Part shown: positions 1-64,000 of the stretch, in pieces
Layout of the letters: every line of letters begins with the position of its first letter
Position numbering within the stretch: position 1 is the first letter of the stretch
IMG/VR virus record: IMGVR_UViG_3300009093_000035
Coordinates: 124,001 to 188,000 of that record
Strand: one strand, 5' to 3'
Length of the DNA: 64,000 nucleotides
Program-made: the position numbers and the translations under genes
Notes under the pieces: model-generated
Seen by the model: the letters and a program-made list of their open reading frames with translations, nothing else
The model's database searches: none
Told to the model about the DNA's origin: nothing

Positions 1-551
1 AGCTTCGTGACGATCAACCCCTGGCCGGCCTGGAAGCCTCCCCGAGAGAGCTTCACCGGTTCCGTCACTGTGAGACGGTCATTGACCGCGAGCTTCGGCG
101 GAAGGGTGTACCCCTCTTCCTTCATCTTGAAGTAGCGCGGGTACGCCTGACGGACGGTTCGCTCGTTCGAAGCAATCATCGAGTCCGAGTAGGTCTTCCC
201 GAAGAGAAGCGGATACCACTCTGGGTGCTCGAAGAAGGGGATCGAGGCCGCCTCGTCCTCCTCGAACCAGACGTATCCGCCGGCCTTCTCTCCGATTCGG
301 TAGGCCGGAGCCGAAAGGACCTTCCGAGCCACGCCGTCCGAGATCCCCATCCCCCCGTGGCTCGCAGTCGAGACCCAACTCACCCCTCGAAGCGAAGGAT
401 GGTCGTACATCGTCTGGACCGTTCCCCACGGAGACTTCGGAGCCTTCGGATCGTTGTAGCTCCAGTTGCGAGTACGGGGAGAAGCCTTCTTGTCCATGAC
501 GCCCGGCTCCTTGTCCCAGTTCGCGAGTTCTTCGTAGGTAGCGATGCTCAT
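1..551 (-). CDS. Hypothetical protein running off the left edge (SPWG...STASHGG...WFEED; DUF7007-like)
   Basis: Not in the ORF track. Manual translation from the ATG at 551 (MSIATYEELANWDKEPGVMDKKASPRT...) is open to position 1 and follows directly after the stop at 554. Confidence 0.7.
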   Translation of the reverse strand, partial: MSIATYEELANWDKEPGVMDKKASPRTRNWSYNDPKAPKSPWGTVQTMYDHPSLRGVSWVSTASHGGMGISDGVARKVLSAPAYRIGEKAGGYVWFEEDEAASIPFFEHPEWYPLLFGKTYSDSMIASNERTVRQAYPRYFKMKEEGYTLPPKLAVNDRLTVTEPVKLSRGGFQAGQGLIVTK

Positions 552-553
552 GA

Positions 554-1807
554 TCAGAGCTTCTTCATGACGTCGGTCCACTCTTCGAGGGACTTCCGGT
601 TCCGACCCACATCGGCCTCCGTAGCGGGCTGGACCACTCCGTTGATCGTGAATCCGGAGCTGCCGTTGGCGTTCGCCTCCAGGAGCTTCTCGTAGAGTTT
701 CACCTTCATCGGGACGAACTTCTTCAAGATCGTCGTGTCCGCTCCGGGGAAGTCCGAGAGGAACTCCGACATCTGAGCCGCCTCGGAATACTCCCCGAGG
801 CCGGTCCACTGAACGTGGCCCTTCTCGTCGAGGTACATCGCTCCGGCGAACTTCAGGTAGGTCGAAGCCTTCGGCTTGTTCCAGCGGCCCGTCTTCGGGT
901 CCATCGTCTGGGAGAGGAAACGGTAGCCCTTCCCGGAGTTGAACTCCAGCCAGAACTTCGCCTGGGTTCGGAGCTTGAACCCGTAGGGGTAGTCGTCGAC
1001 CACATAGGCCGAGTTCGGATCAGTGTGGCCGTAGAGGGGCTTCTTCGTCGAGGCCTTCTTCTCGAACTTCCCGCCCTTGGACTCGATCTTCTTCCGATCC
1101 GCGTCGGTGAGCCGATCCTTCTTGGCCTTGGAGTCCATCATCTCCTGCCACTCGGCTTCGTCTTCGTTCTTCGCCGGTCGCCAGGCGATCACTTCCTTCT
1201 CGGAAGCGGCGTGGTTCGACGGCATCCAGAGATCGTTCTCCTTCGCCGCGAACTCCTCCAGCTTCTGGAGGAACTTCATGTCCGCATCATCGAGAGCCTC
1301 GTAGGCCTCGTCGAGCGTCTTGTACTTCTCGTCGAAGTAGTCCCCCACCATCGCCAAGAACTTCTTCTCCACGTCGGACTCGGCGCCCTTCATGTGGTTC
1401 TTGATCCCCTTGATCATGCTCTGAGTCATGATCCCGCCCGTCTTCGAGAGGAGGGGGAGGAGAAGGGGGCGAAGCTCGGGCTTCTCGTGAGCGAGCCGAA
1501 TCGTAGCTGAACGGAGGTTGGTCATGGCTCGCTTCTCGTTGGGATGTTCTCGGAGATACCGCTCGCGAATAGAGGGATTCTCCCACTGAGGGAAGATGAA
1601 CTCCATCCCCTCCTGCTCGTAGGGAACGCGATTCTTCTTCAGCCAAGCGACGAACAGGTTGGCGGTGCCCCTGGTCCCCCACTCGACTACCGCCCGCGAA
1701 TCGTTCGCCTGGGGATTGCGCGTCGAGTAACTTGAGTTGCCGAACGTGTTCTCATCGTCCGCATCTCTCATCGCTCTGACGAGATCTTCGAATTCGTGGA
1801 AAGCCAT
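554..1807 (-). CDS. Multi-module protein with an internal LRSATIRLAHEKPELR tag; putative head cargo
   Basis: 417 aa. Internal Met at 1525 begins the tag. Modules are separated by KRA/KTG/KKAS motifs. C-terminal domain reads YVVDDYPYGF...WNKPKASTY. Confidence 0.75.
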   Translation of the reverse strand: MAFHEFEDLVRAMRDADDENTFGNSSYSTRNPQANDSRAVVEWGTRGTANLFVAWLKKNRVPYEQEGMEFIFPQWENPSIRERYLREHPNEKRAMTNLRSATIRLAHEKPELRPLLLPLLSKTGGIMTQSMIKGIKNHMKGAESDVEKKFLAMVGDYFDEKYKTLDEAYEALDDADMKFLQKLEEFAAKENDLWMPSNHAASEKEVIAWRPAKNEDEAEWQEMMDSKAKKDRLTDADRKKIESKGGKFEKKASTKKPLYGHTDPNSAYVVDDYPYGFKLRTQAKFWLEFNSGKGYRFLSQTMDPKTGRWNKPKASTYLKFAGAMYLDEKGHVQWTGLGEYSEAAQMSEFLSDFPGADTTILKKFVPMKVKLYEKLLEANANGSSGFTINGVVQPATEADVGRNRKSLEEWTDVMKKL

Positions 1808-1808
1808 C

Positions 1809-2447
1809 TCACTCCACCACGATCACGACGGAAAGATCGCGGACGACGGGGACCGCCCCGTACACCGCGAGCTTCGGCTTCACCTTCTTCAGGAGGGCGC
1901 TGAAATACGCCTCGTGGACTCTCTGGTCGAGGTGGCTGACCTTCTTCTTGTAGGCCCAATCGGTGTACGGGAAAGTGAGGTCGAACCAGTACTGAGCCTG
2001 ACCATCCTCGACCTTGAAGGACGAGTAGGAGGACCTCTTCGGGAGGATCGAGAGAGCCTCCCGAACGATGCGCTTGTCTTCCTCGGGACCGGCCGCGACG
2101 CGACCGAGAGCCTTCTCTCGCCGCTCTTGGGCTTGCTGGGGAGTGAGACCGATCGCCTTCGCTGCCTGACGGATCGCCTCTGACCAGGTCTTCCCGTAGT
2201 AGCCTTCGACCCCGAGCCCGCCCGCCGAACTGGCGCGAGTGACTCCGCGTCGAGACTTCCAGATCGAAGCTGTCCACTCCGGTCCGAGGAGGATCTTCAC
2301 GAGCTTGTCGACGGTTCGAGCCGACTGGCGATCGAGGATCGCCTCTTCGGCCTCAGCAGCAGCCTTCGCCAACAACGGCAGAAGATGCTCCCGAAGCTCG
2401 GGCTTCTCGTGGGCGAGTCGGATCGTGGCTGAGCGGAGGGATGCCAT
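1809..2447 (-). CDS. Hypothetical protein with an N-terminal LRSATIRLAHEKPELR tag; putative head cargo
   Basis: 212 aa, SD-like AGGGAG before the ATG, preceded by CGGT-N7-CTAT. Confidence 0.8.
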   Translation of the reverse strand: MASLRSATIRLAHEKPELREHLLPLLAKAAAEAEEAILDRQSARTVDKLVKILLGPEWTASIWKSRRGVTRASSAGGLGVEGYYGKTWSEAIRQAAKAIGLTPQQAQERREKALGRVAAGPEEDKRIVREALSILPKRSSYSSFKVEDGQAQYWFDLTFPYTDWAYKKKVSHLDQRVHEAYFSALLKKVKPKLAVYGAVPVVRDLSVVIVVE

Positions 2448-2462
2448 CTCCCTGAACCGGAA

Positions 2463-2477
2463 ATAGCTATCCCACCG
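2463..2477 (-). promoter_or_regulatory. Putative late promoter motif CGGT-N7-CTAT
   Basis: 15 nt upstream of the ATG at 2447; same pattern recurs at 7 other gene starts. Confidence 0.55.
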
Positions 2478-3636
2478 ACCGGGCTCGGATCTCGGTGGAA
2501 CTGATGTCCCAAGATCCCGGAAGGCGAGTCCAAACGCTGAGCGCCTCCAAAGACACGAGACCCGACGGGGCCAGCTCTTTCGAGCGCTTCTGGGAGACCT
2601 CGTCGATCGTGAGGAGCTTCCCGTCCACGATCCGGTTGGCGACGTAGAACCGACACCCGAGCTTCGAGAACTCGGTGATCATGTCCAGAACGCCGTCTCG
2701 ACCCTCCCCGTACCACTTCGGATCGAGCATCCGATCCATCGCGTCCGTTCCGATCACGAAACCCGCGCCGGGGTACTTCCGAGCCTTGTCGAGGTAGAGC
2801 GCGTCGTCGTACCCGAAGAGGAGGTCCTTCCCCCGGAACTGAGGGATTCGAGCGAGAGCCTCCGACACCGAGATCGTCTCCTTATGAGGAGGCTTCATCG
2901 TGATGTAGTAGGTCGCCCGGAGACCCGAGACCTTCTCCGCCGCCTCGGCCATCCCGAAGTGGCCAAAGTGAACCGGGTTGAACGCCCCCGGCACCAGAAG
3001 AAGCCCCCTCCCGTCCTTCGGGGCTTCCGTCCGAGTCCCGTCGGCTCGGAAGTAGGGGAGGCTCAGGAAGGGGTGGAGGTCTTGCGTCACGTGGACGGCT
3101 CCGCCCTGATAGATCTCCGCATCCAGGGGCTTCCCGGTGTAGGAGAGCTTCGCGGCAGACATGATCATGTCCATCGCGAGATGTACCACGAACTCCTCGT
3201 CCTTCTGACGAGCTTCGTACCCCACCCCTTTCCGGATGATGACGGAAGTGTGGAAGGCCGGCTCGTCCTTCGTACGGACGGCCACGCATACGCGATGGTC
3301 CCCTCGGTGTTCCCGAGTCCCGGCCACCGAAGCCGTGATCCCGACTCCGATCGGAGCCCCAGCCCGCTTCGAAGAGAGAGCCTTCATGTACGAGACCGAG
3401 GCCATGTCCACCGCAACGGACTCGGCGACGTACTTCTCCGGGCGGTACCCAAGGAACTCCGCGGTCGCGTCCTGATCGTACGGGAAGGACCCTCCGACCA
3501 GCACGGAGGAGATTCCGGGGACCGCCCACAACAGGGCCTGGAGGCTCGCCCCGGCCCCCGTAGCGGCGACGTAGAGCCGCGTAGGAGGTCCCGCGATCAA
3601 CCGCTCGATCGCCTCACGTTCAGCGAGCGTAGGCAC
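2467..3636 (-). CDS. CinA/PncC-like domain fused to NMN/NaMN adenylyltransferase (NadD/NadM-like)
   Basis: N-terminal TGAG..PGISS..PY..GVGITAS resembles the CinA C-terminal fold. C-terminal PGAFNPVHFGH (HxGH) and DISSTEIR are nucleotidyltransferase motifs. Overlaps the end of NAMPT. Confidence 0.8.
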   Translation of the reverse strand: MPTLAEREAIERLIAGPPTRLYVAATGAGASLQALLWAVPGISSVLVGGSFPYDQDATAEFLGYRPEKYVAESVAVDMASVSYMKALSSKRAGAPIGVGITASVAGTREHRGDHRVCVAVRTKDEPAFHTSVIIRKGVGYEARQKDEEFVVHLAMDMIMSAAKLSYTGKPLDAEIYQGGAVHVTQDLHPFLSLPYFRADGTRTEAPKDGRGLLLVPGAFNPVHFGHFGMAEAAEKVSGLRATYYITMKPPHKETISVSEALARIPQFRGKDLLFGYDDALYLDKARKYPGAGFVIGTDAMDRMLDPKWYGEGRDGVLDMITEFSKLGCRFYVANRIVDGKLLTIDEVSQKRSKELAPSGLVSLEALSVWTRLPGSWDISSTEIRARSVG

Positions 3637-5029
3637 GAAGCGGCTCCAGTGCGTTCGCCCGGACGACGTCCAGCATGATGCCGGAGCCGACCTGCTTCCC
3701 GTTCTCGTAGACGACGTGGAGGAGGGATGGGGCGTCCGACGAGCCCTCGGGGACGGTCATCGGCCCCGTCGGTCCCATCACGAGATCGAGACGGCCGCGC
3801 TTCGAGCGCTTCCCCGGATCCGTGACCGGGTCCTTGTAGACGTCGACCCACTTCCCGTCGATCAGACCCGACGAGCACTTGAAGGCGAACTTCTGGGTGT
3901 CGCGATCGACCTTCTGGAGAAGAGCCCCGCCCATCCCGAATCCGACGTTCGAGGCCGAGAACTGCTTCGACTCCGCCTCGTCGAGGATCTCCCCGATCGA
4001 GTTGTAGTTGATCCCGTCGCCCTGGATGATGCCGTAGTAGGCCGGAAGGACCTTGTAGCCCTTCTTGTTCTTCACGAGCGTCAGCTTCTTGTCGAGGAGC
4101 TGGAGGCAGGTACGGACGACCTCCGGCGGAATCCCCGAGTCCGGACGGATCACCATCTTCGCTCCCGAGCGCGCGACGTCGGCATGGAGAAGATCGCCCC
4201 AGAGGTTCTCCACGACGTTGTAGAGGTCGTACGAGTCCGAGACGCAGGCGACGATCGTCCCCGGCTTCGCGAACTGCTTGATCATGTTCCGGTACGCCTC
4301 GACCTCCATCTCCCGCCCCCAGGACGTGATCGTGGAGTGTTCGGAGGCCGGAATCGAGAACGCGGCCATTCCCTCGGGAGTCCCGTAGTAATGGTTCGCG
4401 TAGCGAATCCCCTCGATCGTGTCGGAGCCCTTGAAGTTCACGAGGTGGCTCATCCCGCCGATCCCTGCGCTCTCTCGCGAAGAGACGCCGCGCGAACCGA
4501 AGTCATGTAGCTTGAAGTCGATCTCCCCGAGCGGGTCGTCCGACGACTTCAGGAGGTGACGGAAGATCTCCGCCTTGCAGTGCCAAGAGAGCGTCGAGAC
4601 CGTGATCGGGTACCAGAGACGCATCAGCATCGTCTCCAGCCATCCGACGACCCAGAAGGTCTCCGGGTCGGTGCTCTCGACCGTCACGAGAACGTTGTTC
4701 ACGGGAACGACCGTTCCTTCGCGAACAGCCTTGATCCGAACAGGGAAGTAGCCGAGGTCTCGGATCCGCTCCATCCCCTTCCTCGGGAACGGGACGCCGT
4801 GAAGACGACAGAACGTGTCCATCTCGTCGATGTCGGCCGTCGTGACGAGGGCCTGGAGGTACCGAACGATCAGGTACTGGAGACCGAAGAAGACCGTCCG
4901 ATCGAACATCCCTCCTCGCGACTCCAGATACGAGTACATCCCCGTCATCTTGGGCGGGTACTGGAGGAAGTGGGAGGTCTTGTAGCTGTCGACGTCGCCG
5001 ATCGGATTTTCGCGGAGGGGTTCGCTCAT
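3620..5029 (-). CDS. nadV: Nicotinamide phosphoribosyltransferase (NAMPT)
   Basis: DSYKTSH, LHDFGSRG, SIPASEHS, VSDSYD, IRPDSG, IQGDG, FGMGGALLQ, KDPVTDPGKRSKRG motifs. Confidence 0.96.
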   Translation of the reverse strand: MSEPLRENPIGDVDSYKTSHFLQYPPKMTGMYSYLESRGGMFDRTVFFGLQYLIVRYLQALVTTADIDEMDTFCRLHGVPFPRKGMERIRDLGYFPVRIKAVREGTVVPVNNVLVTVESTDPETFWVVGWLETMLMRLWYPITVSTLSWHCKAEIFRHLLKSSDDPLGEIDFKLHDFGSRGVSSRESAGIGGMSHLVNFKGSDTIEGIRYANHYYGTPEGMAAFSIPASEHSTITSWGREMEVEAYRNMIKQFAKPGTIVACVSDSYDLYNVVENLWGDLLHADVARSGAKMVIRPDSGIPPEVVRTCLQLLDKKLTLVKNKKGYKVLPAYYGIIQGDGINYNSIGEILDEAESKQFSASNVGFGMGGALLQKVDRDTQKFAFKCSSGLIDGKWVDVYKDPVTDPGKRSKRGRLDLVMGPTGPMTVPEGSSDAPSLLHVVYENGKQVGSGIMLDVVRANALEPLRAYAR

Positions 5030-5042
5030 GTTCTTGGTCCTG

Positions 5043-5474
5043 TTACTCTTCGGAGGTCGTGTGGAGGGCGTACCCGTCCGACACGTGGTCGAACAGTCGC
5101 TTGTTGTAGTCGTAGAAGCTGTTGGAAGGGTCGAGGAGATCCTTCCACTCGATCCACTTCACCGAGAGACCCGCTTCCTTCGAGAACGGCTCCCCCTCGA
5201 ACTCCGCGAGGTAGGTGATGGAGTCGTAGGTGACCTCGCCGGGACAGAGTCCGCGGAAGATCTTGCGGAGAGTTGTCACAACGACCCCCGTCTCCTCTTG
5301 GACCTCTCGGACGATGGCGTCCTCCGGACTTTCGCCCGTCTCCACCTTCCCGCCCGGGAGACCCATGTCCTCGGGCTTTCCTCGACGGGACACCCCGAGG
5401 ATGAAGCCGTCCTCACGAACGAGGAGGGCGCAGACTGCGAGCGGAACAGCGGGGAGGATCTGGTGGGTGGTCAT
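5043..5474 (-). CDS. Nudix hydrolase
   Basis: Nudix box GGKVETGESPEDAIVREVQEETG. Likely start is MTTHQ at 5474 rather than 5636. Confidence 0.9.
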   Translation of the reverse strand: MTTHQILPAVPLAVCALLVREDGFILGVSRRGKPEDMGLPGGKVETGESPEDAIVREVQEETGVVVTTLRKIFRGLCPGEVTYDSITYLAEFEGEPFSKEAGLSVKWIEWKDLLDPSNSFYDYNKRLFDHVSDGYALHTTSEE

Positions 5475-5772
5475 TCTGTCCGAGGTAACGACCGAGAGAA
5501 GGGTCGCTACACTCCTTACGCCCACTCGGGGCGAGCGATAACGCTCGATCGAGGCGCCGACGTCGCGGTTGCAAATTTTTCGTAACCTTTCTCGATCGAT
5601 CGACTTCGGAAGGATTTTCGGACACTTCCGAGCCAAAAATCGAATTCCAAAATTCGCTGCTGTAGTAGGCCCGGAATTAGCTAGCGGTAGGGGCTCCTGG
5701 GCTTAGATAGGCCCAGTTCCGGAGTTCCCCCCTGGACCTCTTGGTTAAGACCCTACTCACAAAGGACTATCC

Positions 5773-6057
5773 ATGACCCTCGATTCCGCTCGTGTGTCCC
5801 ACCCCTCGACCAACGACCAGAACGTCTCCACCCCCGCTCCGGTGAAGACGAGACCGCGGTCGAGGGAAGCGAAGACGCTCTCGTACCTGAAGAGGCTCCA
5901 CTCTCTCCAGGCGTCCTCCCACGACGTCGCCCGCTACCTCGATCTTCCGAGCCCCTGGGGCCCGGCTCAGGCGGTCGCTTCTCTGGAGAAGCTGATCCGC
6001 GAGAAGAAGGTGAAGAAGGTGAAGTCGGGCGGAGAGACGAGATACCTCGCTCGCTGA
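5773..6057 (+). CDS. Small basic protein, possible winged-helix DNA binder
   Basis: AAGGA SD; helix-turn-helix-like spacing followed by the wing-like KVKKVKSGGETRY. One of very few plus-strand genes. Confidence 0.55.
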   Translation: MTLDSARVSHPSTNDQNVSTPAPVKTRPRSREAKTLSYLKRLHSLQASSHDVARYLDLPSPWGPAQAVASLEKLIREKKVKKVKSGGETRYLAR

Positions 6058-6076
6058 TCCATTCGTCCGAGGGGGG

Positions 6077-6274
6077 CTACAACCTGAGTCCGGGGATCGC
6101 CCAGTCTAGCCATCTCCGGACAAAGAAGACGGGAACGCATACCTCGTCCCCGTACCCGCCGCCGGGTCCTACGACCAGACACCTCACCCCATACAGGTCT
6201 ATGTACGTCCCGGTCGGGATAGGGATCTCGTGGAGCGTCGTCGCGGCGTACCACCTTGCCGTTTCGTCATCCAT
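6077..6274 (-). CDS. Hypothetical protein
   Basis: 65 aa, overlaps the stop of the upstream minus-strand ORF. Confidence 0.45.
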   Translation of the reverse strand: MDDETARWYAATTLHEIPIPTGTYIDLYGVRCLVVGPGGGYGDEVCVPVFFVRRWLDWAIPGLRL

Positions 6275-6689
6275 CCAAGAACGCCTTCAGCCTCGCGAGG
6301 AAGCCTCGGTCCACTCCCGGCAGGTGTGAGCGGCAAGCTCGTCCGTAAGGTTGAGGCTTCTTCGGTAGAATGGGGGCGTTGTCTTCGGTCTTCGAGAGCT
6401 TCTTCGGCTTCTCTTTTTCGACCGGCGTGTGCCAGGCGATCTCGGCGTCGGCCCCACAGCAACAATGCTGGTCCGCCAAGAAGTCGGGATCCTTCGTGAT
6501 GATCAGAGAGGAAGACCCCTCGCCCGAGCGCCTCTGCTCGACCGTCCCGGTTTCCGGGTACGGTTCCGCCTGACGTCGGGCGAGGTCCTCAGCGTCTTTC
6601 TCCCAGGTCGAGGGATCTCCGAGGCGCGAAAGAGCTTCCTCTCGCGAGATCTTCCTTCCCTCCAGGTTGGGATCGAGCGGCTTCGTCAT
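6267..6689 (-). CDS. Hypothetical protein (CCCG...CRSH possible metal site)
   Basis: 140 aa; GGCGTAA motif 9 nt upstream. Confidence 0.6.
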   Translation of the reverse strand: MTKPLDPNLEGRKISREEALSRLGDPSTWEKDAEDLARRQAEPYPETGTVEQRRSGEGSSSLIITKDPDFLADQHCCCGADAEIAWHTPVEKEKPKKLSKTEDNAPILPKKPQPYGRACRSHLPGVDRGFLARLKAFLDG

Positions 6690-6706
6690 ACGACGAAGTT
6701 ACGCCC

Positions 6707-6913
6707 TCACTGACCTTCGGGCGAAGGAACCGACCGTCCCTCGACGGTCGGACCCGAGACGGCTCCCGTCACCGGATCTCGGTTCAGGAAGAAAGTCGGC
6801 CGACCTTCCATATCGATGAAAGCGATCCAGGTCCGGTCTTCGGGCTCGATCCAGCCCTGCCAACCGCCGACCGCCACAGGATCCGAGTATCTCTTCACGA
6901 TGATGTTGTTCAC
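6707..6913 (-). CDS. Hypothetical protein
   Basis: 68 aa, GGAG SD before the GTG. Confidence 0.6.
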   Translation of the reverse strand: MNNIIVKRYSDPVAVGGWQGWIEPEDRTWIAFIDMEGRPTFFLNRDPVTGAVSGPTVEGRSVPSPEGQ

Positions 6914-7208
6914 GGGGATCTCCTAGTTGTGAGGAAGATCCACGAACATCCATCGTGGGTCGCTCGAACTGTACCCGCCTAGTCGGGCCTCTTCAAGTAG
7001 TAACGCCTGTGAACCCCGACCCCGTCAGAGGCGAGAATCTCCCCGCGCTTCCGAAGCCTCTCCAAGGACTCCGCGCAGAGCTTCCACCCCCAGACGCACT
7101 CCTTCCAGGAAGGTTGCTGGTCGAAGCTCAGGTACGGGTAGCTCTGGAGACACTTCAAGACGGACCGGTCGATGATTCGATCGACGGCTTCCGTCGCCTG
7201 CTCTCGCG

Positions 7209-7421
7209 TCAAGGGACCTCCGGGAAACTTCGGTTGTACAGCTCCAAGGCCTGAGTGAGGAGACGCTGCTTCCAGGACAAGTCGTCCTCGTCGGGAGCCT
7301 CCGCGGCGGCCTCGATCGCGGTCCGATTTGCGACGACCCAATTGAGAACGGCCTGGTACTTCGCCGCCCTCTCGGTCTGAATCAATCGAGCCGCGCGTTG
7401 GGTCCAGTGACGACTGCTCAT
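7209..7421 (-). CDS. Hypothetical protein
   Basis: 70 aa, helical; GGCGTAA upstream. Confidence 0.55.
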   Translation of the reverse strand: MSSRHWTQRAARLIQTERAAKYQAVLNWVVANRTAIEAAAEAPDEDDLSWKQRLLTQALELYNRSFPEVP

Positions 7422-7448
7422 GGCCTAGAAGGCCATTACGCCTTGAGG

Positions 7449-9173
7449 TCAGTAGCCGATCGCAGCGCGACGATTCGTGAAGAACGTCGACTGACCCGAG
7501 GTCGTGAGGTGGAGCCCGTCCCCGGCGAGATCACCGGTCGAGTACATCGACGCCCCGCTGATGATGGTGACGTTGACTCTCCCCACGGAGGCCACGGCGT
7601 TCGTCTGAGCCGTCACGAACTGAGCGAAGGTCTGGCCCAACCCGTTCGTCGAGATGTCCGTACGGGGACCGAGGGTCTGTACGAAGACGTGGGTGAAGTA
7701 GGGCGCGACGAGCGTCAGAAGCTGGGTGAGGGCTGTCTGGTAGTCGGAGACGAGAGCCCACTGAGAGAGGCCGAAGTCATTCGTTCAGATCTGGATCAGA
7801 AGCTCGTTCGTCACGGTCCCATCCGCGAGCGCGATCAACGCGTTCGCCATGGCGGTAACGGACGGGTATCGGATCGTGCTCAGCGTCTTCAGCGAGTAGA
7901 TACCCGCCGTCATCTCAGTCGTACGACCCGGGTAGGCATCGCGCGTGAGCATCGAAACGCCGTCGTTCTGGAAGAAGGCGGGGCTCGGGGATGCGTTCTG
8001 GCCGAGGTTGATCGAGTCGCCGATCTCGATGAGACGACGCGTCGGGGTACCCGGAGGCGCGAAGGTCATCGTGCGAGTCGGAGGAAGCCAGATCTGGGAA
8101 AGGTAGTTGCCCGCGTTCGGCGAAGGCGCTCGGTAGCTCTGGGGGCCGACTTCCAACTCGACCGTCTTCACAGTCCCGCCGGTTCCGAGTGAGATCAGGG
8201 GGTAGGCGATCGTCCCCACGTCCACGACGTTCTTCGATCCGCCGTTGATGCGGTAGGCGATCGTGTACTGGATCGTCGTGGTGACTGCGACGGTGAGAAG
8301 CTGGAACTCCTCGGCGTCGGTCGTGAAGAGAAGACGTGCGTACGAAGACGGGGCCTCGTACAGACCGGGGACCACGGTAGTCGGCTCCGTATCCACGTAG
8401 GGGACGCCGACGAGGAGCTGCTCGGTCGTACCGCTCGCCGCAGCGAGAAGCTGGGAGAGCTGAAGCTCGTCGGCGTCGCTCAGCTCCGCCGGGAACAGGA
8501 CGATGAACCGAACGGTCATCGCCGCGAAGGTTCCGGCCGAAGCGTTCACGCCTCCGAGAGCTACCGGCGTCGAGGGAACCACCAACCCGGCGACGCTCGT
8601 AGAGCCCCCGAGAAGGGACCCGAAGAGATCCGTTCCGTTCAGACGCTGGGGACGTACTGCGTTCACCCCGTTCGCGAACGTGCAGCGAGCGCTGTAGATA
8701 CCCCAGCCATCGCTGTACTTCGCGCTCTGGTACTCGTTGATGTTCGGACCGGTCTTCACCGCGATTGCGCCGACGTGAAGGCTGTTGCGGCAGTAGAGAC
8801 CGATGTAGTCGGTCGTACTACCCGCGTTCACCATGTACGACTCGATACCGCCGCCGGTCGCCTTCCCGACCATCACCATCGTGTAGCCGGCCGCGCTCGC
8901 GAAGAACCCGGTGGACCCCAACATCTTGTTGGCCACCCCGTCGAAGACCATGTTCGACCCGACGAGAGTCGGTCGAGCCGTCGTCCCGGTTCCTGCGGTG
9001 AACGCGGATCCTCCGGTACGAGGCGTCCACGACGTACACCTCTGGCCGGTCTCGAAGACCGTGCCGAACAAGGAGTCGAGTAGGATTCCGGACCGCGCCG
9101 AAACGAAGGCCGTGAGAGGGCCAATCGTGTTCTGAGCGGCCCTACCCGCGGCGAGGCCAGGACGGAACGCCAT
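7449..9173 (-). pseudogene. Lectin-like beta-sandwich plus SGNH/GDSL esterase, interrupted by one in-frame TGA at 7785-7787 (nonsense allele or readthrough)
   Basis: Block I IGDSI, block III IQI*TND and block V DGLH are all in one frame. The frame stays open for 111 codons after the TGA, to the stop at 7449. Confidence 0.75.
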
Positions 9174-9176
9174 CGT

Positions 9177-9617
9177 TCAGCTCACTGGCGTGACGAGGAC
9201 GATCTTGTTCGGGACGTCGATTCGAACGAGCCACGACCCCGCGGCAGCGTTCGCGCTCCCGAAGAGCGTGTAGTCGGAGTTGAGACCACCTGGGGTCGTC
9301 CAACCGGCCGAACCGCCTGAAGTGACGTCGATCGTGATCCCGAAAGCGGCGGTGTTCGTCTTCATAACCGTGAAGGCCATCGAAGACGGAGCCACTCTCG
9401 CGTCGATCTTCCGAGTCGCCGTCGGGGTGAACTGGACGATCGGCTCGTTTGCGTTGAAGATCGCGAGAGCCGAGTAGTCCGCGTCATGAGCCGCAGGCGG
9501 GTTCGCAATCGAAGTCGCGTTCGCCGCGACGTCCGAAGTCCCGAGAGCGCCGATCGCGTCCCGAGCGCTCTGCTGAGTAGCTCCGATAGCCTGGAAGAGT
9601 TTTCGGGGGGATGCCAT
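9177..9617 (-). CDS. Putative virion accessory protein with N-terminal PRKLFQAIGATQQSARDAI module
   Basis: Ala/Thr/Gly-rich and beta-rich; N-terminus shared with 11586..13046; late motif upstream. Confidence 0.7.
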   Translation of the reverse strand: MASPRKLFQAIGATQQSARDAIGALGTSDVAANATSIANPPAAHDADYSALAIFNANEPIVQFTPTATRKIDARVAPSSMAFTVMKTNTAAFGITIDVTSGGSAGWTTPGGLNSDYTLFGSANAAAGSWLVRIDVPNKIVLVTPVS

Positions 9618-9634
9618 ACCCCCTACGGACCCTT

Positions 9635-9648
9635 ATAGGCTAGCCAAC
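9635..9648 (-). promoter_or_regulatory. Putative late promoter motif GTT-N7-CTAT
   Basis: 17 nt upstream of the ATG at 9617. Confidence 0.55.
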
Positions 9649-9651
9649 CTG

Positions 9652-9975
9652 TCAGAGATTGGGATCCGACTTCGTCCGCGCGCGAAGAAGACGCCGCGCC
9701 ATGTGACGAGACAAGGTGTCCCCGATCTGGGCCGTCTTGTCCCCGAACTTGTACGGGGGTGGGTGGCGCTCCATGTCCTGGACGATCTTCTCCATCGTCC
9801 CGAACGGAACCTCGTCTCTCAGGAGCTGCCAGATCAGGGAGGCGACCTGGTCCTCTACCTGCCTCATCGTGACGTTGGCGACTGCGATCGCCACATCTTT
9901 CGCTACTCGGGCCGCCACCGCAGCCCGGATACTTTTCGAACGGGCTTTCCTCGAACGAGTCTTCTTCATGGACAA
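9652..9975 (-). CDS. Hypothetical basic protein
   Basis: 107 aa in the minus-strand gene string. Confidence 0.55.
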   Translation of the reverse strand: MSMKKTRSRKARSKSIRAAVAARVAKDVAIAVANVTMRQVEDQVASLIWQLLRDEVPFGTMEKIVQDMERHPPPYKFGDKTAQIGDTLSRHMARRLLRARTKSDPNL

Positions 9976-9977
9976 CC

Positions 9978-10400
9978 CTACCTCGCGGAAAGAGCTTCCT
10001 GGTAGAGCATCTCGCCCTCCCAGACCTTCGTCTGATTCCGGTTCCAGGAGACGTCGCCCGTCTCTCCGACGCGGAAGACACAGGCCCAGCAGTTCCGGTT
10101 GTTCTTGTCGAAGATGTAACCAGGAGCCTCGACCGCCGAAGCGTGTAGCTCCTGATGGAACTTACCCTCCCAGGTCTTCTCCGCAGGAGCCTTCGAAGCC
10201 CCGAGAAGGAAGCGGTTGTTGAGACCGATGATCCGGGGAAAGTCCCGATCGGCCGTCAGGACTTCGGCTTTCCCGGTGTTCGGATCTACCCAGCGAGCGG
10301 CGCACAAACCGCACTCGCACCGGGTCCACCGTTCCAGGAGCCCGCGGATGTCTCCGCAGCGAGTGCAGTAGAGGAGCTTCAAGGATCTCCCTCTCGCCAC
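9978..10400 (-). CDS. Hypothetical Cys-motif protein
   Basis: CTRC...CECG; 140 aa. Confidence 0.65.
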   Translation of the reverse strand: MARGRSLKLLYCTRCGDIRGLLERWTRCECGLCAARWVDPNTGKAEVLTADRDFPRIIGLNNRFLLGASKAPAEKTWEGKFHQELHASAVEAPGYIFDKNNRNCWACVFRVGETGDVSWNRNQTKVWEGEMLYQEALSAR

Positions 10401-10723
10401 TCCGCCTTCACCCCGGCCTGGAACGAACTCCCCTGAATGTTGAGGTTCGTATGGAGAGGCAGGACGATAGAATCGGTGAAGAAGTAGGTCCCAGGAGCGA
10501 GTTGGACCGTGTCTCCGGAACGAGTGGCCTTCAGAGCCCCGTTCAAGGTACGGAAAGGCCTCTTCAGAGACCCTCGACGACCGGTCGAGTCATCCCCACG
10601 CGGGTCGGCCCAACACGTCTGAGGCCTACGGAGGTAGACCCATAGAGCGTAGAAGGTGTAGAAGACCCCAGCCAGACAGAGCGAGAGAGCGATGAGAAGT
10701 CCGCTCATCGCAGCTGGGACCAA
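10379..10723 (-). CDS. Membrane-anchored protein carrying a beta-helix N-cap motif (DUF1565-like)
   Basis: N-terminal TM helix, then GDDSTG..GSLKRPFRTLNGALKA..GDTVQLAPGTY. Confidence 0.6.
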   Translation of the reverse strand: MVPAAMSGLLIALSLCLAGVFYTFYALWVYLRRPQTCWADPRGDDSTGRRGSLKRPFRTLNGALKATRSGDTVQLAPGTYFFTDSIVLPLHTNLNIQGSSFQAGVKAEWREGDP

Positions 10724-10962
10724 CCGCGAAGGTTGACTCCCCTAGACCAACCCGGAGTCGGGTAGAGACGCGGACGCCCCATGACTCCCTGACGCTTCGA
10801 AGGCGGATTCATCGGGATCACCGGTCCGTGGGCGTTCACCGGCGTCGACCCGCAAGAGCGGCAGGTCGGGGTCGGGGGATAGATCCCATACCAGACCTCC
10901 GGAACGCAGACCTGACCGCCGCAGTTCCCGCACGTGCCTCTCAGATGTACGCCCATGACCAA
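10705..10962 (-). CDS. Small zinc-finger protein
   Basis: CGNC...CRSC. Confidence 0.55.
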   Translation of the reverse strand: MVMGVHLRGTCGNCGGQVCVPEVWYGIYPPTPTCRSCGSTPVNAHGPVIPMNPPSKRQGVMGRPRLYPTPGWSRGVNLRGWSQLR

Positions 10963-11010
10963 CTCGCTTTCTCGGGCCTAGCCCTACCTCGACTTTACGC
11001 CCGAGCACGA

Positions 11011-11280
11011 CTACTCGTCGATCCTCAAGGGGACCTTCGCCGAGACAATCGTCCCCAGAGGCCAGTGCTTCGGGTTCAATCTCAGAGCCTCCCCCGGCTC
11101 GAACCCGGCCTCCTCCTCCAAGTCCCCAGCGGCGCCCTCCCAGCGGCGCTCGCCGGTATCCTCGTCCTCGACGAGAGTGAACTCCCCACCGTTCTCGTAG
11201 GAGACCTTCTTGGGTCCCATCAGATACGGTGCTCCAGGAACTTCACCCTGATCTCCAGCTTCGCTGAACAGTCGGGGCAC
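11011..11280 (-). CDS. Hypothetical acidic protein (start uncertain, possibly near 11220)
   Basis: Minus-strand gene string. Confidence 0.45.
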   Translation of the reverse strand: MPRLFSEAGDQGEVPGAPYLMGPKKVSYENGGEFTLVEDEDTGERRWEGAAGDLEEEAGFEPGEALRLNPKHWPLGTIVSAKVPLRIDE

Positions 11281-11504
11281 GAGACGGTCGCATGAGTGGG
11301 GTCGATCTCGAAAGCCTTCTTCGGCTCGTCGCTCTTCAGGTCAGTCACGTCGATCAAGGACTCAACGCGAACCTTCTTCTGAAAGAAGTTGTGTTCGCCG
11401 TCGAACCAAGCGACGTGGGCGGTACGACAGTCCACTTCCTCGACCGTCATCACGGGTCCGCCGCTCTTCAACTGAACCTGATTGCCAGAAGTGATTTCGC
11501 TCAT
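11220..11504 (-). CDS. YodC/DUF2158-like protein
   Basis: GNQVQLKSGGPVMTV...AWFDG signature; start MSEIT at 11504 with GGAGG SD. Confidence 0.8.
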   Translation of the reverse strand: MSEITSGNQVQLKSGGPVMTVEEVDCRTAHVAWFDGEHNFFQKKVRVESLIDVTDLKSDEPKKAFEIDPTHATVSCPDCSAKLEIRVKFLEHRI

Positions 11505-11554
11505 GAGGAACCTCCGGCGGGACTCTACCTTCCGCCCATCGTAGAAAATCGCCT

Positions 11555-11569
11555 CGCTTGAGTGATTAT
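11555..11569 (+). promoter_or_regulatory. Putative late promoter motif CGCT-N7-TTAT
   Basis: 16 nt upstream of the ATG at 11586. Confidence 0.55.
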
Positions 11570-11585
11570 AGAGTCTCCGAAGGAT

Positions 11586-13046
11586 ATGGTGCCCCCTCGA
11601 AAACTCTTTCAAGCTATCGGCGCCACCCAGCAGAGCGCGCGAGACGCGATCGCCGCCATCGCGGCCTCCGACGTCGGTGGAAGCGCTCCTGGTCCCTGGG
11701 CCTCGGTCCTTTACGTCGACCAGGTTCGAGGAAACAACACCACCGCTCAGCGAGGGAACGAGAATTTCCCGTTCGCGACGATTCAGGCAGCACTCAACGC
11801 GATGCAAACCGACGACACGGTCATGCTCGCACCCCAGCTCTTCACGATCACCGCAACGCTCACGGTGCCGGCGACGGTCGTGCGCGGCAGTATCTGCGGA
11901 GTCGGGCCATCCGGCGATTACGGCAACCCAGCAACGAGCGGTCCACTGACTAAGCTCGTATCTACTACGACCGATCTTTGGAACTTCGGCGCGAATCTCG
12001 GCTTGACACAATGGGTCATGTCAAACTTCTCGATGCGCACAACCCTCGCGGGCTCTTCGTGCATCCTCGCCGACGGATCGTCATACGCAAAGGCGACGTT
12101 CTTCGGTGCCGGCGGCGGCCTGACCTTGCGGAGCATGGTGCTCCGCAGCGCCAACGGCGCAAACGTGATGAACGTGAAGTATGCCGTCGGCGTCCAGCTC
12201 TTCGACGTTTGGAACACGGGCGGGAACTACTTGTTCACTACCGGAGCGGCGGTGACACTCGACCAGTTCCGCGGGACAGGAACGACAGTCACCACGACCA
12301 ACGACTCGTCTGACCCGCTAGCGATAAGCAACCAATACGCACTACAGATCCAGAACGGTACTCACATCGGCACGAGCGCATTCGGCACTGGTGTCGTCAT
12401 CGGCGGACAGACGAGCCTCAATCAGGACGAGACCTCGATCATCGGTGTTCTGAGTGGCTCTTCACTCTCCGTAGTCGGCTCGGGCAAGCCCGCTTGTGTC
12501 TGCGACGGTTGGATCGGCTCGATCGACTTCGCGAGCGCGGGCAAGGAGATCCCCGACACCGCGCTAGTGCTCTCGTTCATCTTCCAGGGCGCGCGCCTTT
12601 ACCAGAACGGTTTCACCACCATTACACCTGGCGTGTTCAAGGCGAAGGTTGGTGGTTCGGCCGTGAACTTCCAGTCAATGAATATTGACTCTACGACCAC
12701 AGTGCCTGGCGCTACAATCACGGCGGACGCAGCGATTCACATCACAGGACGCGGCGCTCGCTGGCCGAACGTCACGCTCGCGACGCCCGGTACAACGGGC
12801 GACATCATCCCGCCGATCCTCGCTGGCGTGATCGACCTCTCGGCTGGCGGTGCCGTGGCGAAGACGTGGGTTCAGCTCGGTATCCCCGGGCTGATCCGTG
12901 TCGGCGCCGCTCCAAACGAAGCGTTCCTCACGCCGAACATCCGCGGGGCTGACGCCGCAATCACCGTGAAGTCAACCACTGGACTCACTTTCGATTCGGC
13001 AGCGGTCGCGAACAACGCCTGCAACTGGCAGGCCATCTGGAACTGA
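11586..13046 (+). CDS. Beta-helix (pectate-lyase-fold) spike/depolymerase-like protein
   Basis: YVDQVRGN..PFATIQAALNA..DTVMLAP beta-helix cap; G/T/S-rich body; AAGGA SD before the ATG at 11586. Confidence 0.75.
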   Translation: MVPPRKLFQAIGATQQSARDAIAAIAASDVGGSAPGPWASVLYVDQVRGNNTTAQRGNENFPFATIQAALNAMQTDDTVMLAPQLFTITATLTVPATVVRGSICGVGPSGDYGNPATSGPLTKLVSTTTDLWNFGANLGLTQWVMSNFSMRTTLAGSSCILADGSSYAKATFFGAGGGLTLRSMVLRSANGANVMNVKYAVGVQLFDVWNTGGNYLFTTGAAVTLDQFRGTGTTVTTTNDSSDPLAISNQYALQIQNGTHIGTSAFGTGVVIGGQTSLNQDETSIIGVLSGSSLSVVGSGKPACVCDGWIGSIDFASAGKEIPDTALVLSFIFQGARLYQNGFTTITPGVFKAKVGGSAVNFQSMNIDSTTTVPGATITADAAIHITGRGARWPNVTLATPGTTGDIIPPILAGVIDLSAGGAVAKTWVQLGIPGLIRVGAAPNEAFLTPNIRGADAAITVKSTTGLTFDSAAVANNACNWQAIWN

Positions 13047-13056
13047 GGAACTCTTC

Positions 13057-13449
13057 CTAGGGCCAGGTCGAGATCGCTCCAGCGTTGATCGCCAAGTGGA
13101 GCACGTTGTCCGCGAGGATCAATAACCACCCCGCTAGCCAGTCGGGCTTATCCTTCTTGTACCCGTGCCAGGCGGCCTCTCCCCACGGATACCGGTACGT
13201 GGCGGGAGCGATCTGGTTCTTCGCCCACACGAGGTACCGAGCGAGTCGGTAGCGGTCGATCAAGGCGTGGGTGATGCAGATCACTGCGAGCGCGATCGGA
13301 GACCGTGTCACGAGTAGGAAGGGGAGCGAGTAGACGACCGCATGCCAGAAGGCGACGAGAAGGCTCTTCGTCTTCTCCGAGGCCATGTGGTCCGTCTGGA
13401 GGAGATAGTCGCCCGTTCCGTGACAGATCAGAACCCAGAGTCCTAGCAT
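13057..13449 (-). CDS. DUF3307-family membrane protein
   Basis: HGTGDYLLQT..MA..K, HAVVY, THALIDR, DNVLH pattern. Confidence 0.85.
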   Translation of the reverse strand: MLGLWVLICHGTGDYLLQTDHMASEKTKSLLVAFWHAVVYSLPFLLVTRSPIALAVICITHALIDRYRLARYLVWAKNQIAPATYRYPWGEAAWHGYKKDKPDWLAGWLLILADNVLHLAINAGAISTWP

Positions 13450-13466
13450 CCACTACGGTACCGAGA

Positions 13467-13889
13467 TCACTCCCACCTCACCCGACCCGGAACAGAAGGG
13501 ACCCAGACCGGAAGGCCGTACGAGAGCCGGTTCTGGTCGACGTGGTAGTTGTTGACCCACTGGTAGATAGGCTTGTCGAGCCCGCCTCTCTCGTACACCT
13601 TCCCCATCGACTTGAACGCCCCTCGGAACAGTCTCTTGAAGACGCCTTCGGCGTCCACCTTGTTCTGCTCTTCTTCCCCAGATACGTTGAAGAGAAGACG
13701 GTTCCGGACGCCTGTCTTCGGGCAGACGAAGTGCCACTCGCCCTCCACCCAATAGTCGCCCTCGGTACATCCGGATGGGCTCACATACCAATGGGTCGCG
13801 ATCGCGTCGAGAGATCCGACCTGGTGGTGGCCGTAACAGGACATGCACCGAATCGTCTTCTGACTCGGGTCCGCCTTCGGGTCGCTCAT
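13467..13889 (-). CDS. Hypothetical protein
   Basis: 140 aa, ATGA overlap with the upstream gene. Confidence 0.65.
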   Translation of the reverse strand: MSDPKADPSQKTIRCMSCYGHHQVGSLDAIATHWYVSPSGCTEGDYWVEGEWHFVCPKTGVRNRLLFNVSGEEEQNKVDAEGVFKRLFRGAFKSMGKVYERGGLDKPIYQWVNNYHVDQNRLSYGLPVWVPSVPGRVRWE

Positions 13890-14197
13890 ACGAGGGAGAC
13901 CTCCTTCGAGGTCTCGAAGGCCTCGTCGAATCCGGCCGAGTCATTCACCACGACCCAGAAGCCGGTTCGAAGGGTCGGACCGTCGGCCTCGCAGTTGTAG
14001 CAGTCCGCCCCGGCCCCGAAGCGTCTCGTATCAGCTCCGGAACACCAGGCGATCAGGGACTCCTTGAAGTGGGAGAACACGATCTTCCCCTCGTGGACGC
14101 ACCACCAGGCGCCGATGTGGATGTCGGCATGGTAGATCGAGGAGCAGTCGTTCGGCCCCCTCCACCACACCTGGACTCCTTCGACGTTCTCGGTCAT
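13886..14197 (-). CDS. Hypothetical protein
   Basis: 103 aa, ATGA overlap. Confidence 0.6.
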   Translation of the reverse strand: MTENVEGVQVWWRGPNDCSSIYHADIHIGAWWCVHEGKIVFSHFKESLIAWCSGADTRRFGAGADCYNCEADGPTLRTGFWVVVNDSAGFDEAFETSKEVSLV

Positions 14198-14457
14198 GCG
14201 CGTCTCCTTCTCCGAGAGATCTCCCGTTCGATCCGCTTCAGGTACTTCTGGTTGCCGTAGTAGACCTCCTCCAGCTCAGAGAGACTGAGCGTCTTCCACA
14301 TCAGGAACTGGAAGACCTTCTCTCGGGTGTCGGCGGGATTCCGCCCGAGACGAAGGAGGTCTCTCGCGATAGTAGCCGGCTCGGTCAACGAGGGATCGTG
14401 AGGAGGGTCGTACCTACGCGGACGAATCGGACGCTCGGTCTTCTTGGGTCTCTCCAT
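14194..14457 (-). CDS. Hypothetical protein
   Basis: 87 aa in the coupled gene string. Confidence 0.55.
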   Translation of the reverse strand: MERPKKTERPIRPRRYDPPHDPSLTEPATIARDLLRLGRNPADTREKVFQFLMWKTLSLSELEEVYYGNQKYLKRIEREISRRRRRA

Positions 14458-14462
14458 CCGAA

Positions 14463-14738
14463 CTACCTCTCACATCCCAGGCTCTCCGGTCGGAACTCGA
14501 CTACGTGAGGACGAACCTCGCACGTATGAGTCGACCAACACACGAAGTAGCCGACCTCGAAGAAGAGCGAAGCAGTCAGAAAGAACAAGACGAGCTTCCA
14601 TCTCTCGAAGGCGATCGCCCACCTCTCCTGGAGCGTGGGAGAGACGGCCCGCGTCGGAGCCCCTTCGAGAACCGAAGTGGTTCGTAGATCTGATTCCCAA
14701 TACTCTCGGTCCATGGCTACCCGTTCCGGAAAGGACAA
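14463..14738 (-). CDS. Hypothetical membrane protein
   Basis: One hydrophobic segment. Confidence 0.5.
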   Translation of the reverse strand: MSFPERVAMDREYWESDLRTTSVLEGAPTRAVSPTLQERWAIAFERWKLVLFFLTASLFFEVGYFVCWSTHTCEVRPHVVEFRPESLGCER

Positions 14739-14989
14739 GAAGGGGGAGGAGCCTCGGACGAGTCGACGGAGAAGCCCCCACCCACGGGATGGTCGCAGCG
14801 GCTCTTAGACGTCCGGTCGGGGTACTGGACTGTATCACAGAAGTAGCACTGGTCGCAAGTCCCCGGGACTACGACGGGGAGCTTACTCGTGTCGATCCCG
14901 AAGTCCTCGGCGGTTTCCCGCGACATCAGGATGAAGTCCCCTCGGAGGCGGTTCTGGTTGAGGAGCTTCCTCAGCTTCACGAAGCTCAT
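14717..14989 (-). CDS. Hypothetical Cys-rich protein
   Basis: CDQCYFC...CDHP...CPF; GGCGTAA 8 nt upstream. Confidence 0.6.
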   Translation of the reverse strand: MSFVKLRKLLNQNRLRGDFILMSRETAEDFGIDTSKLPVVVPGTCDQCYFCDTVQYPDRTSKSRCDHPVGGGFSVDSSEAPPPSCPFRNG

Positions 14990-15004
14990 GGACGACCTTA
15001 CGCC

Positions 15005-15259
15005 TCAGCGACCCCACACGATCGAGCCGATCAATCCCCGCCGGCCGGTGACTTGGTTGTTTCCATGGACCTCGACCGAAGGAGGGACGTTCTCCGACCC
15101 GCCGCCATACGACGAGACGCCCCCGTAACCCCTCATGCTCATCTCGGCCTGGACGTCCTGCATGTAGACGCCTTCCGGGGCGGAGAGGGTGCCTCCCTCT
15201 CGTTCGAGGCGATCGACCAGGTTGGAGGCCTCTTGGACCTGTTGAACTCGGGTCTTCAT
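15005..15259 (-). CDS. Hypothetical protein
   Basis: 84 aa, ATGA-coupled. Confidence 0.5.
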   Translation of the reverse strand: MKTRVQQVQEASNLVDRLEREGGTLSAPEGVYMQDVQAEMSMRGYGGVSSYGGGSENVPPSVEVHGNNQVTGRRGLIGSIVWGR

Positions 15260-15522
15260 GGGGACCTCTCTTCGCCTCGGAGACCGGAGGCGATCAGCTT
15301 CTGATAGGCCAAAACCTCTTCTACGTTCTCGTAAGAGAGATCGAGCCCGTACTCCCCCGGAGGAGCGAAGTCCACGAACTCGGACCCTCGATACATCCGA
15401 TCGAACGAGCGCGACTGCTTCGCATTCTTCAATCGGATCTTCCCGCTTTCGAAGTCGTTGGCCAACTCCCTCAGCAAGGAAACGATCATTTCTTTGGTCT
15501 TCGGTTCGGCGGGATCGCTCAT
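15256..15522 (-). CDS. Hypothetical protein
   Basis: 88 aa. Confidence 0.6.
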   Translation of the reverse strand: MSDPAEPKTKEMIVSLLRELANDFESGKIRLKNAKQSRSFDRMYRGSEFVDFAPPGEYGLDLSYENVEEVLAYQKLIASGLRGEERSP

Positions 15523-15544
15523 AACCTACACTACCGAGGGGCCC

Positions 15545-15892
15545 CTAGTCCGTCCGACGGGCGAACATCTCGGTACACTTTTCCGAGTTGCACCCCTCCG
15601 CCTGGCACCCGAGATTGTGGGCGCTGAAATCGTGATCCTGGCAGGAGTGGCCGCACTCGCAGATCTTGTCCTCGGACTCGGGATGGAACACCGGGATCCC
15701 GCACTTGCAGATCACCTTACTCCAGTCGTAGGGCTCCAAAGGCTTGGGTTGGATCTCCACCTTGATCTCGTACGTCCCCGGTTCGACCCCGGCGCTCTCC
15801 GGAAGAACGAGTACGACTCGACTCGCCACTACCCGAGGAAACTCACCTACGTTCGCTCGTAGCGCCTCGAACAGCTTACGGGACTTCGGCAT
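15545..15892 (-). CDS. Hypothetical Cys/His-rich protein
   Basis: CKCG..CECGHSCQDH..C..C..C. Confidence 0.6.
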   Translation of the reverse strand: MPKSRKLFEALRANVGEFPRVVASRVVLVLPESAGVEPGTYEIKVEIQPKPLEPYDWSKVICKCGIPVFHPESEDKICECGHSCQDHDFSAHNLGCQAEGCNSEKCTEMFARRTD

Positions 15893-16096
15893 GAGAGGGT
15901 TACTCCTCGCGCTCCGACCAGATCACGTAGGGACCCTGTCCGCTCGACTGTAGGACCACCCACCCTAGCCTCGGGGCATGGGCGAGCCCCGTCGGGACGC
16001 CCGACTCCGACTCAGCGCGAGCGAGCGCTACGGCGTCCGGAGGTGCCCCACAGGAGTTCCACCGCTCGGGCGGGACGAGGGACTCTTCGAGGTCGG

Positions 16097-16369
16097 TCAT
16101 GGAACCAGCCTCAATCTCCGCTTCCGGACGTGTCTCGTAGATTCGTCGGGGCCTGAACGACGATTCCAATCCTCTTGAGGAGAGTTCGAGATCGGTCCTC
16201 TGGCTCCGCATCGAAGGCATTCCACCTGACGGTTGCCCACTACGTCATGAGCGAGTCCCAGCTTCATGTCGTCATCCACTTGTCCGCAGAAAGGACAAGC
16301 CGCTAGGGAAAGGGTCTTCAACCGACGAAGAGCCTTCGCTTCCTCCCGAGTAGGGTGACGGTCAGCCAC
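16097..16369 (-). CDS. Lar-like (restriction alleviation) zinc-ribbon protein
   Basis: ACPFCG...VECLRCGARGP...WNRR matches the Lar family pattern. Confidence 0.7.
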   Translation of the reverse strand: MADRHPTREEAKALRRLKTLSLAACPFCGQVDDDMKLGLAHDVVGNRQVECLRCGARGPISNSPQEDWNRRSGPDESTRHVRKRRLRLVP

Positions 16370-16389
16370 GGGAGACCTTTACGCCCGAG

Positions 16390-16704
16390 CTACTGGGCGT
16401 ACTCACCTACGCTCACCAGGGCGAGGCCTACGAGCCCCAAGGCGACCCCGAACCAGCTGAGAGGGGAAAGCCGTTCCCCGAAGAACCAGGCCCCCGCGAG
16501 CGCCCCGAGGACGTACGTCAGGACCCCGTAGACCGCGACCATCTTCGTGAGCGAAGCTCCTCGTTGGCCGAGAAGGACGGCCCAGGCCGCTCCGCAGATC
16601 CCATACACGAAGAACGCGACCCAGGGCCGGGAGGCGCGAGCCGAGACGTCCGCAATCATGTTGAAGAGAACGAGGACGACGACGTAGGCGGGCCAGTACC
16701 TCAT
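16390..16704 (-). CDS. SMR/DMT-superfamily four-TM membrane protein
   Basis: 104 aa, four hydrophobic helices, FFGERLSPLSWFGVALGLVG terminal signature. Confidence 0.8.
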   Translation of the reverse strand: MRYWPAYVVVLVLFNMIADVSARASRPWVAFFVYGICGAAWAVLLGQRGASLTKMVAVYGVLTYVLGALAGAWFFGERLSPLSWFGVALGLVGLALVSVGEYAQ

Positions 16705-16907
16705 TCAGTCCTTCAGAGCGTTCAAGACGCGGGAGATCTGCCACTTCGAGTGATCGGCGTCCGGGTACTCCTGGATCATGTGATCCAACATGAGGCGGAG
16801 CGCTTCCCGTTCTTTCGGATCCGCCCGGCACAGCGCGACCATCGTCTCGTCACTCACCTTCGTGAGAGAGTCCGGAGAGAACTCGGCACTCTTCCGCTTC
16901 ATTCGAG

Positions 16908-17435
16908 TCACCGGGCCGCCGCCCGGAGACAATGCTCTACGAAGTCGGAAGGCGGGCGAACGGCGTGCTTCTCGATGTAGTGGGCGAAGCCCTCGGGCCA
17001 GACGTAGGAGTCGTCGGTGAGGTCGGCCGAACCGTTCCGTACGCCGCACATCCTACAGTCCGACCATCCTCGGTACTGAGAAGCCGTCTTCCCGCCCCGG
17101 ACGTAGCTGAGGACGATCTCCCGTTCCGAGGCGTCCCAAGTCGGGTCTACGCTCGTCTCTACGGCCGGAAGGTCCATCTCCCCCGAGCCCTCGTAGATCC
17201 CCCACGAGGCCGGTACGGGCTTCCAGAAGCCGACCTTCGGTAGGCTCGCGAGTCTCTCGTTCCGCGCTCGGATCTTCGCGATCTCCGCGTCGGCCGGGAG
17301 CGCGTACTGATCCAACCCCCCTCGGGTCATCCTGATCACGCTCGCTTGCCTACCCACCAGAAGCGGGAGGAGAAACGGACGAAGCTCGGGCTTCGAGTGA
17401 GCCAGCCGGATCGTCTTCGATCGGAGATCGGTCAT
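16908..17435 (-). CDS. Tagged protein (LRSKTIRLAHSKPELR) with C-terminal CxxC...WPEG..HY..H domain; putative head cargo
   Basis: N-terminal tag ending in RQAS; late motif upstream. Confidence 0.8.
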   Translation of the reverse strand: MTDLRSKTIRLAHSKPELRPFLLPLLVGRQASVIRMTRGGLDQYALPADAEIAKIRARNERLASLPKVGFWKPVPASWGIYEGSGEMDLPAVETSVDPTWDASEREIVLSYVRGGKTASQYRGWSDCRMCGVRNGSADLTDDSYVWPEGFAHYIEKHAVRPPSDFVEHCLRAAAR

Positions 17436-17451
17436 CTAACCCAGAGAGCCG

Positions 17452-17466
17452 ATAGGAGCCTCAGCG
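17452..17466 (-). promoter_or_regulatory. Putative late promoter motif CGCT-N7-CTAT
   Basis: 16 nt upstream of the ATG at 17435. Confidence 0.55.
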
Positions 17467-17662
17467 GTCGGTATCAAACCGAGTCGGTTCAGCGCCGTCA
17501 AGTAGTCCCGTTCGGACAGTCCAAGCCACTCCTGCAAAGAAATGAACGCGCTGGAAGGCTCGTTGAACCAGTCGTCCACGGCGTCCTCGATCTCCCAGAA
17601 ACGATAGAGGCTGAACGCCCCGGCCTTGTGCACAAGCATTTCGCTACCTCATAGGGAGTGGG

Positions 17663-18847
17663 CTACAGGCCGAGCTTCGTCAACCGCTCTTCCGGAACGC
17701 CTGAAACGTCGAGGATGCCCCATACCGCCGCGGGACGAACACCACCGTCCGGCATGGAGGCGACCGCCCCGAGTCCCCCGAGGAAGCGCATCTGGAACTC
17801 CTGGCCCAGGTAGTCCCACTTGACCGGGACGGCGCTAACCTGCGAAGGAAAGTCGCTTGGATTCGGACCGCTCATGCCGGGACTACGTCGCTCCGGCTTG
17901 GACTCGTTCCTCATTCTCGCGAGCAACGCCGCGAGACGCTCTCCTTCGAGCATCCAGTTGCGCTTGAGGCCCACCTTGTAATCTCGCAGGAAGGGATAGA
18001 AGACCGCGACCCATCCGTTGACGAACGGGCCTCCGCTACCACCCCCCTCGGCGTAGAAGGAGCGCCAGAACTTGACGTCGATCGAGCCCGTCGCGGTCTC
18101 CACGAGCTTCTTGCAGACGCTCTGCAGCGGATCGAGCCACCAGGCGAGGTCTCCGAACTCCCGGAGGTTCTCGACGCGAGTGAGGATCGACTCCCAATCG
18201 CCCACCTCGCCTTCGAGGGTGATCTTCGGGAAGCCGCACATGGTCGTCATCCCGTAGTCGAAGTATTTCGACATCGCATCCATGAGGATGATCTCGCTGC
18301 AAGCCTTCTCCACGACCCCCGTCGTCGAGAAGTCGCACACGAGCAGGTCGCGCTTCTTACCGATGTACCCCTCGATCTGCCGAGAGAAGTCACCGAAGAG
18401 ACGCGTCCAGTCGTTGGAAGGAGACCCCTTCACGAAGTCGTGAGCCTCGACCTCGATGAACTGCTTACCCTCGAACTTCACGAACTGGTCTCGAAGCTCC
18501 TCCGCGTTCATCTTCACGTGCTGTGCGAAGCCGTGGGCGATCGCCATCCAGACGTGATCCGGCGAGAGACTCAGGGGAAGATGCAGGTTGTACGCGGCAC
18601 CGACCGCTCCGATCAGAGCGCTGGACGAAGACCAGCGATGTACGAGGAGATCCGATGCCCCCTCGACCCTCACGGTCGGTCGCTCCAGATCCGGACTCCG
18701 AAGCTCCGTAACTCTTCCGAGTCGGAGCCCGCCTTGAGGACGACCCTGGGTCTCGTACGTCTCCCGGAGCTTCGCCGCGTACGGGACGATCTCCAAGCGA
18801 CTGAGATCGTCCGGTTTCACGTCATCGAGTCGAAAGCTTTGAACCAT
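17663..18847 (-). CDS. DUF4419-family protein
   Basis: LSPDHVWMAI, DFSTT, MSKYFDY..MCGFPKITLEG..DW, GSGGPFVNGW motifs. Confidence 0.85.
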   Translation of the reverse strand: MVQSFRLDDVKPDDLSRLEIVPYAAKLRETYETQGRPQGGLRLGRVTELRSPDLERPTVRVEGASDLLVHRWSSSSALIGAVGAAYNLHLPLSLSPDHVWMAIAHGFAQHVKMNAEELRDQFVKFEGKQFIEVEAHDFVKGSPSNDWTRLFGDFSRQIEGYIGKKRDLLVCDFSTTGVVEKACSEIILMDAMSKYFDYGMTTMCGFPKITLEGEVGDWESILTRVENLREFGDLAWWLDPLQSVCKKLVETATGSIDVKFWRSFYAEGGGSGGPFVNGWVAVFYPFLRDYKVGLKRNWMLEGERLAALLARMRNESKPERRSPGMSGPNPSDFPSQVSAVPVKWDYLGQEFQMRFLGGLGAVASMPDGGVRPAAVWGILDVSGVPEERLTKLGL

Positions 18848-18856
18848 AGCTCAAGC

Positions 18857-19092
18857 CTTACGCCTCAGGGAGCGCCTCTATGTGGAGGTCGATACTCTCC
18901 GTGAGGTAGAGGCATTCCGAGACGTCCCACCCTCGCTCCGCCATGACGCGGTCGGCATGAGCCCGGTCGGATACGACCACGACCTTGATCTGCTCGCCCT
19001 TTCTCCAGACAAGAGCACCTACGCGAGGAGACGTGTTCATGGCGAAGGCTGGGCCTGAGGTCACGAAGGACTTACGCCTCAGGGAGCGCCTC
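18857..19092. repeat. Exact 22-bp direct repeat CTTACGCCTCAGGGAGCGCCTC at 18857-18878 and 19071-19092
   Basis: Read directly from the sequence; brackets ORF 18858..19064. Confidence 0.95.
18858..19064 (-). CDS. Hypothetical protein
   Basis: 68 aa, ends EALPEA*. Confidence 0.55.
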   Translation of the reverse strand: MTSGPAFAMNTSPRVGALVWRKGEQIKVVVVSDRAHADRVMAERGWDVSECLYLTESIDLHIEALPEA

Positions 19093-19329
19093 AGGTCCTA
19101 CAAGGCCCCGCCTCTGGAGGTCCCTCATCCGTTCTGTCATGATTCGGTCGGCCATCCGAGGATCGACCCCGCGCGAGGCGAGGACAAAGAACAGGGAACG
19201 GACCTTCAACATCTCGTCCGACGCCTCGTCCTTACACTTCGCGCAGAACGGGAACCGTCCGTAGACGACGTCCAGTTCCTCAGTCGGAGTCGAACAAGCA
19301 CGGCAGGGGTTCACAGCAGAGAGAACCAT
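19072..19329 (-). CDS. Small zinc-finger protein
   Basis: CRAC...CAKC; likely start 19329, after a GCGTAA motif and downstream of the MCP terminator; also ends EALPEA*. Confidence 0.6.
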   Translation of the reverse strand: MVLSAVNPCRACSTPTEELDVVYGRFPFCAKCKDEASDEMLKVRSLFFVLASRGVDPRMADRIMTERMRDLQRRGLVGPEALPEA

Positions 19330-19366
19330 CTGGGGACGGTAGCCTATTACGCTCCGAGACACGACG

Positions 19367-19403
19367 GAAAGCGAAGAGCCCCGATCCTTTCGGACCGAGG
19401 CTC
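19367..19403 (-). terminator. Probable intrinsic terminator after the major capsid gene
   Basis: GAGCCTCGGTCC-GAAA-GGATCGGGGCTC followed by TTCGCTTT. Confidence 0.7.
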
Positions 19404-19444
19404 CATTCACCATCCGCAGGACGAATCCTACGAATCGCCCACGA

Positions 19445-20323
19445 TCATCGCGTGATCTGAAGACGAGCCAGGCCGCGGGGGTTGTAGGCCCCAATGCCAA
19501 GGTTCTCGAAGACAGAGAAGCCGATCGTGCGCGCCTTCGGGTCGTCCGCCGAGAGGACCGTCAGCTCGGTACGGACCGGGATCCGACCGAACATCTCGGG
19601 CTCGCAGCACACGTACACCGTGCCCACCGGAACGAGGCGGCTCGTGATGACCTGGGCGCCCCAGAGGGTCGCCTGGAGGCCGGTCTTGAGCAGCGTCGCC
19701 TGGGACTCGATGTCCAGGATGTCCCGACCGAACTTGCGGATGTCCTCGTAGTCCCGCGCGTTCATGTACACGCGCGCGACCCGGAGGTCGTGGCGCTCGA
19801 TGAGAGCGAAGGCGTCCGCGAGAACCGCACCGGTGATCGGAGCGACGACGGGGATGTCCGGGTTCAGCCCGCCCGGGAGCGAGTCGAAGCCGTTCACCGC
19901 GATCGCGTCCAGAACCGCGAAGACGCGCTCGTCCTCGGCAGCCTGGATCATCGCACGCGCCAGATCCTGGGCGCGCTCGATCAGATCGAAGCGACGCTCC
20001 TTGATCTGGGTGAGCGGGATCTCCGGGTTCGAGGCGATCTCGAACAGCGGGAAGATCACGCGGCGCGGCTTGGTGATGGCGAGGATGTTCTCGCCTTCCT
20101 CGCCGACCACGTACGCGGTGACGTCCGGGTCCTTGTCGTAGATCGGCAGCGCGCCGTCCGGCAGCTGCTCCACGAGGAAGGTCTTTCGACCGACGCTCAT
20201 GTAGTCGCGGCGCGTACGAAGCGGCTGCGTCATGGACGCAGCGAGCTTGTTGCGACCCGAAGCGGTCTTCAGGTAGTCGCTGATGATCTTCTGCTTGACA
20301 GCGTTGTTGACGTTGATGGTCAT
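19445..20323 (-). CDS. Major capsid protein (HK97 fold, Bxz1-like)
   Basis: LAASMTQPLR..DY..RK; PLFEIASNPEI...IQAAEDERVF resembles the mycobacteriophage Bxz1-type MCP; follows protease and scaffold; strongly biased codons. Confidence 0.9.
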   Translation of the reverse strand: MTINVNNAVKQKIISDYLKTASGRNKLAASMTQPLRTRRDYMSVGRKTFLVEQLPDGALPIYDKDPDVTAYVVGEEGENILAITKPRRVIFPLFEIASNPEIPLTQIKERRFDLIERAQDLARAMIQAAEDERVFAVLDAIAVNGFDSLPGGLNPDIPVVAPITGAVLADAFALIERHDLRVARVYMNARDYEDIRKFGRDILDIESQATLLKTGLQATLWGAQVITSRLVPVGTVYVCCEPEMFGRIPVRTELTVLSADDPKARTIGFSVFENLGIGAYNPRGLARLQITR

Positions 20324-20345
20324 GACTCTGGTTCTCCTGTTTCCG

Positions 20346-21026
20346 TCAGACGCGCTGGTCGTAGACCAACTCGGTCATGACCGAGTCGGGGACCATGAGG
20401 AGAATGCCCAGAGTCCGGGACGCCGTGTGGCCGTTCGCGACTTCGATGGCCAGGCCAGCGACATCGAGCGAAAGGATCGCACCCGCGTTGTCCACCCAGC
20501 GCGGCATCAGGTAGCCGTTCAGGGAGGCGATGAGGTCCTGACCCGGCAGGTAGGCGAGGGGATCGCCAGCTGCGAAGGGCGCGACCGCTCCGAGGAACTG
20601 CGTCTCGTAGAGACGGTTGCCGTAGGAGCCCATGCCGGAGACGTACGGGCCCTTGTTCGACGCTGCCGCCGGAAGGTTCTCGTACGCGTTTCCCGACGCG
20701 TTGTTGATGAAGCAGCCGAGGGGCTGCGTGTTGTACGCGTTCACCGTCGACACGCCCGACACGGCAACGGTCACGGGACCGCCGACGAATGCCGAACCTG
20801 CGTCGGGTCGCGTGAACGCGATCGAGCCGGAGAGTACCCCGAACACTTCAGTGAGTGCTCCGGGCGAAGTGGACACCGTGGAGGGTGTCGTGACGATCGG
20901 CGGGTTGGTCTGACGGAAGGCGTCTGCCGTGAGAACCGCAAGGGAGTTACGAACTCCGATGTAGAGGATTCTCAGAGCCGAGGAGCTTTCCGTCCAACCA
21001 CCGCTCGCCTGTCCAAGCAACGACAT
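20346..21026 (-). CDS. Probable capsid decoration/cement protein
   Basis: Directly upstream of MCP; Ala/Gly/Val-rich beta protein with PLGCFINNA. Confidence 0.6.
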   Translation of the reverse strand: MSLLGQASGGWTESSSALRILYIGVRNSLAVLTADAFRQTNPPIVTTPSTVSTSPGALTEVFGVLSGSIAFTRPDAGSAFVGGPVTVAVSGVSTVNAYNTQPLGCFINNASGNAYENLPAAASNKGPYVSGMGSYGNRLYETQFLGAVAPFAAGDPLAYLPGQDLIASLNGYLMPRWVDNAGAILSLDVAGLAIEVANGHTASRTLGILLMVPDSVMTELVYDQRV

Positions 21027-21398
21027 AGGGTTTCCTAGCCTTTGCTCCCTGTCGGGAGAGTGGTGAGTGGAGGATCAAGGACCCGTTCAGACCAGCCTGT
21101 CCGGGGCGACGGAGCCTCTGGGCGCCGTCAATATAAAGCGCCGTGTATTCGGTCAAAAACGAGATCTTCTGAAGAATTCTGACGCCATTGGGGCGTACAC
21201 CTGGAGAAGACCGATGAGAGAGGCGCTCGAAGGCAGTGACGAGAGGCGACAGGCGAGGATGCTTCTGCTCATCCACGCCGAGCAGGCACGAGCCCTTCAC
21301 CTCTCTTTCGATGGGTGGCTGGAACGCGAACGTCAGGACCTGATAGACGCGGTGTCGACTCAGGACCTGATTTCGATCGGATCAATCATCTGGGGCTA

Positions 21399-21432
21399 GA
21401 AACGAAAAGGGACCGGGCCGAAGCCCAGTCCC
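21399..21432 (-). terminator. Intrinsic terminator after the scaffold gene
   Basis: GGGACTGGGC-TTCG-GCCCGGTCCC followed by TTTTCGTTT. Confidence 0.85.
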
Positions 21433-21458
21433 TCCCCTAGTTCACCGATCGGTTCGGA

Positions 21459-22985
21459 TCAGCCGCCGAAGACCTTCGAGACGTCGGGGGACGTCTCCCA
21501 GAGCTTCGAGAGGTCCGCGATCTCGGCCGAAGCCGTACGCGAGTTCGAGGGAACCGAGCCGAGGGTGCGGGGACCGGTCGACGCGACGCGGGGCTGGGGC
21601 TTGACGGCGGCCTTCTTGGCCTCCTTCTTCGCCTCGTCCTCGTCGGACTTCTTCTCCTCGGCCTCGTCGTCCGCCTTCTTCTTCCCGGCGTAGCGACCAC
21701 CGTAGACGGCGGCCATCTCGTTCTCGCTGAGGCCACCCATCTCCGACGGGTCCATGAGAGCCATGGGGTCCTCGCCGAAGACGTCGTCCATCATCGGGTC
21801 CTCGTCCATGCCCGAGAGCATGTCGTTGACGTTGGCCTTCTTCTCCTCGCCCTCGGCCTCGTCCTCGGACTTCTTCTCTTCCTCGGCGTCGTCGTCGGCC
21901 TTCTTGGCCTCCTTCTTCGCCTCGTCGTCGTCCGAAGCCGTCTCCTCGTCGTCGTCGGCCTTCTTGGCCTCCTTCTTCTCGGAGTCGTCCTTCTTCTCGA
22001 AGGGGGGCGCCTTCTTCCCGCCGAAGGGCTCGTCCTTCTTCGCGGACTTGGCGGCCGAAGCCTTCTTCGACTCCTCCTCCATCATCTCCGCGAGCAGGGC
22101 TTCGTCCTCGTCCTCGTCTTCCGAGGCCTTCTTGTTCTTCCCGAGGTCCGAGCCCTCGTAGTTGTAGTGGGCGGGATCGTTCTGGTTGCCCGACGGAGCA
22201 GCGCGGCGACCCGAGGCCTTCTTCGCCTCCTTCTCGGTCTCCTCGTCCTCGTCCGCCTTCTTGGCTTCCTTCTCGGTCTCCTCTTCCTCTTCCTCGGCGG
22301 CCTTCTTCGCCTTCTTCGCGAAGTGGGCGGCGAGACGGGCGTACTTCGCAGCCTTCTTCGCCGCGACCTCCGCATCGTCCTCGTCTCCGTCCTCGTCGTC
22401 GGCCTTCTTGGCCTCCTTCTTGGACTCCTCTTCCTCTTCCTCGGCCTTCTTCGAAGCCGGGACCACGACGTCCTCGTCATCGACGATCATGTCGTCGGCG
22501 AGGAGATCGTCGGCCGAGCGCTCGGGCGTGAGCGTGTAGTTCGCGTCCTTCCCGCCGAGACGGGCGAGAGCGGCGGCGATCTGACGATCACCGAGCGACA
22601 TGAGGTCGAGGGCCTGGTCCTCGATCGCGTCCACGGACGCGTTCTTCGGAAGCATCGACGTCGCGATGCGGATGCACTTCGCGGCCTTCTGCGTCATCGC
22701 AGCGCGGAGCTGGCGGCTGGCCGCCTTCGACCCGCTCGGGAAGTAGTGGGCCGGATCCGTCGCCGGGTGACCCTGGGGCTCCTGCATGCCGGGGTCGGCC
22801 GGAGCGGGCGTGTTCGGGTAGGGACCCGGGTGCGGATCCTCGGCCCACGACGACGGATCGCCGTTCATGTACTTGTCCGCGTCCGGGTCGGGGCCGGGCC
22901 ACGCGGGGTGGTTGGTGCCTTCGGCGTAGCCCGGGGTAGCCGGGGGTGCAGAAGCCTTGCGATCGGTCGTTCGGCGGCGCGTCAT
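21459..22985 (-). CDS. Probable capsid scaffolding protein
   Basis: Between protease and capsid genes; acidic/Lys low-complexity EAKKADDE repeats. Confidence 0.7.
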   Translation of the reverse strand: MTRRRTTDRKASAPPATPGYAEGTNHPAWPGPDPDADKYMNGDPSSWAEDPHPGPYPNTPAPADPGMQEPQGHPATDPAHYFPSGSKAASRQLRAAMTQKAAKCIRIATSMLPKNASVDAIEDQALDLMSLGDRQIAAALARLGGKDANYTLTPERSADDLLADDMIVDDEDVVVPASKKAEEEEEESKKEAKKADDEDGDEDDAEVAAKKAAKYARLAAHFAKKAKKAAEEEEEETEKEAKKADEDEETEKEAKKASGRRAAPSGNQNDPAHYNYEGSDLGKNKKASEDEDEDEALLAEMMEEESKKASAAKSAKKDEPFGGKKAPPFEKKDDSEKKEAKKADDDEETASDDDEAKKEAKKADDDAEEEKKSEDEAEGEEKKANVNDMLSGMDEDPMMDDVFGEDPMALMDPSEMGGLSENEMAAVYGGRYAGKKKADDEAEEKKSDEDEAKKEAKKAAVKPQPRVASTGPRTLGSVPSNSRTASAEIADLSKLWETSPDVSKVFGG

Positions 22986-24427
22986 GTCAGTCTCTCCTTG
23001 TGGGCACGAGTTTCGGCGGTTCGCCGAGCGGTAGGAAGATCCGCCAACAGGGTTGCCAACCGAACCATCGTGTTGACTTCCTCGTTGGAGGGAGCGTGGC
23101 CGAGAGCTTTCTTCACGGCCTTCAAGAAATGAGCCGGTTCCCGATACAAATCTCGGGCTCCAACCTTTAGCGCAGCCCTATAGATTGAAACGGGAAGCAA
23201 AACGCCGATTTCCCGATTCAGGGTTGCAACACGGTTGATCAGTTCGACGTCCGAGGTAGACGTCGCCACCAGGGTACGGAGCGACGCCACGTAGGCGGCC
23301 CTCTTCCCGGCGAGGCGAGCCTGCTTCACGACGGTGTCATTCGGAGCGTCCGAAGGCGGCAGGACCTGGTCCTCGACCTTCTTCTTCGTCAACTCTTCCT
23401 TCAGCTGGTCCTTCACGCCGTCGAGGACGACCGACTTCAGCTCGTTCTCGATCCCACCCAGCGGGGACTCCGAGGGGCCCTTCTTCGGCGGAGCCATCTC
23501 CTCTTCTGGAGCGGCTTCCTCTTCCTCAGGAGCGTCCTCGAACCCGCCGGTGCGGGCGGCCTTCTTCCGGGCGTTCGGATCCGCGACCGGAGCCGGGGAG
23601 GCGAAGACCTTCTCGGCCGCCTTCTTCTTCCCGCTGTCGATCTCCACGACGTTTCGAGCGACGGCGCCCGTGAACGCGGGGGTCTCTACCCAGGAAGCCT
23701 CGACGAAGGTAACGCCGCCGGTCGGGTCGAGAGACTCGTCCCCACACAGCTCAGCGACCCGGTGCTTCCCACCGTTCTCGTCGTAGAAGACGTTGCCCTT
23801 CTCGTAGCGAATGTGATCGCAGAACTCGGTCTCGTCCGCCGCCCAGTGACCGCACTTTGTGCAGGTCGAGCCGTCGATCGAGCACCCCATCGAGAGAGTC
23901 GAAAGCTCCCCTGAGGCGATCTTCGCGCAGAGGTCTTCGTGCTTCCGGTCGTTCGCGACGAGGATGTCCACGTAGATCGAGTCGCCGACGTCGCGGGCTA
24001 CCGCATCGATGATGCGACCCTTCGAGAGCTTCTCGATCTGGACGTGCTCCACGAAGGAGTGTCCCCCGACGAAGGTCTTGTACGACTTCAGAAGGACCGG
24101 ACGGGCCCAGGAGTCGAGGTTGTTGTTGATGTACTTGTCGCAGGCGCTCTTGATCCGGAAGTTCGTCGTCTTCCGGACGATCTTCTTCCCGTCCTCCGTA
24201 GAGGAACCCAGCTTCGCCTTCGGGACCTTCTCGGTATCCACCGAGGCCACGATCGTAGCATGGGTGAGGAGGAACTTCTTCGGGTCGAAGTCCGACTGAA
24301 GGATCTTCGAGGCCTGGTCGATGATATCTCGCCCGGCCTTGAGCGAACCCGACGCCACCCTCACCCGGTCCCAGTCTCGGACGTGGGGAGTAACGTTGAT
24401 GCTACGGGCGTAGCGAAGGAAAGCCAT
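22982..24427 (-). CDS. Prohead (capsid maturation) protease
   Basis: NNNLDSW..YKTF..FVEH, SMGC (catalytic Ser), CTKCG..CDH zinc insert, FVEASWVETPAF. Confidence 0.85.
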   Translation of the reverse strand: MAFLRYARSINVTPHVRDWDRVRVASGSLKAGRDIIDQASKILQSDFDPKKFLLTHATIVASVDTEKVPKAKLGSSTEDGKKIVRKTTNFRIKSACDKYINNNLDSWARPVLLKSYKTFVGGHSFVEHVQIEKLSKGRIIDAVARDVGDSIYVDILVANDRKHEDLCAKIASGELSTLSMGCSIDGSTCTKCGHWAADETEFCDHIRYEKGNVFYDENGGKHRVAELCGDESLDPTGGVTFVEASWVETPAFTGAVARNVVEIDSGKKKAAEKVFASPAPVADPNARKKAARTGGFEDAPEEEEAAPEEEMAPPKKGPSESPLGGIENELKSVVLDGVKDQLKEELTKKKVEDQVLPPSDAPNDTVVKQARLAGKRAAYVASLRTLVATSTSDVELINRVATLNREIGVLLPVSIYRAALKVGARDLYREPAHFLKAVKKALGHAPSNEEVNTMVRLATLLADLPTARRTAETRAHKERLT

Positions 24428-25036
24428 TCAGGCCCCCTCAGCGCCGATGATGTCGCCTCGGCGGATCATGAAGAGACAGTCCCCACAGCAGTAGAGCTTC
24501 TCGTTCTTCCCGTCCTCGCGCTTGTAGATCACCTTTCGGAGTTCCACACCGTCGCAACGAGGACACGTCGGGACCCCCGAGTCCATCTCTCCCCGGTTCA
24601 TCCGGTACTTGCGGTCCGGAGAATCCCAGTAGAGGGCCTTCTTCACGAAGGCCTCGATCACTCGGTCGGTGCTCGCGTCGCGATACAGCTCGTCGTTCGT
24701 GAGGTCCTCTCGGACGTCCTTCGCGAGCGTATCCGGACCGCCGGAGACCGACACCGTCGGAGTCCCGCCTGGGATCGAGTCAGCCTGGAAGTCGGCGAAG
24801 TTCTCGAACGTGTCGGACTGGTCGATCACCAAGTCTTCCACCGGGTACCGAGTCGAACCGTACCCGAACTGGACATCCACCATGCCGATCGCAGGCCACA
24901 CGGCAATCACCGTCCCCCCTGCAGCGGGATTACCGCCAAGCATGGGGAACACCCTATCGCCCGGTGAGAACACCGAGGCGCGGGCTTGGTAGTCGACGTA
25001 GGTCGCCCTGCGATCGGACAAGGTGGTCTCCTTCAC
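24428..25036 (-). CDS. Head-cluster protein (SH3-like N-terminus, C-terminal zinc ribbon)
   Basis: PGDRV..GTVIAVWPAIGMVDVQF; CPRC...CGDC. Confidence 0.7.
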   Translation of the reverse strand: MKETTLSDRRATYVDYQARASVFSPGDRVFPMLGGNPAAGGTVIAVWPAIGMVDVQFGYGSTRYPVEDLVIDQSDTFENFADFQADSIPGGTPTVSVSGGPDTLAKDVREDLTNDELYRDASTDRVIEAFVKKALYWDSPDRKYRMNRGEMDSGVPTCPRCDGVELRKVIYKREDGKNEKLYCCGDCLFMIRRGDIIGAEGA

Positions 25037-25641
25037 TTCGAGTCGGCGAACAGACCGAAGAGCGAAGCCGTCTTCTTGGCCTCCTCCTCGTCGGAGGCGA
25101 CCTCCTCTTCGTCACCGTCGTCGTCGGCCTTCTTGGCCTCCTTCTTCGGCTCCTCTTCGGACTTCTTCTCGTCCTCTTCCTCGGCAGCCTTCTTCGCGGC
25201 AGCCTTGCGGTTCGCGAGGTCCCACTCCTTCAGCTGCTCGAAGGCGATGACGGCAGCCGTCTTCGCGATCAGCGAGGCGAGCTTCGGGTCGGCGCGATGA
25301 GCCGCCGCGTTCCCCGCGAGGCTTCCGCTCAGCTGCTTCTCGGCGAGCTGGGTGAACTTCGCCTGGGTGAAGTGGCCGTTCATGAACGGGTTGTTCGCGT
25401 CCATGATCATCGGACCGGGGACGCCCTCGCCGATCTGGGCGGGGTTGTAGTAGCCGGCCGTCTTCAGCCCGAAGTTCCGATCGATCGCCGCCGAGAGGAG
25501 ATCGCAGCGGTGCGCGAAATCCGCCGCGACCTTCGCGGGGATCCCGAGCGACACTGCGTGACTCTCGAAGAGAGACGCGATGTTGTCCAGGGAAGCGGTG
25601 ACACGACGAGCACCCATCATCGAAGCCTTACGCACGGTCAT
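25033..25641 (-). CDS. Head-cluster protein with scaffold-like acidic tail
   Basis: GGAGG SD; KKEAKKADDD stretch like the scaffold; several KxA motifs. Confidence 0.75.
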   Translation of the reverse strand: MTVRKASMMGARRVTASLDNIASLFESHAVSLGIPAKVAADFAHRCDLLSAAIDRNFGLKTAGYYNPAQIGEGVPGPMIMDANNPFMNGHFTQAKFTQLAEKQLSGSLAGNAAAHRADPKLASLIAKTAAVIAFEQLKEWDLANRKAAAKKAAEEEDEKKSEEEPKKEAKKADDDGDEEEVASDEEEAKKTASLFGLFADSK

Positions 25642-25737
25642 GAATTCCTCCAGGTGTAGGCTCGTTGAAGGGGTCGGAGCCTTGGTTGGGTGCTACAGTA
25701 CACCCTACCTTCTCGCCCCCGCAATAAGCAAACTATC

Positions 25738-28700
25738 CTACCAATTCCACTCCAGGGACGAAGTCTTGTTGGAAGACCCCGTATCGATGTCCAAATCCAC
25801 CAAGTCCCCGATCGCATCCTGTACCTGGGACTCGTAAGGAGCCTTCTCTTCCGACTCGGACGAATCGCCCGGACCGGAGAAATCGGTGGGCTTCGACCTC
25901 GAAGGAGCCTTCTCCCGACGCATCTCGGTAAGAGGCTCTCTCTCGGAAGCCGCGTCTTCTACAGCTACGTTCGTGAGAAGCTCGGTGAAGACGTCGTGAG
26001 CGTTGCGGACGCGCTCCCGCTGAGACGCCTTCAATCCAGAGAAGGGCCAGACGTAGTCGGCCTCATCCTCAGAGTCTTCCCCGTCGTAGATCTTCCGCCA
26101 AGACGCCGCGAGCTTCCCGCTCGGGTCTACCGCCTCCAGCGCCTTCTCCATCTGCTCCGGTTGAAGCTTCCGGACCATGTCAGAGACGACTTCGGCAGAA
26201 GGCTCGGAACCGGGAACTCCCAACCCGGCCTCAATCATGTCGGAGACGTCTACACCGCTCTCCTTCAAAGACCGAAGCATCGTCCTCGTCCCCGTAGGAA
26301 TCGAAGACTCTGAGTCGTCGTCGCCCTCTAGGGCCGACGAAAGCTCCAAGGCTCGATGGTCGGCGGCGAGGTACCCCATCCGGTTCCGGAGCTGTTCCAG
26401 TTCCTTCTGGTCCGCCTCGCGCTCTTCGGGAGACTGGGGCGCTCCGCTGTTGGAGGAGAGCTTCTCTTCGAGGTCCGAGATCTTGTCCTGAGTATCCGTT
26501 CGAACCCGGGCGAAGGTCTTCTTCGTCTCAGCCCGATCGTCCGGAGACATCCCATCGAACCGCTCGACCGTCTTCGAGGTTCGCTCCTTCACCCCGGCCT
26601 TATCGATCGGAGACGAGGTGTCTCCGATGTAGGTCATCGGGTTACGGGCTGCCTCAGCCGTAGCCGCATGAACGAAGAACTTCGAGAAGCTCGACTGGAG
26701 TTCCTTCTCCACCTGGTCGCGCTTCTCGGTGAGCTGGAGGATCCGATCACCTTGGGTCTTCGCGAAGCTCCGCTTCAACCCCTCGATCTCGTCGTTGAGG
26801 TCTTCGTACTTCGACTTCAGCTTCTCGATCTTCTCTGGGGACGGGGGCTTCTTCGTCGAAGGGGAGTTCCCCGCGGCCATCCTACCGATCGCTTCGTCGC
26901 GATCTGCCGTCAGCTTCTCTACGAACTTCTCGGCGTCCTCGGTCGTCATCTGCTCGGTCAGAGAATCGAGCGTCGACTTCACGAAACGTGAGTCCTCCTT
27001 CGAGAAAGCCGGGGAGTCCTTCACGGACTGGGCCTTCTGATGGATCTCCGAGCGGCGGCGCTTATCCAGCTCCTCCGCCTCGTCCCTCTTGTACTGAGCC
27101 TCTTCCTCAGCGTCCGCGTCCTCTTGCTGCTTCTTCGGGTCGGGAGGCGCCTCCCCGGACTCAGGCTTCGGTTCTGGCTTTGGGGGCTTCGGAGGAAGGC
27201 CCTTCAGATCTCTCTTCCGGGCCTCTTCCTGCTCGCGCTTCTTCTTCCGAAGCTTGTCTTCCTTCGAGCCCTCTTCTTCGAACTCCTTCGCCTTCTCGGC
27301 CCACTCGGCGCGGATCCGCTTCTGTTCCTCGTCCGGGAGACTCTGGAACTTCACGTCTTTGTTGGTCTCTTTGTTGTGGAAGGTCTTCCCCTCCACGGAC
27401 TCCAGGAATTCGTCATCCTCTTCTGAGTCCAAGGCCAACAAGTACCGAGAGGCCACGCGACTCGGGGCCGTCATGAAGTAGGCCATCGCTACTCGAAGGG
27501 CGACCTTCTTGTAGTTCAGGGAGAGATCGTCGTCGGTGGCGTCGAGGTCCTTGTCCCCCGAGTCCACCCGGTGGTTCTGGAGATCTTTCCGAGGGGGCTT
27601 CTTCTTCGGCTCCGGCTTCAGAAGAGCTTCCGTCGCCTCGTCTTCCTTCTCTGCTTCGGTCTTCGTGGCGGACTTCGACTCCTTGAAGGAAGAGAGGATC
27701 GTCCCATCCTTCATGAAGGCGTCTTCGAGACCGGGGACCAGGTAGTCCGAACGAAGGGTCGCCTTCTCGTGGCCGACGATGTCCGCGACCTCTTCGAGGG
27801 CGTCCGCGAACTCCTTCTTCAGGATCTTGTCCCGCTCCTTCCGAGCGCGTGGGAGATCCGGGCCCTCTTTCCGCTGTTCGCGGAGGGCCTTGCACATCTC
27901 CTGATTCGCTCGGAGCCCGCGGATGTCCTTCGCGGTGATGTCGAACTCGCTGAGGTAGTCGTTCACCGCCTCCGGCTTCACCGTGTAGTCGTCCCGGCTG
28001 AGCAGGCAATCGTCGCCCTTCTTCCCCTCAGCCAGCTCCTTCAGGAGCTTCACGACCGGAGCCGACTCGACCACCTTCTCGTGCTTCACGCCGGACTTTC
28101 CGACGTACTTCAGGGTCGCTTTCGACCCAGAGAACGAGATGTGCTTCTTACGCCACCCCGTCACCCCGTAGTGGCCTTCTTCGGCCGACCCCTCATTCCC
28201 TACCCGCTCGCACGTCTCGTCCATCAGAGCGGCGGCGAGGGCGGGGAGAGCTACCTTCGGGTCCTTCGAAGAGATGTCCTTCTTGATCATCTTCCGAAGG
28301 TCGCTGAGGTCCTTCCGAAGACGTTCGATCCGTTCGGCCTTCTCCGAGTGCCGGTTCGCTACCTGGCGATCGCTGTACTCGTAGTGGACATTCCCCTCGT
28401 CGTCCTTCGTCTTGGACTTGTACCGAGCCGCTACGACAACGGCCGAGGCCAGTCTCGCGGAAAGGGGCGGGGGACAATCGACGTCATGACGAGCGACCGT
28501 AACCAGGTGGGGGACGCAAGACCTACCGTTCGACTCGATCCAGTCGGCGAACGTGCGTAGGTGGCCCAGGCGGTCTTCCCAGATCGCCACGCCTCGGATC
28601 GAAGGCTGCTTCGAGAGGATCTTCTTGATCGTCTCCAGCTTGAATCTCTCGGTATCCGTGTCTCCGGGGGACAGGTAGATCTCCTGGAAGTCGAGACCGG

Positions 28701-28974
28701 CCTGGCGAAGGAGCTGACGGATCCGAAGCGAGAACTTCTGGACTCGACCCGTGAGAAGGATCGTCCGAACCTCTACGTTCTCCAACGACTGCTTCGCGCG
28801 CTCGACGACCGATTCGTTCCACCAATCGATCGTGGGCTCCTCCGGCACGCAAGGCGTCGAGAGGGAGTTGAGGTCGCCCCACCACTCCGCCCCTTCTTTC
28901 CACCAGATGGGAGGCTCCGGACTCTTGAAGAGAGTCCCATCGAAGTCGTAGACGTGAAGCTTGATAGGCCTCAT
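25738..28974 (-). CDS. Fusion of HAD phosphatase (Swiss-army-knife RNA-repair type), DNA topoisomerase IB core and a long acidic helical region
   Basis: HAD: YDFDGTLF, LLTGR, K, WEDR. TopIB pentad: ERVGNE, VGKSG, KDIRG, VGHE, RSDYL. Confidence 0.85.
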   Translation of the reverse strand: MRPIKLHVYDFDGTLFKSPEPPIWWKEGAEWWGDLNSLSTPCVPEEPTIDWWNESVVERAKQSLENVEVRTILLTGRVQKFSLRIRQLLRQAGLDFQEIYLSPGDTDTERFKLETIKKILSKQPSIRGVAIWEDRLGHLRTFADWIESNGRSCVPHLVTVARHDVDCPPPLSARLASAVVVAARYKSKTKDDEGNVHYEYSDRQVANRHSEKAERIERLRKDLSDLRKMIKKDISSKDPKVALPALAAALMDETCERVGNEGSAEEGHYGVTGWRKKHISFSGSKATLKYVGKSGVKHEKVVESAPVVKLLKELAEGKKGDDCLLSRDDYTVKPEAVNDYLSEFDITAKDIRGLRANQEMCKALREQRKEGPDLPRARKERDKILKKEFADALEEVADIVGHEKATLRSDYLVPGLEDAFMKDGTILSSFKESKSATKTEAEKEDEATEALLKPEPKKKPPRKDLQNHRVDSGDKDLDATDDDLSLNYKKVALRVAMAYFMTAPSRVASRYLLALDSEEDDEFLESVEGKTFHNKETNKDVKFQSLPDEEQKRIRAEWAEKAKEFEEEGSKEDKLRKKKREQEEARKRDLKGLPPKPPKPEPKPESGEAPPDPKKQQEDADAEEEAQYKRDEAEELDKRRRSEIHQKAQSVKDSPAFSKEDSRFVKSTLDSLTEQMTTEDAEKFVEKLTADRDEAIGRMAAGNSPSTKKPPSPEKIEKLKSKYEDLNDEIEGLKRSFAKTQGDRILQLTEKRDQVEKELQSSFSKFFVHAATAEAARNPMTYIGDTSSPIDKAGVKERTSKTVERFDGMSPDDRAETKKTFARVRTDTQDKISDLEEKLSSNSGAPQSPEEREADQKELEQLRNRMGYLAADHRALELSSALEGDDDSESSIPTGTRTMLRSLKESGVDVSDMIEAGLGVPGSEPSAEVVSDMVRKLQPEQMEKALEAVDPSGKLAASWRKIYDGEDSEDEADYVWPFSGLKASQRERVRNAHDVFTELLTNVAVEDAASEREPLTEMRREKAPSRSKPTDFSGPGDSSESEEKAPYESQVQDAIGDLVDLDIDTGSSNKTSSLEWNW

Positions 28975-28977
28975 TCG

Positions 28978-29442
28978 TCAGCCTTCGTGAGAAGCCGTGT
29001 GGGCCCTCTTCCGAACCAGGGCGAGGTCTGCAACGTGAGAAGCAAGGGAGATCCGACCCTCGGGCGAGGCCAACCGACTCGCCTCGGTCATCTCCCGAAG
29101 GTCGAAACACTCCGGGGCGAAGTCCTTCCGGATGTCCCGAAGCGCCTGGGCGATCTCCCGAGGGTCTTCCTCGTCGATCCACCTCTCCTGAAGGTCGCGA
29201 ACGAAGTCCGCCTTCCCTTCGAGTAGGGACTCCCACTTCTGCTTCGTATCGAGGGAGAGGGCCTCCTCGAAGAGGGCTTCGATCGTGAGGAAGTGCTTCC
29301 GGATACAGTCATGACAGCGCTTCCGCTCGTTGTTGAGGTGATCCTCCAAGAGCGCGCACTGCTTGCAGATCTCCCTCAGGTTGAAGAGGGGGTGCATGAT
29401 CGGAAGAAGGTCTTCCGTGGCGATGATGCGTCGGCGGTTCAA
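28978..29442 (-). CDS. Hypothetical protein (C..CIRKH); start probably the TTG at 29442
   Basis: Late motif CGGT-N7-CTAT at 29472-29486 overlaps the track's start codon. Confidence 0.65.
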   Translation of the reverse strand: MNRRRIIATEDLLPIMHPLFNLREICKQCALLEDHLNNERKRCHDCIRKHFLTIEALFEEALSLDTKQKWESLLEGKADFVRDLQERWIDEEDPREIAQALRDIRKDFAPECFDLREMTEASRLASPEGRISLASHVADLALVRKRAHTASHEG

Positions 29443-29491
29443 GTCCAGATCCGTCCTAAGCCCCGGCGGCCATAGGCTCAGCACCGGGGTG

Positions 29492-31273
29492 TTAGAACCG
29501 ACTCTCTTCCTTATCCGTGGGCTTCGTGTACTTCAGGTTGAGCCTCTTCGCGAGGATCTCGTTGAAGTCGCTGTTCTCGACGAGCTGACGCCCCGCTTCC
29601 CCGTACATCGTTCCGATCAGGTCGTTGAACTTCGAGTCGTTCACCGTGAACATGTCTCGGGTCAACTTCTCCTTCGTCGAGTGGGGGTCGATGTTGAGAA
29701 GTTCGAGGATGATGTCGATGTCGAGGGAGCCCTTCTGGTAGAGGTTGAAGAGCGCGTCGAAGGTGTCGGCGTTGTCTCGAAGCGCGAGACGCGTGAACGA
29801 GAGACCGGGAACGATGATGTTCTCGTTCCCGTCGTCGTCCTCCTCGACGAAGCCCATGCGCTTACACATCGGCTTCAGGAGATTGTTCTCGATCATGTCC
29901 TGAAGGATCTCTCGGAGGAGCATGTACCGAGTGTTGATCACTTCGAGGTTGATTCGGTCGCCGGAGTAGCTCGACTCACCGGAGAGGAGTGACTCGGTCA
30001 CGCCGAGACCCGCGTACATCTGACGATCCGTCATCTCGTACTCGCCCGAGAGTTCGAGGAGGCGCTGCTGGCTCCCCATCTCTTCCCAGTGGAGTTCGAA
30101 GTTCGTGATGATCGAGTAGTCCGGGTCCATGAGGGCCAGGTCGACCTGCTCGCGGATCGCGTCCACGTCGGCGATGCTGGCGTCTTCGGCCCAGATCACC
30201 CGGATCGGGGTCATGTGACGAGAGGCGATAGACGTCTGAGCCTGGCGGAGCTTGTCGCGGTAGACGAGGATCCGAAGGCACCGCTCCAGGAGCGAGTGGC
30301 CGCGGGGCTCGTACTGAGACTTCTTCCGGGCCATGTAGTAGACGAAGGACCCGGCGTCCGGATTCGTGTTCAGGGGGATGTTCTGGCCGCTGCGGATCGA
30401 CTCCACGACCGACGGGGGCATCGACTCCACAACCCGTTGCGCGTGCTCGTCTCCGGAGTCGGCCCTCTGAATCACGTCCTTCGTCTTCGAGTCCGCGATC
30501 AGCTCGATCAGCTTCTCGTCCGTGAAGGGGAAGCCCTCCATGTGGACCTGTTCCGGAGGAAGGACGCGAAGGGCGGTCCAGCCCTTGTAGTTCTTCCGGA
30601 GCCAGCGACTCGTCCTCTCGGCCCAGTCGGATCGACGCCGCTTCTCCTCGACTGGATGGCCGGAAACGTCGATCTCCCGGATCATCTCGAACTCGATGTC
30701 TTCGGGCATGTCCGGGGAGTTGTCCTCCGCGAACACGTAGACCTCGCCCAGAAGGTTGTACTCGTGGACGATCTCGATCAGACGATGGAGGAGCCCGATC
30801 TCCTTCGCCCACTTCGTACAGAAGTTCAGCGAGGCCTCGGCGATGTCCCTGTTCTTCGCCTCGGGCTTCCGGAGACGGATCTTCGAGAGAGGAAGCTCCG
30901 TGTGGAGATCGACAGCCTGGCCTACGAACGGATCCGCCCCATAGAAGAAGCGGTAGTAGTTCCGCTTCTCGTCCGCCGATTGGGGTAGTTCGAGGAAGTC
31001 GGTCGAAAGCTCGGGGCTGTAGAAGTTACCCCCGCTCGCCGACGCGACACCGCCCGTAGCCGGGAAAGCAACCTTGGAGCGGAGGGCGCTCGTGATCACT
31101 CGCTTCGGAGGACCCGTTTCTACGTTCGCCTTCTTCGCGATCCGTCGGACCTCGACCGCCTCCTGAGACTCCCGAGTCGTGCGGCGATTGTCGGCCGCCA
31201 CGACCTTCCCCTTTTTGGGGATCCGTCGGACTTCCAATCCGTCCTGATTCTGGGTCTGCTTACGAGTAGGCAT
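29492..31273 (-). CDS. Portal protein
   Basis: 593 aa downstream of TerL; RFFY..DPFVGQAVDLHTELPLS, RGHSLLERC, GLGV...LSGESSYS. Confidence 0.85.
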   Translation of the reverse strand: MPTRKQTQNQDGLEVRRIPKKGKVVAADNRRTTRESQEAVEVRRIAKKANVETGPPKRVITSALRSKVAFPATGGVASASGGNFYSPELSTDFLELPQSADEKRNYYRFFYGADPFVGQAVDLHTELPLSKIRLRKPEAKNRDIAEASLNFCTKWAKEIGLLHRLIEIVHEYNLLGEVYVFAEDNSPDMPEDIEFEMIREIDVSGHPVEEKRRRSDWAERTSRWLRKNYKGWTALRVLPPEQVHMEGFPFTDEKLIELIADSKTKDVIQRADSGDEHAQRVVESMPPSVVESIRSGQNIPLNTNPDAGSFVYYMARKKSQYEPRGHSLLERCLRILVYRDKLRQAQTSIASRHMTPIRVIWAEDASIADVDAIREQVDLALMDPDYSIITNFELHWEEMGSQQRLLELSGEYEMTDRQMYAGLGVTESLLSGESSYSGDRINLEVINTRYMLLREILQDMIENNLLKPMCKRMGFVEEDDDGNENIIVPGLSFTRLALRDNADTFDALFNLYQKGSLDIDIILELLNIDPHSTKEKLTRDMFTVNDSKFNDLIGTMYGEAGRQLVENSDFNEILAKRLNLKYTKPTDKEESRF

Positions 31274-31281
31274 CTCTGGTC

Positions 31282-31677
31282 TCAGATCTCAGATTCCTCG
31301 TCCTCAGCCATGGGCGAGGGCGGAGGAGGTGGGGGAGGCGGGGGCGGAGGCTGGATCTTCTCCTTGGGAATCTTCTTCTGGGGTGGGATCTTCTTCTCCG
31401 GGGGGATCTTCCTGATCGGGTCAATAGGACCCTTCTCCGAAGAAGACAGGTCCAGACCCCCTCCGACTCTTCCGACGTCGGAGAGAACAGCCAGGACTCT
31501 CCTCAAGTCTTTCCCGACTCGGCGAGCCCGCAGCCTTTCGGTCCGGTCCTCCACCGTTCGATCGAACTCTTCGCAGTCTTGAATAGCCCTCAGGACGAAC
31601 TTCTCGGAGACTACCAGGTGTTCGGCGATCCGACGATCGATGTCGGTTCTAGCCGAACTGATACGGTAGCGACCCAT
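31282..31677 (-). CDS. Hypothetical protein with an 11-proline tract
   Basis: KKIPP repeats followed by P11. Confidence 0.6.
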   Translation of the reverse strand: MGRYRISSARTDIDRRIAEHLVVSEKFVLRAIQDCEEFDRTVEDRTERLRARRVGKDLRRVLAVLSDVGRVGGGLDLSSSEKGPIDPIRKIPPEKKIPPQKKIPKEKIQPPPPPPPPPPPSPMAEDEESEI

Positions 31678-31694
31678 AGACCCCTACTGTACCT

Positions 31695-31949
31695 TCAATC
31701 CCAAGAGGGAGTCTTCGTCAGGTACCCGTTCTTGTAGGCTATCTTGATGATCTTCTTCAGGAGCCGGACCTGGTCGATGTCTCCGTCGAAGACCCCCTCC
31801 CAGCTTCCTTCAGCGCGATCGAAGACCCGAACAATCAGGTCGTACTCCTCCGGAAGATGGACGACCTTGTACATCGCCTCCAGGATCTTCTTGATGATCC
31901 TGTAGTCGGCTCTCACCGGTACCAACGGGTCGTTCTTCGCAGTCTTCAC
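31695..31949 (-). CDS. Hypothetical protein
   Basis: GTGA overlap with the TerL stop. Confidence 0.6.
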   Translation of the reverse strand: MKTAKNDPLVPVRADYRIIKKILEAMYKVVHLPEEYDLIVRVFDRAEGSWEGVFDGDIDQVRLLKKIIKIAYKNGYLTKTPSWD

Positions 31950-33793
31950 CGAATCGGCCTTCCCCTACCCAAAGACACTCCGCGAGGAACCATCCGAGAT
32001 TCGACGCTTCCGCTTCTCAGGAGTCTCCGACGAGAGAGCCCTACGTTAGAGCCGAACCCTGACGAACTACCGAGAGGGAGCCCGGTTCGGGTGAGATGGG
32101 GTTGTTTCAGGAGGCGATTCGAGGCGAGCCACACCATTCGGACGAGAGCGTCCGACATGTCGTCGTGCTTCCCTTCGATGTTTGGGGCTTCGACTGTAGT
32201 GATGTACTTCGAGTGATACCGGGCCTGGAGTTCGAGAAGCTCCTTGATGTAGGCGCAGTGCTCTTCGTGGGCTTCCTTCGGCCAGTCGTAGAGACCTAGC
32301 CGGTTGTCCCACAACATCGACTTGAAGTTCTGGAAGATCTGGGACGTCAACGGCTTCGTCATGACGACCGACTTCAGCTGGGTGAGACCCCGCTTCTTCA
32401 GCGCCTGTTCGAAGGGGATACCAGTCCACTGGTCGAAGATCCCGTCGATCACATAGAACTTGTTACACCACTCCTTCACCCAATCGGCTACGTCGTCGAA
32501 GTCGAGGCGATCCACATCCTCGTACTTCCCTTCACCAGCCTTGATCTGATCGACCATATCGACCAAGATCTTCCCCTTCTCATCGATGTGGCCGAGCGAG
32601 ATCGCCGTCGCGTCTCCCTTGAGCGCCAAGTCGATTCCCATGAAGTAGGGACGACGGGGCATCCCTCGAACCTGGGGTCGGAGAACAGGGTTGATACACT
32701 TCGTGAGGTCGGTCTTGTCTTCGATCCAACCGCGAGTACGGTCCGTGAACTCGCCGCCGTACTCCGTGAAGAAGACCGTGGAGTCCTTCAAGTAGTGCTT
32801 CTCGAACTCCGTCGCCGGAATCGTCGGGTTCACTTCCCAGGTCGGAGCCTGGATACAGAGCATGGTGTCGGAGACCGAGCCTCCGCCCATACCCATCTGG
32901 AAGAGCTTGTAGAACAAGCCCTGACGACCCAAAGGGGACGAGATCAGGATCACGCGGGCTTCGACCGACCCGATAGAGACTCGCGAGTTCGTCGGATCCT
33001 TCGGCGAGAAAGCCGAGGTCGAGGGGACGACGGCGTTGTAGACGGCGTCGGCCGAGGATTGGCCAGCGTCGGTGAAGTGGGCCACCTCGTCGAGGATGAC
33101 AACGATGTTACCGGAACCACGAAGACCCTTCGCGATACAGGACCGGAAGGTGACTCGGATCGAGGCCTTCGCGTTCTTGTTCTCTGAGTAGGGGCCGTAC
33201 TTCTCAACGTCCTTCGGCGACTGGAATCGCGCGTAAGACATCGTGTTGTTCGCCATGTACGGCATGAAGAAGTCGCAGTTACGGAAGTGGCCGGAGACCT
33301 CCTGGTAGAGGATGCCCGCCTGGTCCTTGTCCGTAGCGACCGAGATCAGCTGGATAGCGTTCGAGGGAGGGAGACCGTAGTAGGCCTGGGGGTCACCCTT
33401 CGAAATCAGCTTGTAGGTCTCGTAGGCAGCGATACAGGCCGAGATCGTGGTCTTACCGGAGCGGCGGCCGATCGAAAGGATCATCTCCCGCCGGTCGTGG
33501 CCAGCGGTCACCTCTTTGATCGAGGAGCGACCCTCTTTGAAGAGGTACTCCAGGTACTCCTTCTCCGTGAACTCCAGGAACTTCTGACGGCGCCAGTCGG
33601 AGATCTTGAACTTGACCTTGTCGTCTAGCTCGATCCCGTAATGGGCCTTCAGGATGACCTTTTGGACCGGGAAGAGCTTCATGTTGAGCCCCCAGGGCTC
33701 TTCGATGAACTCGATCGGTCCTACGACCTGTTTCTTCTTGGTAATCGAGGAAACGGCACGAGCGCCCGCGAGGGCTATGTTTCCCAGACTCAA
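31946..33793 (-). CDS. terL: Terminase large subunit
   Basis: Q motif PVQ, Walker A GRRSGKT, Walker B VVILDE, ISSP coupling motif, nuclease GIDLA and HDDMSDA. Confidence 0.95.
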   Translation of the reverse strand: MSLGNIALAGARAVSSITKKKQVVGPIEFIEEPWGLNMKLFPVQKVILKAHYGIELDDKVKFKISDWRRQKFLEFTEKEYLEYLFKEGRSSIKEVTAGHDRREMILSIGRRSGKTTISACIAAYETYKLISKGDPQAYYGLPPSNAIQLISVATDKDQAGILYQEVSGHFRNCDFFMPYMANNTMSYARFQSPKDVEKYGPYSENKNAKASIRVTFRSCIAKGLRGSGNIVVILDEVAHFTDAGQSSADAVYNAVVPSTSAFSPKDPTNSRVSIGSVEARVILISSPLGRQGLFYKLFQMGMGGGSVSDTMLCIQAPTWEVNPTIPATEFEKHYLKDSTVFFTEYGGEFTDRTRGWIEDKTDLTKCINPVLRPQVRGMPRRPYFMGIDLALKGDATAISLGHIDEKGKILVDMVDQIKAGEGKYEDVDRLDFDDVADWVKEWCNKFYVIDGIFDQWTGIPFEQALKKRGLTQLKSVVMTKPLTSQIFQNFKSMLWDNRLGLYDWPKEAHEEHCAYIKELLELQARYHSKYITTVEAPNIEGKHDDMSDALVRMVWLASNRLLKQPHLTRTGLPLGSSSGFGSNVGLSRRRLLRSGSVESRMVPRGVSLGRGRPIR

Positions 33794-33797
33794 GAGA

Positions 33798-34541
33798 TCA
33801 CTCCTTCGTCATCCGCGACTTCGCTTCGGTCTTCCACTCTTCGTCGAGACTGTTCGCGAACTTCGCGAAGGTGCTCTCCTTCAGCTCCTCTCGGACCCCA
33901 GCCAGGTCCATCGCTTTCGCGAAGGTCTCGCCGATGAACTGGAAGAGAGACTTGAAGGCGGGGCTCTCCAGGTCAACGGCCTGGTTCTGGATCTGTTCCT
34001 TCCGCTTGATCCAGGTATCTCCGATCGCCTTCAGCGCGGCCACCCGGCGCATCGAGAGAGTCGACGTCTCTTCCCCCTGACGCTCGGCCTCCATCCGCTC
34101 GAAACGCAGCGAGGCGGCCTCCTCGGCAATCCCTAGCACAACCTGGTTGAGGACGTCCGGGGACTCCGGGGTCGTCTCGGCGGTGAGGACGATCGGATCG
34201 CTACGGAGCGAGGCTTCCTTGATACGAATCAGGTCCCCGGCGCGCTCCGTAGTCGGGGCGAGCGTCTCGTGGAGAGAGCCGATCGCCTTCGGGCGACCGA
34301 TCGGATGTTCCATCCACTGGGGCTGACCGTTCGACTTGAGGTCGAGGGTATCCGTAGGCTTCACCCCATTCGGGACTTCGCGCCAGCGGACCTTCCCCTT
34401 CTCGTCGATCACCTTCACCCGGAGCATCCCGGGCGGGATCGCGAACCCCTTCACGAGGCGAGACACCTCCGGAACCTTCTCGACAACTACGTTGAGAACT
34501 TCGTCGATGATGTCGGGGGTGTTGTTGTCTTGGGCGCCCAT
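33798..34541 (-). CDS. Candidate terminase small subunit
   Basis: Directly upstream of terL; helical; GRPK motif. Mostly a positional call. Confidence 0.5.
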   Translation of the reverse strand: MGAQDNNTPDIIDEVLNVVVEKVPEVSRLVKGFAIPPGMLRVKVIDEKGKVRWREVPNGVKPTDTLDLKSNGQPQWMEHPIGRPKAIGSLHETLAPTTERAGDLIRIKEASLRSDPIVLTAETTPESPDVLNQVVLGIAEEAASLRFERMEAERQGEETSTLSMRRVAALKAIGDTWIKRKEQIQNQAVDLESPAFKSLFQFIGETFAKAMDLAGVREELKESTFAKFANSLDEEWKTEAKSRMTKE

Positions 34542-34588
34542 AGAGGTTCTTGTACTCTACCTCACTTGGAGGCAGACCCCACAGACTC

Positions 34589-35227
34589 TCAGGGAGAAGT
34601 GGGGGGAAGCTCAACCGGCGCAGACTGAGTCTTCACCGTCTTCACGACGAAGAAGGTCTTCCGATAGTTGGGGGACACCGAGAGGAGCGTCGGTCCCGTC
34701 ATGTAGATCTGGAACGGAACCCCGCCCAAGATCGTGGACATGTCGTCCGTGGCCTTGATCGGGAGAGTGCCGTTCGAACTCATGGAGGTGATGTAGACGT
34801 CGCTCGCGACGGCGACTGCCTTGATGTCCTGGTACTGGTTGAGAGCCTTCGCCAGAGACGTAGCAACTGCGGTCGTCGGACCGGCGCCGCTACCATTCCC
34901 GGCTCCGAACTCTTCGGACGCAGTGATGTACTGATCGAAGAGGGCCACCTCTTCGCGAAGGTAGAGAGGGGCTGGAGGAGCGACGGCCGGATCCCAGAAG
35001 TCCGAGTTCACGATCTTGATGGAGGCCGTGAACGAGGCCGCGCTCGGGGCCGGTGGGGTCTGAACGGGTCCGCCCACCCTTCCGTTTCCCTGGGGCGTCG
35101 TGATCATGGAGAGCTTGAACCCTCCGCGCGCGACCTTCGGGTTACCCGACTCCCCGCGACTGGGATCCGAACTCTGAGTCAGAGCCGCTACGAGGATCGT
35201 GAAAGGCTTCGGGTAGCTGGGGTTCAT
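34589..35227 (-). CDS. Putative structural protein
   Basis: Likely start MNPSY at 35227 with GAGGAG SD. Confidence 0.65.
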   Translation of the reverse strand: MNPSYPKPFTILVAALTQSSDPSRGESGNPKVARGGFKLSMITTPQGNGRVGGPVQTPPAPSAASFTASIKIVNSDFWDPAVAPPAPLYLREEVALFDQYITASEEFGAGNGSGAGPTTAVATSLAKALNQYQDIKAVAVASDVYITSMSSNGTLPIKATDDMSTILGGVPFQIYMTGPTLLSVSPNYRKTFFVVKTVKTQSAPVELPPTSP

Positions 35228-35229
35228 GA

Positions 35230-37227
35230 TCACTCCTCGTCGTCGAGGACGAAGCCCTCGAACAAGACCTCTCCGAGATCCTCCGGCGGAGGAACGTTGT
35301 CGTAGGTGATGTCGTCGAGGTTGTCGTTCTGGAGTCGATACTCCTGCTCGTCGAACGAAGCGGCGTAGAGGGACGCCGTGCGGTCGTCCGTGTTCGCCAG
35401 ACGAATCATCTCTTCCTGGTACCGGGCCGCCTGCTTCTCGGGGACCGAGGCGATGATCGTCTTGTTGTACTTCTGGCACGTGTCGTCCACGTTCGAAGCA
35501 CACGACCCGCACCGACTCATGCCGAGAACGGCCTTGATGGCGTTCGCGCGGTGGACGAGAGCCCCCTTATCGCATCCACTCGTCCCCTCGGGGGACGCGT
35601 AGGCGCTCGCTTCGACGTAGAGGTGTCCCGAGAGACCCTCATGCTTCTTCCGAAGCTGGACGAGGGGTTCGCTCGCCTTCTTCAGGAGGTCCGCGGCGAA
35701 GCGAGCCTTCAGGCGCGCGTCGAGGTCCCGGCCCGCCTCCCCTTCCGTCATAGCGACGGAGGCCCAGCGAAGAAGTCGACGGACCTCCATGGGCTGGGAG
35801 AGTTCCGCCTGTTCGGCGGCCGAGATCTTGGAAGCCTGCTTCATCGACTGAGCCGGCTCGTAGACGGGGCCGGTGTAGCCCTTCGTCTGGGAGATGTTCG
35901 CGGTCACGGCCTCGGCCGCCGTTCGATAGAGTTCGAACGGATCCGAGATCCGGGCCTTCATCTCCAGAGCCTTCTTCGTCGTGAGGAGACCGGCGCGGAC
36001 CCAACGGTCGATCCGAGCGTCCGCCTTCTTCCGAAGACCTTCCGCCGCCGTCTTCGTCTTCACGATGACCCGAGCGTTCTGAGCCGCCGCGAGACCTTCC
36101 CGAGCTTCCTTCTCGGAGGCGACGGGGGCGACGTACGTCGGGAACAGAGTCGCCGCGCGAGTCTGTTCCTCCTGGTTCAGGAAGGCCACCTTCAGAGCCT
36201 TCCGAGGATCTCCCGAGGCGAGCTTCCGCCCTGCCGCCGAGAGAACCGATCGGTAGTGACTCGCGGCCTCGTCCCACGGGATCGAGGTGACGACCTTCTT
36301 CCCGAGGTAGTTCTCGTAGGAAGAGAGCTTCGAGCCCGGGGTCGTGAGGAAGTAGCGCGCCGAGGCGCAGCGCTTCCGGATCGCCGAGTCCCACTTCCCC
36401 GAAGTGATCGAGGGGAAAGCCGAGTCTCGAACGAAGACGTTCCCCGAGAGCCCGTGCTCCGCTCGGATCATCCGAACCGCCGAAGCCGTCCGCTGAAGGA
36501 CCGGGTGATCGAGGGTGTGCCCCTTCGCCAGGTACGGGTCGATTGCCGCCTTCACATCCCCAAGGATGGAAGAGAGGTCCGCCCCGAAAGCCGAGCGCCG
36601 CATCGCGTGAGCCACGATGTCCCGGAACTGATCTCCGGGAAGCTCCGAGACGGGAGGGAGAACCGGGCGGGGGTACTCGACGTTCGGGACGAGGTTCTGA
36701 CCGTCCGTACGACGATTCACGCCCCACGCCTGTGCCAACTCCTGGCGCGTCCCAGATTCGGGATCGTCCTCGACCACCGTCTGGTTCAGCTCGTTCCGGT
36801 ACTTCTCGAAGAGGTTGACGCTCTCGGGAAGGCGGGCCGGATCTTGGGTCGCGGACTCCAGCCAGTTCAGGTTGGGGAGCTGACTTCGAGCCGCCCACCC
36901 GGCCTCCTTCGAGACCCCTTCCTCTTCCATGAGATCTCCGAGATCCATGGACTCTTCGTCGGCAGTCGTAGAGAGCATCCCCACATCGAAGTTCGCGGAA
37001 GGCGGGTTCTCGACGCCCGCGAACCCGTCCGGAAGTCCGGACAGACCGCGCGTCGAACGAGGCATGTCGACCCCTAGCTCGCGCTGGGAACGGGGCTGGC
37101 TGGTGGTCTTCTCGGCTGCGTCCACGCCATCTCCGTATTCCGAGTCGAAATCGAAACCATCCATCATGTAGTTGGACCCGAGAGTCGGGACCCACCCGCC
37201 GTCAGGCAACTGTGAAGACTTCGTCAT
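35230..37227 (-). CDS. Large putative head/core protein, rich in (K/R)xA motifs
   Basis: Start MTKSS at 37227 (ATGA overlap); Cys cluster near the C-terminus. Confidence 0.7.
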   Translation of the reverse strand: MTKSSQLPDGGWVPTLGSNYMMDGFDFDSEYGDGVDAAEKTTSQPRSQRELGVDMPRSTRGLSGLPDGFAGVENPPSANFDVGMLSTTADEESMDLGDLMEEEGVSKEAGWAARSQLPNLNWLESATQDPARLPESVNLFEKYRNELNQTVVEDDPESGTRQELAQAWGVNRRTDGQNLVPNVEYPRPVLPPVSELPGDQFRDIVAHAMRRSAFGADLSSILGDVKAAIDPYLAKGHTLDHPVLQRTASAVRMIRAEHGLSGNVFVRDSAFPSITSGKWDSAIRKRCASARYFLTTPGSKLSSYENYLGKKVVTSIPWDEAASHYRSVLSAAGRKLASGDPRKALKVAFLNQEEQTRAATLFPTYVAPVASEKEAREGLAAAQNARVIVKTKTAAEGLRKKADARIDRWVRAGLLTTKKALEMKARISDPFELYRTAAEAVTANISQTKGYTGPVYEPAQSMKQASKISAAEQAELSQPMEVRRLLRWASVAMTEGEAGRDLDARLKARFAADLLKKASEPLVQLRKKHEGLSGHLYVEASAYASPEGTSGCDKGALVHRANAIKAVLGMSRCGSCASNVDDTCQKYNKTIIASVPEKQAARYQEEMIRLANTDDRTASLYAASFDEQEYRLQNDNLDDITYDNVPPPEDLGEVLFEGFVLDDEE

Positions 37228-37823
37228 TCGCGACCTCGCCTCATGGCAGCTCGTACGAACGCCCGCTTCGTGAGTTGGTCGTTCTCCTCGTCCATCTCTT
37301 CTTCTTGTTCTTCGGCCCAACCCTCAGGGTCAGCCTTGATGTCGAGGGCGTCCTCGACGATCTGCTCCACTTCCTCGCGGTCTTCCGGATCTTCCTGACG
37401 CGAGATAGCCGCCCAGTGGGGAGCGCGGATCTCGTCGTAGAGGGTATCCGACAGAGCGGAGAGGGACTCCACGATGTTCATGTAGGCTCGCCGCATCTCG
37501 GCGATCTTCTGGATGTAGCCCTTCCCTCCCAACGACCCGTCGGGGGAGATGTCCGCGGACTTCAACTTCGCGAAGACCGTGTAAGCAGCCATGGCGTACC
37601 CCATGGCCGAGTTCGTTGAGCGAAGAACCTTCGCGAGAGGCTTCGTGTTCTTCGGGTCGAAGGCGAAGTCCTGGGTGATCTTCCGTTCCTGGGGACCAGC
37701 GTCGTTCCACGCCCACTGAGAGGCGTCGTTCGACTTATCCTTGATGAAACGGACCTCGCCCGCCGTGCGCATCATCGCACGCTTCGCTACGCGGGAAGGA
37801 TCGGGCCTACGACTCATGGTCAT
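37224..37823 (-). CDS. Hypothetical late-operon protein
   Basis: 199 aa, ATGA-coupled. Confidence 0.7.
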   Translation of the reverse strand: MTMSRRPDPSRVAKRAMMRTAGEVRFIKDKSNDASQWAWNDAGPQERKITQDFAFDPKNTKPLAKVLRSTNSAMGYAMAAYTVFAKLKSADISPDGSLGGKGYIQKIAEMRRAYMNIVESLSALSDTLYDEIRAPHWAAISRQEDPEDREEVEQIVEDALDIKADPEGWAEEQEEEMDEENDQLTKRAFVRAAMRRGRE

Positions 37824-38353
37824 ACCTTCAGGGGAGAGCCGCTGTCATTGAACAAGCGTTCGATGACGTACCCGTCCCCCTCCTTCCTCATCGACCAGAG
37901 ATCTTTCGTGGCCTTGTGGATGAGGTCGTCTCCGGCCGACTTCATGAAGTCGGAGAGGTCCCCGATACAGGCCACGCGCTTCGAGAACGCCGACTGGACG
38001 GGCTTCGCCGAGCGAAGATGCTCGCGGTGGACCGGGAGGAAGCTCCCTGAGTCCCACTTCACGAACACCAGCCCGTCCATCGCCGTGATGTCCCCGGACG
38101 CGGACCGGACCGTCACCACTTCGCCCTCCGCCCCGGCCTCCGGAGGCTCCGCGTAGGCGAGAAGGGCCCCGAGGTTCCCTCGGAACGAGACCCGCGTACC
38201 GGCCCCTACGGGCAGCGGAAGACCGCTCGCCTCCCGACCCGCGTCGGAAAGGCTTCGGATCGACTCCCCGGGCGTGCGAAGATGGCCCAGATGCTCGTCG
38301 ATAGACGAGGCTTCCGAGTGCATTCCGTTGGTCAGTTCGTCCCAGAAAGACAT
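37820..38353 (-). CDS. Hypothetical late-operon protein
   Basis: SH3-like VFVKWD segment and DLIHKATKDLWSM..YVIERLF domain. Confidence 0.7.
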   Translation of the reverse strand: MSFWDELTNGMHSEASSIDEHLGHLRTPGESIRSLSDAGREASGLPLPVGAGTRVSFRGNLGALLAYAEPPEAGAEGEVVTVRSASGDITAMDGLVFVKWDSGSFLPVHREHLRSAKPVQSAFSKRVACIGDLSDFMKSAGDDLIHKATKDLWSMRKEGDGYVIERLFNDSGSPLKV

Positions 38354-38360
38354 TCAGTCC

Positions 38361-39548
38361 TCACAGCGCCACGACGGTCCAAAGAACCGTCGTGGTTACT
38401 ACACTGCCGAAAGTGATAGTGAATCCAGTGGCCGACTTCCCAGAGATGGTGTAGGAGGTAGAAACCCCCGTATCCAAGAGAACCGAGTAGTTGGCGTCCG
38501 GGCGGGCGACCGTGAAGGTGACCGAGTGGGTAGTAGCGGCCACGAAGGAGACCGAGCCTGACGCGAAGGTCACGTCGATCGTCCCGGTCCCGGCGAGCGT
38601 TCCGGTCTGAGAGTCGGTGACTACGAGCGCCGAGGTACCTCCGGCGGTGAGGTTCCCGACGATCGAGTTCTGGACCGACCCGCCCCGGTTTCCGTTCACG
38701 GTGACGGTCCCGACGTTCGTACATCCGAAGATCTTCAGATTCCCGGCGTTCTGAAGGGTGGACAGCATCGGACCGATGTTCCGACACTTCTCGAAGACGT
38801 ACGCCGAACTCGTGACCACGGGGATCGGTCCGCCCGTGTCGTAGTCGGCCTGAGTAGCAGGGTGCGTACCGCCCGAGACGATGAACGAGGCGCACTGGGA
38901 GATCCCAAGGACCGCCGAGGCGTCGCTCTCATCCGAGGTGCAGTTGTCCATCTGGACGAAGTTCGCGACGGAAGCGCGGCAGGTGTAGCTACCGACGCCC
39001 TTCGCAGCGAGGTTACAGTTCTTCAGGAAGATCCCGCCGAACCCGACCGAGAGCCCGGGACCCCCCGAGATCAACACGCACTCCTTTCCGGCGAAGGCAG
39101 TCGTGATACGCATCCCCTGGATCAGGGTCGTAAGCGGAGTCGTGAGGACCCCGGACGTGATCGTGACCGTCGGGAGGTTGGTGACTCCGGTGATGGTAGC
39201 CTGGCCCATCCCGACGATCGCCACGCCGTCCTTGTTGATGATGATGTTCTCCAGGTAGATACCCGGGAAACACAGGATCACGAAGGGATTCGTCGCGCTC
39301 GCATTCGAGGGGATCGAGTCCAGAGCGGATTGGATCGTCAGGTACTTCGCCCCCGAGCCCGCTCGACCAACAATTCGAACCCCATCGATCGCCGAAAGGC
39401 TGGCGAGGTCCGAAAGGTTGATCCCGGTGGTGATGACCGCGTCTTGGAAACGCAGCGACCCCGTGGGGACATCGCGCGTGATCTTCAGAGTCTGACCGGA
39501 GGACGGTTCGATCTGGAGGGCATCGGACTGGAACGGAGGCTGGGCCAT
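38361..39548 (-). CDS. Beta-helix fibre/spike protein
   Basis: KYLTIQSALD..PGIYLE beta-helix cap; C-terminal VTF..PDANYSV..SATGFTI fibre-tip-like domain. Confidence 0.75.
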   Translation of the reverse strand: MAQPPFQSDALQIEPSSGQTLKITRDVPTGSLRFQDAVITTGINLSDLASLSAIDGVRIVGRAGSGAKYLTIQSALDSIPSNASATNPFVILCFPGIYLENIIINKDGVAIVGMGQATITGVTNLPTVTITSGVLTTPLTTLIQGMRITTAFAGKECVLISGGPGLSVGFGGIFLKNCNLAAKGVGSYTCRASVANFVQMDNCTSDESDASAVLGISQCASFIVSGGTHPATQADYDTGGPIPVVTSSAYVFEKCRNIGPMLSTLQNAGNLKIFGCTNVGTVTVNGNRGGSVQNSIVGNLTAGGTSALVVTDSQTGTLAGTGTIDVTFASGSVSFVAATTHSVTFTVARPDANYSVLLDTGVSTSYTISGKSATGFTITFGSVVTTTVLWTVVAL

Positions 39549-39558
39549 CCTACTCTCC

Positions 39559-39987
39559 TCAGACGAACACGTCGTAACCGACGGTTCCGGTGTAACTCAC
39601 CCCCAGCTCGATCGTGAACCCGGTGGTGGTCTTGTTGGTGATACGCCAGGAGATGAAGTCCGGGAGAGTGACATAGACCCGGTACGTCGTTCCGACGAAC
39701 GGTGTAGAGAACGACACCGCCTGACTCGTCTGAGTCACGAAAGAGAGGTTCCCGTTGACTGCGCTGGTCTGGGCCACTAGGTTCTCCACCTGACTGATCG
39801 CCAACTCGATGTCATTGACGACCGATAGAGGAACTCCGGTCTGGGAGTCGATGATCCGACCCGTCGGCGTCTGGATGTTCTTCAGGGAGATTCTACCAGC
39901 CTGATCTTGGGTGATCGTGAAGTAGTAGAAGACCCCGGCCGAACCCGACCGGTACGTGAAATCGAAGACGGCTCGGTCGAGTGCCAT
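39559..39987 (-). CDS. Virion protein with the same C-terminal fibre-tip-like domain
   Basis: VSFSTPF..TYRV..NKTTTGFTI; start MALDR at 39987. Confidence 0.65.
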   Translation of the reverse strand: MALDRAVFDFTYRSGSAGVFYYFTITQDQAGRISLKNIQTPTGRIIDSQTGVPLSVVNDIELAISQVENLVAQTSAVNGNLSFVTQTSQAVSFSTPFVGTTYRVYVTLPDFISWRITNKTTTGFTIELGVSYTGTVGYDVFV

Positions 39988-39995
39988 TCCCGTTC

Positions 39996-40322
39996 CTACC
40001 AGATGAAGTTCGTCTCGAACCCGCGAGACTCCATCCACGCCGCGAGCTTCCGGAGCCCGTCGCAGTCGGAGGCCCAAACCTCGATCGTGTTCGTCCCGAC
40101 GATCTCTCGAACCCCCAGGTTCTGGATCGAAGCCAGGGAGCCGATCCGGCTCTTCCCGTCCCTCCAGGACCGCAAGGATCCGACGAGAAGCCTCATGTCC
40201 AGCTCGGACTTCCCCGAGCCCGCCATGACGGTGAATCGGAATTCCTCGGTGGAATTCGCTGAAATCCAACGGTCCGCCACCTGACGGGCCATCGCGATCT
40301 TTACTTCAGGCCGTAGTTCCAA
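39996..40322 (-). CDS. Hypothetical protein, first gene of the putative late operon
   Basis: TTG at 40322 with GAGGA SD; CGTT-N7-CTAT at 40352-40366. Confidence 0.6.
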   Translation of the reverse strand: MELRPEVKIAMARQVADRWISANSTEEFRFTVMAGSGKSELDMRLLVGSLRSWRDGKSRIGSLASIQNLGVREIVGTNTIEVWASDCDGLRKLAAWMESRGFETNFIW

Positions 40323-40372
40323 CTCGGGTTCCTCTTCCCAGGAGGGAATGGATAGGTTGGAAAACGCCCAAC

Positions 40373-40984
40373 TCAGTCGATCACGCAGTCGATCCGAGAA
40401 GTCGGAGTCCGACGGCGACGAACTTCCCTCATGATGTTGAGGTTGTCCGCGATCATCTTGAAGATGTCCGAGTAGAAAGCCATCGACTCGTCGGCCGACA
40501 TCTTCTTGATCGAACGAATGAACCGGTGTCGGACGAGCCCCTGCGAAACCTTCAGTCGCTTCGCGCTCTCGCTCTGACACGTCGTCTCGTACATGAACAT
40601 CATGATGTCGATGTCCATGGGGTCTGTCATGAACCGGGAGAGATCCGCTCTCATCTGAACCACATCCACCTTCGGGAGGATCAGAAGGAACTTGATTCGA
40701 TCGATCGCTCGATAGAGACGATAGCAGACTGTGGGTTGACTCACCCCGAAGATCGACGCGATGTCGGTCTGCTTGACATGCTTGAAGAAGTACATGTCCA
40801 TGAAGTCGGCTTCGACGGGAGGGAGGAGGTCGAGCATCCCCTTCACCTTGTCCATCATCTTGACGTCGTCCTCGTCAGGCTCGGTGAACACCGAACCGAA
40901 GTACGAGAGGGAGTCCTCCGTAGAGAACACCGCGTCCGGATCAAACGAGGCGGCTGAGCCCCGAAAATTTTGACTCGTCTTCAT
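40373..40984 (-). CDS. Protein with two tandem sigma70 region-4-like HTH domains
   Basis: LPPVE..KQTDIASIFGVSQPTVCYRLYRA and CQSESAKRLKVSQGLVRHRFIRS. Confidence 0.75.
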   Translation of the reverse strand: MKTSQNFRGSAASFDPDAVFSTEDSLSYFGSVFTEPDEDDVKMMDKVKGMLDLLPPVEADFMDMYFFKHVKQTDIASIFGVSQPTVCYRLYRAIDRIKFLLILPKVDVVQMRADLSRFMTDPMDIDIMMFMYETTCQSESAKRLKVSQGLVRHRFIRSIKKMSADESMAFYSDIFKMIADNLNIMREVRRRRTPTSRIDCVID

Positions 40985-41014
40985 TCGGGGACCTCAAGAG
41001 AGACCCTGTTGGTC

Positions 41015-41623
41015 TCAATCCTCAGGGATATACTCGGGACCTACGGCGACGTCAAGAGGGTCGACTTCGCTGAGAGTATCCTCTCCTGAGTTCTCCGAGA
41101 CGTCTACCAGAAAGACCTTGGGCAACCAAGTCACGACGTCGATAGACCTGAGTGTGATACGAACGGCAGCACGATCTCCGTTCAAATCTACCACTTCGCC
41201 CTCCAGGTGGGTGTAGTTCCCACCTGTGATTTTCACCTTCGCCTCGATCTCGATGTCTGAAGAGACCTGACTCCTCAGCTGGTCCATCATGCCTCGAATC
41301 TTCGAGTCGGGGACCGTCTGGAGCGTTCGAAGATTGTAGGGTCCCGAGGAGGACATGACTCGGCTCACCAGCGCTCCGCGCTCTAGAGCAAAGTACCGGG
41401 TCTCCGTTAGACCGGAGCCTACGAACGCGTAACCCTCGATCAGGCGGACCGAGACTTTTCTCCCGCCCTTCGAGTAACTGGTGTAGGGAACGAAGATCGG
41501 ATGGGACTCGGGGATAGACAGACCGCTACGCAACGCTTCTACGAGCGTTCCGTCGATCGCCTTCTGTTCACCCGCCTTGGTCAGCTCCAGCGCTACCCAA
41601 GTTATCTTGTCCCGAACGTCCAT
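41015..41623 (-). CDS. NusG/RfaH-family transcription elongation factor
   Basis: NGN: W..L, IFVP..RLIEGYAFV. KOW: KVKITGGNYTHLEGEVV. Confidence 0.85.
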   Translation of the reverse strand: MDVRDKITWVALELTKAGEQKAIDGTLVEALRSGLSIPESHPIFVPYTSYSKGGRKVSVRLIEGYAFVGSGLTETRYFALERGALVSRVMSSSGPYNLRTLQTVPDSKIRGMMDQLRSQVSSDIEIEAKVKITGGNYTHLEGEVVDLNGDRAAVRITLRSIDVVTWLPKVFLVDVSENSGEDTLSEVDPLDVAVGPEYIPED

Positions 41624-42932
41624 TCTTCTTTTCGGTCTCCAACTCGTCGAACCTCCCCCTCACAAGCCTGAAGAACTCCAGGGGCTTGATAGAGGAAGAA
41701 GAAGCCACTGGGGTGGGAACAACCTCTCCAGGACTCCTGACCGCTCGGGGGTGGACGTACACATCGTCAACCAACTTCGGTTCCCCGCCGTCAGTCTTTA
41801 CCGTACCTGACTCTGCTTGGATAGGCGAGGGTGTCGGAGCGGGGGCTGAAGAATAGAACCGGGGAGGAGCCACCGCGTCCTCATGTAGCTGGGCGATATC
41901 GCACAACAACATAGAGGCACTGGGACGCAACGGACGCGACGAGAACCGACTCGCGTAGGCGAGTAGACGGCTCCCCTCCTTCCTCCCGATCTCCTGGACC
42001 TTCCCCCGGTCCATGTATGAAGGAATCAAGGCCAGGCCCAACCCGGCTCGATACGCCAGCATCGACGCGTCCGAGAGTCTCTCGTAGAGAGTGGTAGGGT
42101 TCGTGCTACCCAAAAGCTCCGAGACCTTCTGAAGAGCGGAGGGAAGATCCGAGTAGATCGAAGAGAGAATGTCCATCACCATGAGATGGACATCCAGGTG
42201 AAGGTACTGGGCCGCGTTCTCCCGAGTGATCGCGCCGAGCTTCGAGACACCCTCCACCGCCTTCAGGGCGTCTCGGATGTGACACTCAGTCAGCTCACCA
42301 ATCAGCTCCAAGGCCTCCTTCTCGTAGGAGAGTCCTTCCTCCTTACACACCGCCTCCAACCGCAAGGCGATCTGAATCGGCTTCACCGGCTTGATCAAGA
42401 ACGCCGGGGCGCAGCGAGACAGGATCGTCGCCTTCATCCGCTCCGGCTCGGTGGTACAGAAGATACAGACCAAGCTCTTGTTCTGAGAGCCCGGAATTCC
42501 TTCCTCCATCGGCTTCAGGAGTGCGTCGAGCGCGTCCTGGCTGAGTCGGTGGGATTCGTCGAAGAGGTGTATCCGCTGCTTCCCTGAGAAGGAAGCGTAG
42601 GTGATCTCCTCGGTGATTTTCCGAATCGAATCCTTACCGCTGTTGGTGGCCGCGTCTACCTCAACGAAGTTCTCGGAGGTACCACCGATCAGAATCGACT
42701 TGCACGAGATACAGGCGTCGCAGGCCTGGCCATCGACCGGGGCCTCGCACAAAAGAGACCGGGCCAGGATCCGACCCACCGTCGTCTTCCCGGATCCCCA
42801 AGGACCCGCGAAGAGATAGCTCTGGTGGAACCCGGCTCCGGTGCTCACGTACTGCCTCAAGATTGAGACGGTACTCTCTTGTCCGAGAAGATCTTCGTAC
42901 CTCTGGGGACGGTATTTCGTGTCGAGGGCCAA
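41568..42932 (-). CDS. dnaX: DNA polymerase III gamma/tau clamp-loader subunit
   Basis: KYRPQ, GPWGSGKTT, CDACISC, EVDAA, DESH, TILSRC. Confidence 0.93.
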   Translation of the reverse strand: MALDTKYRPQRYEDLLGQESTVSILRQYVSTGAGFHQSYLFAGPWGSGKTTVGRILARSLLCEAPVDGQACDACISCKSILIGGTSENFVEVDAATNSGKDSIRKITEEITYASFSGKQRIHLFDESHRLSQDALDALLKPMEEGIPGSQNKSLVCIFCTTEPERMKATILSRCAPAFLIKPVKPIQIALRLEAVCKEEGLSYEKEALELIGELTECHIRDALKAVEGVSKLGAITRENAAQYLHLDVHLMVMDILSSIYSDLPSALQKVSELLGSTNPTTLYERLSDASMLAYRAGLGLALIPSYMDRGKVQEIGRKEGSRLLAYASRFSSRPLRPSASMLLCDIAQLHEDAVAPPRFYSSAPAPTPSPIQAESGTVKTDGGEPKLVDDVYVHPRAVRSPGEVVPTPVASSSSIKPLEFFRLVRGRFDELETEKKNGRSGQDNLGSAGADQGG

Positions 42933-42935
42933 GTG

Positions 42936-43199
42936 CTATCGCCTTCCGCTCCGAGAGAGCGCAGTGAGAATCACCTCCGGAAAGTCCTCGGGCTCTTCGA
43001 TCCGAACTCGTAGGAGGTCGCCGAGGTACTCTACGGTCACCCCCTCCTCCGTAGCCTGGCCCGAGCCGTAGCTACGGAGGAGGAATTTCGCCGCGTCCGG
43101 ATTCCCCGTCTTCAGGGTCCCGAAGCTCTTCCCGTCCTTACGAAGAACGAAGACGTAATCGGAGTACGGGTCGACGACGATGGGGTCTTCGAACCTCAC
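42936..43199 (-). CDS. Hypothetical protein
   Basis: GTGA-coupled. Confidence 0.55.
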   Translation of the reverse strand: MRFEDPIVVDPYSDYVFVLRKDGKSFGTLKTGNPDAAKFLLRSYGSGQATEEGVTVEYLGDLLRVRIEEPEDFPEVILTALSRSGRR

Positions 43200-43723
43200 C
43201 CTTCCTCGTCCTCCGCCTCGACCTTCTTCTTCCCCTTCGGAGCCTTCTCCCCGGAGCCCGAGACGAGACCGAGCAGCTCCTCGACGTCAGCCGAAGAACC
43301 CTCTTCCTGCTGGGGGCGAGTCCGCCAGTCCCCGTGACGCTTCAGCTCGTCCCAGAAGAAGGCGACGTCCGGAGACGCGATCGAGCACTTCAGCTCCGCC
43401 GTCTCTTCGTCGATCTCGACGCGACAGGCGCAAAGGAGATGGTCGATCAGAGCGCCCTGCTGAGCGTTCGTGAGCGTCGCCCACTCGTCGGCCGCGATCT
43501 CGATGATGAACTTGAAGTTCGTGTCCTTCCGACCAAGGATGTCGAGGATGTGGGGGGCCTTCTTGCTCGTCCCGAGGACGACCTGGCCCCCCCGCTTCGT
43601 CGCCTTCTCCTTGAAGAGAACGGCGATGTCCTTGTCGACCGAGGCGAGGGTCGGGTGGTGGTTGGCGATGTAGTGCTGGACGACCGCCATCACGTCTTTG
43701 CCTGCTTCCCAAACGTCACTCAT
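43196..43723 (-). CDS. Phage metallopeptidase-like protein with a degenerate HExxH
   Basis: FIIEI..DEW..L..ALIDHLLCAC..PDV..F..RHG. Confidence 0.65.
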   Translation of the reverse strand: MSDVWEAGKDVMAVVQHYIANHHPTLASVDKDIAVLFKEKATKRGGQVVLGTSKKAPHILDILGRKDTNFKFIIEIAADEWATLTNAQQGALIDHLLCACRVEIDEETAELKCSIASPDVAFFWDELKRHGDWRTRPQQEEGSSADVEELLGLVSGSGEKAPKGKKKVEAEDEEG

Positions 43724-44448
43724 GCTGCTTCTCCTAGAAAGACACGTCTCATGTTTCGAATCCCGCCAGCGGACCAGACCTCTCCGGGATCTTTGCCTCG
43801 GTACCGGTAGTCGGTAGCTCTCAGACCGGACTTCCGTAGGAGGGTGAGAGCGCCAGGATGTTTCTTTCCTGTCTTCTCATCTTCCCAACCGAGCGTTGCT
43901 TTACGCCCCGTCGCATCGTTGTCGTACACCATATACACTTGGTTCTGAAGAAACCTTGTAAGGAAGTCCAGGTGAGACCGAGAAAGACGCGCGGTCAGCG
44001 TCGCTATCACGACGTCGGTATCCGGGACTATCATCCTCATCGGAAGAAGGTCGAAGATCCCTTCAGTGACCCAGACCGAACCCCCCTCCCACATCTTCCT
44101 CGCTGCCTCAGGGGCGTTCACCATGACCGGATTCCATCTCGCTTCCGGAGTCCGGAACTCTGAGATGGCTTTCTCGGCCATCGACCGGGCCTCAACCCCG
44201 ATCAGGCCTCCGCTCGGCGACAGGAGCGGGTAGACCAATCGACCAGTCCACCGCTCTCCACGATTTCCGTACCGCTCTCGAAAGAGGGGGTCTGGAGCCG
44301 TGGTATTCGCCGGGACCCACTCTACGAATCGGAAGTGCTCGATGGCCTCTGGAGTAGCCCCTCTCCCGAGGAGGTACCCCTCGGCTTCTTCAGACAGAGA
44401 GAGATTCCGGAGATGGTCTGATAGCCAGAGCGCGATCTCCGAGGTCAC
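43720..44448 (-). CDS. DnaG-type primase, catalytic/TOPRIM core only
   Basis: YLLGRG, RLVYP, VTEGIFD, YDND..G, KDPGE; no N-terminal CHC2 zinc finger. Confidence 0.85.
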   Translation of the reverse strand: MTSEIALWLSDHLRNLSLSEEAEGYLLGRGATPEAIEHFRFVEWVPANTTAPDPLFRERYGNRGERWTGRLVYPLLSPSGGLIGVEARSMAEKAISEFRTPEARWNPVMVNAPEAARKMWEGGSVWVTEGIFDLLPMRMIVPDTDVVIATLTARLSRSHLDFLTRFLQNQVYMVYDNDATGRKATLGWEDEKTGKKHPGALTLLRKSGLRATDYRYRGKDPGEVWSAGGIRNMRRVFLGEAA

Positions 44449-45017
44449 CAGCGCCCCAGTACCGCCATTCCCCGACTGGGATTGTGAACCGCCGCCGTCC
44501 AATGACTCTCTCCCATGCTCCCGATCAAACCCAGATAGCTTCGATCTTTCGGGACGACCACCGCTCGTCCCTCGGGGATCCAGGATACCTTGGTTGTAGT
44601 TACTCCCTCAGGTACGTCCAGAGAACCCTTCTCCGAGAGGAGAACCTCGACGTCCGGGATACCGTAGGAACGGACGTAGACCACGGCTTTCTTGATACCC
44701 GTCCGGGTAGCCAGGAACCCGTTCCCCCACTTGCGCTTCCGGCCCTCCGAGGCCACCTCGGAGACGACCTCCTCAAAGAAGGAGACCGAGGGCTTCCCTA
44801 GGCGAACCGCCGCTCGTAGAGCCCCCGAACGGGCCTCCCCTGAGACCCTAGCTCGAAGGGGTTGAGAGCCGGCTCGGACCGACTCGATCCAGATCAGCGT
44901 CTTCGTTCCGCTCACCAGGTAGGGACCAACCTCCATGGAGACGGGAATCTCGACCATGAACGGGGCTCTCTTGTTGGTGAGGGCCGCCATCGGAACCGGT
45001 TGAAGAAGCTCATCCAC
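44445..45017 (-). CDS. Hypothetical protein
   Basis: 190 aa, coupled on both sides. Confidence 0.65.
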   Translation of the reverse strand: MDELLQPVPMAALTNKRAPFMVEIPVSMEVGPYLVSGTKTLIWIESVRAGSQPLRARVSGEARSGALRAAVRLGKPSVSFFEEVVSEVASEGRKRKWGNGFLATRTGIKKAVVYVRSYGIPDVEVLLSEKGSLDVPEGVTTTKVSWIPEGRAVVVPKDRSYLGLIGSMGESHWTAAVHNPSRGMAVLGRW

Positions 45018-45567
45018 GGCGGAAGAACCCCATCAACCAAGCCCACACGATCTGGAAGTAGGTAGGTCGAAATCGGGCGATCTCGAAAGAGGGACCCAGA
45101 GTCGAAAAGTCTTCGAGACCCTCTTTCGACTCCTGTATGACCGGCTCTTCCTTCGGCTCTTCGAGAGTCTCAGTAGGCTCTGAGATCTCCCGGGCCGTCT
45201 CCTCCATGTCGTCCAGAACCCACACGAGAGCCGCCATGTCTGGGTAACGCTCCGCGATCGCCCCGAACTCAGACGTCTTCAAGAACTCGTCGAAGTCCGA
45301 CTTCAACCGTTCCTTCGTATTGAGGCACTGGTACAGGGAGCAGCCCTCGGCTCGATTGTCGAGATTCCCGTCGCAGACCCCGCCGTTCCAGTCGGGCGTA
45401 CCGGCGCCGTGGAGACAGACCCCTACTTGACCAAGGACAGGAAGTTCGATCTTCCCGTTGAACGAGCAGTTCTCCGACTTCCGAGATAGGCCGTTGCGCA
45501 CTTCTCGTTTCAGGTGCCGAAAACGGACCTGGGAGAGCTTGTGCTTGATTCGTCCTTCTGTTTTCAC
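45010..45567 (-). CDS. Hypothetical protein with five spaced Cys
   Basis: 185 aa. Confidence 0.65.
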   Translation of the reverse strand: MKTEGRIKHKLSQVRFRHLKREVRNGLSRKSENCSFNGKIELPVLGQVGVCLHGAGTPDWNGGVCDGNLDNRAEGCSLYQCLNTKERLKSDFDEFLKTSEFGAIAERYPDMAALVWVLDDMEETAREISEPTETLEEPKEEPVIQESKEGLEDFSTLGPSFEIARFRPTYFQIVWAWLMGFFRRG

Positions 45568-45604
45568 GGAGAACCAGTCGGAAAGGGATTGTTGACGCGG
45601 AGGC

Positions 45605-46234
45605 TCATCGGATCTTCACGAAGGACGCCCCGTCCTTCTCTCGACGGATTCGATACGCCGAATCAGCCGCCTCCACCAACAAGGGATTGTGCGTCACGAG
45701 GAGGATGTCCACCCCCGTTCGGGCACAAAGAGTCTTGAGGAAGTTGGCCATGTTCAGAACGTACTTCTCGTCGAACGTTGGAAGGGACTCGTCCAGGAAC
45801 AGAACCGGACGCAACCCTCTCCGGAAGATCAGGGCTAGGCGAAGAAGTACAGACTGTACGGTCGAAACCGCCCCTCCGAATCCTTCTAGGCTATCGCCCT
45901 CGATCGAAGCCCCGTTCTTGATCTGGGAAGTGAGGAGAGAGACGTTGACCTTCCCCCTCAGGAACTCGACCTCGGCTCTCACCTTCAAGTCGAGGTCGTC
46001 GAAGACGGTCCGTACACCCTCGCTCTGGAGCGTCTCGATCGCCTTCACGCCTTCGGTGATCTCCGAGTCGATCAGAGATCGAATCAAGGCGGAGACGAGG
46101 TCAAGTAGCTCGACCCGTTCCCCCAAAGAACGAACCGCGGCTTGGGAGGCCTTCAGAGCTTCCCGAGCCGCGTCCCTACGTCCGAGGATCCGTGAGGTCT
46201 CCTCGACGAGGCTCTTCAGGCGATCTTCTTCCAC
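45605..46234 (-). CDS. SbcC/Rad50 C-terminal half (signature, Walker B, H-loop)
   Basis: FGGA signature variant, LFLDES, LLVTH; real start probably the GTG at 46234. Confidence 0.85.
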   Translation of the reverse strand: MEEDRLKSLVEETSRILGRRDAAREALKASQAAVRSLGERVELLDLVSALIRSLIDSEITEGVKAIETLQSEGVRTVFDDLDLKVRAEVEFLRGKVNVSLLTSQIKNGASIEGDSLEGFGGAVSTVQSVLLRLALIFRRGLRPVLFLDESLPTFDEKYVLNMANFLKTLCARTGVDILLVTHNPLLVEAADSAYRIRREKDGASFVKIR

Positions 46235-47433
46235 GTCACAGTCGTCACGTAGCGATCCGGCCCGCGCTCGTCCTGGACACGGATCCAGCCCCACTTGTCC
46301 CGCTTCGCGATGCCGAAGCGGACCTTGTCTCCGACGCACGCGCCGAGGAGGCGAAGGATGTAGTCGCTGCTGACCGCGAACCCGCTCTCGGGAAGCTCGT
46401 TCTCGATCTCGTCCCTCTGACCCTGGGTCTCGACCGGGAGATCGTAGCTCATGGGCTTCCCGTTCGTCGCCGACTTCATCGTGAAGACGACCTTGCCCGG
46501 ACGGATCTGGAACCGGAGGGTCGTGTCTTCCTGGGCCGCTCCGGAGGAGAGGAACTTCGTCGCGGACTTCACTTCGTCCTTCGCGATCTCCACCCAGTAG
46601 TCGTCCTTCGCCTCCCAATCCACCTTGAAGTCGGGGAAGCGCTTGTCGAACTTCGACTCCCCGAACACGGCGCCGTCGCCGCGCTTGAGGAACATGGCCT
46701 TCTCGCTCTCCCAGATCTCGACCTCGGGCTCGACGGCCGCTTCGGTCTTCCCGTCCGCCGGCTTCCCCTCTTCCGTCTTCTCGGTCGTCTTCTCGGGCTT
46801 CACCTTGAAGGTTCCGAGGAACGAGAGGATCGGAGCCGAGTCCTTCCCGAAGATCCGAAGGGCCGAGTTCTCCAGGCCCCCCATCTTCACGATCGAGACG
46901 GCGACGAGATCGGTCGAGAGAAGGCACCCGTCACGGACCTCCGCGACGCAGAACTGAGGCGTCTTCGCGTCGTCCTCGAAGATGAAGGTCTTCGAGTGGG
47001 CGATCGCAGCCGAGAGACGCTCCGCCGCGATCGAAGCCGTCTTCGTCGCCTTCGTCCCGAGGATGTCGTCCCAGAACGGGAAGCGCTGGGGGTCGAGGCC
47101 CGAGAGGGTGACCTCGCCGCGTCCGGCCCCGACCGTGATCTCTCCGGCGCCGTTGTCCGAGAAGTCGAGGACCGAATCGTCCCTCAGAGCTTCGAGGAGC
47201 ATGTTGACGCGCTTCGCCTCGACGGTGAAGGGCTTCCCCGTCTCTCCCTCGAAGGCGGCCGGCATCGGACACGAGGAGAAGACGCGCCCGTTGTAGGCGA
47301 GGACCTCCACCCGGTTCTCGCTCTTCGCGCGGAAGAGGTAGTGGCAGGAGATGTCTCCGGAACCAGCTGCGACCGTATGGGACACGACTCGGAGCGCGGT
47401 GTCTAGGTCGCGCTTGGCTACTTTGAACTTCAT
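46216..47433 (-). CDS. dnaN: DNA polymerase III beta sliding clamp
   Basis: MKFKV.K.DL..AL, DPQRFP, STD, RFPDF; about 400 aa three-domain layout. Confidence 0.8.
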   Translation of the reverse strand: MKFKVAKRDLDTALRVVSHTVAAGSGDISCHYLFRAKSENRVEVLAYNGRVFSSCPMPAAFEGETGKPFTVEAKRVNMLLEALRDDSVLDFSDNGAGEITVGAGRGEVTLSGLDPQRFPFWDDILGTKATKTASIAAERLSAAIAHSKTFIFEDDAKTPQFCVAEVRDGCLLSTDLVAVSIVKMGGLENSALRIFGKDSAPILSFLGTFKVKPEKTTEKTEEGKPADGKTEAAVEPEVEIWESEKAMFLKRGDGAVFGESKFDKRFPDFKVDWEAKDDYWVEIAKDEVKSATKFLSSGAAQEDTTLRFQIRPGKVVFTMKSATNGKPMSYDLPVETQGQRDEIENELPESGFAVSSDYILRLLGACVGDKVRFGIAKRDKWGWIRVQDERGPDRYVTTVTWKKIA

Positions 47434-47450
47434 CCTCGGATCCTCCTGAT

Positions 47451-47717
47451 TCACATGAAGGGCTTGATCGCCCGTTCCGCCTCGACCAACTGTGACTCCA
47501 ACTCTGACACCGACGTAGCCAGAGCCGATTCCAACTTCTGAATCGTCTCGTCCACCTTGTCCGGATCGATCTTCTTCGCCAGAAGCTCGTTCCGGATCGA
47601 CTCCACGTTCTTCTCGGCCTCTTCCAGGCGACCCAACACCCGGTCCTTCGCCGAGGACAGTTCATCACGGCGCTTGAGAGCCGTTTCGATTCGAGTCTTG
47701 AGATCAGTCGACGACAC
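47451..47717 (-). CDS. Small coiled-coil protein
   Basis: Heptad pattern over the whole length. Confidence 0.7.
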   Translation of the reverse strand: MSSTDLKTRIETALKRRDELSSAKDRVLGRLEEAEKNVESIRNELLAKKIDPDKVDETIQKLESALATSVSELESQLVEAERAIKPFM

Positions 47718-47728
47718 GAGACTCCCCT

Positions 47729-48751
47729 TTACGTCTTTCGAGGGTCTGTATCACCCCCAAATGTGACGAAACCGTTCGATGAGAGAAGGGTGGACTCCAA
47801 AGCATCCTTCGGAGCGCGCGGCTTCCGCGCGTTCTCTTCCTTCCACTTCTGATGGGCCGGACACACCGGCTTGAAGTCGCAGAAGTTACAAGCCTTCGTA
47901 GAAGGGCTGGGGTCGAAGTATTCCTTCAACATGACCTTCCGCGTCTCGACCGAGCGGTGGGCGAGGGTCTTCAGATCGCTCCGGTCGCAGGACACCTCGA
48001 CCAAGCCGCTCCACTCTTCCGGCTTCCCCTCGTAGGGCTTGTTCGGACCGACTTCCTTCGGAGGAACGCCCTCGGGGAACCGGAAGTAGGCAAAGGCCAG
48101 CCGATTGGGAATCACGTTGTAGGCGACGAAGTAGCACAGGGCGTACCACCGAAGCTGATCAGCGTTCGTGTGGCGTCCGGGGCTCATCGAGTTCTTCCCG
48201 TCAACGATCGTCGTACCGTTGTCGTCGCGTCGGATGATGAGGTCGGGGCGACCCGCGATCTTCGTGAACTTGTCCACGTAGCCAGAAAGCTCGACTTCGG
48301 ACTTCGCGTACTGACCGAGAAGGCGATTCCGCCTCATCGTGCGGAGGTAGTTGAGAATCCCTTCGAGACAGATCCGAAGCAGGACCTCCTTCGGGGGAGA
48401 CTTGTCGTGCTTCACCCGAGAGTTCTCGGTCCAGTCCTCGTCCCACTCGATGTAGGTCTTCGAGAGACGTAGGGCGAAATCCTTCTCGACAATCTCCGTC
48501 AAGCGCTGTACCAGCGTCGCGGGCTCGCGCCACAGCTCATCGTTGTAGAGGCGCTCGATCGCCCAGGACAGGACGTTTCCCATCATGGCGTTGTGACCCG
48601 ACATCCGGACCTCAGGGAGAGGCTTCCCCTTCCCGGGCCCTCGGCCGAGATCGATCACACCGAATCCGTGCTTCCACAGGTACTTCTGCGGGCACTCTTC
48701 GTAGGCCTCGATGTGGGACCACCACAAATAACGTTCGGATGACATAGCCAT
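47729..48751 (-). CDS. PD-(D/E)XK exonuclease (RecB/AddB/Cas4-like)
   Basis: WSHIEAYEECP, GRPDLI, IVDGK, QLRWYA, CNFCDFKPVC Fe-S ligands. Confidence 0.88.
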   Translation of the reverse strand: MAMSSERYLWWSHIEAYEECPQKYLWKHGFGVIDLGRGPGKGKPLPEVRMSGHNAMMGNVLSWAIERLYNDELWREPATLVQRLTEIVEKDFALRLSKTYIEWDEDWTENSRVKHDKSPPKEVLLRICLEGILNYLRTMRRNRLLGQYAKSEVELSGYVDKFTKIAGRPDLIIRRDDNGTTIVDGKNSMSPGRHTNADQLRWYALCYFVAYNVIPNRLAFAYFRFPEGVPPKEVGPNKPYEGKPEEWSGLVEVSCDRSDLKTLAHRSVETRKVMLKEYFDPSPSTKACNFCDFKPVCPAHQKWKEENARKPRAPKDALESTLLSSNGFVTFGGDTDPRKT

Positions 48752-48756
48752 GGACG

Positions 48757-49731
48757 CTACCCTCCTGCCTTCTCGACGTAGAGGATGGCTTGCTCTTTCA
48801 CCATCGAGGGGACGTCCAGGTCTCGGATCGCGTCTCGGATTGAGCGGTCATTCCCGTCCGAGAGGATCTTCTGGATGCTATCGACGAAGTCCTCCATCAT
48901 GTTCTCTCGGATCTTCCGAACGTCGCGAGCTTCAAGATCGAACACTTCGGAGTTGGGCGCGTACTCCAGGGGGATCTTCTCGCACGAAACCCCCCTCGCG
49001 TCGAACGAAAGGTGTACCACGGAGGGAATCCGATCCAGGTCATCTTGGGCTAGGGAACCCCGAGTCAGCGAGCCCACGTTCACGATCGTCTTCCCGGCCG
49101 CCGTGTGAGTGATGCCTTGGTCCCGGTGCCAGTGGCCGAACAGAAACACGTCCGGGTCCAGATCATCCAAGTCGGCGTACTTGATCACGTCTTCCGACTC
49201 GAAAAGCGTCCCTCCTGACGGAGAGGCCAGAACGTGAGCCATCGCCACCAAGTAGTCCTCCGAACCCTTCTTGATCCGGGTGAAGCGCTCGAAGTCGTAC
49301 TTCGTTCCGTGGTAAGGAACCCCCACGACCCGAACTCGAATCCCACCCTCTTCGAACAGCCCCTCGTATTCATCGTAGCAACGGCGGAAGGCCTCGGCAC
49401 CGAACAGAACTCCCAGAGGCTGCTGTGGCAGGAACGAGTAGTCCCCGTAGACACAGTCGTGGTTACCCACGTTCCCGTAGACCGGGCAGGGGTACTTCTG
49501 GTGAAGCTCGATTACTCTCCGGACGAGCGAGTGGGAGTTCCGAGTCGGGCTCTTGATGTCGAAGAAGTCCCCTCCATCCAGAACGGCCTTCGCCTTCAGA
49601 CGTCGAGCGATCTCCCCAACCTGGGTGAGCTTACCGATCACCGTCTCCGTCCAGTCATCCTTCCGCGAGCGCGGGGTGTGGTCGGAAAGGTGAACGTCCG
49701 TTCGCCAGATCAAGGAGATCGAAGGGCTCAC
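48757..49731 (-). CDS. sbcD: SbcD/Mre11 metallophosphoesterase nuclease
   Basis: TDVH, GGDFFD, GNHD, H, GHWH, NVGSL. Confidence 0.88.
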   Translation of the reverse strand: MSPSISLIWRTDVHLSDHTPRSRKDDWTETVIGKLTQVGEIARRLKAKAVLDGGDFFDIKSPTRNSHSLVRRVIELHQKYPCPVYGNVGNHDCVYGDYSFLPQQPLGVLFGAEAFRRCYDEYEGLFEEGGIRVRVVGVPYHGTKYDFERFTRIKKGSEDYLVAMAHVLASPSGGTLFESEDVIKYADLDDLDPDVFLFGHWHRDQGITHTAAGKTIVNVGSLTRGSLAQDDLDRIPSVVHLSFDARGVSCEKIPLEYAPNSEVFDLEARDVRKIRENMMEDFVDSIQKILSDGNDRSIRDAIRDLDVPSMVKEQAILYVEKAGG

Positions 49732-49732
49732 C

Positions 49733-50344
49733 TCAGAGGGTTCCCTTCAACGACGGGTAGTTCCGATCGAACCAGGAAACGGCCTCGCGTCCCGACTGGC
49801 TCATGATGATCCCGTTCCGAAGCGAAGAGAACAGGGACTTCAGGGCGACCTTGGCCAAGGCCGAGTCCGCCTCCTGAAGGTGGTAGTCGGCGACGAGGAG
49901 ACTCACGATCTGATCCTCGTTGCCAGAGAGTTCGAAGCTTCCCGTAAGCCAGAAGCTCATCGAGGCCCCTGCCGCGTAGGCGTCGGTCTCGTACTTCACA
50001 CGAGACTCAGTCTCCGTCGCATAGAGCCAGAGGAACTCCGTGCTCGAAGCGTGGAACTGGATCACGTGTTGGATCTCATGGGTGAGGATCTGGATGAACT
50101 CCCGAGGATCTCCGTTGAGGGTCGCGTCGGGCATGTAGACCGTGTCCCCGAGCGTCGTCGTGATCCGAGTCAGGAAGTCCGAGCCGGACGCGAGCCCCCC
50201 GGTTCCGAGCGTACGGGCGAGGTCGAACCCCGTCGCGACGGCCTTCATGACGTCAGAGGTCTCCTTCTGGACGACCTTCGCCCCGAACTTCCCGCACATG
50301 TACGAAGAGAACTCGGCCGCTACCTTCTTCATGTCGACGGTCAT
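49733..50344 (-). CDS. HEXXH zinc metallopeptidase-like protein
   Basis: TTLGDTVY, LTHEIQHVIQF, YETDAY; start MTVDM at 50344. Confidence 0.75.
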   Translation of the reverse strand: MTVDMKKVAAEFSSYMCGKFGAKVVQKETSDVMKAVATGFDLARTLGTGGLASGSDFLTRITTTLGDTVYMPDATLNGDPREFIQILTHEIQHVIQFHASSTEFLWLYATETESRVKYETDAYAAGASMSFWLTGSFELSGNEDQIVSLLVADYHLQEADSALAKVALKSLFSSLRNGIIMSQSGREAVSWFDRNYPSLKGTL

Positions 50345-50592
50345 GGCTGACCTCCCGCGCAGGCCGACTGAGGGACACAAGCGTGGACCCCGTCGGACGT
50401 CATACAACAGACCGCCCCGAGCGAGGCACAGGTCACGTCCCCTACCGGAGACCAACGCTGAGTCCCTGAACAGACCTGGGGGCGATCGTCGATACACGTC
50501 GAGGTACTCGGAGCGCATCCGCTAGGAGCCGGTAGGTGTGGGCAACCGCTGACGACGAGCGTCAGGACGAGACTAGTGAGAATGGGCTTCAT
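50341..50592 (-). CDS. Small cysteine-rich lipoprotein
   Basis: Signal peptide with lipobox VSGC, then eight further Cys. Confidence 0.75.
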   Translation of the reverse strand: MKPILTSLVLTLVVSGCPHLPAPSGCAPSTSTCIDDRPQVCSGTQRWSPVGDVTCASLGAVCCMTSDGVHACVPQSACAGGQP

Positions 50593-51787
50593 GATCCGCT
50601 CCGCAGAAGGGGCATTTTCCGGATTCCCGGAAGAGAGTCTCCACCTCGGAAACCGAGGTACCGTGTTCCTGGCGGAGCGTTTCGAGCTTAGCTGTAAGAG
50701 TCCCTACCGTCGCCTTAGCGGCCTTCCACTTCTCAGCCAGGGTACGGAGCGCCTCGATACGGTCGCGGGCTTCTAGAGCCCCTTTCGGGTCCGGGAGGAC
50801 CATCGCCCTAAACCCCTCTGAGGCTTTCCGGGATAGGTCTCGTTCCGACTTCGCCTTCGCGAGCCGAGACCCGGTTCCGGAGACCCACTCTAGAGCCGCA
50901 CTGGTCTTCTTCGCCCGGGCGACTAGGTCAGGATCTCCGATCGTGATCCCCTTCGCGGGAAGCAGCTTCGACAGCACCTCCTTCGAGGTTACCAGTCGAT
51001 CTCGAAGGCCTGAGACTTCGGAGTACGCCTTCTGTCCGGCCTTGATTCGGTCCGACCCAGAGATCTCGACCTTCCTCACTGGAAGAAGCTTCGAGACTGC
51101 ATCCCTGGACGAGACCCACCGCTCCCTGAGGGCCAGTATCTCCCGATGAGAGCGGCGTCCGCCCTCGATCTTCTCGTTCAAAGGGCCCAACGCCCGAACC
51201 TTCGAGGCGAGGTCGTCCAGCCCGTCGAACTTCTGTAGTTCCAACTCGAACCGAGTCGTGTCCGCCGTCCGAACCTTCAGATCCGAGGCGGCGCTACGAC
51301 GGTCAGACTGAGAGAGACGAAGAGCTTCGTTGAGAACGCCGACCTTATCGATGTTCGCGATCGCTTCCGCGAGAACGCTCCCCGGCTTGTCGAGGAGGAA
51401 GATCTGTCCCACGAACTGGTGGGCGAACTGGGGCCACAAGTCGGCCCCTGTAGCCTCGATCGGATAGACCCCAAGCTTCTTCACGTCCTCGGGAGCCCCG
51501 GATCCGACCCGTTCGAGCGTCGTCCCGTCCAGCTCGTACCGATTCACCTTCGGGCCCTTCTCCCAGGAGAGCTTGTGGCCGTCCGAGAAAGAGAGGTCCA
51601 CTTTCGAGGAGTCCTTCCCGGAACGGACGAAGCTCGTCCCACGAGTGTTCGTGAACGCCCCGAAGATCGCTCGGATCAGCGCCGTCTTCCCTGAGTTGTT
51701 CGGACCGGTGATGATCGTGAGACCATTCACCTCAATCGTCACATCCCCGATAGACTGGAAGTCGCGGACTCGAACCGAAAAAGGCAT
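50573..51787 (-). CDS. SbcC/Rad50 N-terminal half (Walker A, Q-loop, coiled coil, ends at the CPFC hook)
   Basis: RDFQSI, GPNNSGKT, HQ, coiled coil, GKCPFCG then stop. Confidence 0.88.
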   Translation of the reverse strand: MPFSVRVRDFQSIGDVTIEVNGLTIITGPNNSGKTALIRAIFGAFTNTRGTSFVRSGKDSSKVDLSFSDGHKLSWEKGPKVNRYELDGTTLERVGSGAPEDVKKLGVYPIEATGADLWPQFAHQFVGQIFLLDKPGSVLAEAIANIDKVGVLNEALRLSQSDRRSAASDLKVRTADTTRFELELQKFDGLDDLASKVRALGPLNEKIEGGRRSHREILALRERWVSSRDAVSKLLPVRKVEISGSDRIKAGQKAYSEVSGLRDRLVTSKEVLSKLLPAKGITIGDPDLVARAKKTSAALEWVSGTGSRLAKAKSERDLSRKASEGFRAMVLPDPKGALEARDRIEALRTLAEKWKAAKATVGTLTAKLETLRQEHGTSVSEVETLFRESGKCPFCGADHEAHSH

Positions 51788-51846
51788 TGACCACCTCCGC
51801 AAGGGGCCGAGAGGCCCCCGCGTTCGTAGACGCTACGCGAAAGGAA

Positions 51847-53187
51847 TCAGGCCTCTTCGCTCTCTTCCGCAGCCTTCTTCTTCGCTGCCAACTCTTCCTC
51901 GGTCGGGGGAAGAATGTCGTCGAACAGGTTGTCGGTGACGGCGTCGTCCTCGAAGATCTCCGATCCGTCCGGGCCTTCGTCCGCCGATTCCGACGCCTTC
52001 ACGGCGCTCAGCTTCGGGACGAGGAGGCTGAAGAGCGTCTGGAGGGCGCCCTTCCTCTCGGCGATCTGCTTGATCAGCGGATCCATACCCTGGGCACGGA
52101 TCGAGCCGCCCGGAGCGCCCTCCCACTCGTACCACGAACCGCTCTTCCCGATCACCTTGTAGACGATCGCGAGATCGACGACGGATCGGTTGTTGTCGAT
52201 GCCGACGCCGGACTTGAGATAGAACTTCTGCTCGTGGTGGACGGAGTCGCTCACCTTGCACTTGTCGAGCTTCGCGAGAACGACCGTGCCGGTCACCATC
52301 TCCTCGGTCTTCCCGGTGATGGCGTTGAAGGTCTTCGTCTTCTCCTTGTTGAAGACGCGGAGCATCATCCGCACCGCCGAGTAATACTTCCAGGCCTCTC
52401 CGCCCTGGGGCTCGGCGTCCGGTCCGTGGCCCTGGGAGTTGATCTTCTTTCGAAGCTGGGAGATGCCGATCACGCAAGAGTCGCTCTTGCGAATCAGGGT
52501 CTTGAACTTCGGGAGGAACTGGCTCCACTTCTGAGCCACGAGGCCAATCCGTCCCTGGTCGCCTTCGTCCTCGATGTTCCGATGGAACAGGTCGTGGGGA
52601 ACGCCTGCGCCCACCGAGTCGAGGACGATCAGGTCCACTCCGGCGCTCGCCATCTGGACCATGATCTTCAGACCCTCTTCGAGGGTGTTCGGCTGCATCA
52701 GGAGGAACCGCGACTCGTCCTTCACCGGAACTCCGAGAGTCTCGGCCCAACGAGGATCGACCTCGTTCTCCCAGTCGATGTAGACGCACGTCCCGCCCAT
52801 CGCGCAGACGGAGGCCGCCGTAGAGAGCGCGAGGGTGGTCTTACCCGCGCCCGCGTTCCCGTAGATGTTGATGATGCGACCCTTCGGAAGACCCGGGCAG
52901 GGAGCGACTCCCCGAGAGTTGGGACGACCTCCCACGAGGAAGTCCACCACCATCGCCCCCGTCGGGATGTGGGGCATCGAAGCCTTCAGCTGTCCCTCGG
53001 TGAGAGGGACGACGTGATCTTCCTTCAGGATCTTCTTCAGGGCTTCCCGCGCTCCGATCAGCGGGCTGTTCCCCTTCTTGTTCATGATCGGCTTCGCAGC
53101 CGCCTTCTGCTGAACGGTCTTCAGGATCGCCGACGTGTTCGGCGCCTTCTTCTCGACCTTCTCGGACTTCTCGGGGGTGGGACTCAT
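51847..53187 (-). CDS. recA: RecA recombinase
   Basis: IPTG..D, GLPKGRI, GNAGAGKTT, IVLDSVGA, ISQLR, GGEAWKYYSAVR. Confidence 0.95.
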   Translation of the reverse strand: MSPTPEKSEKVEKKAPNTSAILKTVQQKAAAKPIMNKKGNSPLIGAREALKKILKEDHVVPLTEGQLKASMPHIPTGAMVVDFLVGGRPNSRGVAPCPGLPKGRIINIYGNAGAGKTTLALSTAASVCAMGGTCVYIDWENEVDPRWAETLGVPVKDESRFLLMQPNTLEEGLKIMVQMASAGVDLIVLDSVGAGVPHDLFHRNIEDEGDQGRIGLVAQKWSQFLPKFKTLIRKSDSCVIGISQLRKKINSQGHGPDAEPQGGEAWKYYSAVRMMLRVFNKEKTKTFNAITGKTEEMVTGTVVLAKLDKCKVSDSVHHEQKFYLKSGVGIDNNRSVVDLAIVYKVIGKSGSWYEWEGAPGGSIRAQGMDPLIKQIAERKGALQTLFSLLVPKLSAVKASESADEGPDGSEIFEDDAVTDNLFDDILPPTEEELAAKKKAAEESEEA

Positions 53188-53227
53188 AGGCTCTTGTCTC
53201 TTTTCGTTCCGGGGAGTCCGCGAGCCG

Positions 53228-53869
53228 TTAGGAGGCCTTCGACCAGAGGAAGAACCTGTCTTCCTCTCGATACATCAGGCCCTTCTCAACGACTTGTCCG
53301 GCTCTCTTCCCCCGCTTGAAGGTGTGGATCAATAGGAACTGCTTTTGCTCTACAGGTGTGAGGGTCTCCGCGGAGATCTCCCCTTCATAGAGCTTCCAGA
53401 AACGACCAGCGAGGCGCCCGATCAAATAGGCGTCCGCTTCGTTGTGATTCCAGGTCCCCCCTCCCGCATCCGCACGCGCGGCCTGAACCATGTCGCCCTT
53501 CATCATCTTCCAAGACTTCGGTCTCGCTAGCGATTCTCTCGCGTGAGACTTGCCCTGGCCGGGTGAGAAGTAGACGACGTCCTTCTGCTCGATTCGAAGG
53601 GCTTCGTTCGAGTAGAGGAACAGGCCGTACATGCCCTCGGAGAAGAGGTCGTTGAAGATCGGAGACTCGATCCCAACGCGGTCCGGCCGAACTTCCTGAA
53701 TGAGTTTCCGAAGAGACTCCCTCATGAAGATATACCGGTCCACGAAGGTCATGCTCGCCTTCGTAGAGAATCGACCCCTCGCCGGACAGCGCTCCGCTCC
53801 GAGCGCCTCTGTCTCATGGACGGCCCATCCGAAGGCCGTCAGCGAGGGGTCGAGCCCTAGGATCCTCAT
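53228..53869 (-). CDS. RuvC-like Holliday junction resolvase
   Basis: MRILGLDPSL..FGWA, VGIE, NEADA; start 53869. Confidence 0.88.
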   Translation of the reverse strand: MRILGLDPSLTAFGWAVHETEALGAERCPARGRFSTKASMTFVDRYIFMRESLRKLIQEVRPDRVGIESPIFNDLFSEGMYGLFLYSNEALRIEQKDVVYFSPGQGKSHARESLARPKSWKMMKGDMVQAARADAGGGTWNHNEADAYLIGRLAGRFWKLYEGEISAETLTPVEQKQFLLIHTFKRGKRAGQVVEKGLMYREEDRFFLWSKAS

Positions 53870-53870
53870 C

Positions 53871-54608
53871 TCAGGTGAGGATGTCGTCGAGCATGGAGTC
53901 GAACTCCTTGTCCGACTTCGCAGCTCCGCCCGCTCCTCCGCCGCCACCGCCCGGTCCGCCACCCGGACGGCCGCCGCCGTTGCCCGAGCTCATCTTCTCG
54001 CGGATCTGGTCGAGCGTGAGATCCTGGGCCAGCTCACCGGCGAGCTGCGGGATCGCCGCCTTCGTCGCTTCGATGATGAGGTTGGCGCGCGCCGGATCCT
54101 TCTCGTAGAGCTTCCGGAAGAGGTTCTCCCGGCACGGGGAGATCGTGATCTTCTGGTACTGGGCGTCCGTGCAGTGGAGCGTGAGGTCGTGCTGGCCGAG
54201 CGGGAACTCGCCGTGGTTCTGCTCGATGTTCCGGTACTTGTCCGTGGAGAAGATCCACGGCATGACCTGGAACTTGTTCTCCGCGAAGCCGGACTTGTCG
54301 AGCATGCCCTTCGAGTCCGTGGGCCACAGGGCGATCAGCGTCGCGACCTGCATCTTCGACTGCTGACCCGCGAGCTTCACCCACTCCGGACCGTGGTCGA
54401 TGAAGTACCCGACGCCCTGGAGGTAGAGGCGCTTCACGCCGAGGAACTTCGGGGTCTTCGCGTCGAGGTCGGGCTTCCCCTCCTCCATCCCCGGCCAGTA
54501 CACGAACGAGATGCGGTACTTCTCGTCCTGCTTCGCCTTGAAGCGACGGTTCTTCGAACCGAGATTGTCGTCTCCGACTCCGAAACCAAACTCTTCGAAA
54601 CCACTCAT
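53871..54608 (-). CDS. Probable single-stranded DNA-binding protein (gp32-like)
   Basis: Aromatic-rich core, Gly-rich linker, acidic FDSMLDDILT tail; GGAGAG SD; strong codon bias. Confidence 0.6.
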   Translation of the reverse strand: MSGFEEFGFGVGDDNLGSKNRRFKAKQDEKYRISFVYWPGMEEGKPDLDAKTPKFLGVKRLYLQGVGYFIDHGPEWVKLAGQQSKMQVATLIALWPTDSKGMLDKSGFAENKFQVMPWIFSTDKYRNIEQNHGEFPLGQHDLTLHCTDAQYQKITISPCRENLFRKLYEKDPARANLIIEATKAAIPQLAGELAQDLTLDQIREKMSSGNGGGRPGGGPGGGGGGAGGAAKSDKEFDSMLDDILT

Positions 54609-54693
54609 GGCTACTCTCTCCTGTTTGAACGAGGGCTAGTGTCATTCACTGATATGAAGGGACACCCTCTGGACATTCCTCTTTACGCTCTAA

Positions 54694-55557
54694 CTAGGTA
54701 TCAAACCCTGACAAAATGTCATCCAGTGTCTTATCCACCATCGGTTCGACGACAATGGGCTTCGGAAGGTGGTCGCCCAACCCCTCAAGAGCCTTGTCTA
54801 CGTCCGAGTCCGCGTCCACTCCTGAGGGAAGTTCCTGACGAGGCCCCACCTCTTCGAACAGCTCATCTACGCTGTTCGGACCCGGACTCGCTACGACGGT
54901 CTCTGTCTCCACCTCCTCTGCTACAGATGTACCCACAACGGGCTCCGGAGCCGCCTCGATTTCACTCAAAGCGTTATCCAGGAGCGAGTCCACTTCATCC
55001 GGGGTACCGGCGACGTGGCCCGAGGAAGGTCCGGGAACGCGACGGGTATTCCCCCATCGTCCCCCCAACCCGATCTCTTCCTGACAGATCTTGAGCTGAT
55101 CCCGGAGACGGGAAGCGATGTCCTTCAGGTCGTTCCGCTTCGTTCGGATGACGGTGATTACCGCCTCCAGATCTTCCACGGCGAACAGAAGGGCGCTGAT
55201 CCGCTCGCGTTCGACACGAAGTTTGGTGTGAGCGATCGCGAGACGATCCGAGTAGCTCGGGCCAGATCGAACCTCCGGATTGTTCGTCATGAGGTCCTGG
55301 ACCGAAAGCTCGAACATCGCCTCCGAGCGACGGTGCTCGCGCTTGTACCAGTGGAGATCTTGCGAGACCTCCAGGAACATCCTCTCGGTCCTCGACAAGT
55401 ACCCCCTACACTCCGAGGTCTTCGCGTTCAGACGCTTCGGACCCAACTCCAAAGGATCCGAGTCCAGATCCATCTGCATGGATGCCAGATCCTGATAGAA
55501 CTTCGTGATTCGGTCGGGGGAAACGGAAGGGGCGTCGTTCGTCGTTGAGTTGGTCAT
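54694..55557 (-). CDS. Coiled-coil protein, possible UvsY-like recombination mediator
   Basis: Long helical N-terminus, acidic tail, position next to the SSB-like gene. Confidence 0.45.
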   Translation of the reverse strand: MTNSTTNDAPSVSPDRITKFYQDLASMQMDLDSDPLELGPKRLNAKTSECRGYLSRTERMFLEVSQDLHWYKREHRRSEAMFELSVQDLMTNNPEVRSGPSYSDRLAIAHTKLRVERERISALLFAVEDLEAVITVIRTKRNDLKDIASRLRDQLKICQEEIGLGGRWGNTRRVPGPSSGHVAGTPDEVDSLLDNALSEIEAAPEPVVGTSVAEEVETETVVASPGPNSVDELFEEVGPRQELPSGVDADSDVDKALEGLGDHLPKPIVVEPMVDKTLDDILSGFDT

Positions 55558-55907
55558 TTGTCCTGACCCTCCACTTCGTTGATGGCCTCGACGAGGAGTT
55601 TCGCATATCCGGCCTTCGCCGCCGAGATAGCGTCAGCGCCTTGTTCGGGGGAGATGTTACCCCCTGCCACCGCATTTCTAAATGCGGCCAGATCAGCCTC
55701 TCTCGCCAACAAACAGTTGGCCACGACAGCCTCTTTCAAGGTCATCGGTTTTCCACCATCGTCGTCTGTGAGGGAGAACTCAGCCGTGAAGCCCGCCTGA
55801 GAATCCCCCAAGCGACCTTTCACCGAACGAGTAGCGATCACCTTCGTGACTCGGAGACCCGCCTTCACCCTCAGGACTAGTTCCCGGATCTCATCCTTCG
55901 TCGCCAT
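55554..55907 (-). CDS. Hypothetical protein
   Basis: AGGAG SD, coupled. Confidence 0.7.
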   Translation of the reverse strand: MATKDEIRELVLRVKAGLRVTKVIATRSVKGRLGDSQAGFTAEFSLTDDDGGKPMTLKEAVVANCLLAREADLAAFRNAVAGGNISPEQGADAISAAKAGYAKLLVEAINEVEGQDK

Positions 55908-58287
55908 GTGCTCCTGCCAGTAGTCGATCGCAGAGAAGCGTGTTGCGGGCGCTCTCCCTCTCGTTGTTGACCGCTCGAATCAGAGCCGTCCTCGTCCCAG
56001 CGAGAACGACCTTCTTCTTGGCCCGAGTGACGGCCGTGTAGAGAAGGTTCCGCTGGAGCTGATGGGCGAAGGAATCCACCACGGGCATGATGATCACGTC
56101 GTACTCTTGTCCCTGGGACTTGTGTACGGTGATGGCGTACGCCAGTCGCAAGATCAACGGTACCTTCGCGAAAGGAACCTTGATGTGGAGGACCGGCGGA
56201 CCGTGGATCTTGATCTCGACCTCTTTCGCCTTTCGGTCGATCGTGACGACCTTCCCGACGTCTCCGTTGAAGACGCTGAGCTTGTAGTCGTTCCGGACGA
56301 CCATGATCCGGTCGTCCTCGCGGATGATCTCGGATCCGATCTTCATCTCGCGAAGAGACGGCTGCTTCGGGTTGAGTAGCTCCCGAAGGCGAGAGTTCAA
56401 CGTCGTAACTCCCACCGGACCGGAATGCCGAGGGGAAAGGACCTGGAAGGTGGTCGGGGCGAGGCCCGAACGAGAGGCGACCTGTGAGGCGGCGAAGAGC
56501 TTCTCGGCCGCCTTCACGATCAGCTCGGCGACCTGGTCTTCATCCCTCATCTCCATCAGAGCGAAGTCGGTCCCTCTCGGAGCTTCGGGGACCTCGCCGC
56601 GATGGATCGAATGGGCGGCGTGGATGATGGGGGAAGTATCGCTCTGACGGAAGATCTCGGTCAAAGCGACGGTCGGAAAGAGCTTCGAGGCGATCAGGTC
56701 TCGAAGAACGTTCCCGGGCCCCACGGAGGGAAGCTGGGCGGCGTCTCCTACGAAGACCAATCGGGCGTCCTGTCTCGTACAGGTCAAGATCCGATAGAGC
56801 AGGTGCTGATCCACCATCGAGGACTCATCCACGATGACGACCTCGGCGGGGTGGGGGTTGTCGATCGAGTAGCCCCACTCCTCCGCAGCCCCGTCGGTTC
56901 CGGATAGACCGCCCTCGCTGTCCCCCACGATTCCCGCGTAGGTAGAATCGCGGGAAGAGGAGGAGATACCGGCCGACTTGAAGGCTCGGTGGATAGTGGC
57001 AGCCGGAGCCCCCGTAACACTCGCTACGCGCTTCGCGGCGATACCCGTGGGGGCTACGACCAGGAAGGGGATCCCAGCCTCCTGCAGCAAGGTAACCGCC
57101 ATACGGAGGCTGGTGGTTTTACCGGTTCCCGGAAGACCCGAGATTATGGATACCGGCTGACAGACCGCGTTCCTAACGCCGTTGGCCTGCTCCGCCGAAA
57201 GGGAAATGGAGCCCGAAGCCCCGAAGCGCTCCAGAGCGAGATTGACGGCCTCCAGAAGGGTCGAGGCGACCTCGCTCTCCCCCAGGAGGGCCCGGATGTA
57301 GATCGCTTCGATCTCCGGCTTCATCTTCGCGTTCGCCGCGCGTTCCAGGAGGATCTCCGCGGCGTCGTGCTCGATCTTGTACGACCAGGGGTCGTAGATC
57401 GCAGTGAGGCCCTCTCGAACGAAGCGGTCGACGATCAACAAGTCCGCGTCGGCGAGAGTCTTGATAGCTCGGGCGATATCTCGATCTTGGAACTGGGAGT
57501 CGATCGACTTCACCCCGCTCAGCATCTCTCCCGTAGCCGAGTAGAGATGACCGAAACCTCTCCCCGATCGGCAAGAGTAGAGAACAGCCCCCTCGATTCG
57601 AGAGTGGTTCGTCGGGGACGTATCGAGACCAAGACGGATAGCGACCCCGTCAGCATCGTTGAACGTCACCCCATCGATCTGAACCAAGGCCCACGGATTG
57701 ACCGAGAGGACCTCTTGAGCCTTGTCTCCGAAGCGACCCCAGATCTGGCGAATCCTCCCCTGAGGAAGATTGAGGTCGTTCAGGAAGTCCAGAGCGCGGA
57801 AGTGGGCGCGGGCCGCCTGCCATCGACTATGGATGTGGAGAGCGGTGAACTTCGTGAGTCCGGGGATCGCCTCGATCTTCTCCGCGTCCGTGAGAGCCGT
57901 GGCTAGGTCTTCCCCGTAGGCCGCTCGGAGCTTGGCGGCGATCGCCGGGCCCACCCCTTGAGAGACGAGGATCTTCTCGCACGTATCCGCGTCCCAGTCC
58001 TTCTTCATGACCGGAGCGCGGAGAATCCGGAGCTGGCGTCCGTACTGAGGGTGGTTGTCCCACTTCCCCTCGAAGCCGAACCAAGAGCCCACCCCCACCG
58101 ACATCCCGGGGATATCCCCTCGGACCGTTACCACCCCTTCCGAGGCCATGTCCCCGAAGTCTGGTTCCTTCTTTTCCTCGGTTTTGTCGGAGGCAGCCGA
58201 AGCATCCAAGACCATCTTCAGGATGTAGAACGCCTTCGCCTCGTTCTCGAAGATGACGCTGTGTACGCGACCCGAGTAGTAGTTCAT
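55891..58287 (-). CDS. recD2: RecD2-like SF1B helicase
   Basis: HPQYGRQ, NPW, GLPGTGKTT, APTGIAAKR, VDESSM, GDAAQLPSVGPG, AITVHKSQGQEY, LYTAVTRAK. Confidence 0.95.
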   Translation of the reverse strand: MNYYSGRVHSVIFENEAKAFYILKMVLDASAASDKTEEKKEPDFGDMASEGVVTVRGDIPGMSVGVGSWFGFEGKWDNHPQYGRQLRILRAPVMKKDWDADTCEKILVSQGVGPAIAAKLRAAYGEDLATALTDAEKIEAIPGLTKFTALHIHSRWQAARAHFRALDFLNDLNLPQGRIRQIWGRFGDKAQEVLSVNPWALVQIDGVTFNDADGVAIRLGLDTSPTNHSRIEGAVLYSCRSGRGFGHLYSATGEMLSGVKSIDSQFQDRDIARAIKTLADADLLIVDRFVREGLTAIYDPWSYKIEHDAAEILLERAANAKMKPEIEAIYIRALLGESEVASTLLEAVNLALERFGASGSISLSAEQANGVRNAVCQPVSIISGLPGTGKTTSLRMAVTLLQEAGIPFLVVAPTGIAAKRVASVTGAPAATIHRAFKSAGISSSSRDSTYAGIVGDSEGGLSGTDGAAEEWGYSIDNPHPAEVVIVDESSMVDQHLLYRILTCTRQDARLVFVGDAAQLPSVGPGNVLRDLIASKLFPTVALTEIFRQSDTSPIIHAAHSIHRGEVPEAPRGTDFALMEMRDEDQVAELIVKAAEKLFAASQVASRSGLAPTTFQVLSPRHSGPVGVTTLNSRLRELLNPKQPSLREMKIGSEIIREDDRIMVVRNDYKLSVFNGDVGKVVTIDRKAKEVEIKIHGPPVLHIKVPFAKVPLILRLAYAITVHKSQGQEYDVIIMPVVDSFAHQLQRNLLYTAVTRAKKKVVLAGTRTALIRAVNNERESARNTLLCDRLLAGAHGDEG

Positions 58288-58769
58288 CGGCGAGGGTTCT
58301 TGAGCTTGTTCAAGGTTTCGATGAGTCCGATCAGGTCCTTCGAGAGGTCGTCCGGAGAGAGGGGACCCTTCAGATCGAGCTTCGAAGGCATCACGAAGAA
58401 CTTGCATCGGTGACCCACGAGGTATTCGAGAGGAGGGAAGTTCAGTCCGGGGATCTCCCACCAAGAACCCTTCTTCCGAAGGACGCCTGTACCATACATA
58501 CAGAGCAAGCTCTTCCAGGGATCGATGTGGTGTCCGTACCCGCAAACCCCCGAAGATTGAAGGGCGCAAGATCCAAACCCCCAAACATCTCTCTTCCAGG
58601 TAGGTCCCGTAGGCCCCATATCTGGAAGATGAGCGATCAGGGCATACACCTCTTGACCCTCAAACACGGAGAAATCGAGGGTCTCGGCCTGACCGTCTTT
58701 CTCACAAAGCAAGAGGGCCCCGTCCGTGAAGACGAGACCCTCTGACACGATGTTAGGAATCGAACTCAC
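58284..58769 (-). CDS. Hypothetical protein
   Basis: 161 aa, ATGA-coupled to recD2. Confidence 0.6.
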   Translation of the reverse strand: MSSIPNIVSEGLVFTDGALLLCEKDGQAETLDFSVFEGQEVYALIAHLPDMGPTGPTWKRDVWGFGSCALQSSGVCGYGHHIDPWKSLLCMYGTGVLRKKGSWWEIPGLNFPPLEYLVGHRCKFFVMPSKLDLKGPLSPDDLSKDLIGLIETLNKLKNPRR

Positions 58770-58803
58770 GATTCCTTGTTACGCTTCTGAAAGGAAAAGG
58801 GAA

Positions 58804-60732
58804 TCAGATCTCGCAGGCACCGCCTACACAAGCGGCTTCCTGGGCTCCATTCCCCTCGTCCATCGTCTCGTAGAACGAGAGTTCGTTGAAGTGAACCGCG
58901 GGCATCGAGGCCACGGCCTCATTGTACTGATCCTCGGTCAGCTCCACGTACGGAGCGAGCTTGTAGAGGCCGCCGTCGTGGGGAAGGAAAGAGAGACCGG
59001 TGACGGAGTCGAAGTGGTTCCAGAGCCACTCCCCGACCGGACCCCACTCCTCGTCGCGGACGTAGATCGTAGCCGACTGGTTGTGGCCCTTGTCGCCACA
59101 CCAGGTCTCCATGATCTTCAGATAGCGTTCGAGCTGGTCGAGCGCCTTCTCGTCGTGGCGGGTCATCGCCCCTTCCGGAGCGCGGACGGGGAACCGAGCG
59201 ACCCAGACGTCCACGTCCTTGTCTTCGAGGTGCTCCTGGCCGTTCTCCTTGAAGACCGGGACGCCGAAGTCGCGGATCAGGCGGAAGAGCGGATCCTTCG
59301 CCGAGATCCGGACGTGACGGAAGTAGAACTTCGCGTAGCGGGGGTGGAAGCCCGAAGCGCAGTCCACGAACTGAGAGGAGTTCCCCGAGGGCTTCCCGCA
59401 GGTCACCGCTGCCGGACGATTGATCCCGATCTGATCGGCCGCGAGGATCGCCGTCGAACGCGCGATCGCGTTGAGGTAGGTCATCGAGTCCTTGTCCCCG
59501 GAGAGAGCCGGGTTGTCGCACTGACCCGTGATGTCCACTCCGAGAAGACGGTCCTCGTCGCAGAGTTCGGCCCAAGCCGGACGCAGGTACGGGAAGTGGG
59601 TGTAGCTGGACTGGACCGACCCGATCCAGGTCGCGATCCGGATCTTCTCCGCCATCGTCTCGACCGTGTCGTGGGAGCGCATCACCGCCGCCGTGAGGTT
59701 GCAGAACTGACCGCCGCCGCCCTCGCCTGTCCACGGGTCGAGCGCGCGCTTGAAGCGGAGGAGGATCTCCCCACACGGATTCGAGCGGAACTCGCCGCCA
59801 CGCTTCAGGCGCTTCTCGGGACCCGTGATGTAGAACCCGCGCTCCCCCGAGCCCGACTTCGCGAGCGCGTTCCACTCGCGATCGAAGACCTCGCGCGTCG
59901 GCTTCTCTTCGAAGACTGCCGAGTTGTTCGCCATGTAGCGAATCGTCGGGAACTGGCCGAGGCTCCAGTCCTTCGCCTGACGCATCTCCGTGTCGTCCGG
60001 ATCCGAGAACGAGATCAGAGAGGCGCGGCGGAACCCGCCGACCATGACGATCTCCGCGATCATGCACATGATGTCGTGGGCCTCGACGGACTTCAGCCCG
60101 CGGCCGACCGCCCCGCGAATCGTCTCGCGTGAGAAGTCCAGAACGCGCTTCAACGGCTCCGGACCCGAAGCCCGCCCGCCCTTCGTCTTCAGCCGAGCGC
60201 CCTTCGGACGGATCCGATCGTAGTGGAACGTCACGTCGTCACCGCGATGGAAGGCGGTGATGCCGAAGAAGACCGCGTCCGCCCAGCCCTCGGTCGAGTC
60301 CTGGATGACGTAGTCGACGCTGTTCCCTGTCGACTCGGAGATCTTCGGGAGGTTGTCCACGAACGTTCGCTCGACCGAGAATCCGACGCCCGTGCCCTGC
60401 ATCAGGATGTAGAGGGCCTCGGAGAACGCCTTCAGGTTGTCCACCGGAAGGAAGGAGCAGTTGTAGCCGCACGTGTTGTCGCGAGTCATCGCGTCGCCCG
60501 CACACCAGAGCGAACGCATCGACGGCATCACGTCGAGATTCAGGATCGCGTCGTAGGCCTTCTGCTGAAGGTCGTTCGGGACGTTCTTCCCGCGGAAGAT
60601 GAAGTTGACGTAGCGTGACACCGTCTCCGGCCACGACTCCCTACGTCTCTCTTCCTCCAGCCACCTACTGTAGGTGCGCGTGTAGACGAACTCACTCAGT
60701 AGATTCGGGAAAGAGAAACCCGCTTCGAGCAT
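58804..60732 (-). CDS. nrdJ: Class II (adenosylcobalamin) ribonucleotide reductase
   Basis: RTYSR, PSMRSLW, YNCSF, VGGFRRAS, NPCGEI, CNL, KPSG, C-terminal CVGGACEI. Confidence 0.93.
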   Translation of the reverse strand: MLEAGFSFPNLLSEFVYTRTYSRWLEEERRRESWPETVSRYVNFIFRGKNVPNDLQQKAYDAILNLDVMPSMRSLWCAGDAMTRDNTCGYNCSFLPVDNLKAFSEALYILMQGTGVGFSVERTFVDNLPKISESTGNSVDYVIQDSTEGWADAVFFGITAFHRGDDVTFHYDRIRPKGARLKTKGGRASGPEPLKRVLDFSRETIRGAVGRGLKSVEAHDIMCMIAEIVMVGGFRRASLISFSDPDDTEMRQAKDWSLGQFPTIRYMANNSAVFEEKPTREVFDREWNALAKSGSGERGFYITGPEKRLKRGGEFRSNPCGEILLRFKRALDPWTGEGGGGQFCNLTAAVMRSHDTVETMAEKIRIATWIGSVQSSYTHFPYLRPAWAELCDEDRLLGVDITGQCDNPALSGDKDSMTYLNAIARSTAILAADQIGINRPAAVTCGKPSGNSSQFVDCASGFHPRYAKFYFRHVRISAKDPLFRLIRDFGVPVFKENGQEHLEDKDVDVWVARFPVRAPEGAMTRHDEKALDQLERYLKIMETWCGDKGHNQSATIYVRDEEWGPVGEWLWNHFDSVTGLSFLPHDGGLYKLAPYVELTEDQYNEAVASMPAVHFNELSFYETMDEGNGAQEAACVGGACEI

Positions 60733-60758
60733 GTGTCAACCCCGTGGTTTGAAGAACG

Positions 60759-60792
60759 AAAAAAAGGGACGAGTCTGGGGATCCCGTCCTTC
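60759..60792 (-). terminator. Terminator-like hairpin in the nrdJ leader
   Basis: AGGACG-N13-CGTCCC followed by T7, about 26 nt before the nrdJ ATG. Confidence 0.65.
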
Positions 60793-60893
60793 TTGAGAAT
60801 CAAGAGGCAGGTCCTCAGTCTACCAACTCCACACTCATCGAATGGAGGCGAAGTAGGTAAAGACCGAGGCACATTTACCAAGAAACCGAGACA

Positions 60894-61847
60894 TCACCCC
60901 GCCAGCAGATTCAGCAACGCGGACTCTAGGTACGAGAAGGGGGAGATGGAACCCTGGAACACGAGTGTCTGAGATTCCGCTACGACACGAATCAACTTCG
61001 CACACCCGGATACCTTCCACTGAAGAGCGCACGGGAGAATCTTGTTCTCCCAGTACCAGGGATTCGCCCCCACACTTCTCGCCGCCGACTCGGGAGACAT
61101 CTTCAGTTCGGAGAGGTGTGCTGCCTGTAGCCATCGAGTCAGCGCCGGGGTTAGAACCCTACCGCACAACTCGATCGTTGAGTCACCACCGCGAGAATTT
61201 TTGTACTTGGTCATCTCCAACACGAAACGGCGACGATCTCTTGATCCGAGCGCGTCCGCGATCGCGTTCCCGTCCGTCTCGGCGATTGGTGCCATCGTCT
61301 CTCGAAGATGAGCCGCTGTGATCGTCGCGGCGGAGCCCGCGAGTAGACTCGCCTTCTGGACTTCGAAGGAGATCATGCCCAGGTCGATCCCGACTCTCTT
61401 CACCAGGGAGAGCGCGAGGTCGAAGTCCAGAGGGTTCCCTCGGGTCCGAGCTTCACTCACGGCGAAGTTCGCCGCGTACTCGTCCATCTTGTAGAAGGCA
61501 GGGAGGGTGAAGATCTTCGTCTTCGCCTTCGGCACGAGATCGAAGACCGGGCCGGAAGGCTTGTCTTCCTCCGAGACGAGAAGGAAAGTGATCGAGGGGT
61601 CTTCGGACGCGATGTGCTGGGTGAGCGTAGGTAGCGGGAGCTTCTCCGGACTCCTCACCACCACTAGGTTCTGAGAGGTGAACATCACCGACATGGAGAA
61701 CACGGTCTCCAAGGCATCCTTGTCGCCCCCCTCTATCTCGGTGACCGCCCATCCCTCCGAGGCGCGAGTTGAGCTGATCTTCGAGATCAGTCTTCGCCTC
61801 TGGTACTCGTCGGACCCAGCCACCAGCAATACAGGTTCGGCTTTCAC
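60894..61847 (-). CDS. holA: DNA polymerase III delta subunit
   Basis: PVLLVAGSDEY, SVMFTSQNLVVV, LVKRVGIDLGMISFEVQK, IT..HL, YLESALL terminus. Confidence 0.8.
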   Translation of the reverse strand: MKAEPVLLVAGSDEYQRRRLISKISSTRASEGWAVTEIEGGDKDALETVFSMSVMFTSQNLVVVRSPEKLPLPTLTQHIASEDPSITFLLVSEEDKPSGPVFDLVPKAKTKIFTLPAFYKMDEYAANFAVSEARTRGNPLDFDLALSLVKRVGIDLGMISFEVQKASLLAGSAATITAAHLRETMAPIAETDGNAIADALGSRDRRRFVLEMTKYKNSRGGDSTIELCGRVLTPALTRWLQAAHLSELKMSPESAARSVGANPWYWENKILPCALQWKVSGCAKLIRVVAESQTLVFQGSISPFSYLESALLNLLAG

Positions 61848-62476
61848 TAGACCCCCACCAAGAAAGCCGCGAGGACTCGGGCCGGGGTAAGGGCCGTCCG
61901 CCGCGTGTGTAGATCACGTACGGAGCCCCAGAGAGCTAGGAGGTCGTTCCGTAGGTTCGGATCCGAAAGACCCTCCTGGATGGCTTCTACGAGCGCGAGG
62001 AGCACAAACTCCTCGTCCCCCTTCGACTCCTTCAGCTCGGAGACGATCTCGGACCAGTTCTTCCCCAGGTAGGCCTTCAGGAGCCGGTCGGCCTGGGTAC
62101 GGCTAAGCGAGACCCGCTCGTCCACCCCCGGAACGAACGTGTGGAGGGTCCGAGACCGAAGAGTGGGGATCACCCCACCGAAGTCCCACGCCCAGAGGAA
62201 GGGTCGAATCTTCCCCGGTACGAACTCCTCGATCGTCTTGAGAAGGACGTCCCCCACCTCGGGAGTGATCTCGTCCAGAGGACCGACCACTACACCCCAA
62301 GGCTTCTCTCCGATCGGAGTCTGACTCAGAAGAGACACCAACTCTCGGGCGTCCCCCTTCTTCATAGCCTCCCCAGAAGTACCGAAAGGAAGAACTAGCC
62401 CATATTCCTTGGCCTCATTCTTCGCTGCGGCTTCTGACCCCGGGCCGTGATAGAGTGATACGGATCCGATCTCCAT
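61847..62476 (-). CDS. Truncated DNA polymerase III delta-prime-like subunit
   Basis: LYHGPG, DVLLKTIEE, VIPTLRSR. Confidence 0.7.
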   Translation of the reverse strand: MEIGSVSLYHGPGSEAAAKNEAKEYGLVLPFGTSGEAMKKGDARELVSLLSQTPIGEKPWGVVVGPLDEITPEVGDVLLKTIEEFVPGKIRPFLWAWDFGGVIPTLRSRTLHTFVPGVDERVSLSRTQADRLLKAYLGKNWSEIVSELKESKGDEEFVLLALVEAIQEGLSDPNLRNDLLALWGSVRDLHTRRTALTPARVLAAFLVGV

Positions 62477-62495
62477 GAGAACGGAACCTTACGCC

Positions 62496-64000
62496 CTAGA
62501 GCTTACCTTTCGACTCCAACGCCTGGTACACAGTCGGGTAGTTGGTCTTCATCTCCCCTCGACCAATACCACCAAGGTACGAAGCGACCTGCTGAAAGCT
62601 TCTACCGTCCTCGACCATTTCCATGGCCTTGTCTTCCTGGTCTCGACGGAAGGAATCGAGCTTCCCCTTAGCACCGGCTTGCCTCGACGACTCCCAGACC
62701 CTCGTCCCCAGGCCGCTGCTGTTCAGGGTGGCGACCTCGATCTTCACCCCGTTCTTCGAAAGCTTGTAGTTGGCGCGAAACCCGCCGTGTTCCACGTTGG
62801 CGTGGTCCATCTTCCAACCGGCCTTCTCCAAGGCGTCGGTCACGTCGGTGTCGTTCTTCTTCTTCGAGGTCCAGGCCAAGGCCCCCGCGACCGGAGGAGT
62901 GAGACGGATCCCCGCCTTCTTCAGATCCGCTACGAAGGCCGGAACATCGGCCGCCTCCTTCAAGACCGGAAGAAGCGTCGACCGGAGTTCAGGCTTCGAG
63001 TGAGCGAGACGAATCAGTTGGGAGCGGAGGGCCATACGAGGTTGAGTTGATAGGCTTCCTACTTTCGTAGGTTCCCACTTCACCGTCCCGCGAGTCTTCT
63101 CCAAGGCATCCTGATACTCCTGATCGGAGGGTTCCTTCTTGGTCATCCGGGCGGGCTTGAAGGTTTCGAACACGCGGAGGTTCGAGGCTGGGATACGACC
63201 TTCGTAGGCGACCGTCCCCTTCGCTCGAAGGGTCGAGAGCATCTTCTGTTCGAACTTCCGGGCGATCTCGTCCGCGTTCGGCTTACCCCTCCAGTTCCCC
63301 TTGAAGTGAACATCCTGTTGATCGGAGGGCATCTCTGGCATGACGCTACTCAGCCATCCGCCGTTGTCTTCGTCGAGACGAAACTTCGTGAAGTCGTTCA
63401 CCTCGACTTCGAGGACTACGGCGATCGACCTATCGATCGAAGCCGCCCGCGCCGCGTACTTCTCGGCTTCGGAGACCTTCGTGGTCAGATAGACCATGCG
63501 ATCCGAATAGCCCTTGATCACGTCGTTGGAGTAGGCGTCCTCATCAATCCCTGTAGGACTCCCGGGACGCAGACCCTTGATCTTGATCACCTTCCAACGG
63601 ACCGCCGACGTTCCGTGATACATCTTCACGGAACCGAAGCTCTTCGAGGAGACCTCGTCGACCGTGTCGACTTCGCTCGACCCGAGGATCTCTCCGACTG
63701 TCTTGTTCCTCCAGACAGGAGACTTGAAGATCCGGTAATCGCTCTGGACGAACCCGCCCTGTAGGAGCGCCTTCAGAATCTTCCGAACCTTCCGAGGATC
63801 GTCCTCCAGCTCTGTGTCGGCGTGAGGGTACGCGTACGAGCCGTTCCCCTTGATCGCGGGATACCGAGACTGGGTCTTCGACTCAAACGGGCTGAGGTCG
63901 AGCGTTCCCGTGCTCGGGTCTACTCCGATGATCGGAGAGTAGTAGAACTTGTCGTCCTCTCGATACGAGAGACGGGCGCTGACGCCAGTTAGAAAGAGAA
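62496..64000 (-). CDS. Multi-module protein starting beyond the window: ADP-ribosyltransferase-like domain, internal LRSQLIRLAHSKPELR tag, C-terminal module
   Basis: Frame is open from 63998 with no stop. MYHGTS..GLRP..VYLT..AEKYA..VLEV..IP resembles H-type ART/Tpt1-like folds. Internal ATG at 63035 begins the tag. Confidence 0.75.
   Translation of the reverse strand, partial: LFLTGVSARLSYREDDKFYYSPIIGVDPSTGTLDLSPFESKTQSRYPAIKGNGSYAYPHADTELEDDPRKVRKILKALLQGGFVQSDYRIFKSPVWRNKTVGEILGSSEVDTVDEVSSKSFGSVKMYHGTSAVRWKVIKIKGLRPGSPTGIDEDAYSNDVIKGYSDRMVYLTTKVSEAEKYAARAASIDRSIAVVLEVEVNDFTKFRLDEDNGGWLSSVMPEMPSDQQDVHFKGNWRGKPNADEIARKFEQKMLSTLRAKGTVAYEGRIPASNLRVFETFKPARMTKKEPSDQEYQDALEKTRGTVKWEPTKVGSLSTQPRMALRSQLIRLAHSKPELRSTLLPVLKEAADVPAFVADLKKAGIRLTPPVAGALAWTSKKKNDTDVTDALEKAGWKMDHANVEHGGFRANYKLSKNGVKIEVATLNSSGLGTRVWESSRQAGAKGKLDSFRRDQEDKAMEMVEDGRSFQQVASYLGGIGRGEMKTNYPTVYQALESKGKL
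63050..63063 (-). promoter_or_regulatory. Intragenic putative late promoter AGT-N7-CTAT
   Basis: 14 nt upstream of the internal tag ATG at 63035. Confidence 0.45.

Follow-up and report, generated by a model that had tools for sequence, protein, structure and literature searches.

A type IB topoisomerase core fused to a T4 Pnkp-like phosphatase domain in the capsid-assembly block of an uncultivated huge phage

A single open reading frame in the virus record IMGVR_UViG_3300009093_000035 encodes a type IB topoisomerase (TopIB) that lies between a portal and a prohead protease and is fused to a phosphatase domain. We analyzed a 64,000-nucleotide window of this record (positions 124,001 to 188,000), which is a 248.6 kb fragment of a rhizosphere phage with an estimated completeness of 56% and whose nearest deposited relative is the 485 kb LR745208.1. 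The original prediction held that a HAD phosphatase of the RNA-repair type is joined here to a TopIB core with all five catalytic residues and about 600 aa of acidic helical sequence, and that the product is packaged in the virion, processed by the protease, and acts in DNA packaging, ejection, or early transcription. Our analysis confirms the observation itself, while the interpretation built on it is supported only in part.

To determine the composition of the gene, we examined the reading frame at 25738-28974 (minus strand), which is uninterrupted and encodes a protein of 1078 aa (P0001). Pfam profile searches identified HAD_SAK_1 (PF10307) at aa 29-153 (75.7 bits against a cut-off of 25.6; 5.7e-21) and Topoisom_I (PF01028) at aa 208-406 (90.5 bits against a cut-off of 23.7; 1.4e-25), in agreement with the boundaries originally predicted. 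The TopIB core spans aa 185-436 (27667-28422, minus strand) and contains the residues R257, K293, R352, H402, and Y411, which align with R130, K167, R223, H265, and Y274 of variola TopIB and are invariant in 121 homologues. The HAD domain spans aa 1-170 (28465-28974, minus strand), and its motif residues D10, D12, and T14 of the DxDxT motif, T75, K112, and E133 are each conserved in at least 95% of 43 HAD copies. No 5'-OH polynucleotide kinase domain was found in P0001 by searches of Pfam, PHROGs, or NCBIfam, although there was a weak PHROG match to polynucleotide kinase, and a sequence search of the PDB with the HAD domain alone returned no match.

To better assess these assignments, an AlphaFold2 model of P0001 was generated (mean pLDDT 82) and compared with solved structures. 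The TopIB part best matches Deinococcus radiodurans TopIB (PDB 3m4a, Z 22.5, rmsd 1.9 Å over 216 residues; 2f4q is from the same species), followed by variola TopIB (2h7f, Z 22.2), while integrases score lower (Z of 13 or less); Foldseek also recovered the fold (1.7e-10). Sequence alignments begin only at residues 62-68 of the poxviral and bacterial enzymes (residue ~62 for variola), and the structural alignment reaches variola residue 16 but at 6.2 Å rmsd. The model has only a helix and a beta-hairpin (aa 171-200), whose residues Y198 and Y200 are conserved, before the catalytic domain, suggesting that little more than the hairpin stands in place of the poxviral N-terminal domain. The HAD part is closest to Pnkp1 of the Pnkp1/Rnl/Hen1 RNA repair complex (Z 15.2), the T4 Pnkp 3'-phosphatase (Z 15.0), and T4 PNK (Z 14.2), all above the other HADs (Z of 12.9 or less). 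The predicted similarity of this domain to polynucleotide 3'-phosphatases is thus upheld.

We next examined the remaining ~640 aa, which are acidic (net charge about -38) and helical as originally described, but which are composite rather than uniform. Immediately after the TopIB core lies a linear motif of ~90 aa that is strongly conserved across the family (aa 437-525; 27400-27666, minus strand; ATKT..EKEDE..PKKKPPRxDL..DLSLNYK..RVAxRYL) and is modelled with low pLDDT. This is followed by a small beta/helix element and a low-complexity, charged, proline-rich linker (aa 526-640; 27055-27399, minus strand), with pLDDT below 50 at aa 568-610, and then by a confidently modelled helical domain of ~430 aa (aa 641-1065; 25780-27054, minus strand). 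As this tail is 37-53% identical in close relatives, to which its conservation is limited, and folds confidently in the model, it cannot be dismissed as low-complexity filler. Searches with it of BFVD, the PDB (VIA wide), and the ESM Atlas by shape and by features gave only generic helical hairpins or nothing. To test whether the linear motif could be a general capsid-targeting signal shared by other proteins of this phage, all six frames of the 248 kb were searched with an HMM, which found the motif only once. In the one complex prediction performed, the motif did not dock on the major capsid protein (MCP) or on the TopIB core, a result that counts neither for nor against binding.

P0001 lies in a run of genes on the minus strand bounded by the terminase large subunit TerL (31946-33793; phrog_2 and phrog_9) and the MCP (19445-20323; phrog_2522, 4.3e-49; 84-97% identical across 29 loci). 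Upstream are the portal (29492-31273; phrog_16240, 4.7e-32) and a conserved small gene, w168 (28978-29484), that ends 3 nt from P0001. Downstream are the conserved genes w202b (25033-25641) and w202a (24428-25036), a prohead (head maturation) protease (22982-24427; phrog_18299, 5.4e-16), w508 (21459-22985), which has conserved ends and a variable middle and is a scaffold candidate by position only, and w226 (20346-21026), a conserved gene just upstream of the MCP. The proteins w168, w202a, w202b, w508, and w226 had no match in PHROGs and, even at lenient thresholds, none in Pfam, the PDB, or NCBIfam, and as the protease likewise had no match in Pfam, the PDB, or NCBIfam, its assignment rests on PHROGs alone. 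The position between portal and protease, in the head block, is therefore as originally predicted.

To establish how widespread this arrangement is, homologues of the TopIB core were collected, yielding 3324 cluster representatives at E≤1e-3 and 641 at E≤1e-30 (clusters at 50% identity), in which the core sits at variable positions in proteins of 238-3381 aa. The TopIB core plus motif defines a family of at least 641 clusters that is phage-specific: only 3 MAG contigs among 185,579 species genomes carry it, and only one of 50,697 deposited phage records carries this clade. We did not find the family in the papers searched, which did not include the Burroughs and Aravind RNA-repair paper that defined HAD_SAK. 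Of 80 IMG/VR loci, 43 read portal-TopIB-protease, 14 read TerL-TopIB-portal with a stand-alone TopIB, and 15 more have head genes on one side, such that 72 of 80 lie in the head module, while 8 have no head gene within 10 kb. PHROG searches of the neighbours of these eight loci were uninformative, and a minimal 285 aa form sits near RNase HII and a methyltransferase.

Whether relatives exchange domains at this locus had been put forward as a test of the prediction, and we found that they do so extensively. The domains fused to the TopIB core include HAD, 2H cyclic phosphodiesterase, PAP2, CCA-adding enzyme, and RNA ligase, as well as GNAT, SOD, Ham1, GGACT, and InPase, in more than 80 architectures among 293 proteins. 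A 2792 aa relative (P0142) carries RNA ligase, CCA-adding enzyme, HAD, 2H, and TopIB and lies in the same slot. On a tree of 289 TopIB proteins, HAD changes at least 21 times and 2H at least 25 times, whereas the motif, present in 223 of the 289, changes only about 10 times. Gene fusion and fission with neighbouring genes was also observed: HAD is a separate upstream gene at loci L017-L020, L077, L078, and L086, w202b forms the C-terminal domain of the TopIB protein in many relatives, w168 is fused into it in some, and w202a is fused to the protease at locus L006.

We next compared P0001 with previously described systems. Poxvirus TopIB (vaccinia and variola, 314 aa) is a compact viral enzyme with the same fold and pentad that is carried in the virion, where it helps early transcription, but it is only about 21-23% identical and lacks the fused phosphatase, motif, and helical domain and the tailed-phage head-module setting seen here. 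Bacterial TopIB is a stand-alone cellular protein, whereas the clade described here is essentially absent from cellular genomes. The HAD family was described as usually stand-alone in jumbo phages (PMC7824862), while here it is fused to a topoisomerase. Phage polyvalent proteins (Iyer et al. 2017, PMC5512222), which include MuF or portal fusions to 2H, InPase, and other domains, similarly join unrelated enzymatic domains that recombine among homologues beside portal and terminase genes, and 2H and InPase recur in both. TopIB is, however, not among the domains named in that paper, the add-ons here are dominated by RNA-end repair enzymes, and no MuF, portal, or MPTase peptidase domain, a frequent rather than strictly defining feature of the class, was detected in P0001 or among the domains tallied. 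P0001 likewise has no Pfam or PHROG match to the Phage_Mu_F domain of the SPP1 gp7/Mu F minor head protein, the usual gene after the portal. TopIB genes have been noted in the cultured jumbo phages phiRSL1, Lu11, PaBG, Motura, and NCTB (PMC7824862), and we found that the TopIB protein of Xanthomonas phage PhiXhv-15 is also long (668 aa) and encoded 2.7 kb from a head-tail connector gene. These proteins are at most 28% identical to the clade here (E-values from 2e-6 to about 1), the motif, HAD, and 2H were not seen in PhiXhv-15, and the PaBG paper lists its topoisomerases among DNA replication and processing genes. Finally, T4 offers a positional analogy, as gp67 and gp68 are encoded between portal gp20 and protease gp21, and the IPs and Alt (the latter as described in PMC5512222) are delivered with the DNA, but no sequence or structural similarity and no T4-type capsid-targeting sequence were found. 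BLASTP revealed no similarity between P0001 and gp8, the post-portal 'minor tail protein' of the distant cultured relative Tunturi_5, and phage G was too distant to be of help.

Taken together, we consider it somewhat more likely than not that P0001 is a combinatorial, polyvalent head-module protein, of a clade of uncultivated huge phages, that is carried in the capsid. In this view, the protein would be made late with the head genes, be built into the prohead next to or joined with w168, w202b, and w202a, possibly be trimmed by the prohead protease, and enter the cell with the DNA. There the topoisomerase, predicted to be ATP- and Mg-independent, would relieve torsional stress on the very long incoming or first-transcribed genome, while the phosphatase would remove 3'-phosphates arising from RNA or tRNA cut by host defence nucleases, or from dead-end breaks that TopIB itself makes at ribonucleotides. 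The heavy investment of the phage in tRNA (45 tRNAs, a tmRNA, and separate genes for a CCA-adding enzyme and an RNA ligase), the lack of any other topoisomerase in the 248 kb fragment, and the precedent of poxviruses, which package TopIB in the virion, also speak for this view. Our analysis establishes the identity of the domains, the integrity of their active sites, the conserved head-module position, and the repeated exchange, fusion, and fission of domains; in the absence of a cultured member or a proteome for this clade, packaging, processing, delivery, substrates, and both enzymatic activities are inferred, the first two from gene position and gene fusions only. As the w genes lack recognizable homology, the argument that fusion to them marks a prohead component rests on position, and position near head genes is not proof of a structural role, since replication genes lie between TerL and portal in Tunturi_5. 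The eight loci outside any recognizable head module, and the lack of a processing peptidase domain or known capsid-targeting sequence in P0001, also weigh against this view. The chemical link originally drawn between the 3'-phosphotyrosine intermediate of TopIB and the HAD domain is loose, as a HAD phosphatase removes 3'-phosphate monoesters and not phosphotyrosyl adducts, and the 2H, PAP2, CCA-adding, and RNA ligase partners point to RNA or tRNA 3'-end repair at least as much as to DNA.

A possible but less likely alternative is that the protein is expressed late but works beside the head rather than inside it, with TopIB acting as a swivel on the concatemer or at the terminase-portal motor while 400-500 kb is driven into the capsid, and the HAD domain cleaning 3'-phosphate nicks so that the DNA entering is intact. 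This would be consistent with the 14 loci in which a stand-alone TopIB lies directly between TerL and portal, with the tight packing of the gene with portal and w168 on one strand, with the lack of any other topoisomerase in the 248 kb fragment, and with the independence of TopIB enzymes from ATP and Mg. However, it does not explain the recurrent fusion to CCA-adding enzymes, RNA ligase, and 2H domains, the fusion of w202b and w168 into the same polypeptide, or the fast-changing architecture typical of conflict proteins.

A second alternative, which we consider unlikely, is that the TopIB core itself acts on RNA or RNA-DNA junctions as a site-specific RNase or strand transferase that makes or uses 2',3'-cyclic phosphate and 5'-OH ends, in one pathway with its fused partners, for example in repair or processing of the phage's own large tRNA set. 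Three unrelated phosphoesterase folds (HAD, 2H, and PAP2), the CCA-adding enzyme, and an RNA ligase have all been joined to this TopIB many times, the HAD domain is closest to RNA-repair Pnkp phosphatases, TopIB generates 2',3'-cyclic phosphate ends at ribonucleotides (Sekiguchi and Shuman 1997, as cited in PMC3964908), and the phage encodes 45 tRNAs, a tmRNA, and separate genes for a CCA-adding enzyme and an RNA ligase. In contrast, the DNA-contacting hairpin tyrosines and the full DNA-relaxing pentad are conserved as in DNA topoisomerases, no RNA-binding domain was detected, partners such as GNAT, SOD, Ham1, GGACT, and InPase do not fit a single RNA pathway, and no natural TopIB is known to work on RNA as its main substrate. 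In its boldest form, also unlikely but not excluded, the tyrosine-transesterase would not be a DNA swivel but the catalytic heart of a capsid-delivered RNA or tRNA repair machine that defeats host tRNA-cleaving defences from the first seconds of infection. Lastly, although the gene in the nearest deposited relative encodes only a 508 aa HAD-TopIB-motif protein without the tail, and one apparent stand-alone tail protein exists (P0149, which starts 27 nt from a contig end and is probably a truncated call), an assembly chimera, read-through, or decaying pseudogene is contradicted by a 44 kb contig from a second assembler that spans 25500-29500 with no differences, by pieces from two other runs that bridge both domain junctions without indels, by six or more independent clusters with the same HAD-TopIB-motif-tail order at 44-73% identity, and by the intact catalytic residues.

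If the protein is carried in the capsid, it would be, to our knowledge, the first topoisomerase shown to be delivered by a tailed phage, which would parallel poxvirus cores and point to how 400-500 kb genomes cope with torsion at entry without host energy. The strongly conserved PKKKPPRxD peptide is a candidate targeting or docking signal, and the recurrent fusion of TopIB to phosphoesterases gives a concrete handle on the fate of the 2',3'-cyclic-phosphate breaks made by TopIB at ribonucleotides, which was called 'entirely uncharted' in PMC3964908. Independently of packaging, the family is a large and rapidly recombining set of predicted RNA-end-repair modules, comprising 3'-phosphatase, cyclic phosphodiesterase, CCA-adding enzyme, and RNA ligase, tied to one constant enzyme and one conserved peptide, which is a strong hint that huge phages meet RNA- or tRNA-cleaving host defences at the very start of infection.

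The window covers bases 124001-188000 of a 248,579 bp IMG/VR virus record, which is rated 56% complete by CheckV, so the phage genome is roughly 440 kb, and its G+C content is about 61% throughout. Window positions 25738-28974 on the minus strand form a single ORF encoding a protein of 1078 aa, here termed P0001. Pfam placed HAD_SAK_1 at aa 29-153 (5.7e-21) and the catalytic core of a type IB topoisomerase (TopIB) at aa 208-406 (1.4e-25), while a PHROGs search returned only a weak match of the N-terminus to polynucleotide kinase. Alignment to solved TopIBs identified R257, K293, R352, H402, and Y411 as the catalytic pentad, and all five residues are invariant in an alignment of 121 homologues. 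Similarly, the HAD motifs D10-x-D12-x-T14, T75, K112, and E133 are conserved in 43 copies of the domain. To better assess the two domains, an AlphaFold2 model was generated from 51 sequences, with a mean pLDDT of 82. The TopIB part of this model matches Deinococcus radiodurans TopIB at Z 22.5 (rmsd 1.9 A) and variola TopIB at Z 22.2, while the HAD part matches best Pnkp1 (Z 15.2) and the T4 Pnkp 3'-phosphatase (Z 15.0), both of which stand above all other HAD structures. In front of the catalytic domain the modelled TopIB has only a helix and a beta-hairpin with conserved Y198 and Y200, where the pox and bacterial enzymes have a whole N-terminal domain.

The remainder of the protein had been described in the original prediction as about 600 aa of acidic helical sequence, which is correct as a description, as its net charge is about -38 and the model is almost all helix. 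We found, however, that it has three distinct parts. Residues 437-525 form a linear motif, ATKT..EKEDE..PKKKPPRxDL..DLSLNYK..RVAxRYL, in which P-P-R-x-D is invariant; this segment is modelled with low confidence and is probably unstructured alone. Residues 526-640 comprise a small element followed by a charged, proline-rich, disordered linker. Residues 641-1065 form a predicted all-helical domain that is confidently modelled, with pLDDT mostly above 90 in the full model, and that is 37-53% identical in the closest relatives. Structural searches of BFVD, PDB, and the ESM Atlas returned no informative neighbour for this domain.

To exclude that the gene is a product of assembly, we next examined independent contigs. 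A 44 kb contig made by a different assembler from the probable source run covers window positions 25500-29500 with no differences, and contigs from two other rhizosphere runs bridge the HAD-TopIB junction (28184-28566) and the TopIB-motif-tail junction (27001-27699) without indels. The same HAD-TopIB-motif-tail order occurs in at least six other protein clusters from other samples, one of which lies on two contigs from different samples. The fusion of a HAD phosphatase domain to a catalytically complete TopIB core between portal and protease, as originally proposed, is thus confirmed.

The genes surrounding P0001 all lie on the minus strand and are tightly spaced, with gaps of 3-8 nt around the gene upstream, in the order TerL (31946-33793), w131, portal (29492-31273), w168, P0001, w202b, w202a, head maturation protease (22982-24427), w508, w226, and MCP (19445-20323). 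The named functions were assigned using PHROGs, whereas searches with the small genes, which carry our own w designations, gave no match anywhere. The only deposited relative is the 485 kb metagenomic phage LR745208.1, which has the same gene order but whose gene encodes a 508 aa HAD-TopIB-motif protein without the tail. In LR745208.1 and its near copies (L001 13526-16285; L022 and L023, where L numbers denote our viral loci) the w202b-like gene is duplicated, and the copies share a conserved N-terminal stretch of about 50 aa. The major capsid protein, comparing the window's gene with the matching genes in L013-L087, is 84-97% identical across 29 loci, while portal, TerL, and TopIB from such loci are far less alike, which reflects unusually strong constraint, or recent spread, of the capsid gene. 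Inteins (Intein_splicing, LAGLIDADG, and Hint hits) or doubled gene lengths occur in TerL, in portal-sized genes, and in the prohead protease of many relatives (L004, L006, L007, L017, L018, L021, L034, L045, and L047), whereas the window's own copies are intein-free.

To determine how widely this protein is distributed, we scanned 1.84 billion cluster representatives, which revealed 3324 relatives at E<=1e-3 and 641 at E<=1e-30, with the TopIB core sitting anywhere within proteins of 238 to 3381 aa. The clade is phage-specific. Pattern scans found it on 165 IMG/VR stretches, many on contigs of 200-536 kb, while only three MAG contigs among 185,579 prokaryotic species genomes carry it, and the TopIBs of cultured jumbo phages are at most 28% identical. 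The sources of the clade are rhizosphere and peat samples, and binned MAGs hint at Actinomycetota hosts. One such cultured phage, the 228 kb Xanthomonas phage PhiXhv-15 (L100; PV764602.1), encodes at 6104-8110 a 668 aa protein with a TopIB core at aa 307-515, lying 2.7 kb upstream of a gene annotated as head-tail connector, and is a possible experimental proxy. ORFs were then called in 80 viral loci and labelled with iterated profiles built from the window's proteins. Of these, 43 loci read portal-TopIB-protease, 14 read TerL-TopIB-portal, 15 are cut but show head genes on one side, and 8 show no head gene within 10 kb. In the TerL-TopIB-portal variant the TopIB is a stand-alone protein of about 350 aa, and the motif then sits at the N-terminus of a separate protein right after the portal; the motif belongs to the post-portal slot as much as to the topoisomerase.

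Whether relatives swap domains at this locus had been proposed as a check on the original prediction, and this analysis gave the clearest result. Partner domains identified by Pfam and PHROGs include HAD_SAK_1, 2H phosphoesterases (PF13563, PF02834, PF10469, and PF08302), PAP2 phosphatase, PolyA_pol/CCA-adding tRNA nucleotidyltransferase, Rnl2-type RNA ligase, InPase, Ham1, GNAT, GGACT/ChaC, Fe/Mn superoxide dismutase, and DUF5661. Among 32 proteins from head-module loci, 9 matched the main 2H family PF13563, with smaller numbers matching the related 2H families PF02834 (4), PF10469 (2), and PF08302 (1), although these matches may fall in the same proteins; seven had PAP2 and seven a CCA-adding domain. 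One 2792 aa protein strings RNA ligase, CCA-adding enzyme, HAD, 2H, w168, TopIB, and motif together, and lies between portal and MCP. Our own labelling gave more than 80 architectures in 293 distinct proteins. On a TopIB-core tree of 289 proteins, parsimony requires at least 21 changes for HAD, 25 for 2H, and 13 for CCA, but only about 10 for the motif, which is present in 223 of them, although fragmentary proteins and tree error inflate these counts somewhat. HAD is a separate gene just upstream of the TopIB gene in several loci, the w202b and w168 proteins are often fused into the TopIB protein, and the w202a protein is fused to the protease in one locus. In a close relative (P0003; L003 10001-12589) an insert of about 360 aa with no Pfam match lies between the HAD and TopIB domains, while at L077 (8510-10804), L078, and L086 the TopIB gene is split into two ORFs (230 aa and 290 aa) about 735 nt apart, which may be due to an intron or a homing-endonuclease insertion.

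By the computational tests available, P0001 contains a true TopIB and a true HAD_SAK/Pnkp-type phosphatase. It is not a bifunctional Pnkp, as it has no kinase domain, nor is it a MuF/gp7 protein. It does match the pattern of the polyvalent proteins described for phages and conjugative elements, with a constant core, combinatorial enzymatic add-ons, a position between portal and protease, and fusions with neighbouring module genes, but it lacks that class's usual carrier or peptidase domains, and TopIB is not among the domains named in the paper describing them (PMC5512222). TopIBs have been noted previously in the jumbo phages phiRSL1, Lu11, PaBG, Motura, and NCTB (PMC7824862), with the PaBG paper listing its topoisomerases among DNA replication and processing genes, and the same review describes the SAK-type HAD of jumbo phages as usually stand-alone. 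No paper we could search, including a 2026 review of jumbo phages, describes a TopIB-cored, head-module, RNA-repair-decorated family or a virion topoisomerase in phages, although prior mention in the paper that defined HAD_SAK cannot be excluded. The finding is a variant of the polyvalent phage proteins and phage TopIBs already described, in a family that is large and shows a clean pattern.

Several members of the polyvalent class are known or thought to be packaged and injected (PMC5512222), and we therefore think, with modest confidence, that P0001 is built into the prohead and enters the cell with the DNA. The original prediction of a virion-packaged, protease-processed topoisomerase and end-healing enzyme is partly supported: the domain identities, intact catalytic residues, head-module position, and repeated domain swapping were established by the analysis, while packaging, processing, delivery, substrate, and the relaxation and 3'-phosphatase activities themselves are inferred. 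Gene position should not be over-read, as a distant cultured relative, Tunturi_5, has replication genes between TerL and portal, and eight loci lie outside any recognisable head module, as does a minimal 285 aa TopIB of the same clade (L012 10001-10858), which lacks the motif and is near a D12 methyltransferase, RNase HII, and a GT4-conflict glycosyltransferase. A possible but less likely alternative is that the protein is a non-packaged helper of DNA packaging or maturation, which is supported by the TerL-TopIB-portal variant and by the absence of any other topoisomerase in the 248 kb of sequence, where searches found no type IA or type II enzyme. We consider it doubtful that the TopIB is truly RNA-directed and works in one pathway with its partners. 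An artefact is very unlikely given the independent contigs and clusters.

In the reading that we favour, the topoisomerase, which needs neither ATP nor Mg, could relieve torsion on the incoming or first-transcribed genome, while the Pnkp-like HAD would remove 3'-phosphates. Two sources of such ends are plausible, one being RNA or tRNA cut by host defence nucleases, and the other being breaks with 2',3'-cyclic phosphate that TopIB itself creates at embedded ribonucleotides (Sekiguchi and Shuman 1997, as cited in PMC3964908). Within the 248 kb, a stand-alone Rnl2-type RNA ligase and an RNase HII are present (positions 105567-106172 and 233556-234101 of the phage's own contig), but no 2H phosphoesterase was found. 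Starting 442 nt beyond window position 64000, at 188442-199553 of the same contig, lies a dense array of 44 tRNA genes plus a tmRNA (tag ANDSSYDQLAQAA), all on the minus strand, with one more tRNA-Met further on at 224337-224412 and a PolyA_pol/CCA-adding gene next to the array at 201310-201777. This investment of the phage in tRNA, comprising 45 tRNAs, a tmRNA, and stand-alone genes for a CCA-adding enzyme and an RNA ligase, fits the first source, in which the phosphatase would act on the ends of RNA or tRNA cleaved by host defences.

What the first reader, a model, noticed from the sequence alone, without database searches (positions are those of the whole stretch)
40373..41623. Double sigma-region-4 protein with no region 2, next to a phage NusG paralogue, at the head of the late operon
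Seen: two tandem sigma4-like HTHs and no recognisable sigma2 melting domain; the adjacent gene has NGN and KOW domains; a late motif follows immediately at 40352-40366. Known: T4 splits late sigma function between gp55 and gp33, and NusG paralogues (RfaH, LoaP) antiterminate long operons. Inference: a split-sigma or sigma-appropriation activator plus a dedicated antiterminator for the long head operon.
Basis: partly seen in the sequence, partly recalled or inferred. Interest (0 to 1): 0.62.

Follow-up and report, generated by a model that had tools for sequence, protein, structure and literature searches.

The report
Tandem sigma-4 protein with NusG partner
A clade of uncultured soil phages with very large genomes carries, between its replication and virion genes, a conserved gene pair (a NusG-type elongation factor and a protein made of two sigma region-4 DNA-binding domains with no region 2) that most likely redirects the host RNA polymerase to the virion genes.

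Summary
Window 40373-40984(-) encodes a 203-aa protein made of two homologous sigma-region-4 helix-turn-helix domains. It has no region 2, and neither do 48 scanned relatives. Window 41015-41623(-) encodes a divergent NusG-fold protein with NGN and KOW domains.

The pair sits after the clamp-loader gene and before the virion genes (terminase, portal, protease, capsid). This order is kept in ten related huge-phage contigs. The family has over 1000 metagenomic members and appears in no cultured phage record.

No region 2, multisubunit RNA polymerase or AsiA was found in this 248-kb record or in a 485-kb relative. One divergent candidate sigma lies elsewhere in the genome.

It is part of a conserved two-part element, GGCGTT-N6-CCTATC. 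That element occurs three times in the record and at the same position in relatives.

Docking to the E. coli beta flap got only weak support.

Most likely this is a late-gene activator that stands in for host sigma region 4, plus an elongation or antitermination factor. Split sigma, a Q-like factor and a plain regulator remain open. No function was tested.

The parts
41015..41623 (-). NusG-family protein, 202 aa. The NGN domain covers about residues 8-105 (nt 41309-41602). A linker helix covers residues 106-122. The KOW barrel covers residues 129-174 (nt 41102-41239). The C-terminal tail is acidic and disordered. The start overlaps the clamp-loader ORF by 56 nt.
40373..40984 (-). Tandem sigma-region-4 protein, 203 aa, with no region 2. 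It has a conserved acidic N-terminal segment (FGS.FT.PDEDD). It ends in a conserved helix (NLNI.REVRR) followed by a disordered basic tail with the pattern R-x3-[VIL][VIL]-D.
40673..40879 (-). Domain 1 (residues 36-104): a canonical sigma-4 (4.1+4.2) helix-turn-helix.
   Evidence: Pfam r4 at E 5.5e-8. Z 8-9.4 to sigma-4 of SigL, SigB, SigR, SigF and sigmaE.
40427..40672 (-). Domain 2 (residues 105-186): a second helix-turn-helix, homologous to domain 1, plus the conserved C-terminal helix.
   Evidence: Weak r4 hit at E 0.057. hhalign of D1 against D2 gives 95.6%, E 1.1e-8. Z about 6 to wHTH and LysR HTH folds.
40351..40368 (-). Conserved non-coding two-part element GGCGTT-N6-CCTATC, starting 5 nt after the stop codon of the tandem sigma-4 gene. 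It is a candidate binding site or promoter element at the head of the virion module.
39996..40292 (-). First downstream gene, a conserved 98-aa protein of unknown function. It is present (97-108 aa) in eight of the ten relatives; L036 and L037 carry other small ORFs there. It is followed by conserved 142-aa and about 395-aa (pectin-lyase-like, tail-fibre-like) proteins.
   Evidence: no family or Atlas lead
41568..42932 (-). Clamp-loader (DNA pol III gamma/tau-like) gene, always immediately upstream and overlapping the NusG-like start. The pair is probably co-transcribed with the replication genes.
21399..21432 (-). Strong intrinsic terminator: a G+C-rich hairpin followed by a T-run. It lies after the 508-aa gene and before the 226-aa gene and the major capsid gene. 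It is the only convincing minus-strand terminator between 40.5 and 20.5 kb.

Best explanation
This is a conserved two-gene transcription module of a clade of uncultured soil/rhizosphere phages with genomes of about 0.4-0.5 Mb. These phages appear to rely on the host RNA polymerase.

The pair is the last two genes of the replication gene array: the NusG-like gene overlaps the clamp-loader gene, and the sigma-4 gene follows 30 nt after it.

Proposed role of the 203-aa protein:
- It is a late-gene activator built from two sigma-region-4 domains.
- It binds duplex DNA through two non-identical helix-turn-helix units. The best candidate site is GGCGTT-N6-CCTATC, whose half-sites are 12 bp apart centre to centre. 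The first copy lies directly after its own stop codon, at the head of the virion genes.
- It docks on the polymerase where sigma region 4 normally sits (the beta flap).
- Promoter melting is left to the host sigma's region 2 or to a still unrecognised partner. This resembles sigma appropriation.

Proposed role of the NusG paralogue: it binds the elongating polymerase and keeps it processive through the roughly 20-kb virion gene array, including the terminator at about 21.4 kb.

Shown: the folds, the internal duplication, the absence of region 2, the synteny, the position, and the conservation of the motif.

Inferred: polymerase binding, binding to the motif, timing of expression, and antitermination.
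For: - Folds and duplication.
- The family has 1055 members at E<=0.001, on contigs up to 485 kb. Among 50,697 phage records it matches only LR745208.1.
- The order clamp loader, NusG-like, sigma-4xN is kept in LR745208.1 and nine metagenomic contigs; the small gene after it varies in L036 and L037.
- Replication genes lie upstream. Terminase, portal, protease and major capsid protein lie downstream.
- No Sigma70_r2, no beta or beta-prime Pfam domains, no T7-type polymerase and no AsiA were found in the 248-kb record or in the 485-kb relative. Full-length phage sigma profiles matched only their region-4 part.
- No sigma-70-consensus promoter was found in 20.5-40.5 kb, against 2.0 expected.
- The two-part element has 3 perfect copies against about 0.03-0.05 expected. 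All are intergenic and on the gene strand. At the same position in 11 genomes, (C)CTATCC is kept in about 9 and the upstream CG(T/G)T half in about 7-8.
- Docking to E. coli beta 831-1057 scored 0.44, with the best of 3 controls at 0.01. That mark was reached by 58 of 80 solved complexes and 2 of 110 mismatched pairs. A score of 0.60 or under was seen in only 7 of those 80 and in both mismatches that passed. The runs agree in at least 32% of contacts, and partner pLDDT is at least 70. The tool's verdict is 'weak support'.
Against: - No expression or binding data exist, and no RNA sequencing run holds this DNA.
- The flap docking is weak and may come from the model's memory of solved sigma-4/flap complexes.
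- The full two-part element is not found in LR745208.1, although the recognition helices are almost unchanged there. Only CCTATC remains at the same position.
- The element was defined after seeing the data, so its P-value is optimistic.
- The genes downstream of the other two copies have no annotation, so 'late' is unproven.
- If CCTATCC were a -10-like element, the GGCGTT half would lie near -24. That is not the -35 position where region 4 normally binds.
- The record is only 56% complete, and the relative's completeness is not stated. Pfam and PHROG profiles can miss very divergent region-2 or polymerase proteins.
Confidence: 0.42

Rival explanations
1. True split sigma. The tandem sigma-4 protein supplies only the upstream (-35-type) recognition and flap contact. 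A separate, highly divergent region-2 protein (like T4 gp55, RsoA or Tn916 Sig8) supplies -10 recognition and melting.
For: Two-subunit sigmas are established: T4 gp55/gp33, SPO1 gp33/gp34, SigO-RsoA and Tn916 Sig7-Sig8 (abstracts). Such partners are small and can escape family models. Only 56% of this genome is held.
Against: No region-2 signal was found in the 485-kb relative with Pfam Sigma70_r2 or with two full-length phage sigma profiles. The conserved neighbours (98 aa and 142 aa) have no family or Atlas match and were not folded. The one candidate divergent sigma elsewhere seems to carry its own region 4.
Confidence: 0.12
2. Q-like antiterminator. The sigma-4-like protein binds a DNA site near the late promoter and loads onto the polymerase at the beta flap. 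It then travels with the polymerase and makes it terminator-resistant, together with the NusG paralogue.
For: The gene sits at the head of the late genes, as Q does. Four-HTH family variants reach or approach the Phage_antitermQ cut-off (27.5 and 24.4 bits, cut-off 26). The solved Q21 chain appears among structural matches (6jnx_P, Z 6.6). From memory, not tested here: lambda Q has a sigma-4-like HTH and contacts the flap tip. A site adjacent to a -10-like element would fit a Q-binding element.
Against: The window's own protein has no PF06530 match, and only 1 of 48 members does. The similarity covers only the generic HTH. No promoter-proximal pause signal could be defined.
Confidence: 0.12
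3. Ordinary DNA-binding regulator (repressor, autoregulator or activator) with two HTH units that never touches the sigma-4 site on the polymerase. The NusG paralogue acts independently.
For: Sigma-4-type HTHs occur in many plain regulators (LuxR/GerE, YlxM/UPF0122, DUF134). These appear among the matches. Domain 2 resembles generic winged-helix or LysR HTHs as much as sigma-4. A site spanning about -26 to -9 would fit an operator. The flap docking is only weak.
Against: Domain 1 matches true sigma factors best in every library. The gene is adjacent to a polymerase-binding NusG paralogue in all ten relatives, which argues for a shared polymerase-directed role.
Confidence: 0.2
4. Sigma-4 decoy for host shut-off. 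The protein occupies the beta flap, or titrates partners of host sigma region 4, and so blocks -35-dependent host transcription without itself directing promoters.
For: T4 gp33 binds the flap and represses basal transcription (reviews found). The acidic N-terminal segment and conserved tail could be protein-binding motifs.
Against: Both recognition helices are almost invariant and keep the T-V-x-x-R-[LF]-x-R pattern of DNA-reading ECF sigma-4 helices. A conserved DNA element sits next to the gene.
Confidence: 0.04

Closest known systems
T4 late transcription factors gp33 (flap-binding co-activator), gp55 (region-2-like) and the gp45 sliding clamp
   Same: Phage factors divide sigma's jobs on the host polymerase. 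One protein occupies the beta flap in place of sigma region 4. The genes sit close to the replication machinery; here the pair always follows the clamp-loader gene.
   Different: gp33 does not bind DNA and is not recognisably sigma-4 in sequence. Here there are two true sigma-4 HTHs. No gp55-like or region-2 partner was found. Any link to the clamp is untested.
Two-subunit sigma factors: B. subtilis SigO-RsoA and Tn916 Sig7-Sig8
   Same: One subunit consists essentially of sigma region 4 and lacks region 2.
   Different: Those have a single region 4 and an identified region-2 partner encoded next to it. Here region 4 is duplicated in tandem (quadruplicated in some relatives) and the adjacent partner is a NusG paralogue.
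T4 MotA/AsiA sigma appropriation
   Same: The proposed logic is the same: a phage protein replaces -35 recognition by host sigma region 4 while host region 2 still reads the -10.
   Different: There is no homology to MotA, and no AsiA was found. The candidate DNA element lies closer to the putative -10 than a MotA box does.
Lambdoid Q antiterminators
   Same: An HTH protein at the head of the late operon, with a DNA site near the promoter and a flap contact. Some family variants give weak PF06530 matches.
   Different: The window's protein has no PF06530 match. The similarity covers only the generic HTH. The tandem sigma-4 architecture is not that of Q.
RinA/ArpU-type late activators of Gram-positive phages
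   Same: Small sigma-4-related activators encoded just upstream of the packaging and virion genes (abstract of PMC3152322).
   Different: Those have a single HTH, occur in small temperate phages and have no NusG partner. No family match was found here apart from a faint DUF1492 match in one variant.
Specialised NusG paralogues: RfaH, LoaP, UpxY
   Same: The NGN+KOW fold, and an expected role in keeping the polymerase processive over one long operon. The best NCBIfam match is UpxY (E 6.6e-6).
   Different: Scores lie far below every family cut-off (26 against 100, 20 against 136, 15 against 125 bits). The protein is phage-encoded, has an extra linker helix and an acidic tail, and has no identified recruitment site.

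Membership tests
Sigma-70 family sigma factor | A region 2 domain (binds the beta-prime clamp helices, reads the -10 element, melts DNA) | tested here: not met
   No Sigma70_r2 in the protein or in any of 48 relatives. The AF2 model has only two HTH domains. TIGR02937 scores 40.7 bits, below its cut-off of 42.9, and matches only profile positions 108-162.
Sigma-70 family sigma factor | A region 4 domain (reads the -35 element, binds the flap) | tested here: met
   The fold is met. Pfam Sigma70_r4 scores 32.6 bits, above the 24.1 cut-off. Z 8-9.4 to solved sigma-4 domains. Flap binding itself has only weak support: 0.44 against 0.01.
Split (two-subunit) sigma factor | A separate region-2 partner encoded by the same element | tested here: inconclusive
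   None was found by Pfam or by two PHROG sigma profiles in the 248-kb record or the 485-kb relative. Small divergent partners could be missed. The record is 56% complete.
NusG/Spt5 family | An NGN domain followed by a KOW barrel | tested here: met
   Met by fold: Foldseek E 8.5e-10 to NusG over 179 columns, and matches to RfaH and Spt5. Sequence models are sub-threshold: NusG 15.2 against 22.2 bits, KOW 12.2 against 22.3 bits.
RfaH / LoaP / UpxY specialised paralogues | Score above the family's curated cut-off | tested here: not met
   UpxY 26.2 against 100 bits; LoaP 14.6 against 125 bits; housekeeping NusG equivalog 19.8 against 135.7 bits.
RfaH / LoaP / UpxY specialised paralogues | A dedicated recruitment element in the leader, and antitermination activity | not testable with these tools
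   A conserved leader element exists. Whether it recruits the NusG paralogue cannot be decided from sequence.
Phage antitermination protein Q (PF06530) | Family model match above the cut-off | tested here: not met
   No match for the window's protein. 1 of 48 relatives matches at E<=0.01. One four-HTH variant scores 27.5 bits against a cut-off of 26.
T4 AsiA/MotA sigma appropriation | An AsiA-type anti-sigma that remodels host region 4 | tested here: not met
   PF09010 is absent from both genomes. MotA was not searched.

The most novel reading that the evidence does not exclude
The two proteins together form a sigma surrogate that needs no region 2.

- The NGN domain of the NusG paralogue binds the beta-prime clamp helices. 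Established NusG/RfaH biology shows that this is the site sigma region 2 uses. The NGN domain would also read the non-template strand, as RfaH reads ops.
- The tandem sigma-4 protein holds the beta flap and reads the duplex two-part element.
- Host core polymerase would then start at virion-gene promoters without any sigma-2 domain, and the NGN partner would simply stay on as the elongation factor.

The evidence does not exclude this. The pair is adjacent in all ten relatives. No region 2 was found in a 485-kb genome.
Probability: 0.06. Interest if true: 0.9.

Novelty: new variant of a known kind. Interest (0 to 1): 0.58.

Why it matters
How uncultured huge phages run their gene-expression programme without their own RNA polymerase is largely unknown. 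This module is widespread, with more than 1000 homologues. It stays syntenic across relatives that share only about 50-60% protein identity.

It joins two kinds of polymerase-directed factors that are known separately: sigma-4-like late activators and NusG paralogues. The architecture (a tandem or quadruple region 4 with no region 2) was not described in the papers searched here.

If it works as proposed, it extends the range of ways to re-target a bacterial polymerase. It would also give a simple marker for the switch from replication genes to virion genes in these genomes. The candidate 18-bp site makes the idea directly testable in vitro with recombinant proteins, even though the phage is uncultured.

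Tried and rejected
- Sigma-70-type promoters around the pair: 0 in 20.5-40.5 kb and 3 weak ones in 40.5-60.5 kb, no more than in shuffled sequence. Terminator-like hits overall also equal the shuffled expectation; only two minus-strand hairpins are convincing.
- Two abundant genome motifs are not conserved in LR745208.1: GTAACGAACGAG-N10-11-TACAC, and GGCGTAArG close to start codons. The recognition helices of the tandem sigma-4 protein are nearly invariant, so these motifs are poor candidates for its target.
- The GATAGG/CCTATC similarity to the -10 region of LR745208.1's abundant promoter was considered. It was set aside because orientation and context differ.
- PHROG annotation of the genes downstream of the other two copies of the element gave nothing informative.
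- The Atlas look-up of the 98-aa neighbour gave no hit.
- The BFVD fold search found no viral protein with the same two-domain architecture, only single sigma-4 matches.
- A profile of the 'sigX' family against solved structures matched only the C-terminal HTH and not region 2. Its status as a sigma rests on language-model features only.
- A clamp-binding role for the conserved C-terminal tail was considered from synteny and the T4 and Mu precedents. It was not tested, because the single complex job went to the beta flap.

Full report
**What is there**

The stated interval holds two co-oriented minus-strand ORFs: 41015-41623 (202 aa) and 40373-40984 (203 aa).

The 203-aa protein:
- It matches Pfam Sigma70_r4 at residues 51-98 (E 5.5e-8, 32.6 bits, cut-off 24.1) and Sigma70_r4_2 at residues 47-95.
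- A six-frame scan finds a second, weak r4 match at window 40499-40597 (E 0.057).
- An alignment of 48 relatives was cut into residues 38-104 and 105-186. Comparing the two profiles gives 95.6% probability and E 1.1e-8 over the helices of the HTH. The protein is therefore an internal duplication of region 4.
- The AF2 model (pLDDT 80.5, pTM 0.67) is all-helical.
- Residues 36-104 superpose on solved sigma-4 domains (SigL, SigB, SigR, SigF, sigmaE) at Z 8-9.4. Residues 105-186 resemble generic winged-helix or LysR HTHs at Z about 6. Foldseek finds only sigma-4 domains.
- NCBIfam sigma models match only their region-4 end and stay below their cut-offs.
- All 48 relatives hit Sigma70_r4 and none hits Sigma70_r2.
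- Some relatives are longer. An N-terminal extension has no family match. In two cases the whole two-domain unit is duplicated, giving four HTHs.

The 202-aa protein:
- It is sub-threshold for Pfam NusG and KOW and matches phrog_6386 'transcription antiterminator'.
- Its AF2 model (pLDDT 86) matches full-length NusG at Foldseek E 8.5e-10 and also matches RfaH and Spt5.
- By NCBIfam it is nearest to UpxY, then NusG, then LoaP, far below every cut-off.

**Where it is**

- The window is bases 124001-188000 of a 248,579-bp IMG/VR virus record that CheckV rates 56% complete.
- The identical protein also lies on a 472,929-bp contig.
- The only match among 50,697 phage records is LR745208.1, an uncultured 485-kb phage. 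It is colinear with the window over the virion and replication modules, and its major capsid protein is 93% identical.
- Holders of the DNA are rhizosphere and soil metagenomes. No RNA run holds it.
- In the window nearly all genes are on the minus strand.
- From 58.6 to 41.6 kb lie a helicase, a UvsX-like recombinase, SbcCD, an exonuclease, the sliding clamp, a primase and the clamp loader. From 40.3 to about 17 kb lie tail-fibre-like proteins, the large terminase (31946-33793), the portal (29492-31273), the prohead protease (22982-24427) and the major capsid protein (19445-20323).
- The pair therefore sits exactly at the boundary between the replication and virion modules. The NusG-like start overlaps the clamp-loader ORF, which suggests expression with the replication genes.

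**Conservation**

- The tandem sigma-4 family has 1055 members at E<=0.001, on contigs up to 485 kb.
- The order clamp loader, NusG-like, sigma-4xN is kept in LR745208.1 and in nine metagenomic contigs. Eight of the ten relatives also keep a 97-108-aa gene and then a 142-aa gene after it; L036 and L037 carry other small ORFs there. The relatives' sigma-4 proteins are 48-88% identical to the query.
- In the two most distant contigs the upstream gene was confirmed as the NusG paralogue by profile comparison (E 1e-38 and 3e-56).
- LR745208.1 also carries a paralogue of the tandem sigma-4 protein at 153829-154695, with an N-terminal extension.

**Search for a region-2 partner or a phage polymerase**

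- Pfam Sigma70_r2 gives nothing credible in the 248-kb record and nothing in LR745208.1.
- Two full-length phage sigma profiles match only through their region-4 part in both genomes.
- The beta and beta-prime core domains, T7-type polymerase and AsiA are absent. The T7-type control was uninformative.
- One lead appeared outside the window, a 265-aa ORF at G000:204484-205281. It has a weak C-terminal r4 match. Its language-model feature similarity to sigma-70-family clusters is 0.96. It has an orthologue in LR745208.1 at 31% identity.
- A profile of that ORF's family matches solved structures only in the C-terminal HTH. It may be a very divergent complete sigma. It does not look like a region-2-only partner.

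**DNA signals**

- Aligning the leader after the sigma-4 gene across close relatives shows a conserved element.
- In the 248-kb record GGCGTT-N6-CCTATC occurs perfectly three times, at genome positions 60444, 117473 and 164368 (window 40368). About 0.03-0.05 copies are expected. All three are intergenic, on the gene strand, and 40-99 nt upstream of a start codon.
- At the same position in 11 genomes, (C)CTATCC is kept in about nine and the CG(T/G)T half, six bases upstream, in about seven or eight.
- LR745208.1 keeps only CCTATC.
- The two unlike half-sites lie 12 bp apart centre to centre. That is the geometry expected for two unlike HTH units on one face of the helix. This is inference only.
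- The motif was defined after seeing the data, and the genes after the other two copies have no annotation.
- No sigma-70-type promoter was found in 20.5-40.5 kb.
- The only convincing minus-strand terminators are at about 21.40-21.43 kb (between the 508-aa gene and the capsid genes) and at 58.71-58.74 kb. A hairpin occupies the position of the first one in LR745208.1.

**Polymerase docking**

The tandem sigma-4 protein, with its alignment, was co-folded with E. coli beta residues 831-1057.
- The score was 0.44, and the best of three controls was 0.01.
- The pass mark was reached by 58 of 80 solved complexes and 2 of 110 mismatched pairs.
- A score of 0.60 or under was seen in only 7 of those 80 and in both mismatches that passed.
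- The runs agree in at least 32% of contacts, and partner pLDDT is at least 70.
- The tool's verdict is 'weak support'. Because sigma-4/flap complexes are solved, the pass may come from memory.
- The host is unknown, so E. coli served as a stand-in.

**Interpretation**

The best-supported reading is a polymerase-directed module that switches on the virion genes.
- The first part is a sigma-4-type, DNA-binding, probably flap-binding activator that lacks region 2. It must therefore work with the host sigma's region 2 or with an unseen partner.
- The second part is a NusG-family elongation factor for the long virion array.

Three alternatives remain open: a split sigma with an undetected partner, a Q-like loader, and a plain two-HTH regulator. 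A decoy role is less likely, because both recognition helices are nearly invariant and keep the pattern of DNA-reading ECF helices.

**Literature**

- Split sigmas are established: T4 gp55/gp33, SPO1 gp33/gp34, SigO-RsoA and Tn916 Sig7-Sig8.
- A survey of 224 jumbo phages describes minimal single-HTH sigmas and gp33 orthologues. It contains no occurrence of 'NusG' and does not describe a tandem region 4.
- The huge-phage survey mentions sigma-70 and AsiA only.
- Searches for phage-encoded NusG returned reviews of cellular paralogues.

I therefore rate this a new variant of known kinds. It is not a new principle unless the composite 'NGN in place of region 2' model proves true.

Noticed in passing
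Whole record and LR745208.1; in the window e.g. 62494, 54688, 19077, 16384, 15003, 11000 (minus strand): A GNGTAA motif (GGCGTAArG in this genome) lies 13-16 nt before start codons. This genome has 31 such sites and LR745208.1 has 91; in LR745208.1 the spacing is 13-14 nt in 59 of them. These genes often lack a Shine-Dalgarno sequence. In about a quarter to almost half of the cases (25 of 91; 14 of 31 here) the TAA is the stop codon of the upstream gene. It could be an unusual translation signal or a -10-like element of leaderless mRNAs.
   Followed up: partly
L048:566 and 599 (G000 204236, 204269); also G000 108337, 108815 and nine sites in 222876-246509 (outside the window): A two-part promoter-like motif, GTAACGAACGAG-N10-11-yTACACy, occurs 11-13 times in this genome. 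Most copies are on the plus strand, upstream of small genes. It is not conserved in LR745208.1.
   Followed up: partly
LR745208.1, e.g. L011:1608-1650, 12950-12990, 13202-13245: LR745208.1 carries about 45 copies of a roughly 45-bp promoter-like motif, CGATTTCnCTAAAAAGT-N11-12-CGTGCCGATAGGGTAtTGAGG. Each lies just upstream of a small gene that has a normal GAGG ribosome site. The sequence differs from this genome's motif but the layout is the same (a TAnnnT-type -10).
   Followed up: partly
L048:814-1611 (+) = G000 204484-205281; orthologue at LR745208.1 430264-430767: A 265-aa protein is a candidate very divergent sigma factor. Atlas feature score to sigma-70 clusters is 0.96. It has a weak C-terminal region-4 match. 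Its conserved N-terminal block resembles regions 2.1-2.4 by eye only. Pfam, PHROGs and NCBIfam do not recognise it.
   Followed up: partly
L043:1186-2052 (+) = LR745208.1 153829-154695: A paralogue of the tandem sigma-4 protein in the relative, with an N-terminal extension (faint integrase-repeat match). It lies in a region rich in the abundant promoter motif and has no NusG-like neighbour.
   Followed up: partly
L037:6001-7014 (P0086); also P0072: Family variants in which the whole two-HTH unit is duplicated, giving four sigma-4-like domains. The shared C-terminal helix is retained.
   Followed up: partly
window 21027-21080 (minus strand): A conserved leader hairpin (CTCCC...GGGAG), followed by CAAAG and an AGGA ribosome site, precedes the 226-aa gene that comes before the major capsid gene. 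It is also present in LR745208.1.
   Followed up: no
window 40376-40426 (tail of the sigma-4 protein) and 41018-41100 (tail of the NusG-like protein): Both proteins end in disordered tails with conserved short motifs. The sigma-4 protein ends in R-x3-[VIL][VIL]-D(S) after a basic linker. The NusG-like protein has an acidic D.LD..GPE..PED tail. These are possible docking peptides. Because the pair always follows the clamp loader, the phage sliding clamp is one untested candidate.
   Followed up: no

Follow-up and report, generated by a model that had tools for sequence, protein, structure and literature searches.

The capsid-targeting sequence (CTS) of phage T4 is a peptide of about 10 aa that is strictly N-terminal and ends in an L/I-x-E cleavage site, the recognition site of the T4 protease. 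Alt of T4 is a packaged, protease-processed protein bearing an ADP-ribosyltransferase (ART) of the R-S-E type, with Arg on the first strand, S-T-S, and an E-x-E loop. In the P22 scaffolding protein, a basic, amphipathic coat-binding helix-turn-helix of about 30 residues suffices to bring a fused protein into the procapsid. At the level of gene order, modular shuffling is mediated in T4-type genomes by PeSLs, conserved repeat cassettes situated at gene boundaries, where homologous recombination inserts, deletes, or replaces neighbours between close relatives (PMC2839356, PMC4122927).

The gene described here belongs to a huge soil phage and lies at the end of the window, a 64,000-nt stretch of a 248-kb record that is 56% complete. 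Translated with genetic code table 11, its frame is open on the minus strand of the window from 63998 to a stop codon at 62496-62498, and the upstream sequence obtained from the whole record places the start 115 nt past the window end, which gives a full ORF of 539 aa (L001 1501-3120, minus strand). The initial annotation had described a domain with the motifs HGT-S...VYLT...YA that reads without a stop codon into an AGT-N7-CTAT element, an ATG, and a tag. This is indeed the arrangement of the frame, since no stop codon occurs after the ART motifs before Met361 (ATG, 63035-63033) and the tag (Table 1). Due to GC3 (0.75-0.78) and GC2 (0.43) values that are alike on either side of the ART/tag junction, both halves are regarded as coding and as parts of one frame. 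The in-frame fusion of the ART domain to a tagged module is supported. An array of 44 tRNAs ends at this gene, which without the context of the tag is an ordinary gene fusion.

Table 1. Features of the 539-aa fusion gene and of other tagged genes in the window.
Feature	Position in window	Strand	Basis or remark
N-terminal beta-rich domain, aa 1-149	63669..64000	-	window holds only aa 39-149; start codon at window-equivalent 64115 (L001 3120)
Predicted ART-fold (NAD-lobe) domain, aa ~150-355	63051..63668	-	Foldseek, VIA, profile against PDB sequences, BFVD
Nine-residue linker (GSLSTQPR region), ART domain to Met361	63036..63062	-	homologous to pre-tag1 linker of L008
Tag, aa 361-388 (M-A-LRSQLIRLAHSKPELRSTLLPVLKEA)	62952..63035	-	predicted helix-turn-helix hairpin
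Module Y, small alpha/beta domain, aa 389-478	62682..62951	-	separate tagged gene in closest relative; AF2 secondary structure
C-terminal helical tail, aa 479-539, and stop codon	62496..62681	-	absent from P0013
Internal-tag protein, tag aa 96-124 (window 1436-1522)	554..1807	-	95-aa coding N-terminal part before Met96
N-terminally tagged neighbour (MASLRSATIRLAHEKPELR...)	1809..2447	-	tag at the N-terminus
N-terminally tagged gene (MTDLRSKTIRLAHSKPELR...)	16908..17435	-	tag at the N-terminus

The N-terminal domain is conserved among homologues, with R84 invariant, and was modelled by AF2 with pLDDT values of 50-90; structural comparison gave no fold assignment for it. The linker, which contains most of the AGT-N7-CTAT element, drops below a pLDDT of 50 over aa 351-358 and differs by a 9-nt indel from the linker preceding the first tag of the closest relative. 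The C-terminal tail may be HTH-like, as judged by eye from four helices predicted with a pLDDT of ~90; Pfam gave no match for it. Searches of the 539-aa protein, a 100-aa neighbour, and ORF 554-1807 against Pfam returned nothing useful, and those against PHROGs only weak matches of unknown function.

For residues ~150-355, modelling supports an ART fold, with the NAD lobe of Tpt1/KptA as its nearest counterpart (AF2 pLDDT 74.5 overall, 80-94 in the core). The top matches of Foldseek against the PDB were all ART-fold proteins (E=1e-4, prob 1.0). VIA gave Z scores of 7.5-8.8 for Tpt1/KptA (19-30% identity across about 85-97 residues), 7.8 for TreX, 7.0 for pertussis S1, 6.5 for cholera toxin, 6.3 for PARP16, and 6.0 for DarT1, with Scabin within 6-8.8. 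A family profile searched against PDB sequences matched Tpt1 best (E=0.025) at the lYHGT..GLkPG motif, and the BFVD matches included DarT, Tpt1-like, and PolyVal ARTs together with uncharacterised full-length proteins from phages nt-1 and G. The ART-like nature initially ascribed to this domain is thereby borne out. YHGTS (H167), VYLT (Y209), and AY (A303-Y304) are invariant in 10 homologues; the complete set of invariant residues comprises Y166-H167-G-T-S170, G181-L-x-P-G185, G202-Y-S204, Y209, Y220-A-x-R223, D248(-E-D), and A303-Y-x-G306. The His in an H-G-[ST] motif on the first NAD-binding strand, a mark of the H-Y-E (diphtheria/PARP/Tpt1-type) clade, is present, with YHGT aligning to the YHGT of Tpt1, and makes the domain H-type. 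Candidates for the conserved Tyr and the catalytic Glu (or its equivalent) on later strands come from the alignment: Y203, Y209, and D248 never vary, E249/D250 hardly do, and farther homologues have D-D at the latter position.

An RNA 2'-phosphotransferase of the Tpt1/KptA type proper was rejected, as the structural alignments are confined to the NAD lobe (chain residues about 86-186) and no Pfam model, that of Tpt1 (PTS_2-RNA) included, matched at E<=1. The first 150 aa, a beta-rich region with one invariant Arg, do not match the N-terminal RNA lobe of Tpt1 with the R-H-R part of its catalytic R-H-R-R tetrad. An ART of the T4 Alt type (R-S-E) was likewise rejected: the first-strand position is occupied by His, not Arg, and Pfam and PHROG gave no match to a named ART toxin. 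The parallel to Alt drawn in the initial annotation therefore fails at the level of ART type, as judged from the HGT motif and the residues that define the R-S-E class. The ART homologues recovered from IMG/VR stand alone and measure about 300-350 aa, and the search for related loci in IMG/VR with the full 539-aa protein gave no match. The Tpt1-like NAD lobe, together with the location of the gene beside the 44-tRNA array, suggests a nucleic-acid target.

The closest relative (82% identical) occurs at locus L008 in equal synteny with a DNA polymerase III delta' gene. There, ART, a first tag (tag1), and a module X form a protein of 466 aa, followed by a stop codon and a gene consisting of a second tag (tag2) and module Y. 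This gene (P0013, 119 aa, L008 5883-6242) possesses its own ATG and a good Shine-Dalgarno (SD) site, in agreement with the earlier view that a tagged module was fused in frame. Our module Y is 74% identical to P0013 (75% by blastn). In the blastn alignment, our positions 2-1068 correspond to 2-1068 of L008 and our positions 1091-1432 to 1419-1763. Upstream of the tag our gene has the flank of tag1, downstream that of tag2, and the tag-coding DNA itself is a mosaic of both. The informative sites within the tag are of the form 11|222... with reversals, and the crossover point is weakly resolved.

A tag fused to the ART domain was found only in our protein and in the 82% identical relative. Since in the relative an equal ART-linker-Met-tag junction leads into another module, the ART-tag fusion is older than the arrival of Y. 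As to whether relatives carry a stop codon before 63035, a check suggested initially, the more distant ART homologues P0005 and P0006 stop near the tag position, but the closest relative is already fused to the tag. Simple loss of a stop codon is therefore not supported as the event that separates the two loci; the difference consists of a swap, or else a deletion, between two copies of the tag. With the junction inside the tag and the relative already organised as ART-tag-X, the data fit a tag-to-tag recombination or deletion rather than simple stop loss. We propose that the ART gene was fused in frame to a tag already in the common ancestor of both loci, and that in our lineage this tag crossed over with the one that opens the following gene. 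About 325 nt would thus have been removed, namely module X with its stop codon, the spacer behind it, and the next ribosome-binding site, and ART-tag would have been joined straight to module Y. The data are equally compatible with an insertion in the lineage of L008 in place of a deletion in our own. The reading of one multi-domain 539-aa protein, in which a tag-to-tag crossover joined ART-tag to Y and the internal ATG is a relic, is given a probability of roughly 0.6.

According to the initial annotation, the tagged gene keeps its own promoter and start, that is, a stop codon was lost between the ART gene and a tagged gene retaining AGT-N7-CTAT and its ATG, and a long ART-tag-Y product is accompanied by a nested short tag-Y product. 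Met361 is indeed situated two residues before LRS, identical to free-standing tagged genes, the distant ART homologues end near here, module Y exists as a gene of its own in L008, and CTAT occurs 14-16 nt upstream of the ATG in three other tagged genes. However, AGT-N7-CTAT (63050-63063, minus strand) is at chance level: it is the sole match in the 64-kb window, with 1.88 expected from shuffles and at least one copy in 86 out of 100 shuffles, and over the full record it has 5 matches on the gene strand, compared to 0-6 for other spacers. Its CTAT is part of the Leu-Ser codons in SLST, a stretch shared by the closest relative with a spacing of N4. CCTATC does not favour any particular distance from ATGs (only 2 out of 45 gene-strand sites are located <=45 nt from a called start), no sigma-70-like site was detected in 62300-64000, and the AGTAGG contexts examined yielded nothing. 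The k-mers enriched upstream of crude gene calls were stop-codon or AT-rich words and some GCGTAA/CGTTAC, none of them equal to AGT-N7-CTAT. Anti-SD pairing at the ATG of Met361 (+2.2 kcal/mol, compared to a median of -5.3 for called genes) is the poorest among the tag Mets and worse than the 90th percentile for ordinary in-frame internal ATGs. Due to the fact that some genuine N-terminal tagged genes pair weakly too (-0.9 and -2.1 kcal/mol), a missing SD site is compatible with internal initiation. In the relative, the equal junction precedes another module. A promoter and start in current use thus did not find support, nested products are considered improbable, and the ATG of Met361 is most likely a relic of an earlier gene start that is not in use.

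An assembly chimera arising from the collapse of two tag repeats was also considered, as the tag is repeated in the genome and the contigs of the independent sample X2 end at 63038 and resume at 63073, with none bridging 63038-63073. The tag copies, however, share no more than about 75-82% identity across some 70 nt and are hence too divergent to collapse. Furthermore, the IMG/VR contig equals an independently built 44-kb Logan contig base for base over the junction at a depth of 26, the frame and the GC3 signal are unbroken, and the ART-linker-tag junction of the relative is present in three contigs from three runs. The sequencing runs found to contain this DNA were three rhizosphere DNA runs and no RNA run; among them, our junction was confirmed only in the probable source sample. 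Altogether, an artefact of this kind is hardly credible, and the crossover between two tags stands as the preferred origin of the fusion.

The tag belongs to an uncharacterised family and is a more interesting result than the fusion. Its 28 aa follow the motif LRS.LIRLAH.KPELR..LLPLL with R4, R9, H12, K14, and R18 conserved. It occurs on many otherwise unrelated proteins: 12 copies were found in the 248-kb record and 3,241 tag-bearing protein clusters in metagenomes at E<=1e-3. Only 1 match was obtained in 185,579 cellular species genomes, and in a tblastn search against INPHARED phages only the tag matched, in one 485-kb uncultured phage. The tag-bearing group consists of uncultured huge phages with contigs of up to 350 kb and a GC content of 40-65%, and the modules borne together with tags include ART, RelA/SpoT-like, WGR-containing, and many uncharacterised ones. 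The top 149 scanned proteins contain 1-4 tags each, mostly 2, located N-terminally (113), internally (153), or C-terminally (58), whereas in 20 IMG/VR loci about 15 tags are N-terminal and 4 internal or C-terminal. In multi-tag proteins, K/E/D-rich spacers separate the 2-4 tags. Internal tags show a recurrent G-K-x-A-S preamble, and in many of them a Met is retained 2-4 residues ahead of the tag, which is expected of former N-termini. About half of the tags of the record end in L-K-E-A. Third-codon-position identity among tags is 0.45 compared to 0.31 expected, which indicates that selection acts on the peptide, and coding repeats of the above identity throughout the genome provide homology for recombination. 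AF2 predicts tag helices at 358-373 and 375-387, i.e., a hairpin with disordered linkers on either side.

Tags inside longer proteins are not restricted to the ART gene. The similar internal Met and tag reported initially for ORF 554..1807 were found again, with Met96 and the tag following a coding 95-aa part, and a third internal case combines a 58-aa N-terminal part with a tag (genome 100200-100682). In L026, a relative of ORF 554..1807, an N-terminal tag is joined directly to the C-terminal domain, and a second swap at a tag is given by P0002 compared to L026. A cluster look-up of ten tagged proteins returned unnamed, exclusively metagenomic entries, and a look-alike search in the ESM Atlas with a three-tag protein gave nothing usable. 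The LRV repeat (PF01816) was rejected as identity of the tag: it is unmatched in three tagged proteins at E<=1, and its matches in 3 out of 89 tagged proteins are separate arrays. Searched against the record, the LRV model gave one sub-threshold match.

We regard the tag as a peptide module conserved at the protein level. Across a large set of huge phages known from soil and further metagenomes, it mostly heads accessory genes that are small and variable, and more rarely it stands within longer proteins or at their ends. By analogy to the T4 CTS or the P22 scaffolding helix-turn-helix, we infer a docking or address peptide, which may bind one common partner, possibly the procapsid interior or a scaffold, and the ART domain would go wherever the tag directs it. 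In full, this proposal makes the tag a universal, position-independent address label that would bring a changing set of effectors onto one shared partner (the procapsid interior being the most appealing candidate) for co-delivery with the DNA, its DNA serving as a shuffling site, and it is put forward as tentative. In the record, prohead protease (PF03420, PF04586) and HK97 capsid (PF05065) models gave no match, a result that is uninformative for a 56%-complete fragment with one failed control. Somewhat less probable, and compatible with an address label, is a role as processing site, according to which the 539-aa and multi-tag proteins are polyproteins from which a phage protease, cutting at or beside each tag, would free ART and Y. 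The position of tags at module boundaries beside low-confidence linkers, the repeated tags with their charged spacers, the preamble recurring at internal tags, and the L-K-E-A ending, similar to the T4 protease site, would agree with processing, but not all tags have the KEA ending, and a protease gene was not found in the (uninformative) fragment. Alternatively, and in place of an address label, the tag may form a basic helix hairpin, equivalent to a single LRV/HEAT-like repeat, that binds nucleic acids or associates with itself and so ties accessory proteins to DNA, RNA, or one another. The conserved basic residues, the K-rich linkers of multi-tag proteins, the tags immediately before true LRV arrays in three proteins, and the location of the ART gene at the end of the tRNA array are in line with such a tether; the Pfam LRV model, though, is unmatched by the tags, and the complex prediction for two copies of the 40-aa tag region scored 0.02, which is evidence neither way. 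This is the least favoured of the three.

Should the tag act as a docking or address peptide, it would offer a sequence handle on the accessory proteins of an entire group of uncultured huge phages, with more than 3,000 tag-bearing protein clusters, none of them named in Pfam, PHROGs, or any source. If the reading as address label is true, this gene is a caught-in-the-act case of cargo shuffling and concatenation. In-frame recombination between shared coding repeats would be a simple route to multi-domain phage effectors, and the ART-fold family, widespread in large phages (nt-1, G, phiRSL1), is itself uncharacterised.

Tpt1/KptA gives both the best structural and the best sequence match, the latter at the NAD-binding YHGT...GL.PG strand-helix, a basic residue ahead of V-[HY]-L-[ST] is shared as judged by eye, and our gene is situated beside a tRNA array. 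Unlike Tpt1/KptA, our protein matches in the NAD lobe only, and its family carries a 20-residue insert with invariant Y195, D198, and GYS. ART-like proteins that are likewise uncharacterised occur in large phages (PHROG 13493 / 11974; Vibrio phage nt-1 R9TEX3, Bacillus phage G Gp53 and paralogues, phiRSL1). Of these, R9TEX3 has an equal fold over the whole 368 residues (E=1e-9) and the two PHROGs match over aa 158-314, but none of the nt-1, G, and phiRSL1 proteins has the tag. As for T4 internal proteins and Alt with their CTS, a 5' sequence is shared within variable gene clusters, modules are swapped, and one tag bearer has an ART fold. In contrast to Alt, the ART is H-type and Tpt1-like instead of R-S-E. 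The tag, with 28 aa instead of about 10, is unrelated in sequence to the CTS and also occurs internally, C-terminally, and in 2-4 copies; a T4-type CTS was rejected due to this length, the use of all three positions, and an L-K-E ending in only about half of the copies. The coat-binding element of P22 is similar to the hairpin predicted for the tag, but is C-terminal and single and has no sequence relation to it. With PeSLs, the tag shares the nature of a short repeat next to genes that serves as a site of homologous recombination. A PeSL is a promoter-terminator cassette, whereas the repeat described here is coding, and therefore crossovers yield in-frame protein fusions and not gene swaps alone.

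On the minus strand, a domain with YHGTS, VYLT and AY motifs, a nine-residue linker, Met361 and the motif LRSQLIRLAHSKPELRSTLLPVLKEA of the tag (a 28-aa peptide shared by many huge-phage proteins) follow one another in a single frame without a stop. With the flanking DNA included (locus L001), an ORF of 539 aa is obtained. Due to identical codon-position GC on either side of the junction (GC3 0.75-0.78, GC2 0.43), equal to that of the ribonucleotide reductase gene, the entire frame is regarded as coding, and due to the conservation of residues 1-27 in the closest relative, the upstream ATG is taken as the real start. The fusion is real, and the initial annotation, which had proposed the in-frame reading and recommended obtaining the upstream sequence, is confirmed in this respect. 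ORF 554..1807, which it had likened to this gene, indeed has a coding N-terminal part of 95 aa followed by Met96 and the tag, and a third case, with 58 KWCLYTSDGDRLLGRHPSKDKAENQERAIQ-like residues ahead of the tag, is given by the first of four tandem tagged genes. The C-terminal 61 residues of the 539-aa protein, which are absent from the relative's separate tagged protein P0013, form four confidently predicted helices (pLDDT ~90), and their G.S...VA.YLG......TVYQAL pattern recalls a small helix-turn-helix; the gene would here have gained one more module at its 3' end.

Coordinates and strands of the features at the ART-tag locus and at related loci
Feature	Coordinates	Strand	Remark
Open frame	window 63998 down to stop 62496-62498	-
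Full 539-aa ORF	L001 1501-3120	-	flanking DNA included
C-terminal 61 residues	window 62499-62681	-
AGT-N7-CTAT	window 63050-63063	-
Genes around the 539-aa ORF		- (all)	order: class II ribonucleotide reductase, DNA polymerase III delta and delta' subunits, 539-aa ORF, 100-aa tagged gene
100-aa gene, tag at N-terminus	L001 3125-3427 (window-equivalent 64120-64422)	-	immediately upstream of ART gene
tRNA array, 44 genes	genome 188,442-199,553; L001 3447-3946	- (as ART gene)	just past window end
Four consecutive tagged genes in tandem	genome 100200-102519 (loci L004-L007)	-	outside window; profile search
Gene with 58 aa ahead of tag	genome 100200-100682	-
tRNAs with anticodon CTA	L015 1327-1400; L019 1415-1490

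The virus record (248,579 bp, linear, GC ~61%, 56% complete according to CheckV), of which the window covers bases 124001-188000, is matched by DNA from rhizosphere metagenomes. A collapse of tag repeats during assembly was rejected due to the divergence of the tag copies, and across the junction no base differs between the IMG/VR record and a 44-kb Logan contig (depth 26) of the probable source run. In a second rhizosphere sample, contigs span 62771-63038 and 63073-63878, leaving 34 bases just upstream of the tag ATG unbridged; 62771-62922 is also covered by a divergent variant with 12 differences, and strains may vary around the junction.

The Pfam search of the upstream domain gave nothing, and PHROGs gave two weak families of unknown function for residues 158-314. 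Invariant in an alignment of ten metagenome homologues are R84, Y166-H-G-T-S170, G181-L-x-P-G185, Y195, D198, G202-Y-S204, Y209, Y220-A-x-R223, D248, and A303-Y-x-G306. With the AlphaFold2 model built from this alignment (pLDDT 74.5, pTM 0.75), ART-fold proteins top the Foldseek list against the PDB: pertussis toxin S1 (E=1e-4), EcPltA, the Rhs toxins TreTu/TreX, MbcT, Tpt1/KptA, cholera, heat-labile and diphtheria toxins, and Scabin. A second structural aligner ranked Tpt1/KptA first (Z 7.5-8.8, rmsd 2.4-3.8 Å over 83-97 residues, 19-30% identity), followed by TreX (Z 7.8), pertussis S1 (7.0), cholera toxin (6.5), PARP16 (6.3), and DarT1 (6.0), all matches spanning model residues ~145-355. 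The family profile, a search suggested by the initial annotation, found Tpt1 as its three best PDB sequences (E 0.025-0.05) at the YHGT...GL.PG motif. Of the viral models, those matching best were uncharacterised proteins of Vibrio phage nt-1 (E=1e-9 over the full length), of Bacillus phage G (Gp53 with several paralogues) and of phiRSL1, with proteins labelled DarT, RNA 2'-phosphotransferase and PolyVal ART at lower rank. An ART fold, as initially proposed, is therefore well supported, and by its HGT motif the clade is the His type. Membership in Tpt1 proper was rejected since the match is confined to the NAD lobe, and neither the RNA lobe nor its catalytic residues were found. T4 Alt has an Arg-type ART pattern; this pattern is absent from the domain.

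The tRNA array begins immediately upstream of the pair formed by the 100-aa tagged gene and the ART gene, and the whole record encodes 45 tRNAs. In L008, the locus of the closest relative, 8 tRNAs are situated just upstream of the ART gene, a Ro60-like vWA gene is present as well, and an unrelated, untagged 84-aa gene occupies the position of the 100-aa tagged gene. The vicinity of tRNAs in both loci is only a hint to the target of the predicted ART. In case of L015 and L019 (IMG/VR contigs of 35-310 kb), amber-reading tRNAs with anticodon CTA (Pyl according to ARAGORN) lie ~1.6 kb upstream of distant ART homologues, and TAG recoding is possible in these phages. The ART homologues P0005, P0006, P0007, and P0008 of loci L011 and L013 end in a different short motif, (K/R)VA..(H/Y)L (e.g., RVAGRYL, RVANLYL, VALRHLQ), which may be a second peptide common to related phages.

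The closest relative, P0004 (82% identical; three Logan contigs from three runs), shares the N-terminal and ART domains and the linker-Met-tag junction and carries a different 90-aa module (X) after the tag. Located 3' of its stop is the separate 119-aa gene of P0013, which begins with Met-Thr-LRS and the tag, is 74% identical to the module following the tag in the 539-aa protein, and is followed, as here, by the delta' gene. At the DNA level, bases 2-1068 of the present gene match L008 2-1068 (80%) and its bases 1091-1432 match L008 1419-1763 (75%). Its single tag matches both L008 copies, its upstream flank before Met361 being homologous, save a 9-nt indel, to that of tag 1 and its downstream flank to that of tag 2; informative sites within the tag follow copy 1 twice, then mainly copy 2 with some reversals. 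Flanks and informative sites thus place the junction within the tag or at its edges, to that precision. The simplest reading of this comparison is a crossover between the two tag copies, by which ~325 nt would have been lost, with module X and its stop as well as the spacer and ribosome-binding site that follow. An insertion in the L008 lineage would give the same picture; in either direction, the ART-to-tag fusion is older than this event. The initial annotation had explained the fusion by loss of a stop codon and had proposed to look for a stop before the tag in relatives. Most of the more distant ART homologues are indeed stand-alone proteins of ~300-400 aa ending near the tag position, but in the closest relative ART and tag are already joined, and what this comparison shows is not a stop loss. 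The more distant homologues (<=42% identical) lack the tag fusion, and some of them lie in clusters of tagged genes. For the first ART-tag fusion, stop loss and recombination are both compatible with the data. A second swap at a tag is given by ORF 554..1807, whose relative L026 lacks the 95-aa N-terminal part and a 130-aa middle region, its N-terminal tag being joined straight to the C-terminal domain.

A promoter (AGT-N7-CTAT) and start of its own, initially assigned to the tagged part, are not corroborated. The string has a single match in the window (shuffles average 1.88) and five on the gene strand of the whole record, with neighbouring spacer lengths giving 0 to 6; its CTAT falls within the Leu-Ser codons of an SLST stretch common to the closest relative, where four bases instead of seven separate it from AGT. 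CCTATC showed no favoured distance to ATG codons (2 of 45 gene-strand sites within 45 nt of a called start), and no sigma-70-like site was found within 62300-64000. The predicted anti-Shine-Dalgarno pairing of the 18 nt before Met361 is +2.2 kcal/mol, compared to a median of -5.3 for called genes, a 90th percentile of 0.1 for ordinary in-frame internal ATGs, and -8.1 for the relative's free-standing homologue of the downstream module. These values argue against internal initiation at Met361, though not decisively, since two true N-terminal tagged genes pair weakly as well (-0.9 and -2.1 kcal/mol).

Profile search of the six-frame translation revealed 12 tag copies in the record, none of them on the plus strand. 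Their amino-acid identity is 73%, and at conserved residues the third codon base is the same in only 45% of pairs (31% expected from composition), thus the peptide rather than its DNA is conserved. A profile of 13 tags matched 3,241 proteins (E<=1e-3; 298 at E<=1e-10) among 1.84 billion cluster representatives. In 149 scanned proteins of the best 150, a set enriched for multi-copy proteins, two tags occur in 119, three in 25 and four in 2, at N-terminal (113), internal (153) or C-terminal positions (58, <=8 residues from the end), with K-, E- and D-rich spacers in multi-tag proteins. Among 20 IMG/VR loci (contigs up to 252 kb, locus GC 0.40-0.65), a sample with less bias, ~15 tags are N-terminal and four are internal or C-terminal with upstream coding sequence, three of these with a Met 2-4 residues ahead of LR. 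Tagged proteins contain diverse Pfam domains (LRV repeats, RelA/SpoT, WGR, an intein, several DUFs), and no source names any of these proteins. One representative genome for each of 185,579 cellular species yielded a single match; in an uncultured Myxococcales MAG, it lies on a contig of 26 kb (CAZEFW010000138.1), which is either a binned phage contig or a prophage and a weak hint to the host. P0060, P0108, and P0110 (a 352-kb ENA contig and others) carry tags at both ends and true LRV repeats directly after the N-terminal one; by eye the tag resembles a shortened LRV/HEAT-like unit, and the Pfam LRV model does not match it.

In the full-length model, helices at residues 358-373 and 375-387 make up the tag, and the linkers on both sides have pLDDT <50. 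A short basic helix hairpin with predicted disordered flanks, found on viral contigs only and mostly at the N-terminus of many unrelated, fast-changing accessory proteins, would fit a common docking or address peptide. By analogy, we tentatively consider a capsid address (probability roughly 0.3). A processing site, which is compatible with the capsid address, appears unlikely, and a role in nucleic-acid binding or self-association somewhat less likely still. The 539-aa locus illustrates well how modules are joined in frame at a shared coding repeat; of greater interest is the uncharacterised tag family.

The P22 scaffolding protein has a coat-binding helix-turn-helix, which is one of the two nearest known parallels to the tag. 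The other is the T4 capsid-targeting sequence, the sole feature common to diverse internal proteins (PMC3012670). In T4-type phages, repeats at gene boundaries drive modular shuffling (PMC2839356, PMC4122927). All three differ from the tag in sequence and length, and the tag alone is position-independent, multi-copy, and coding.
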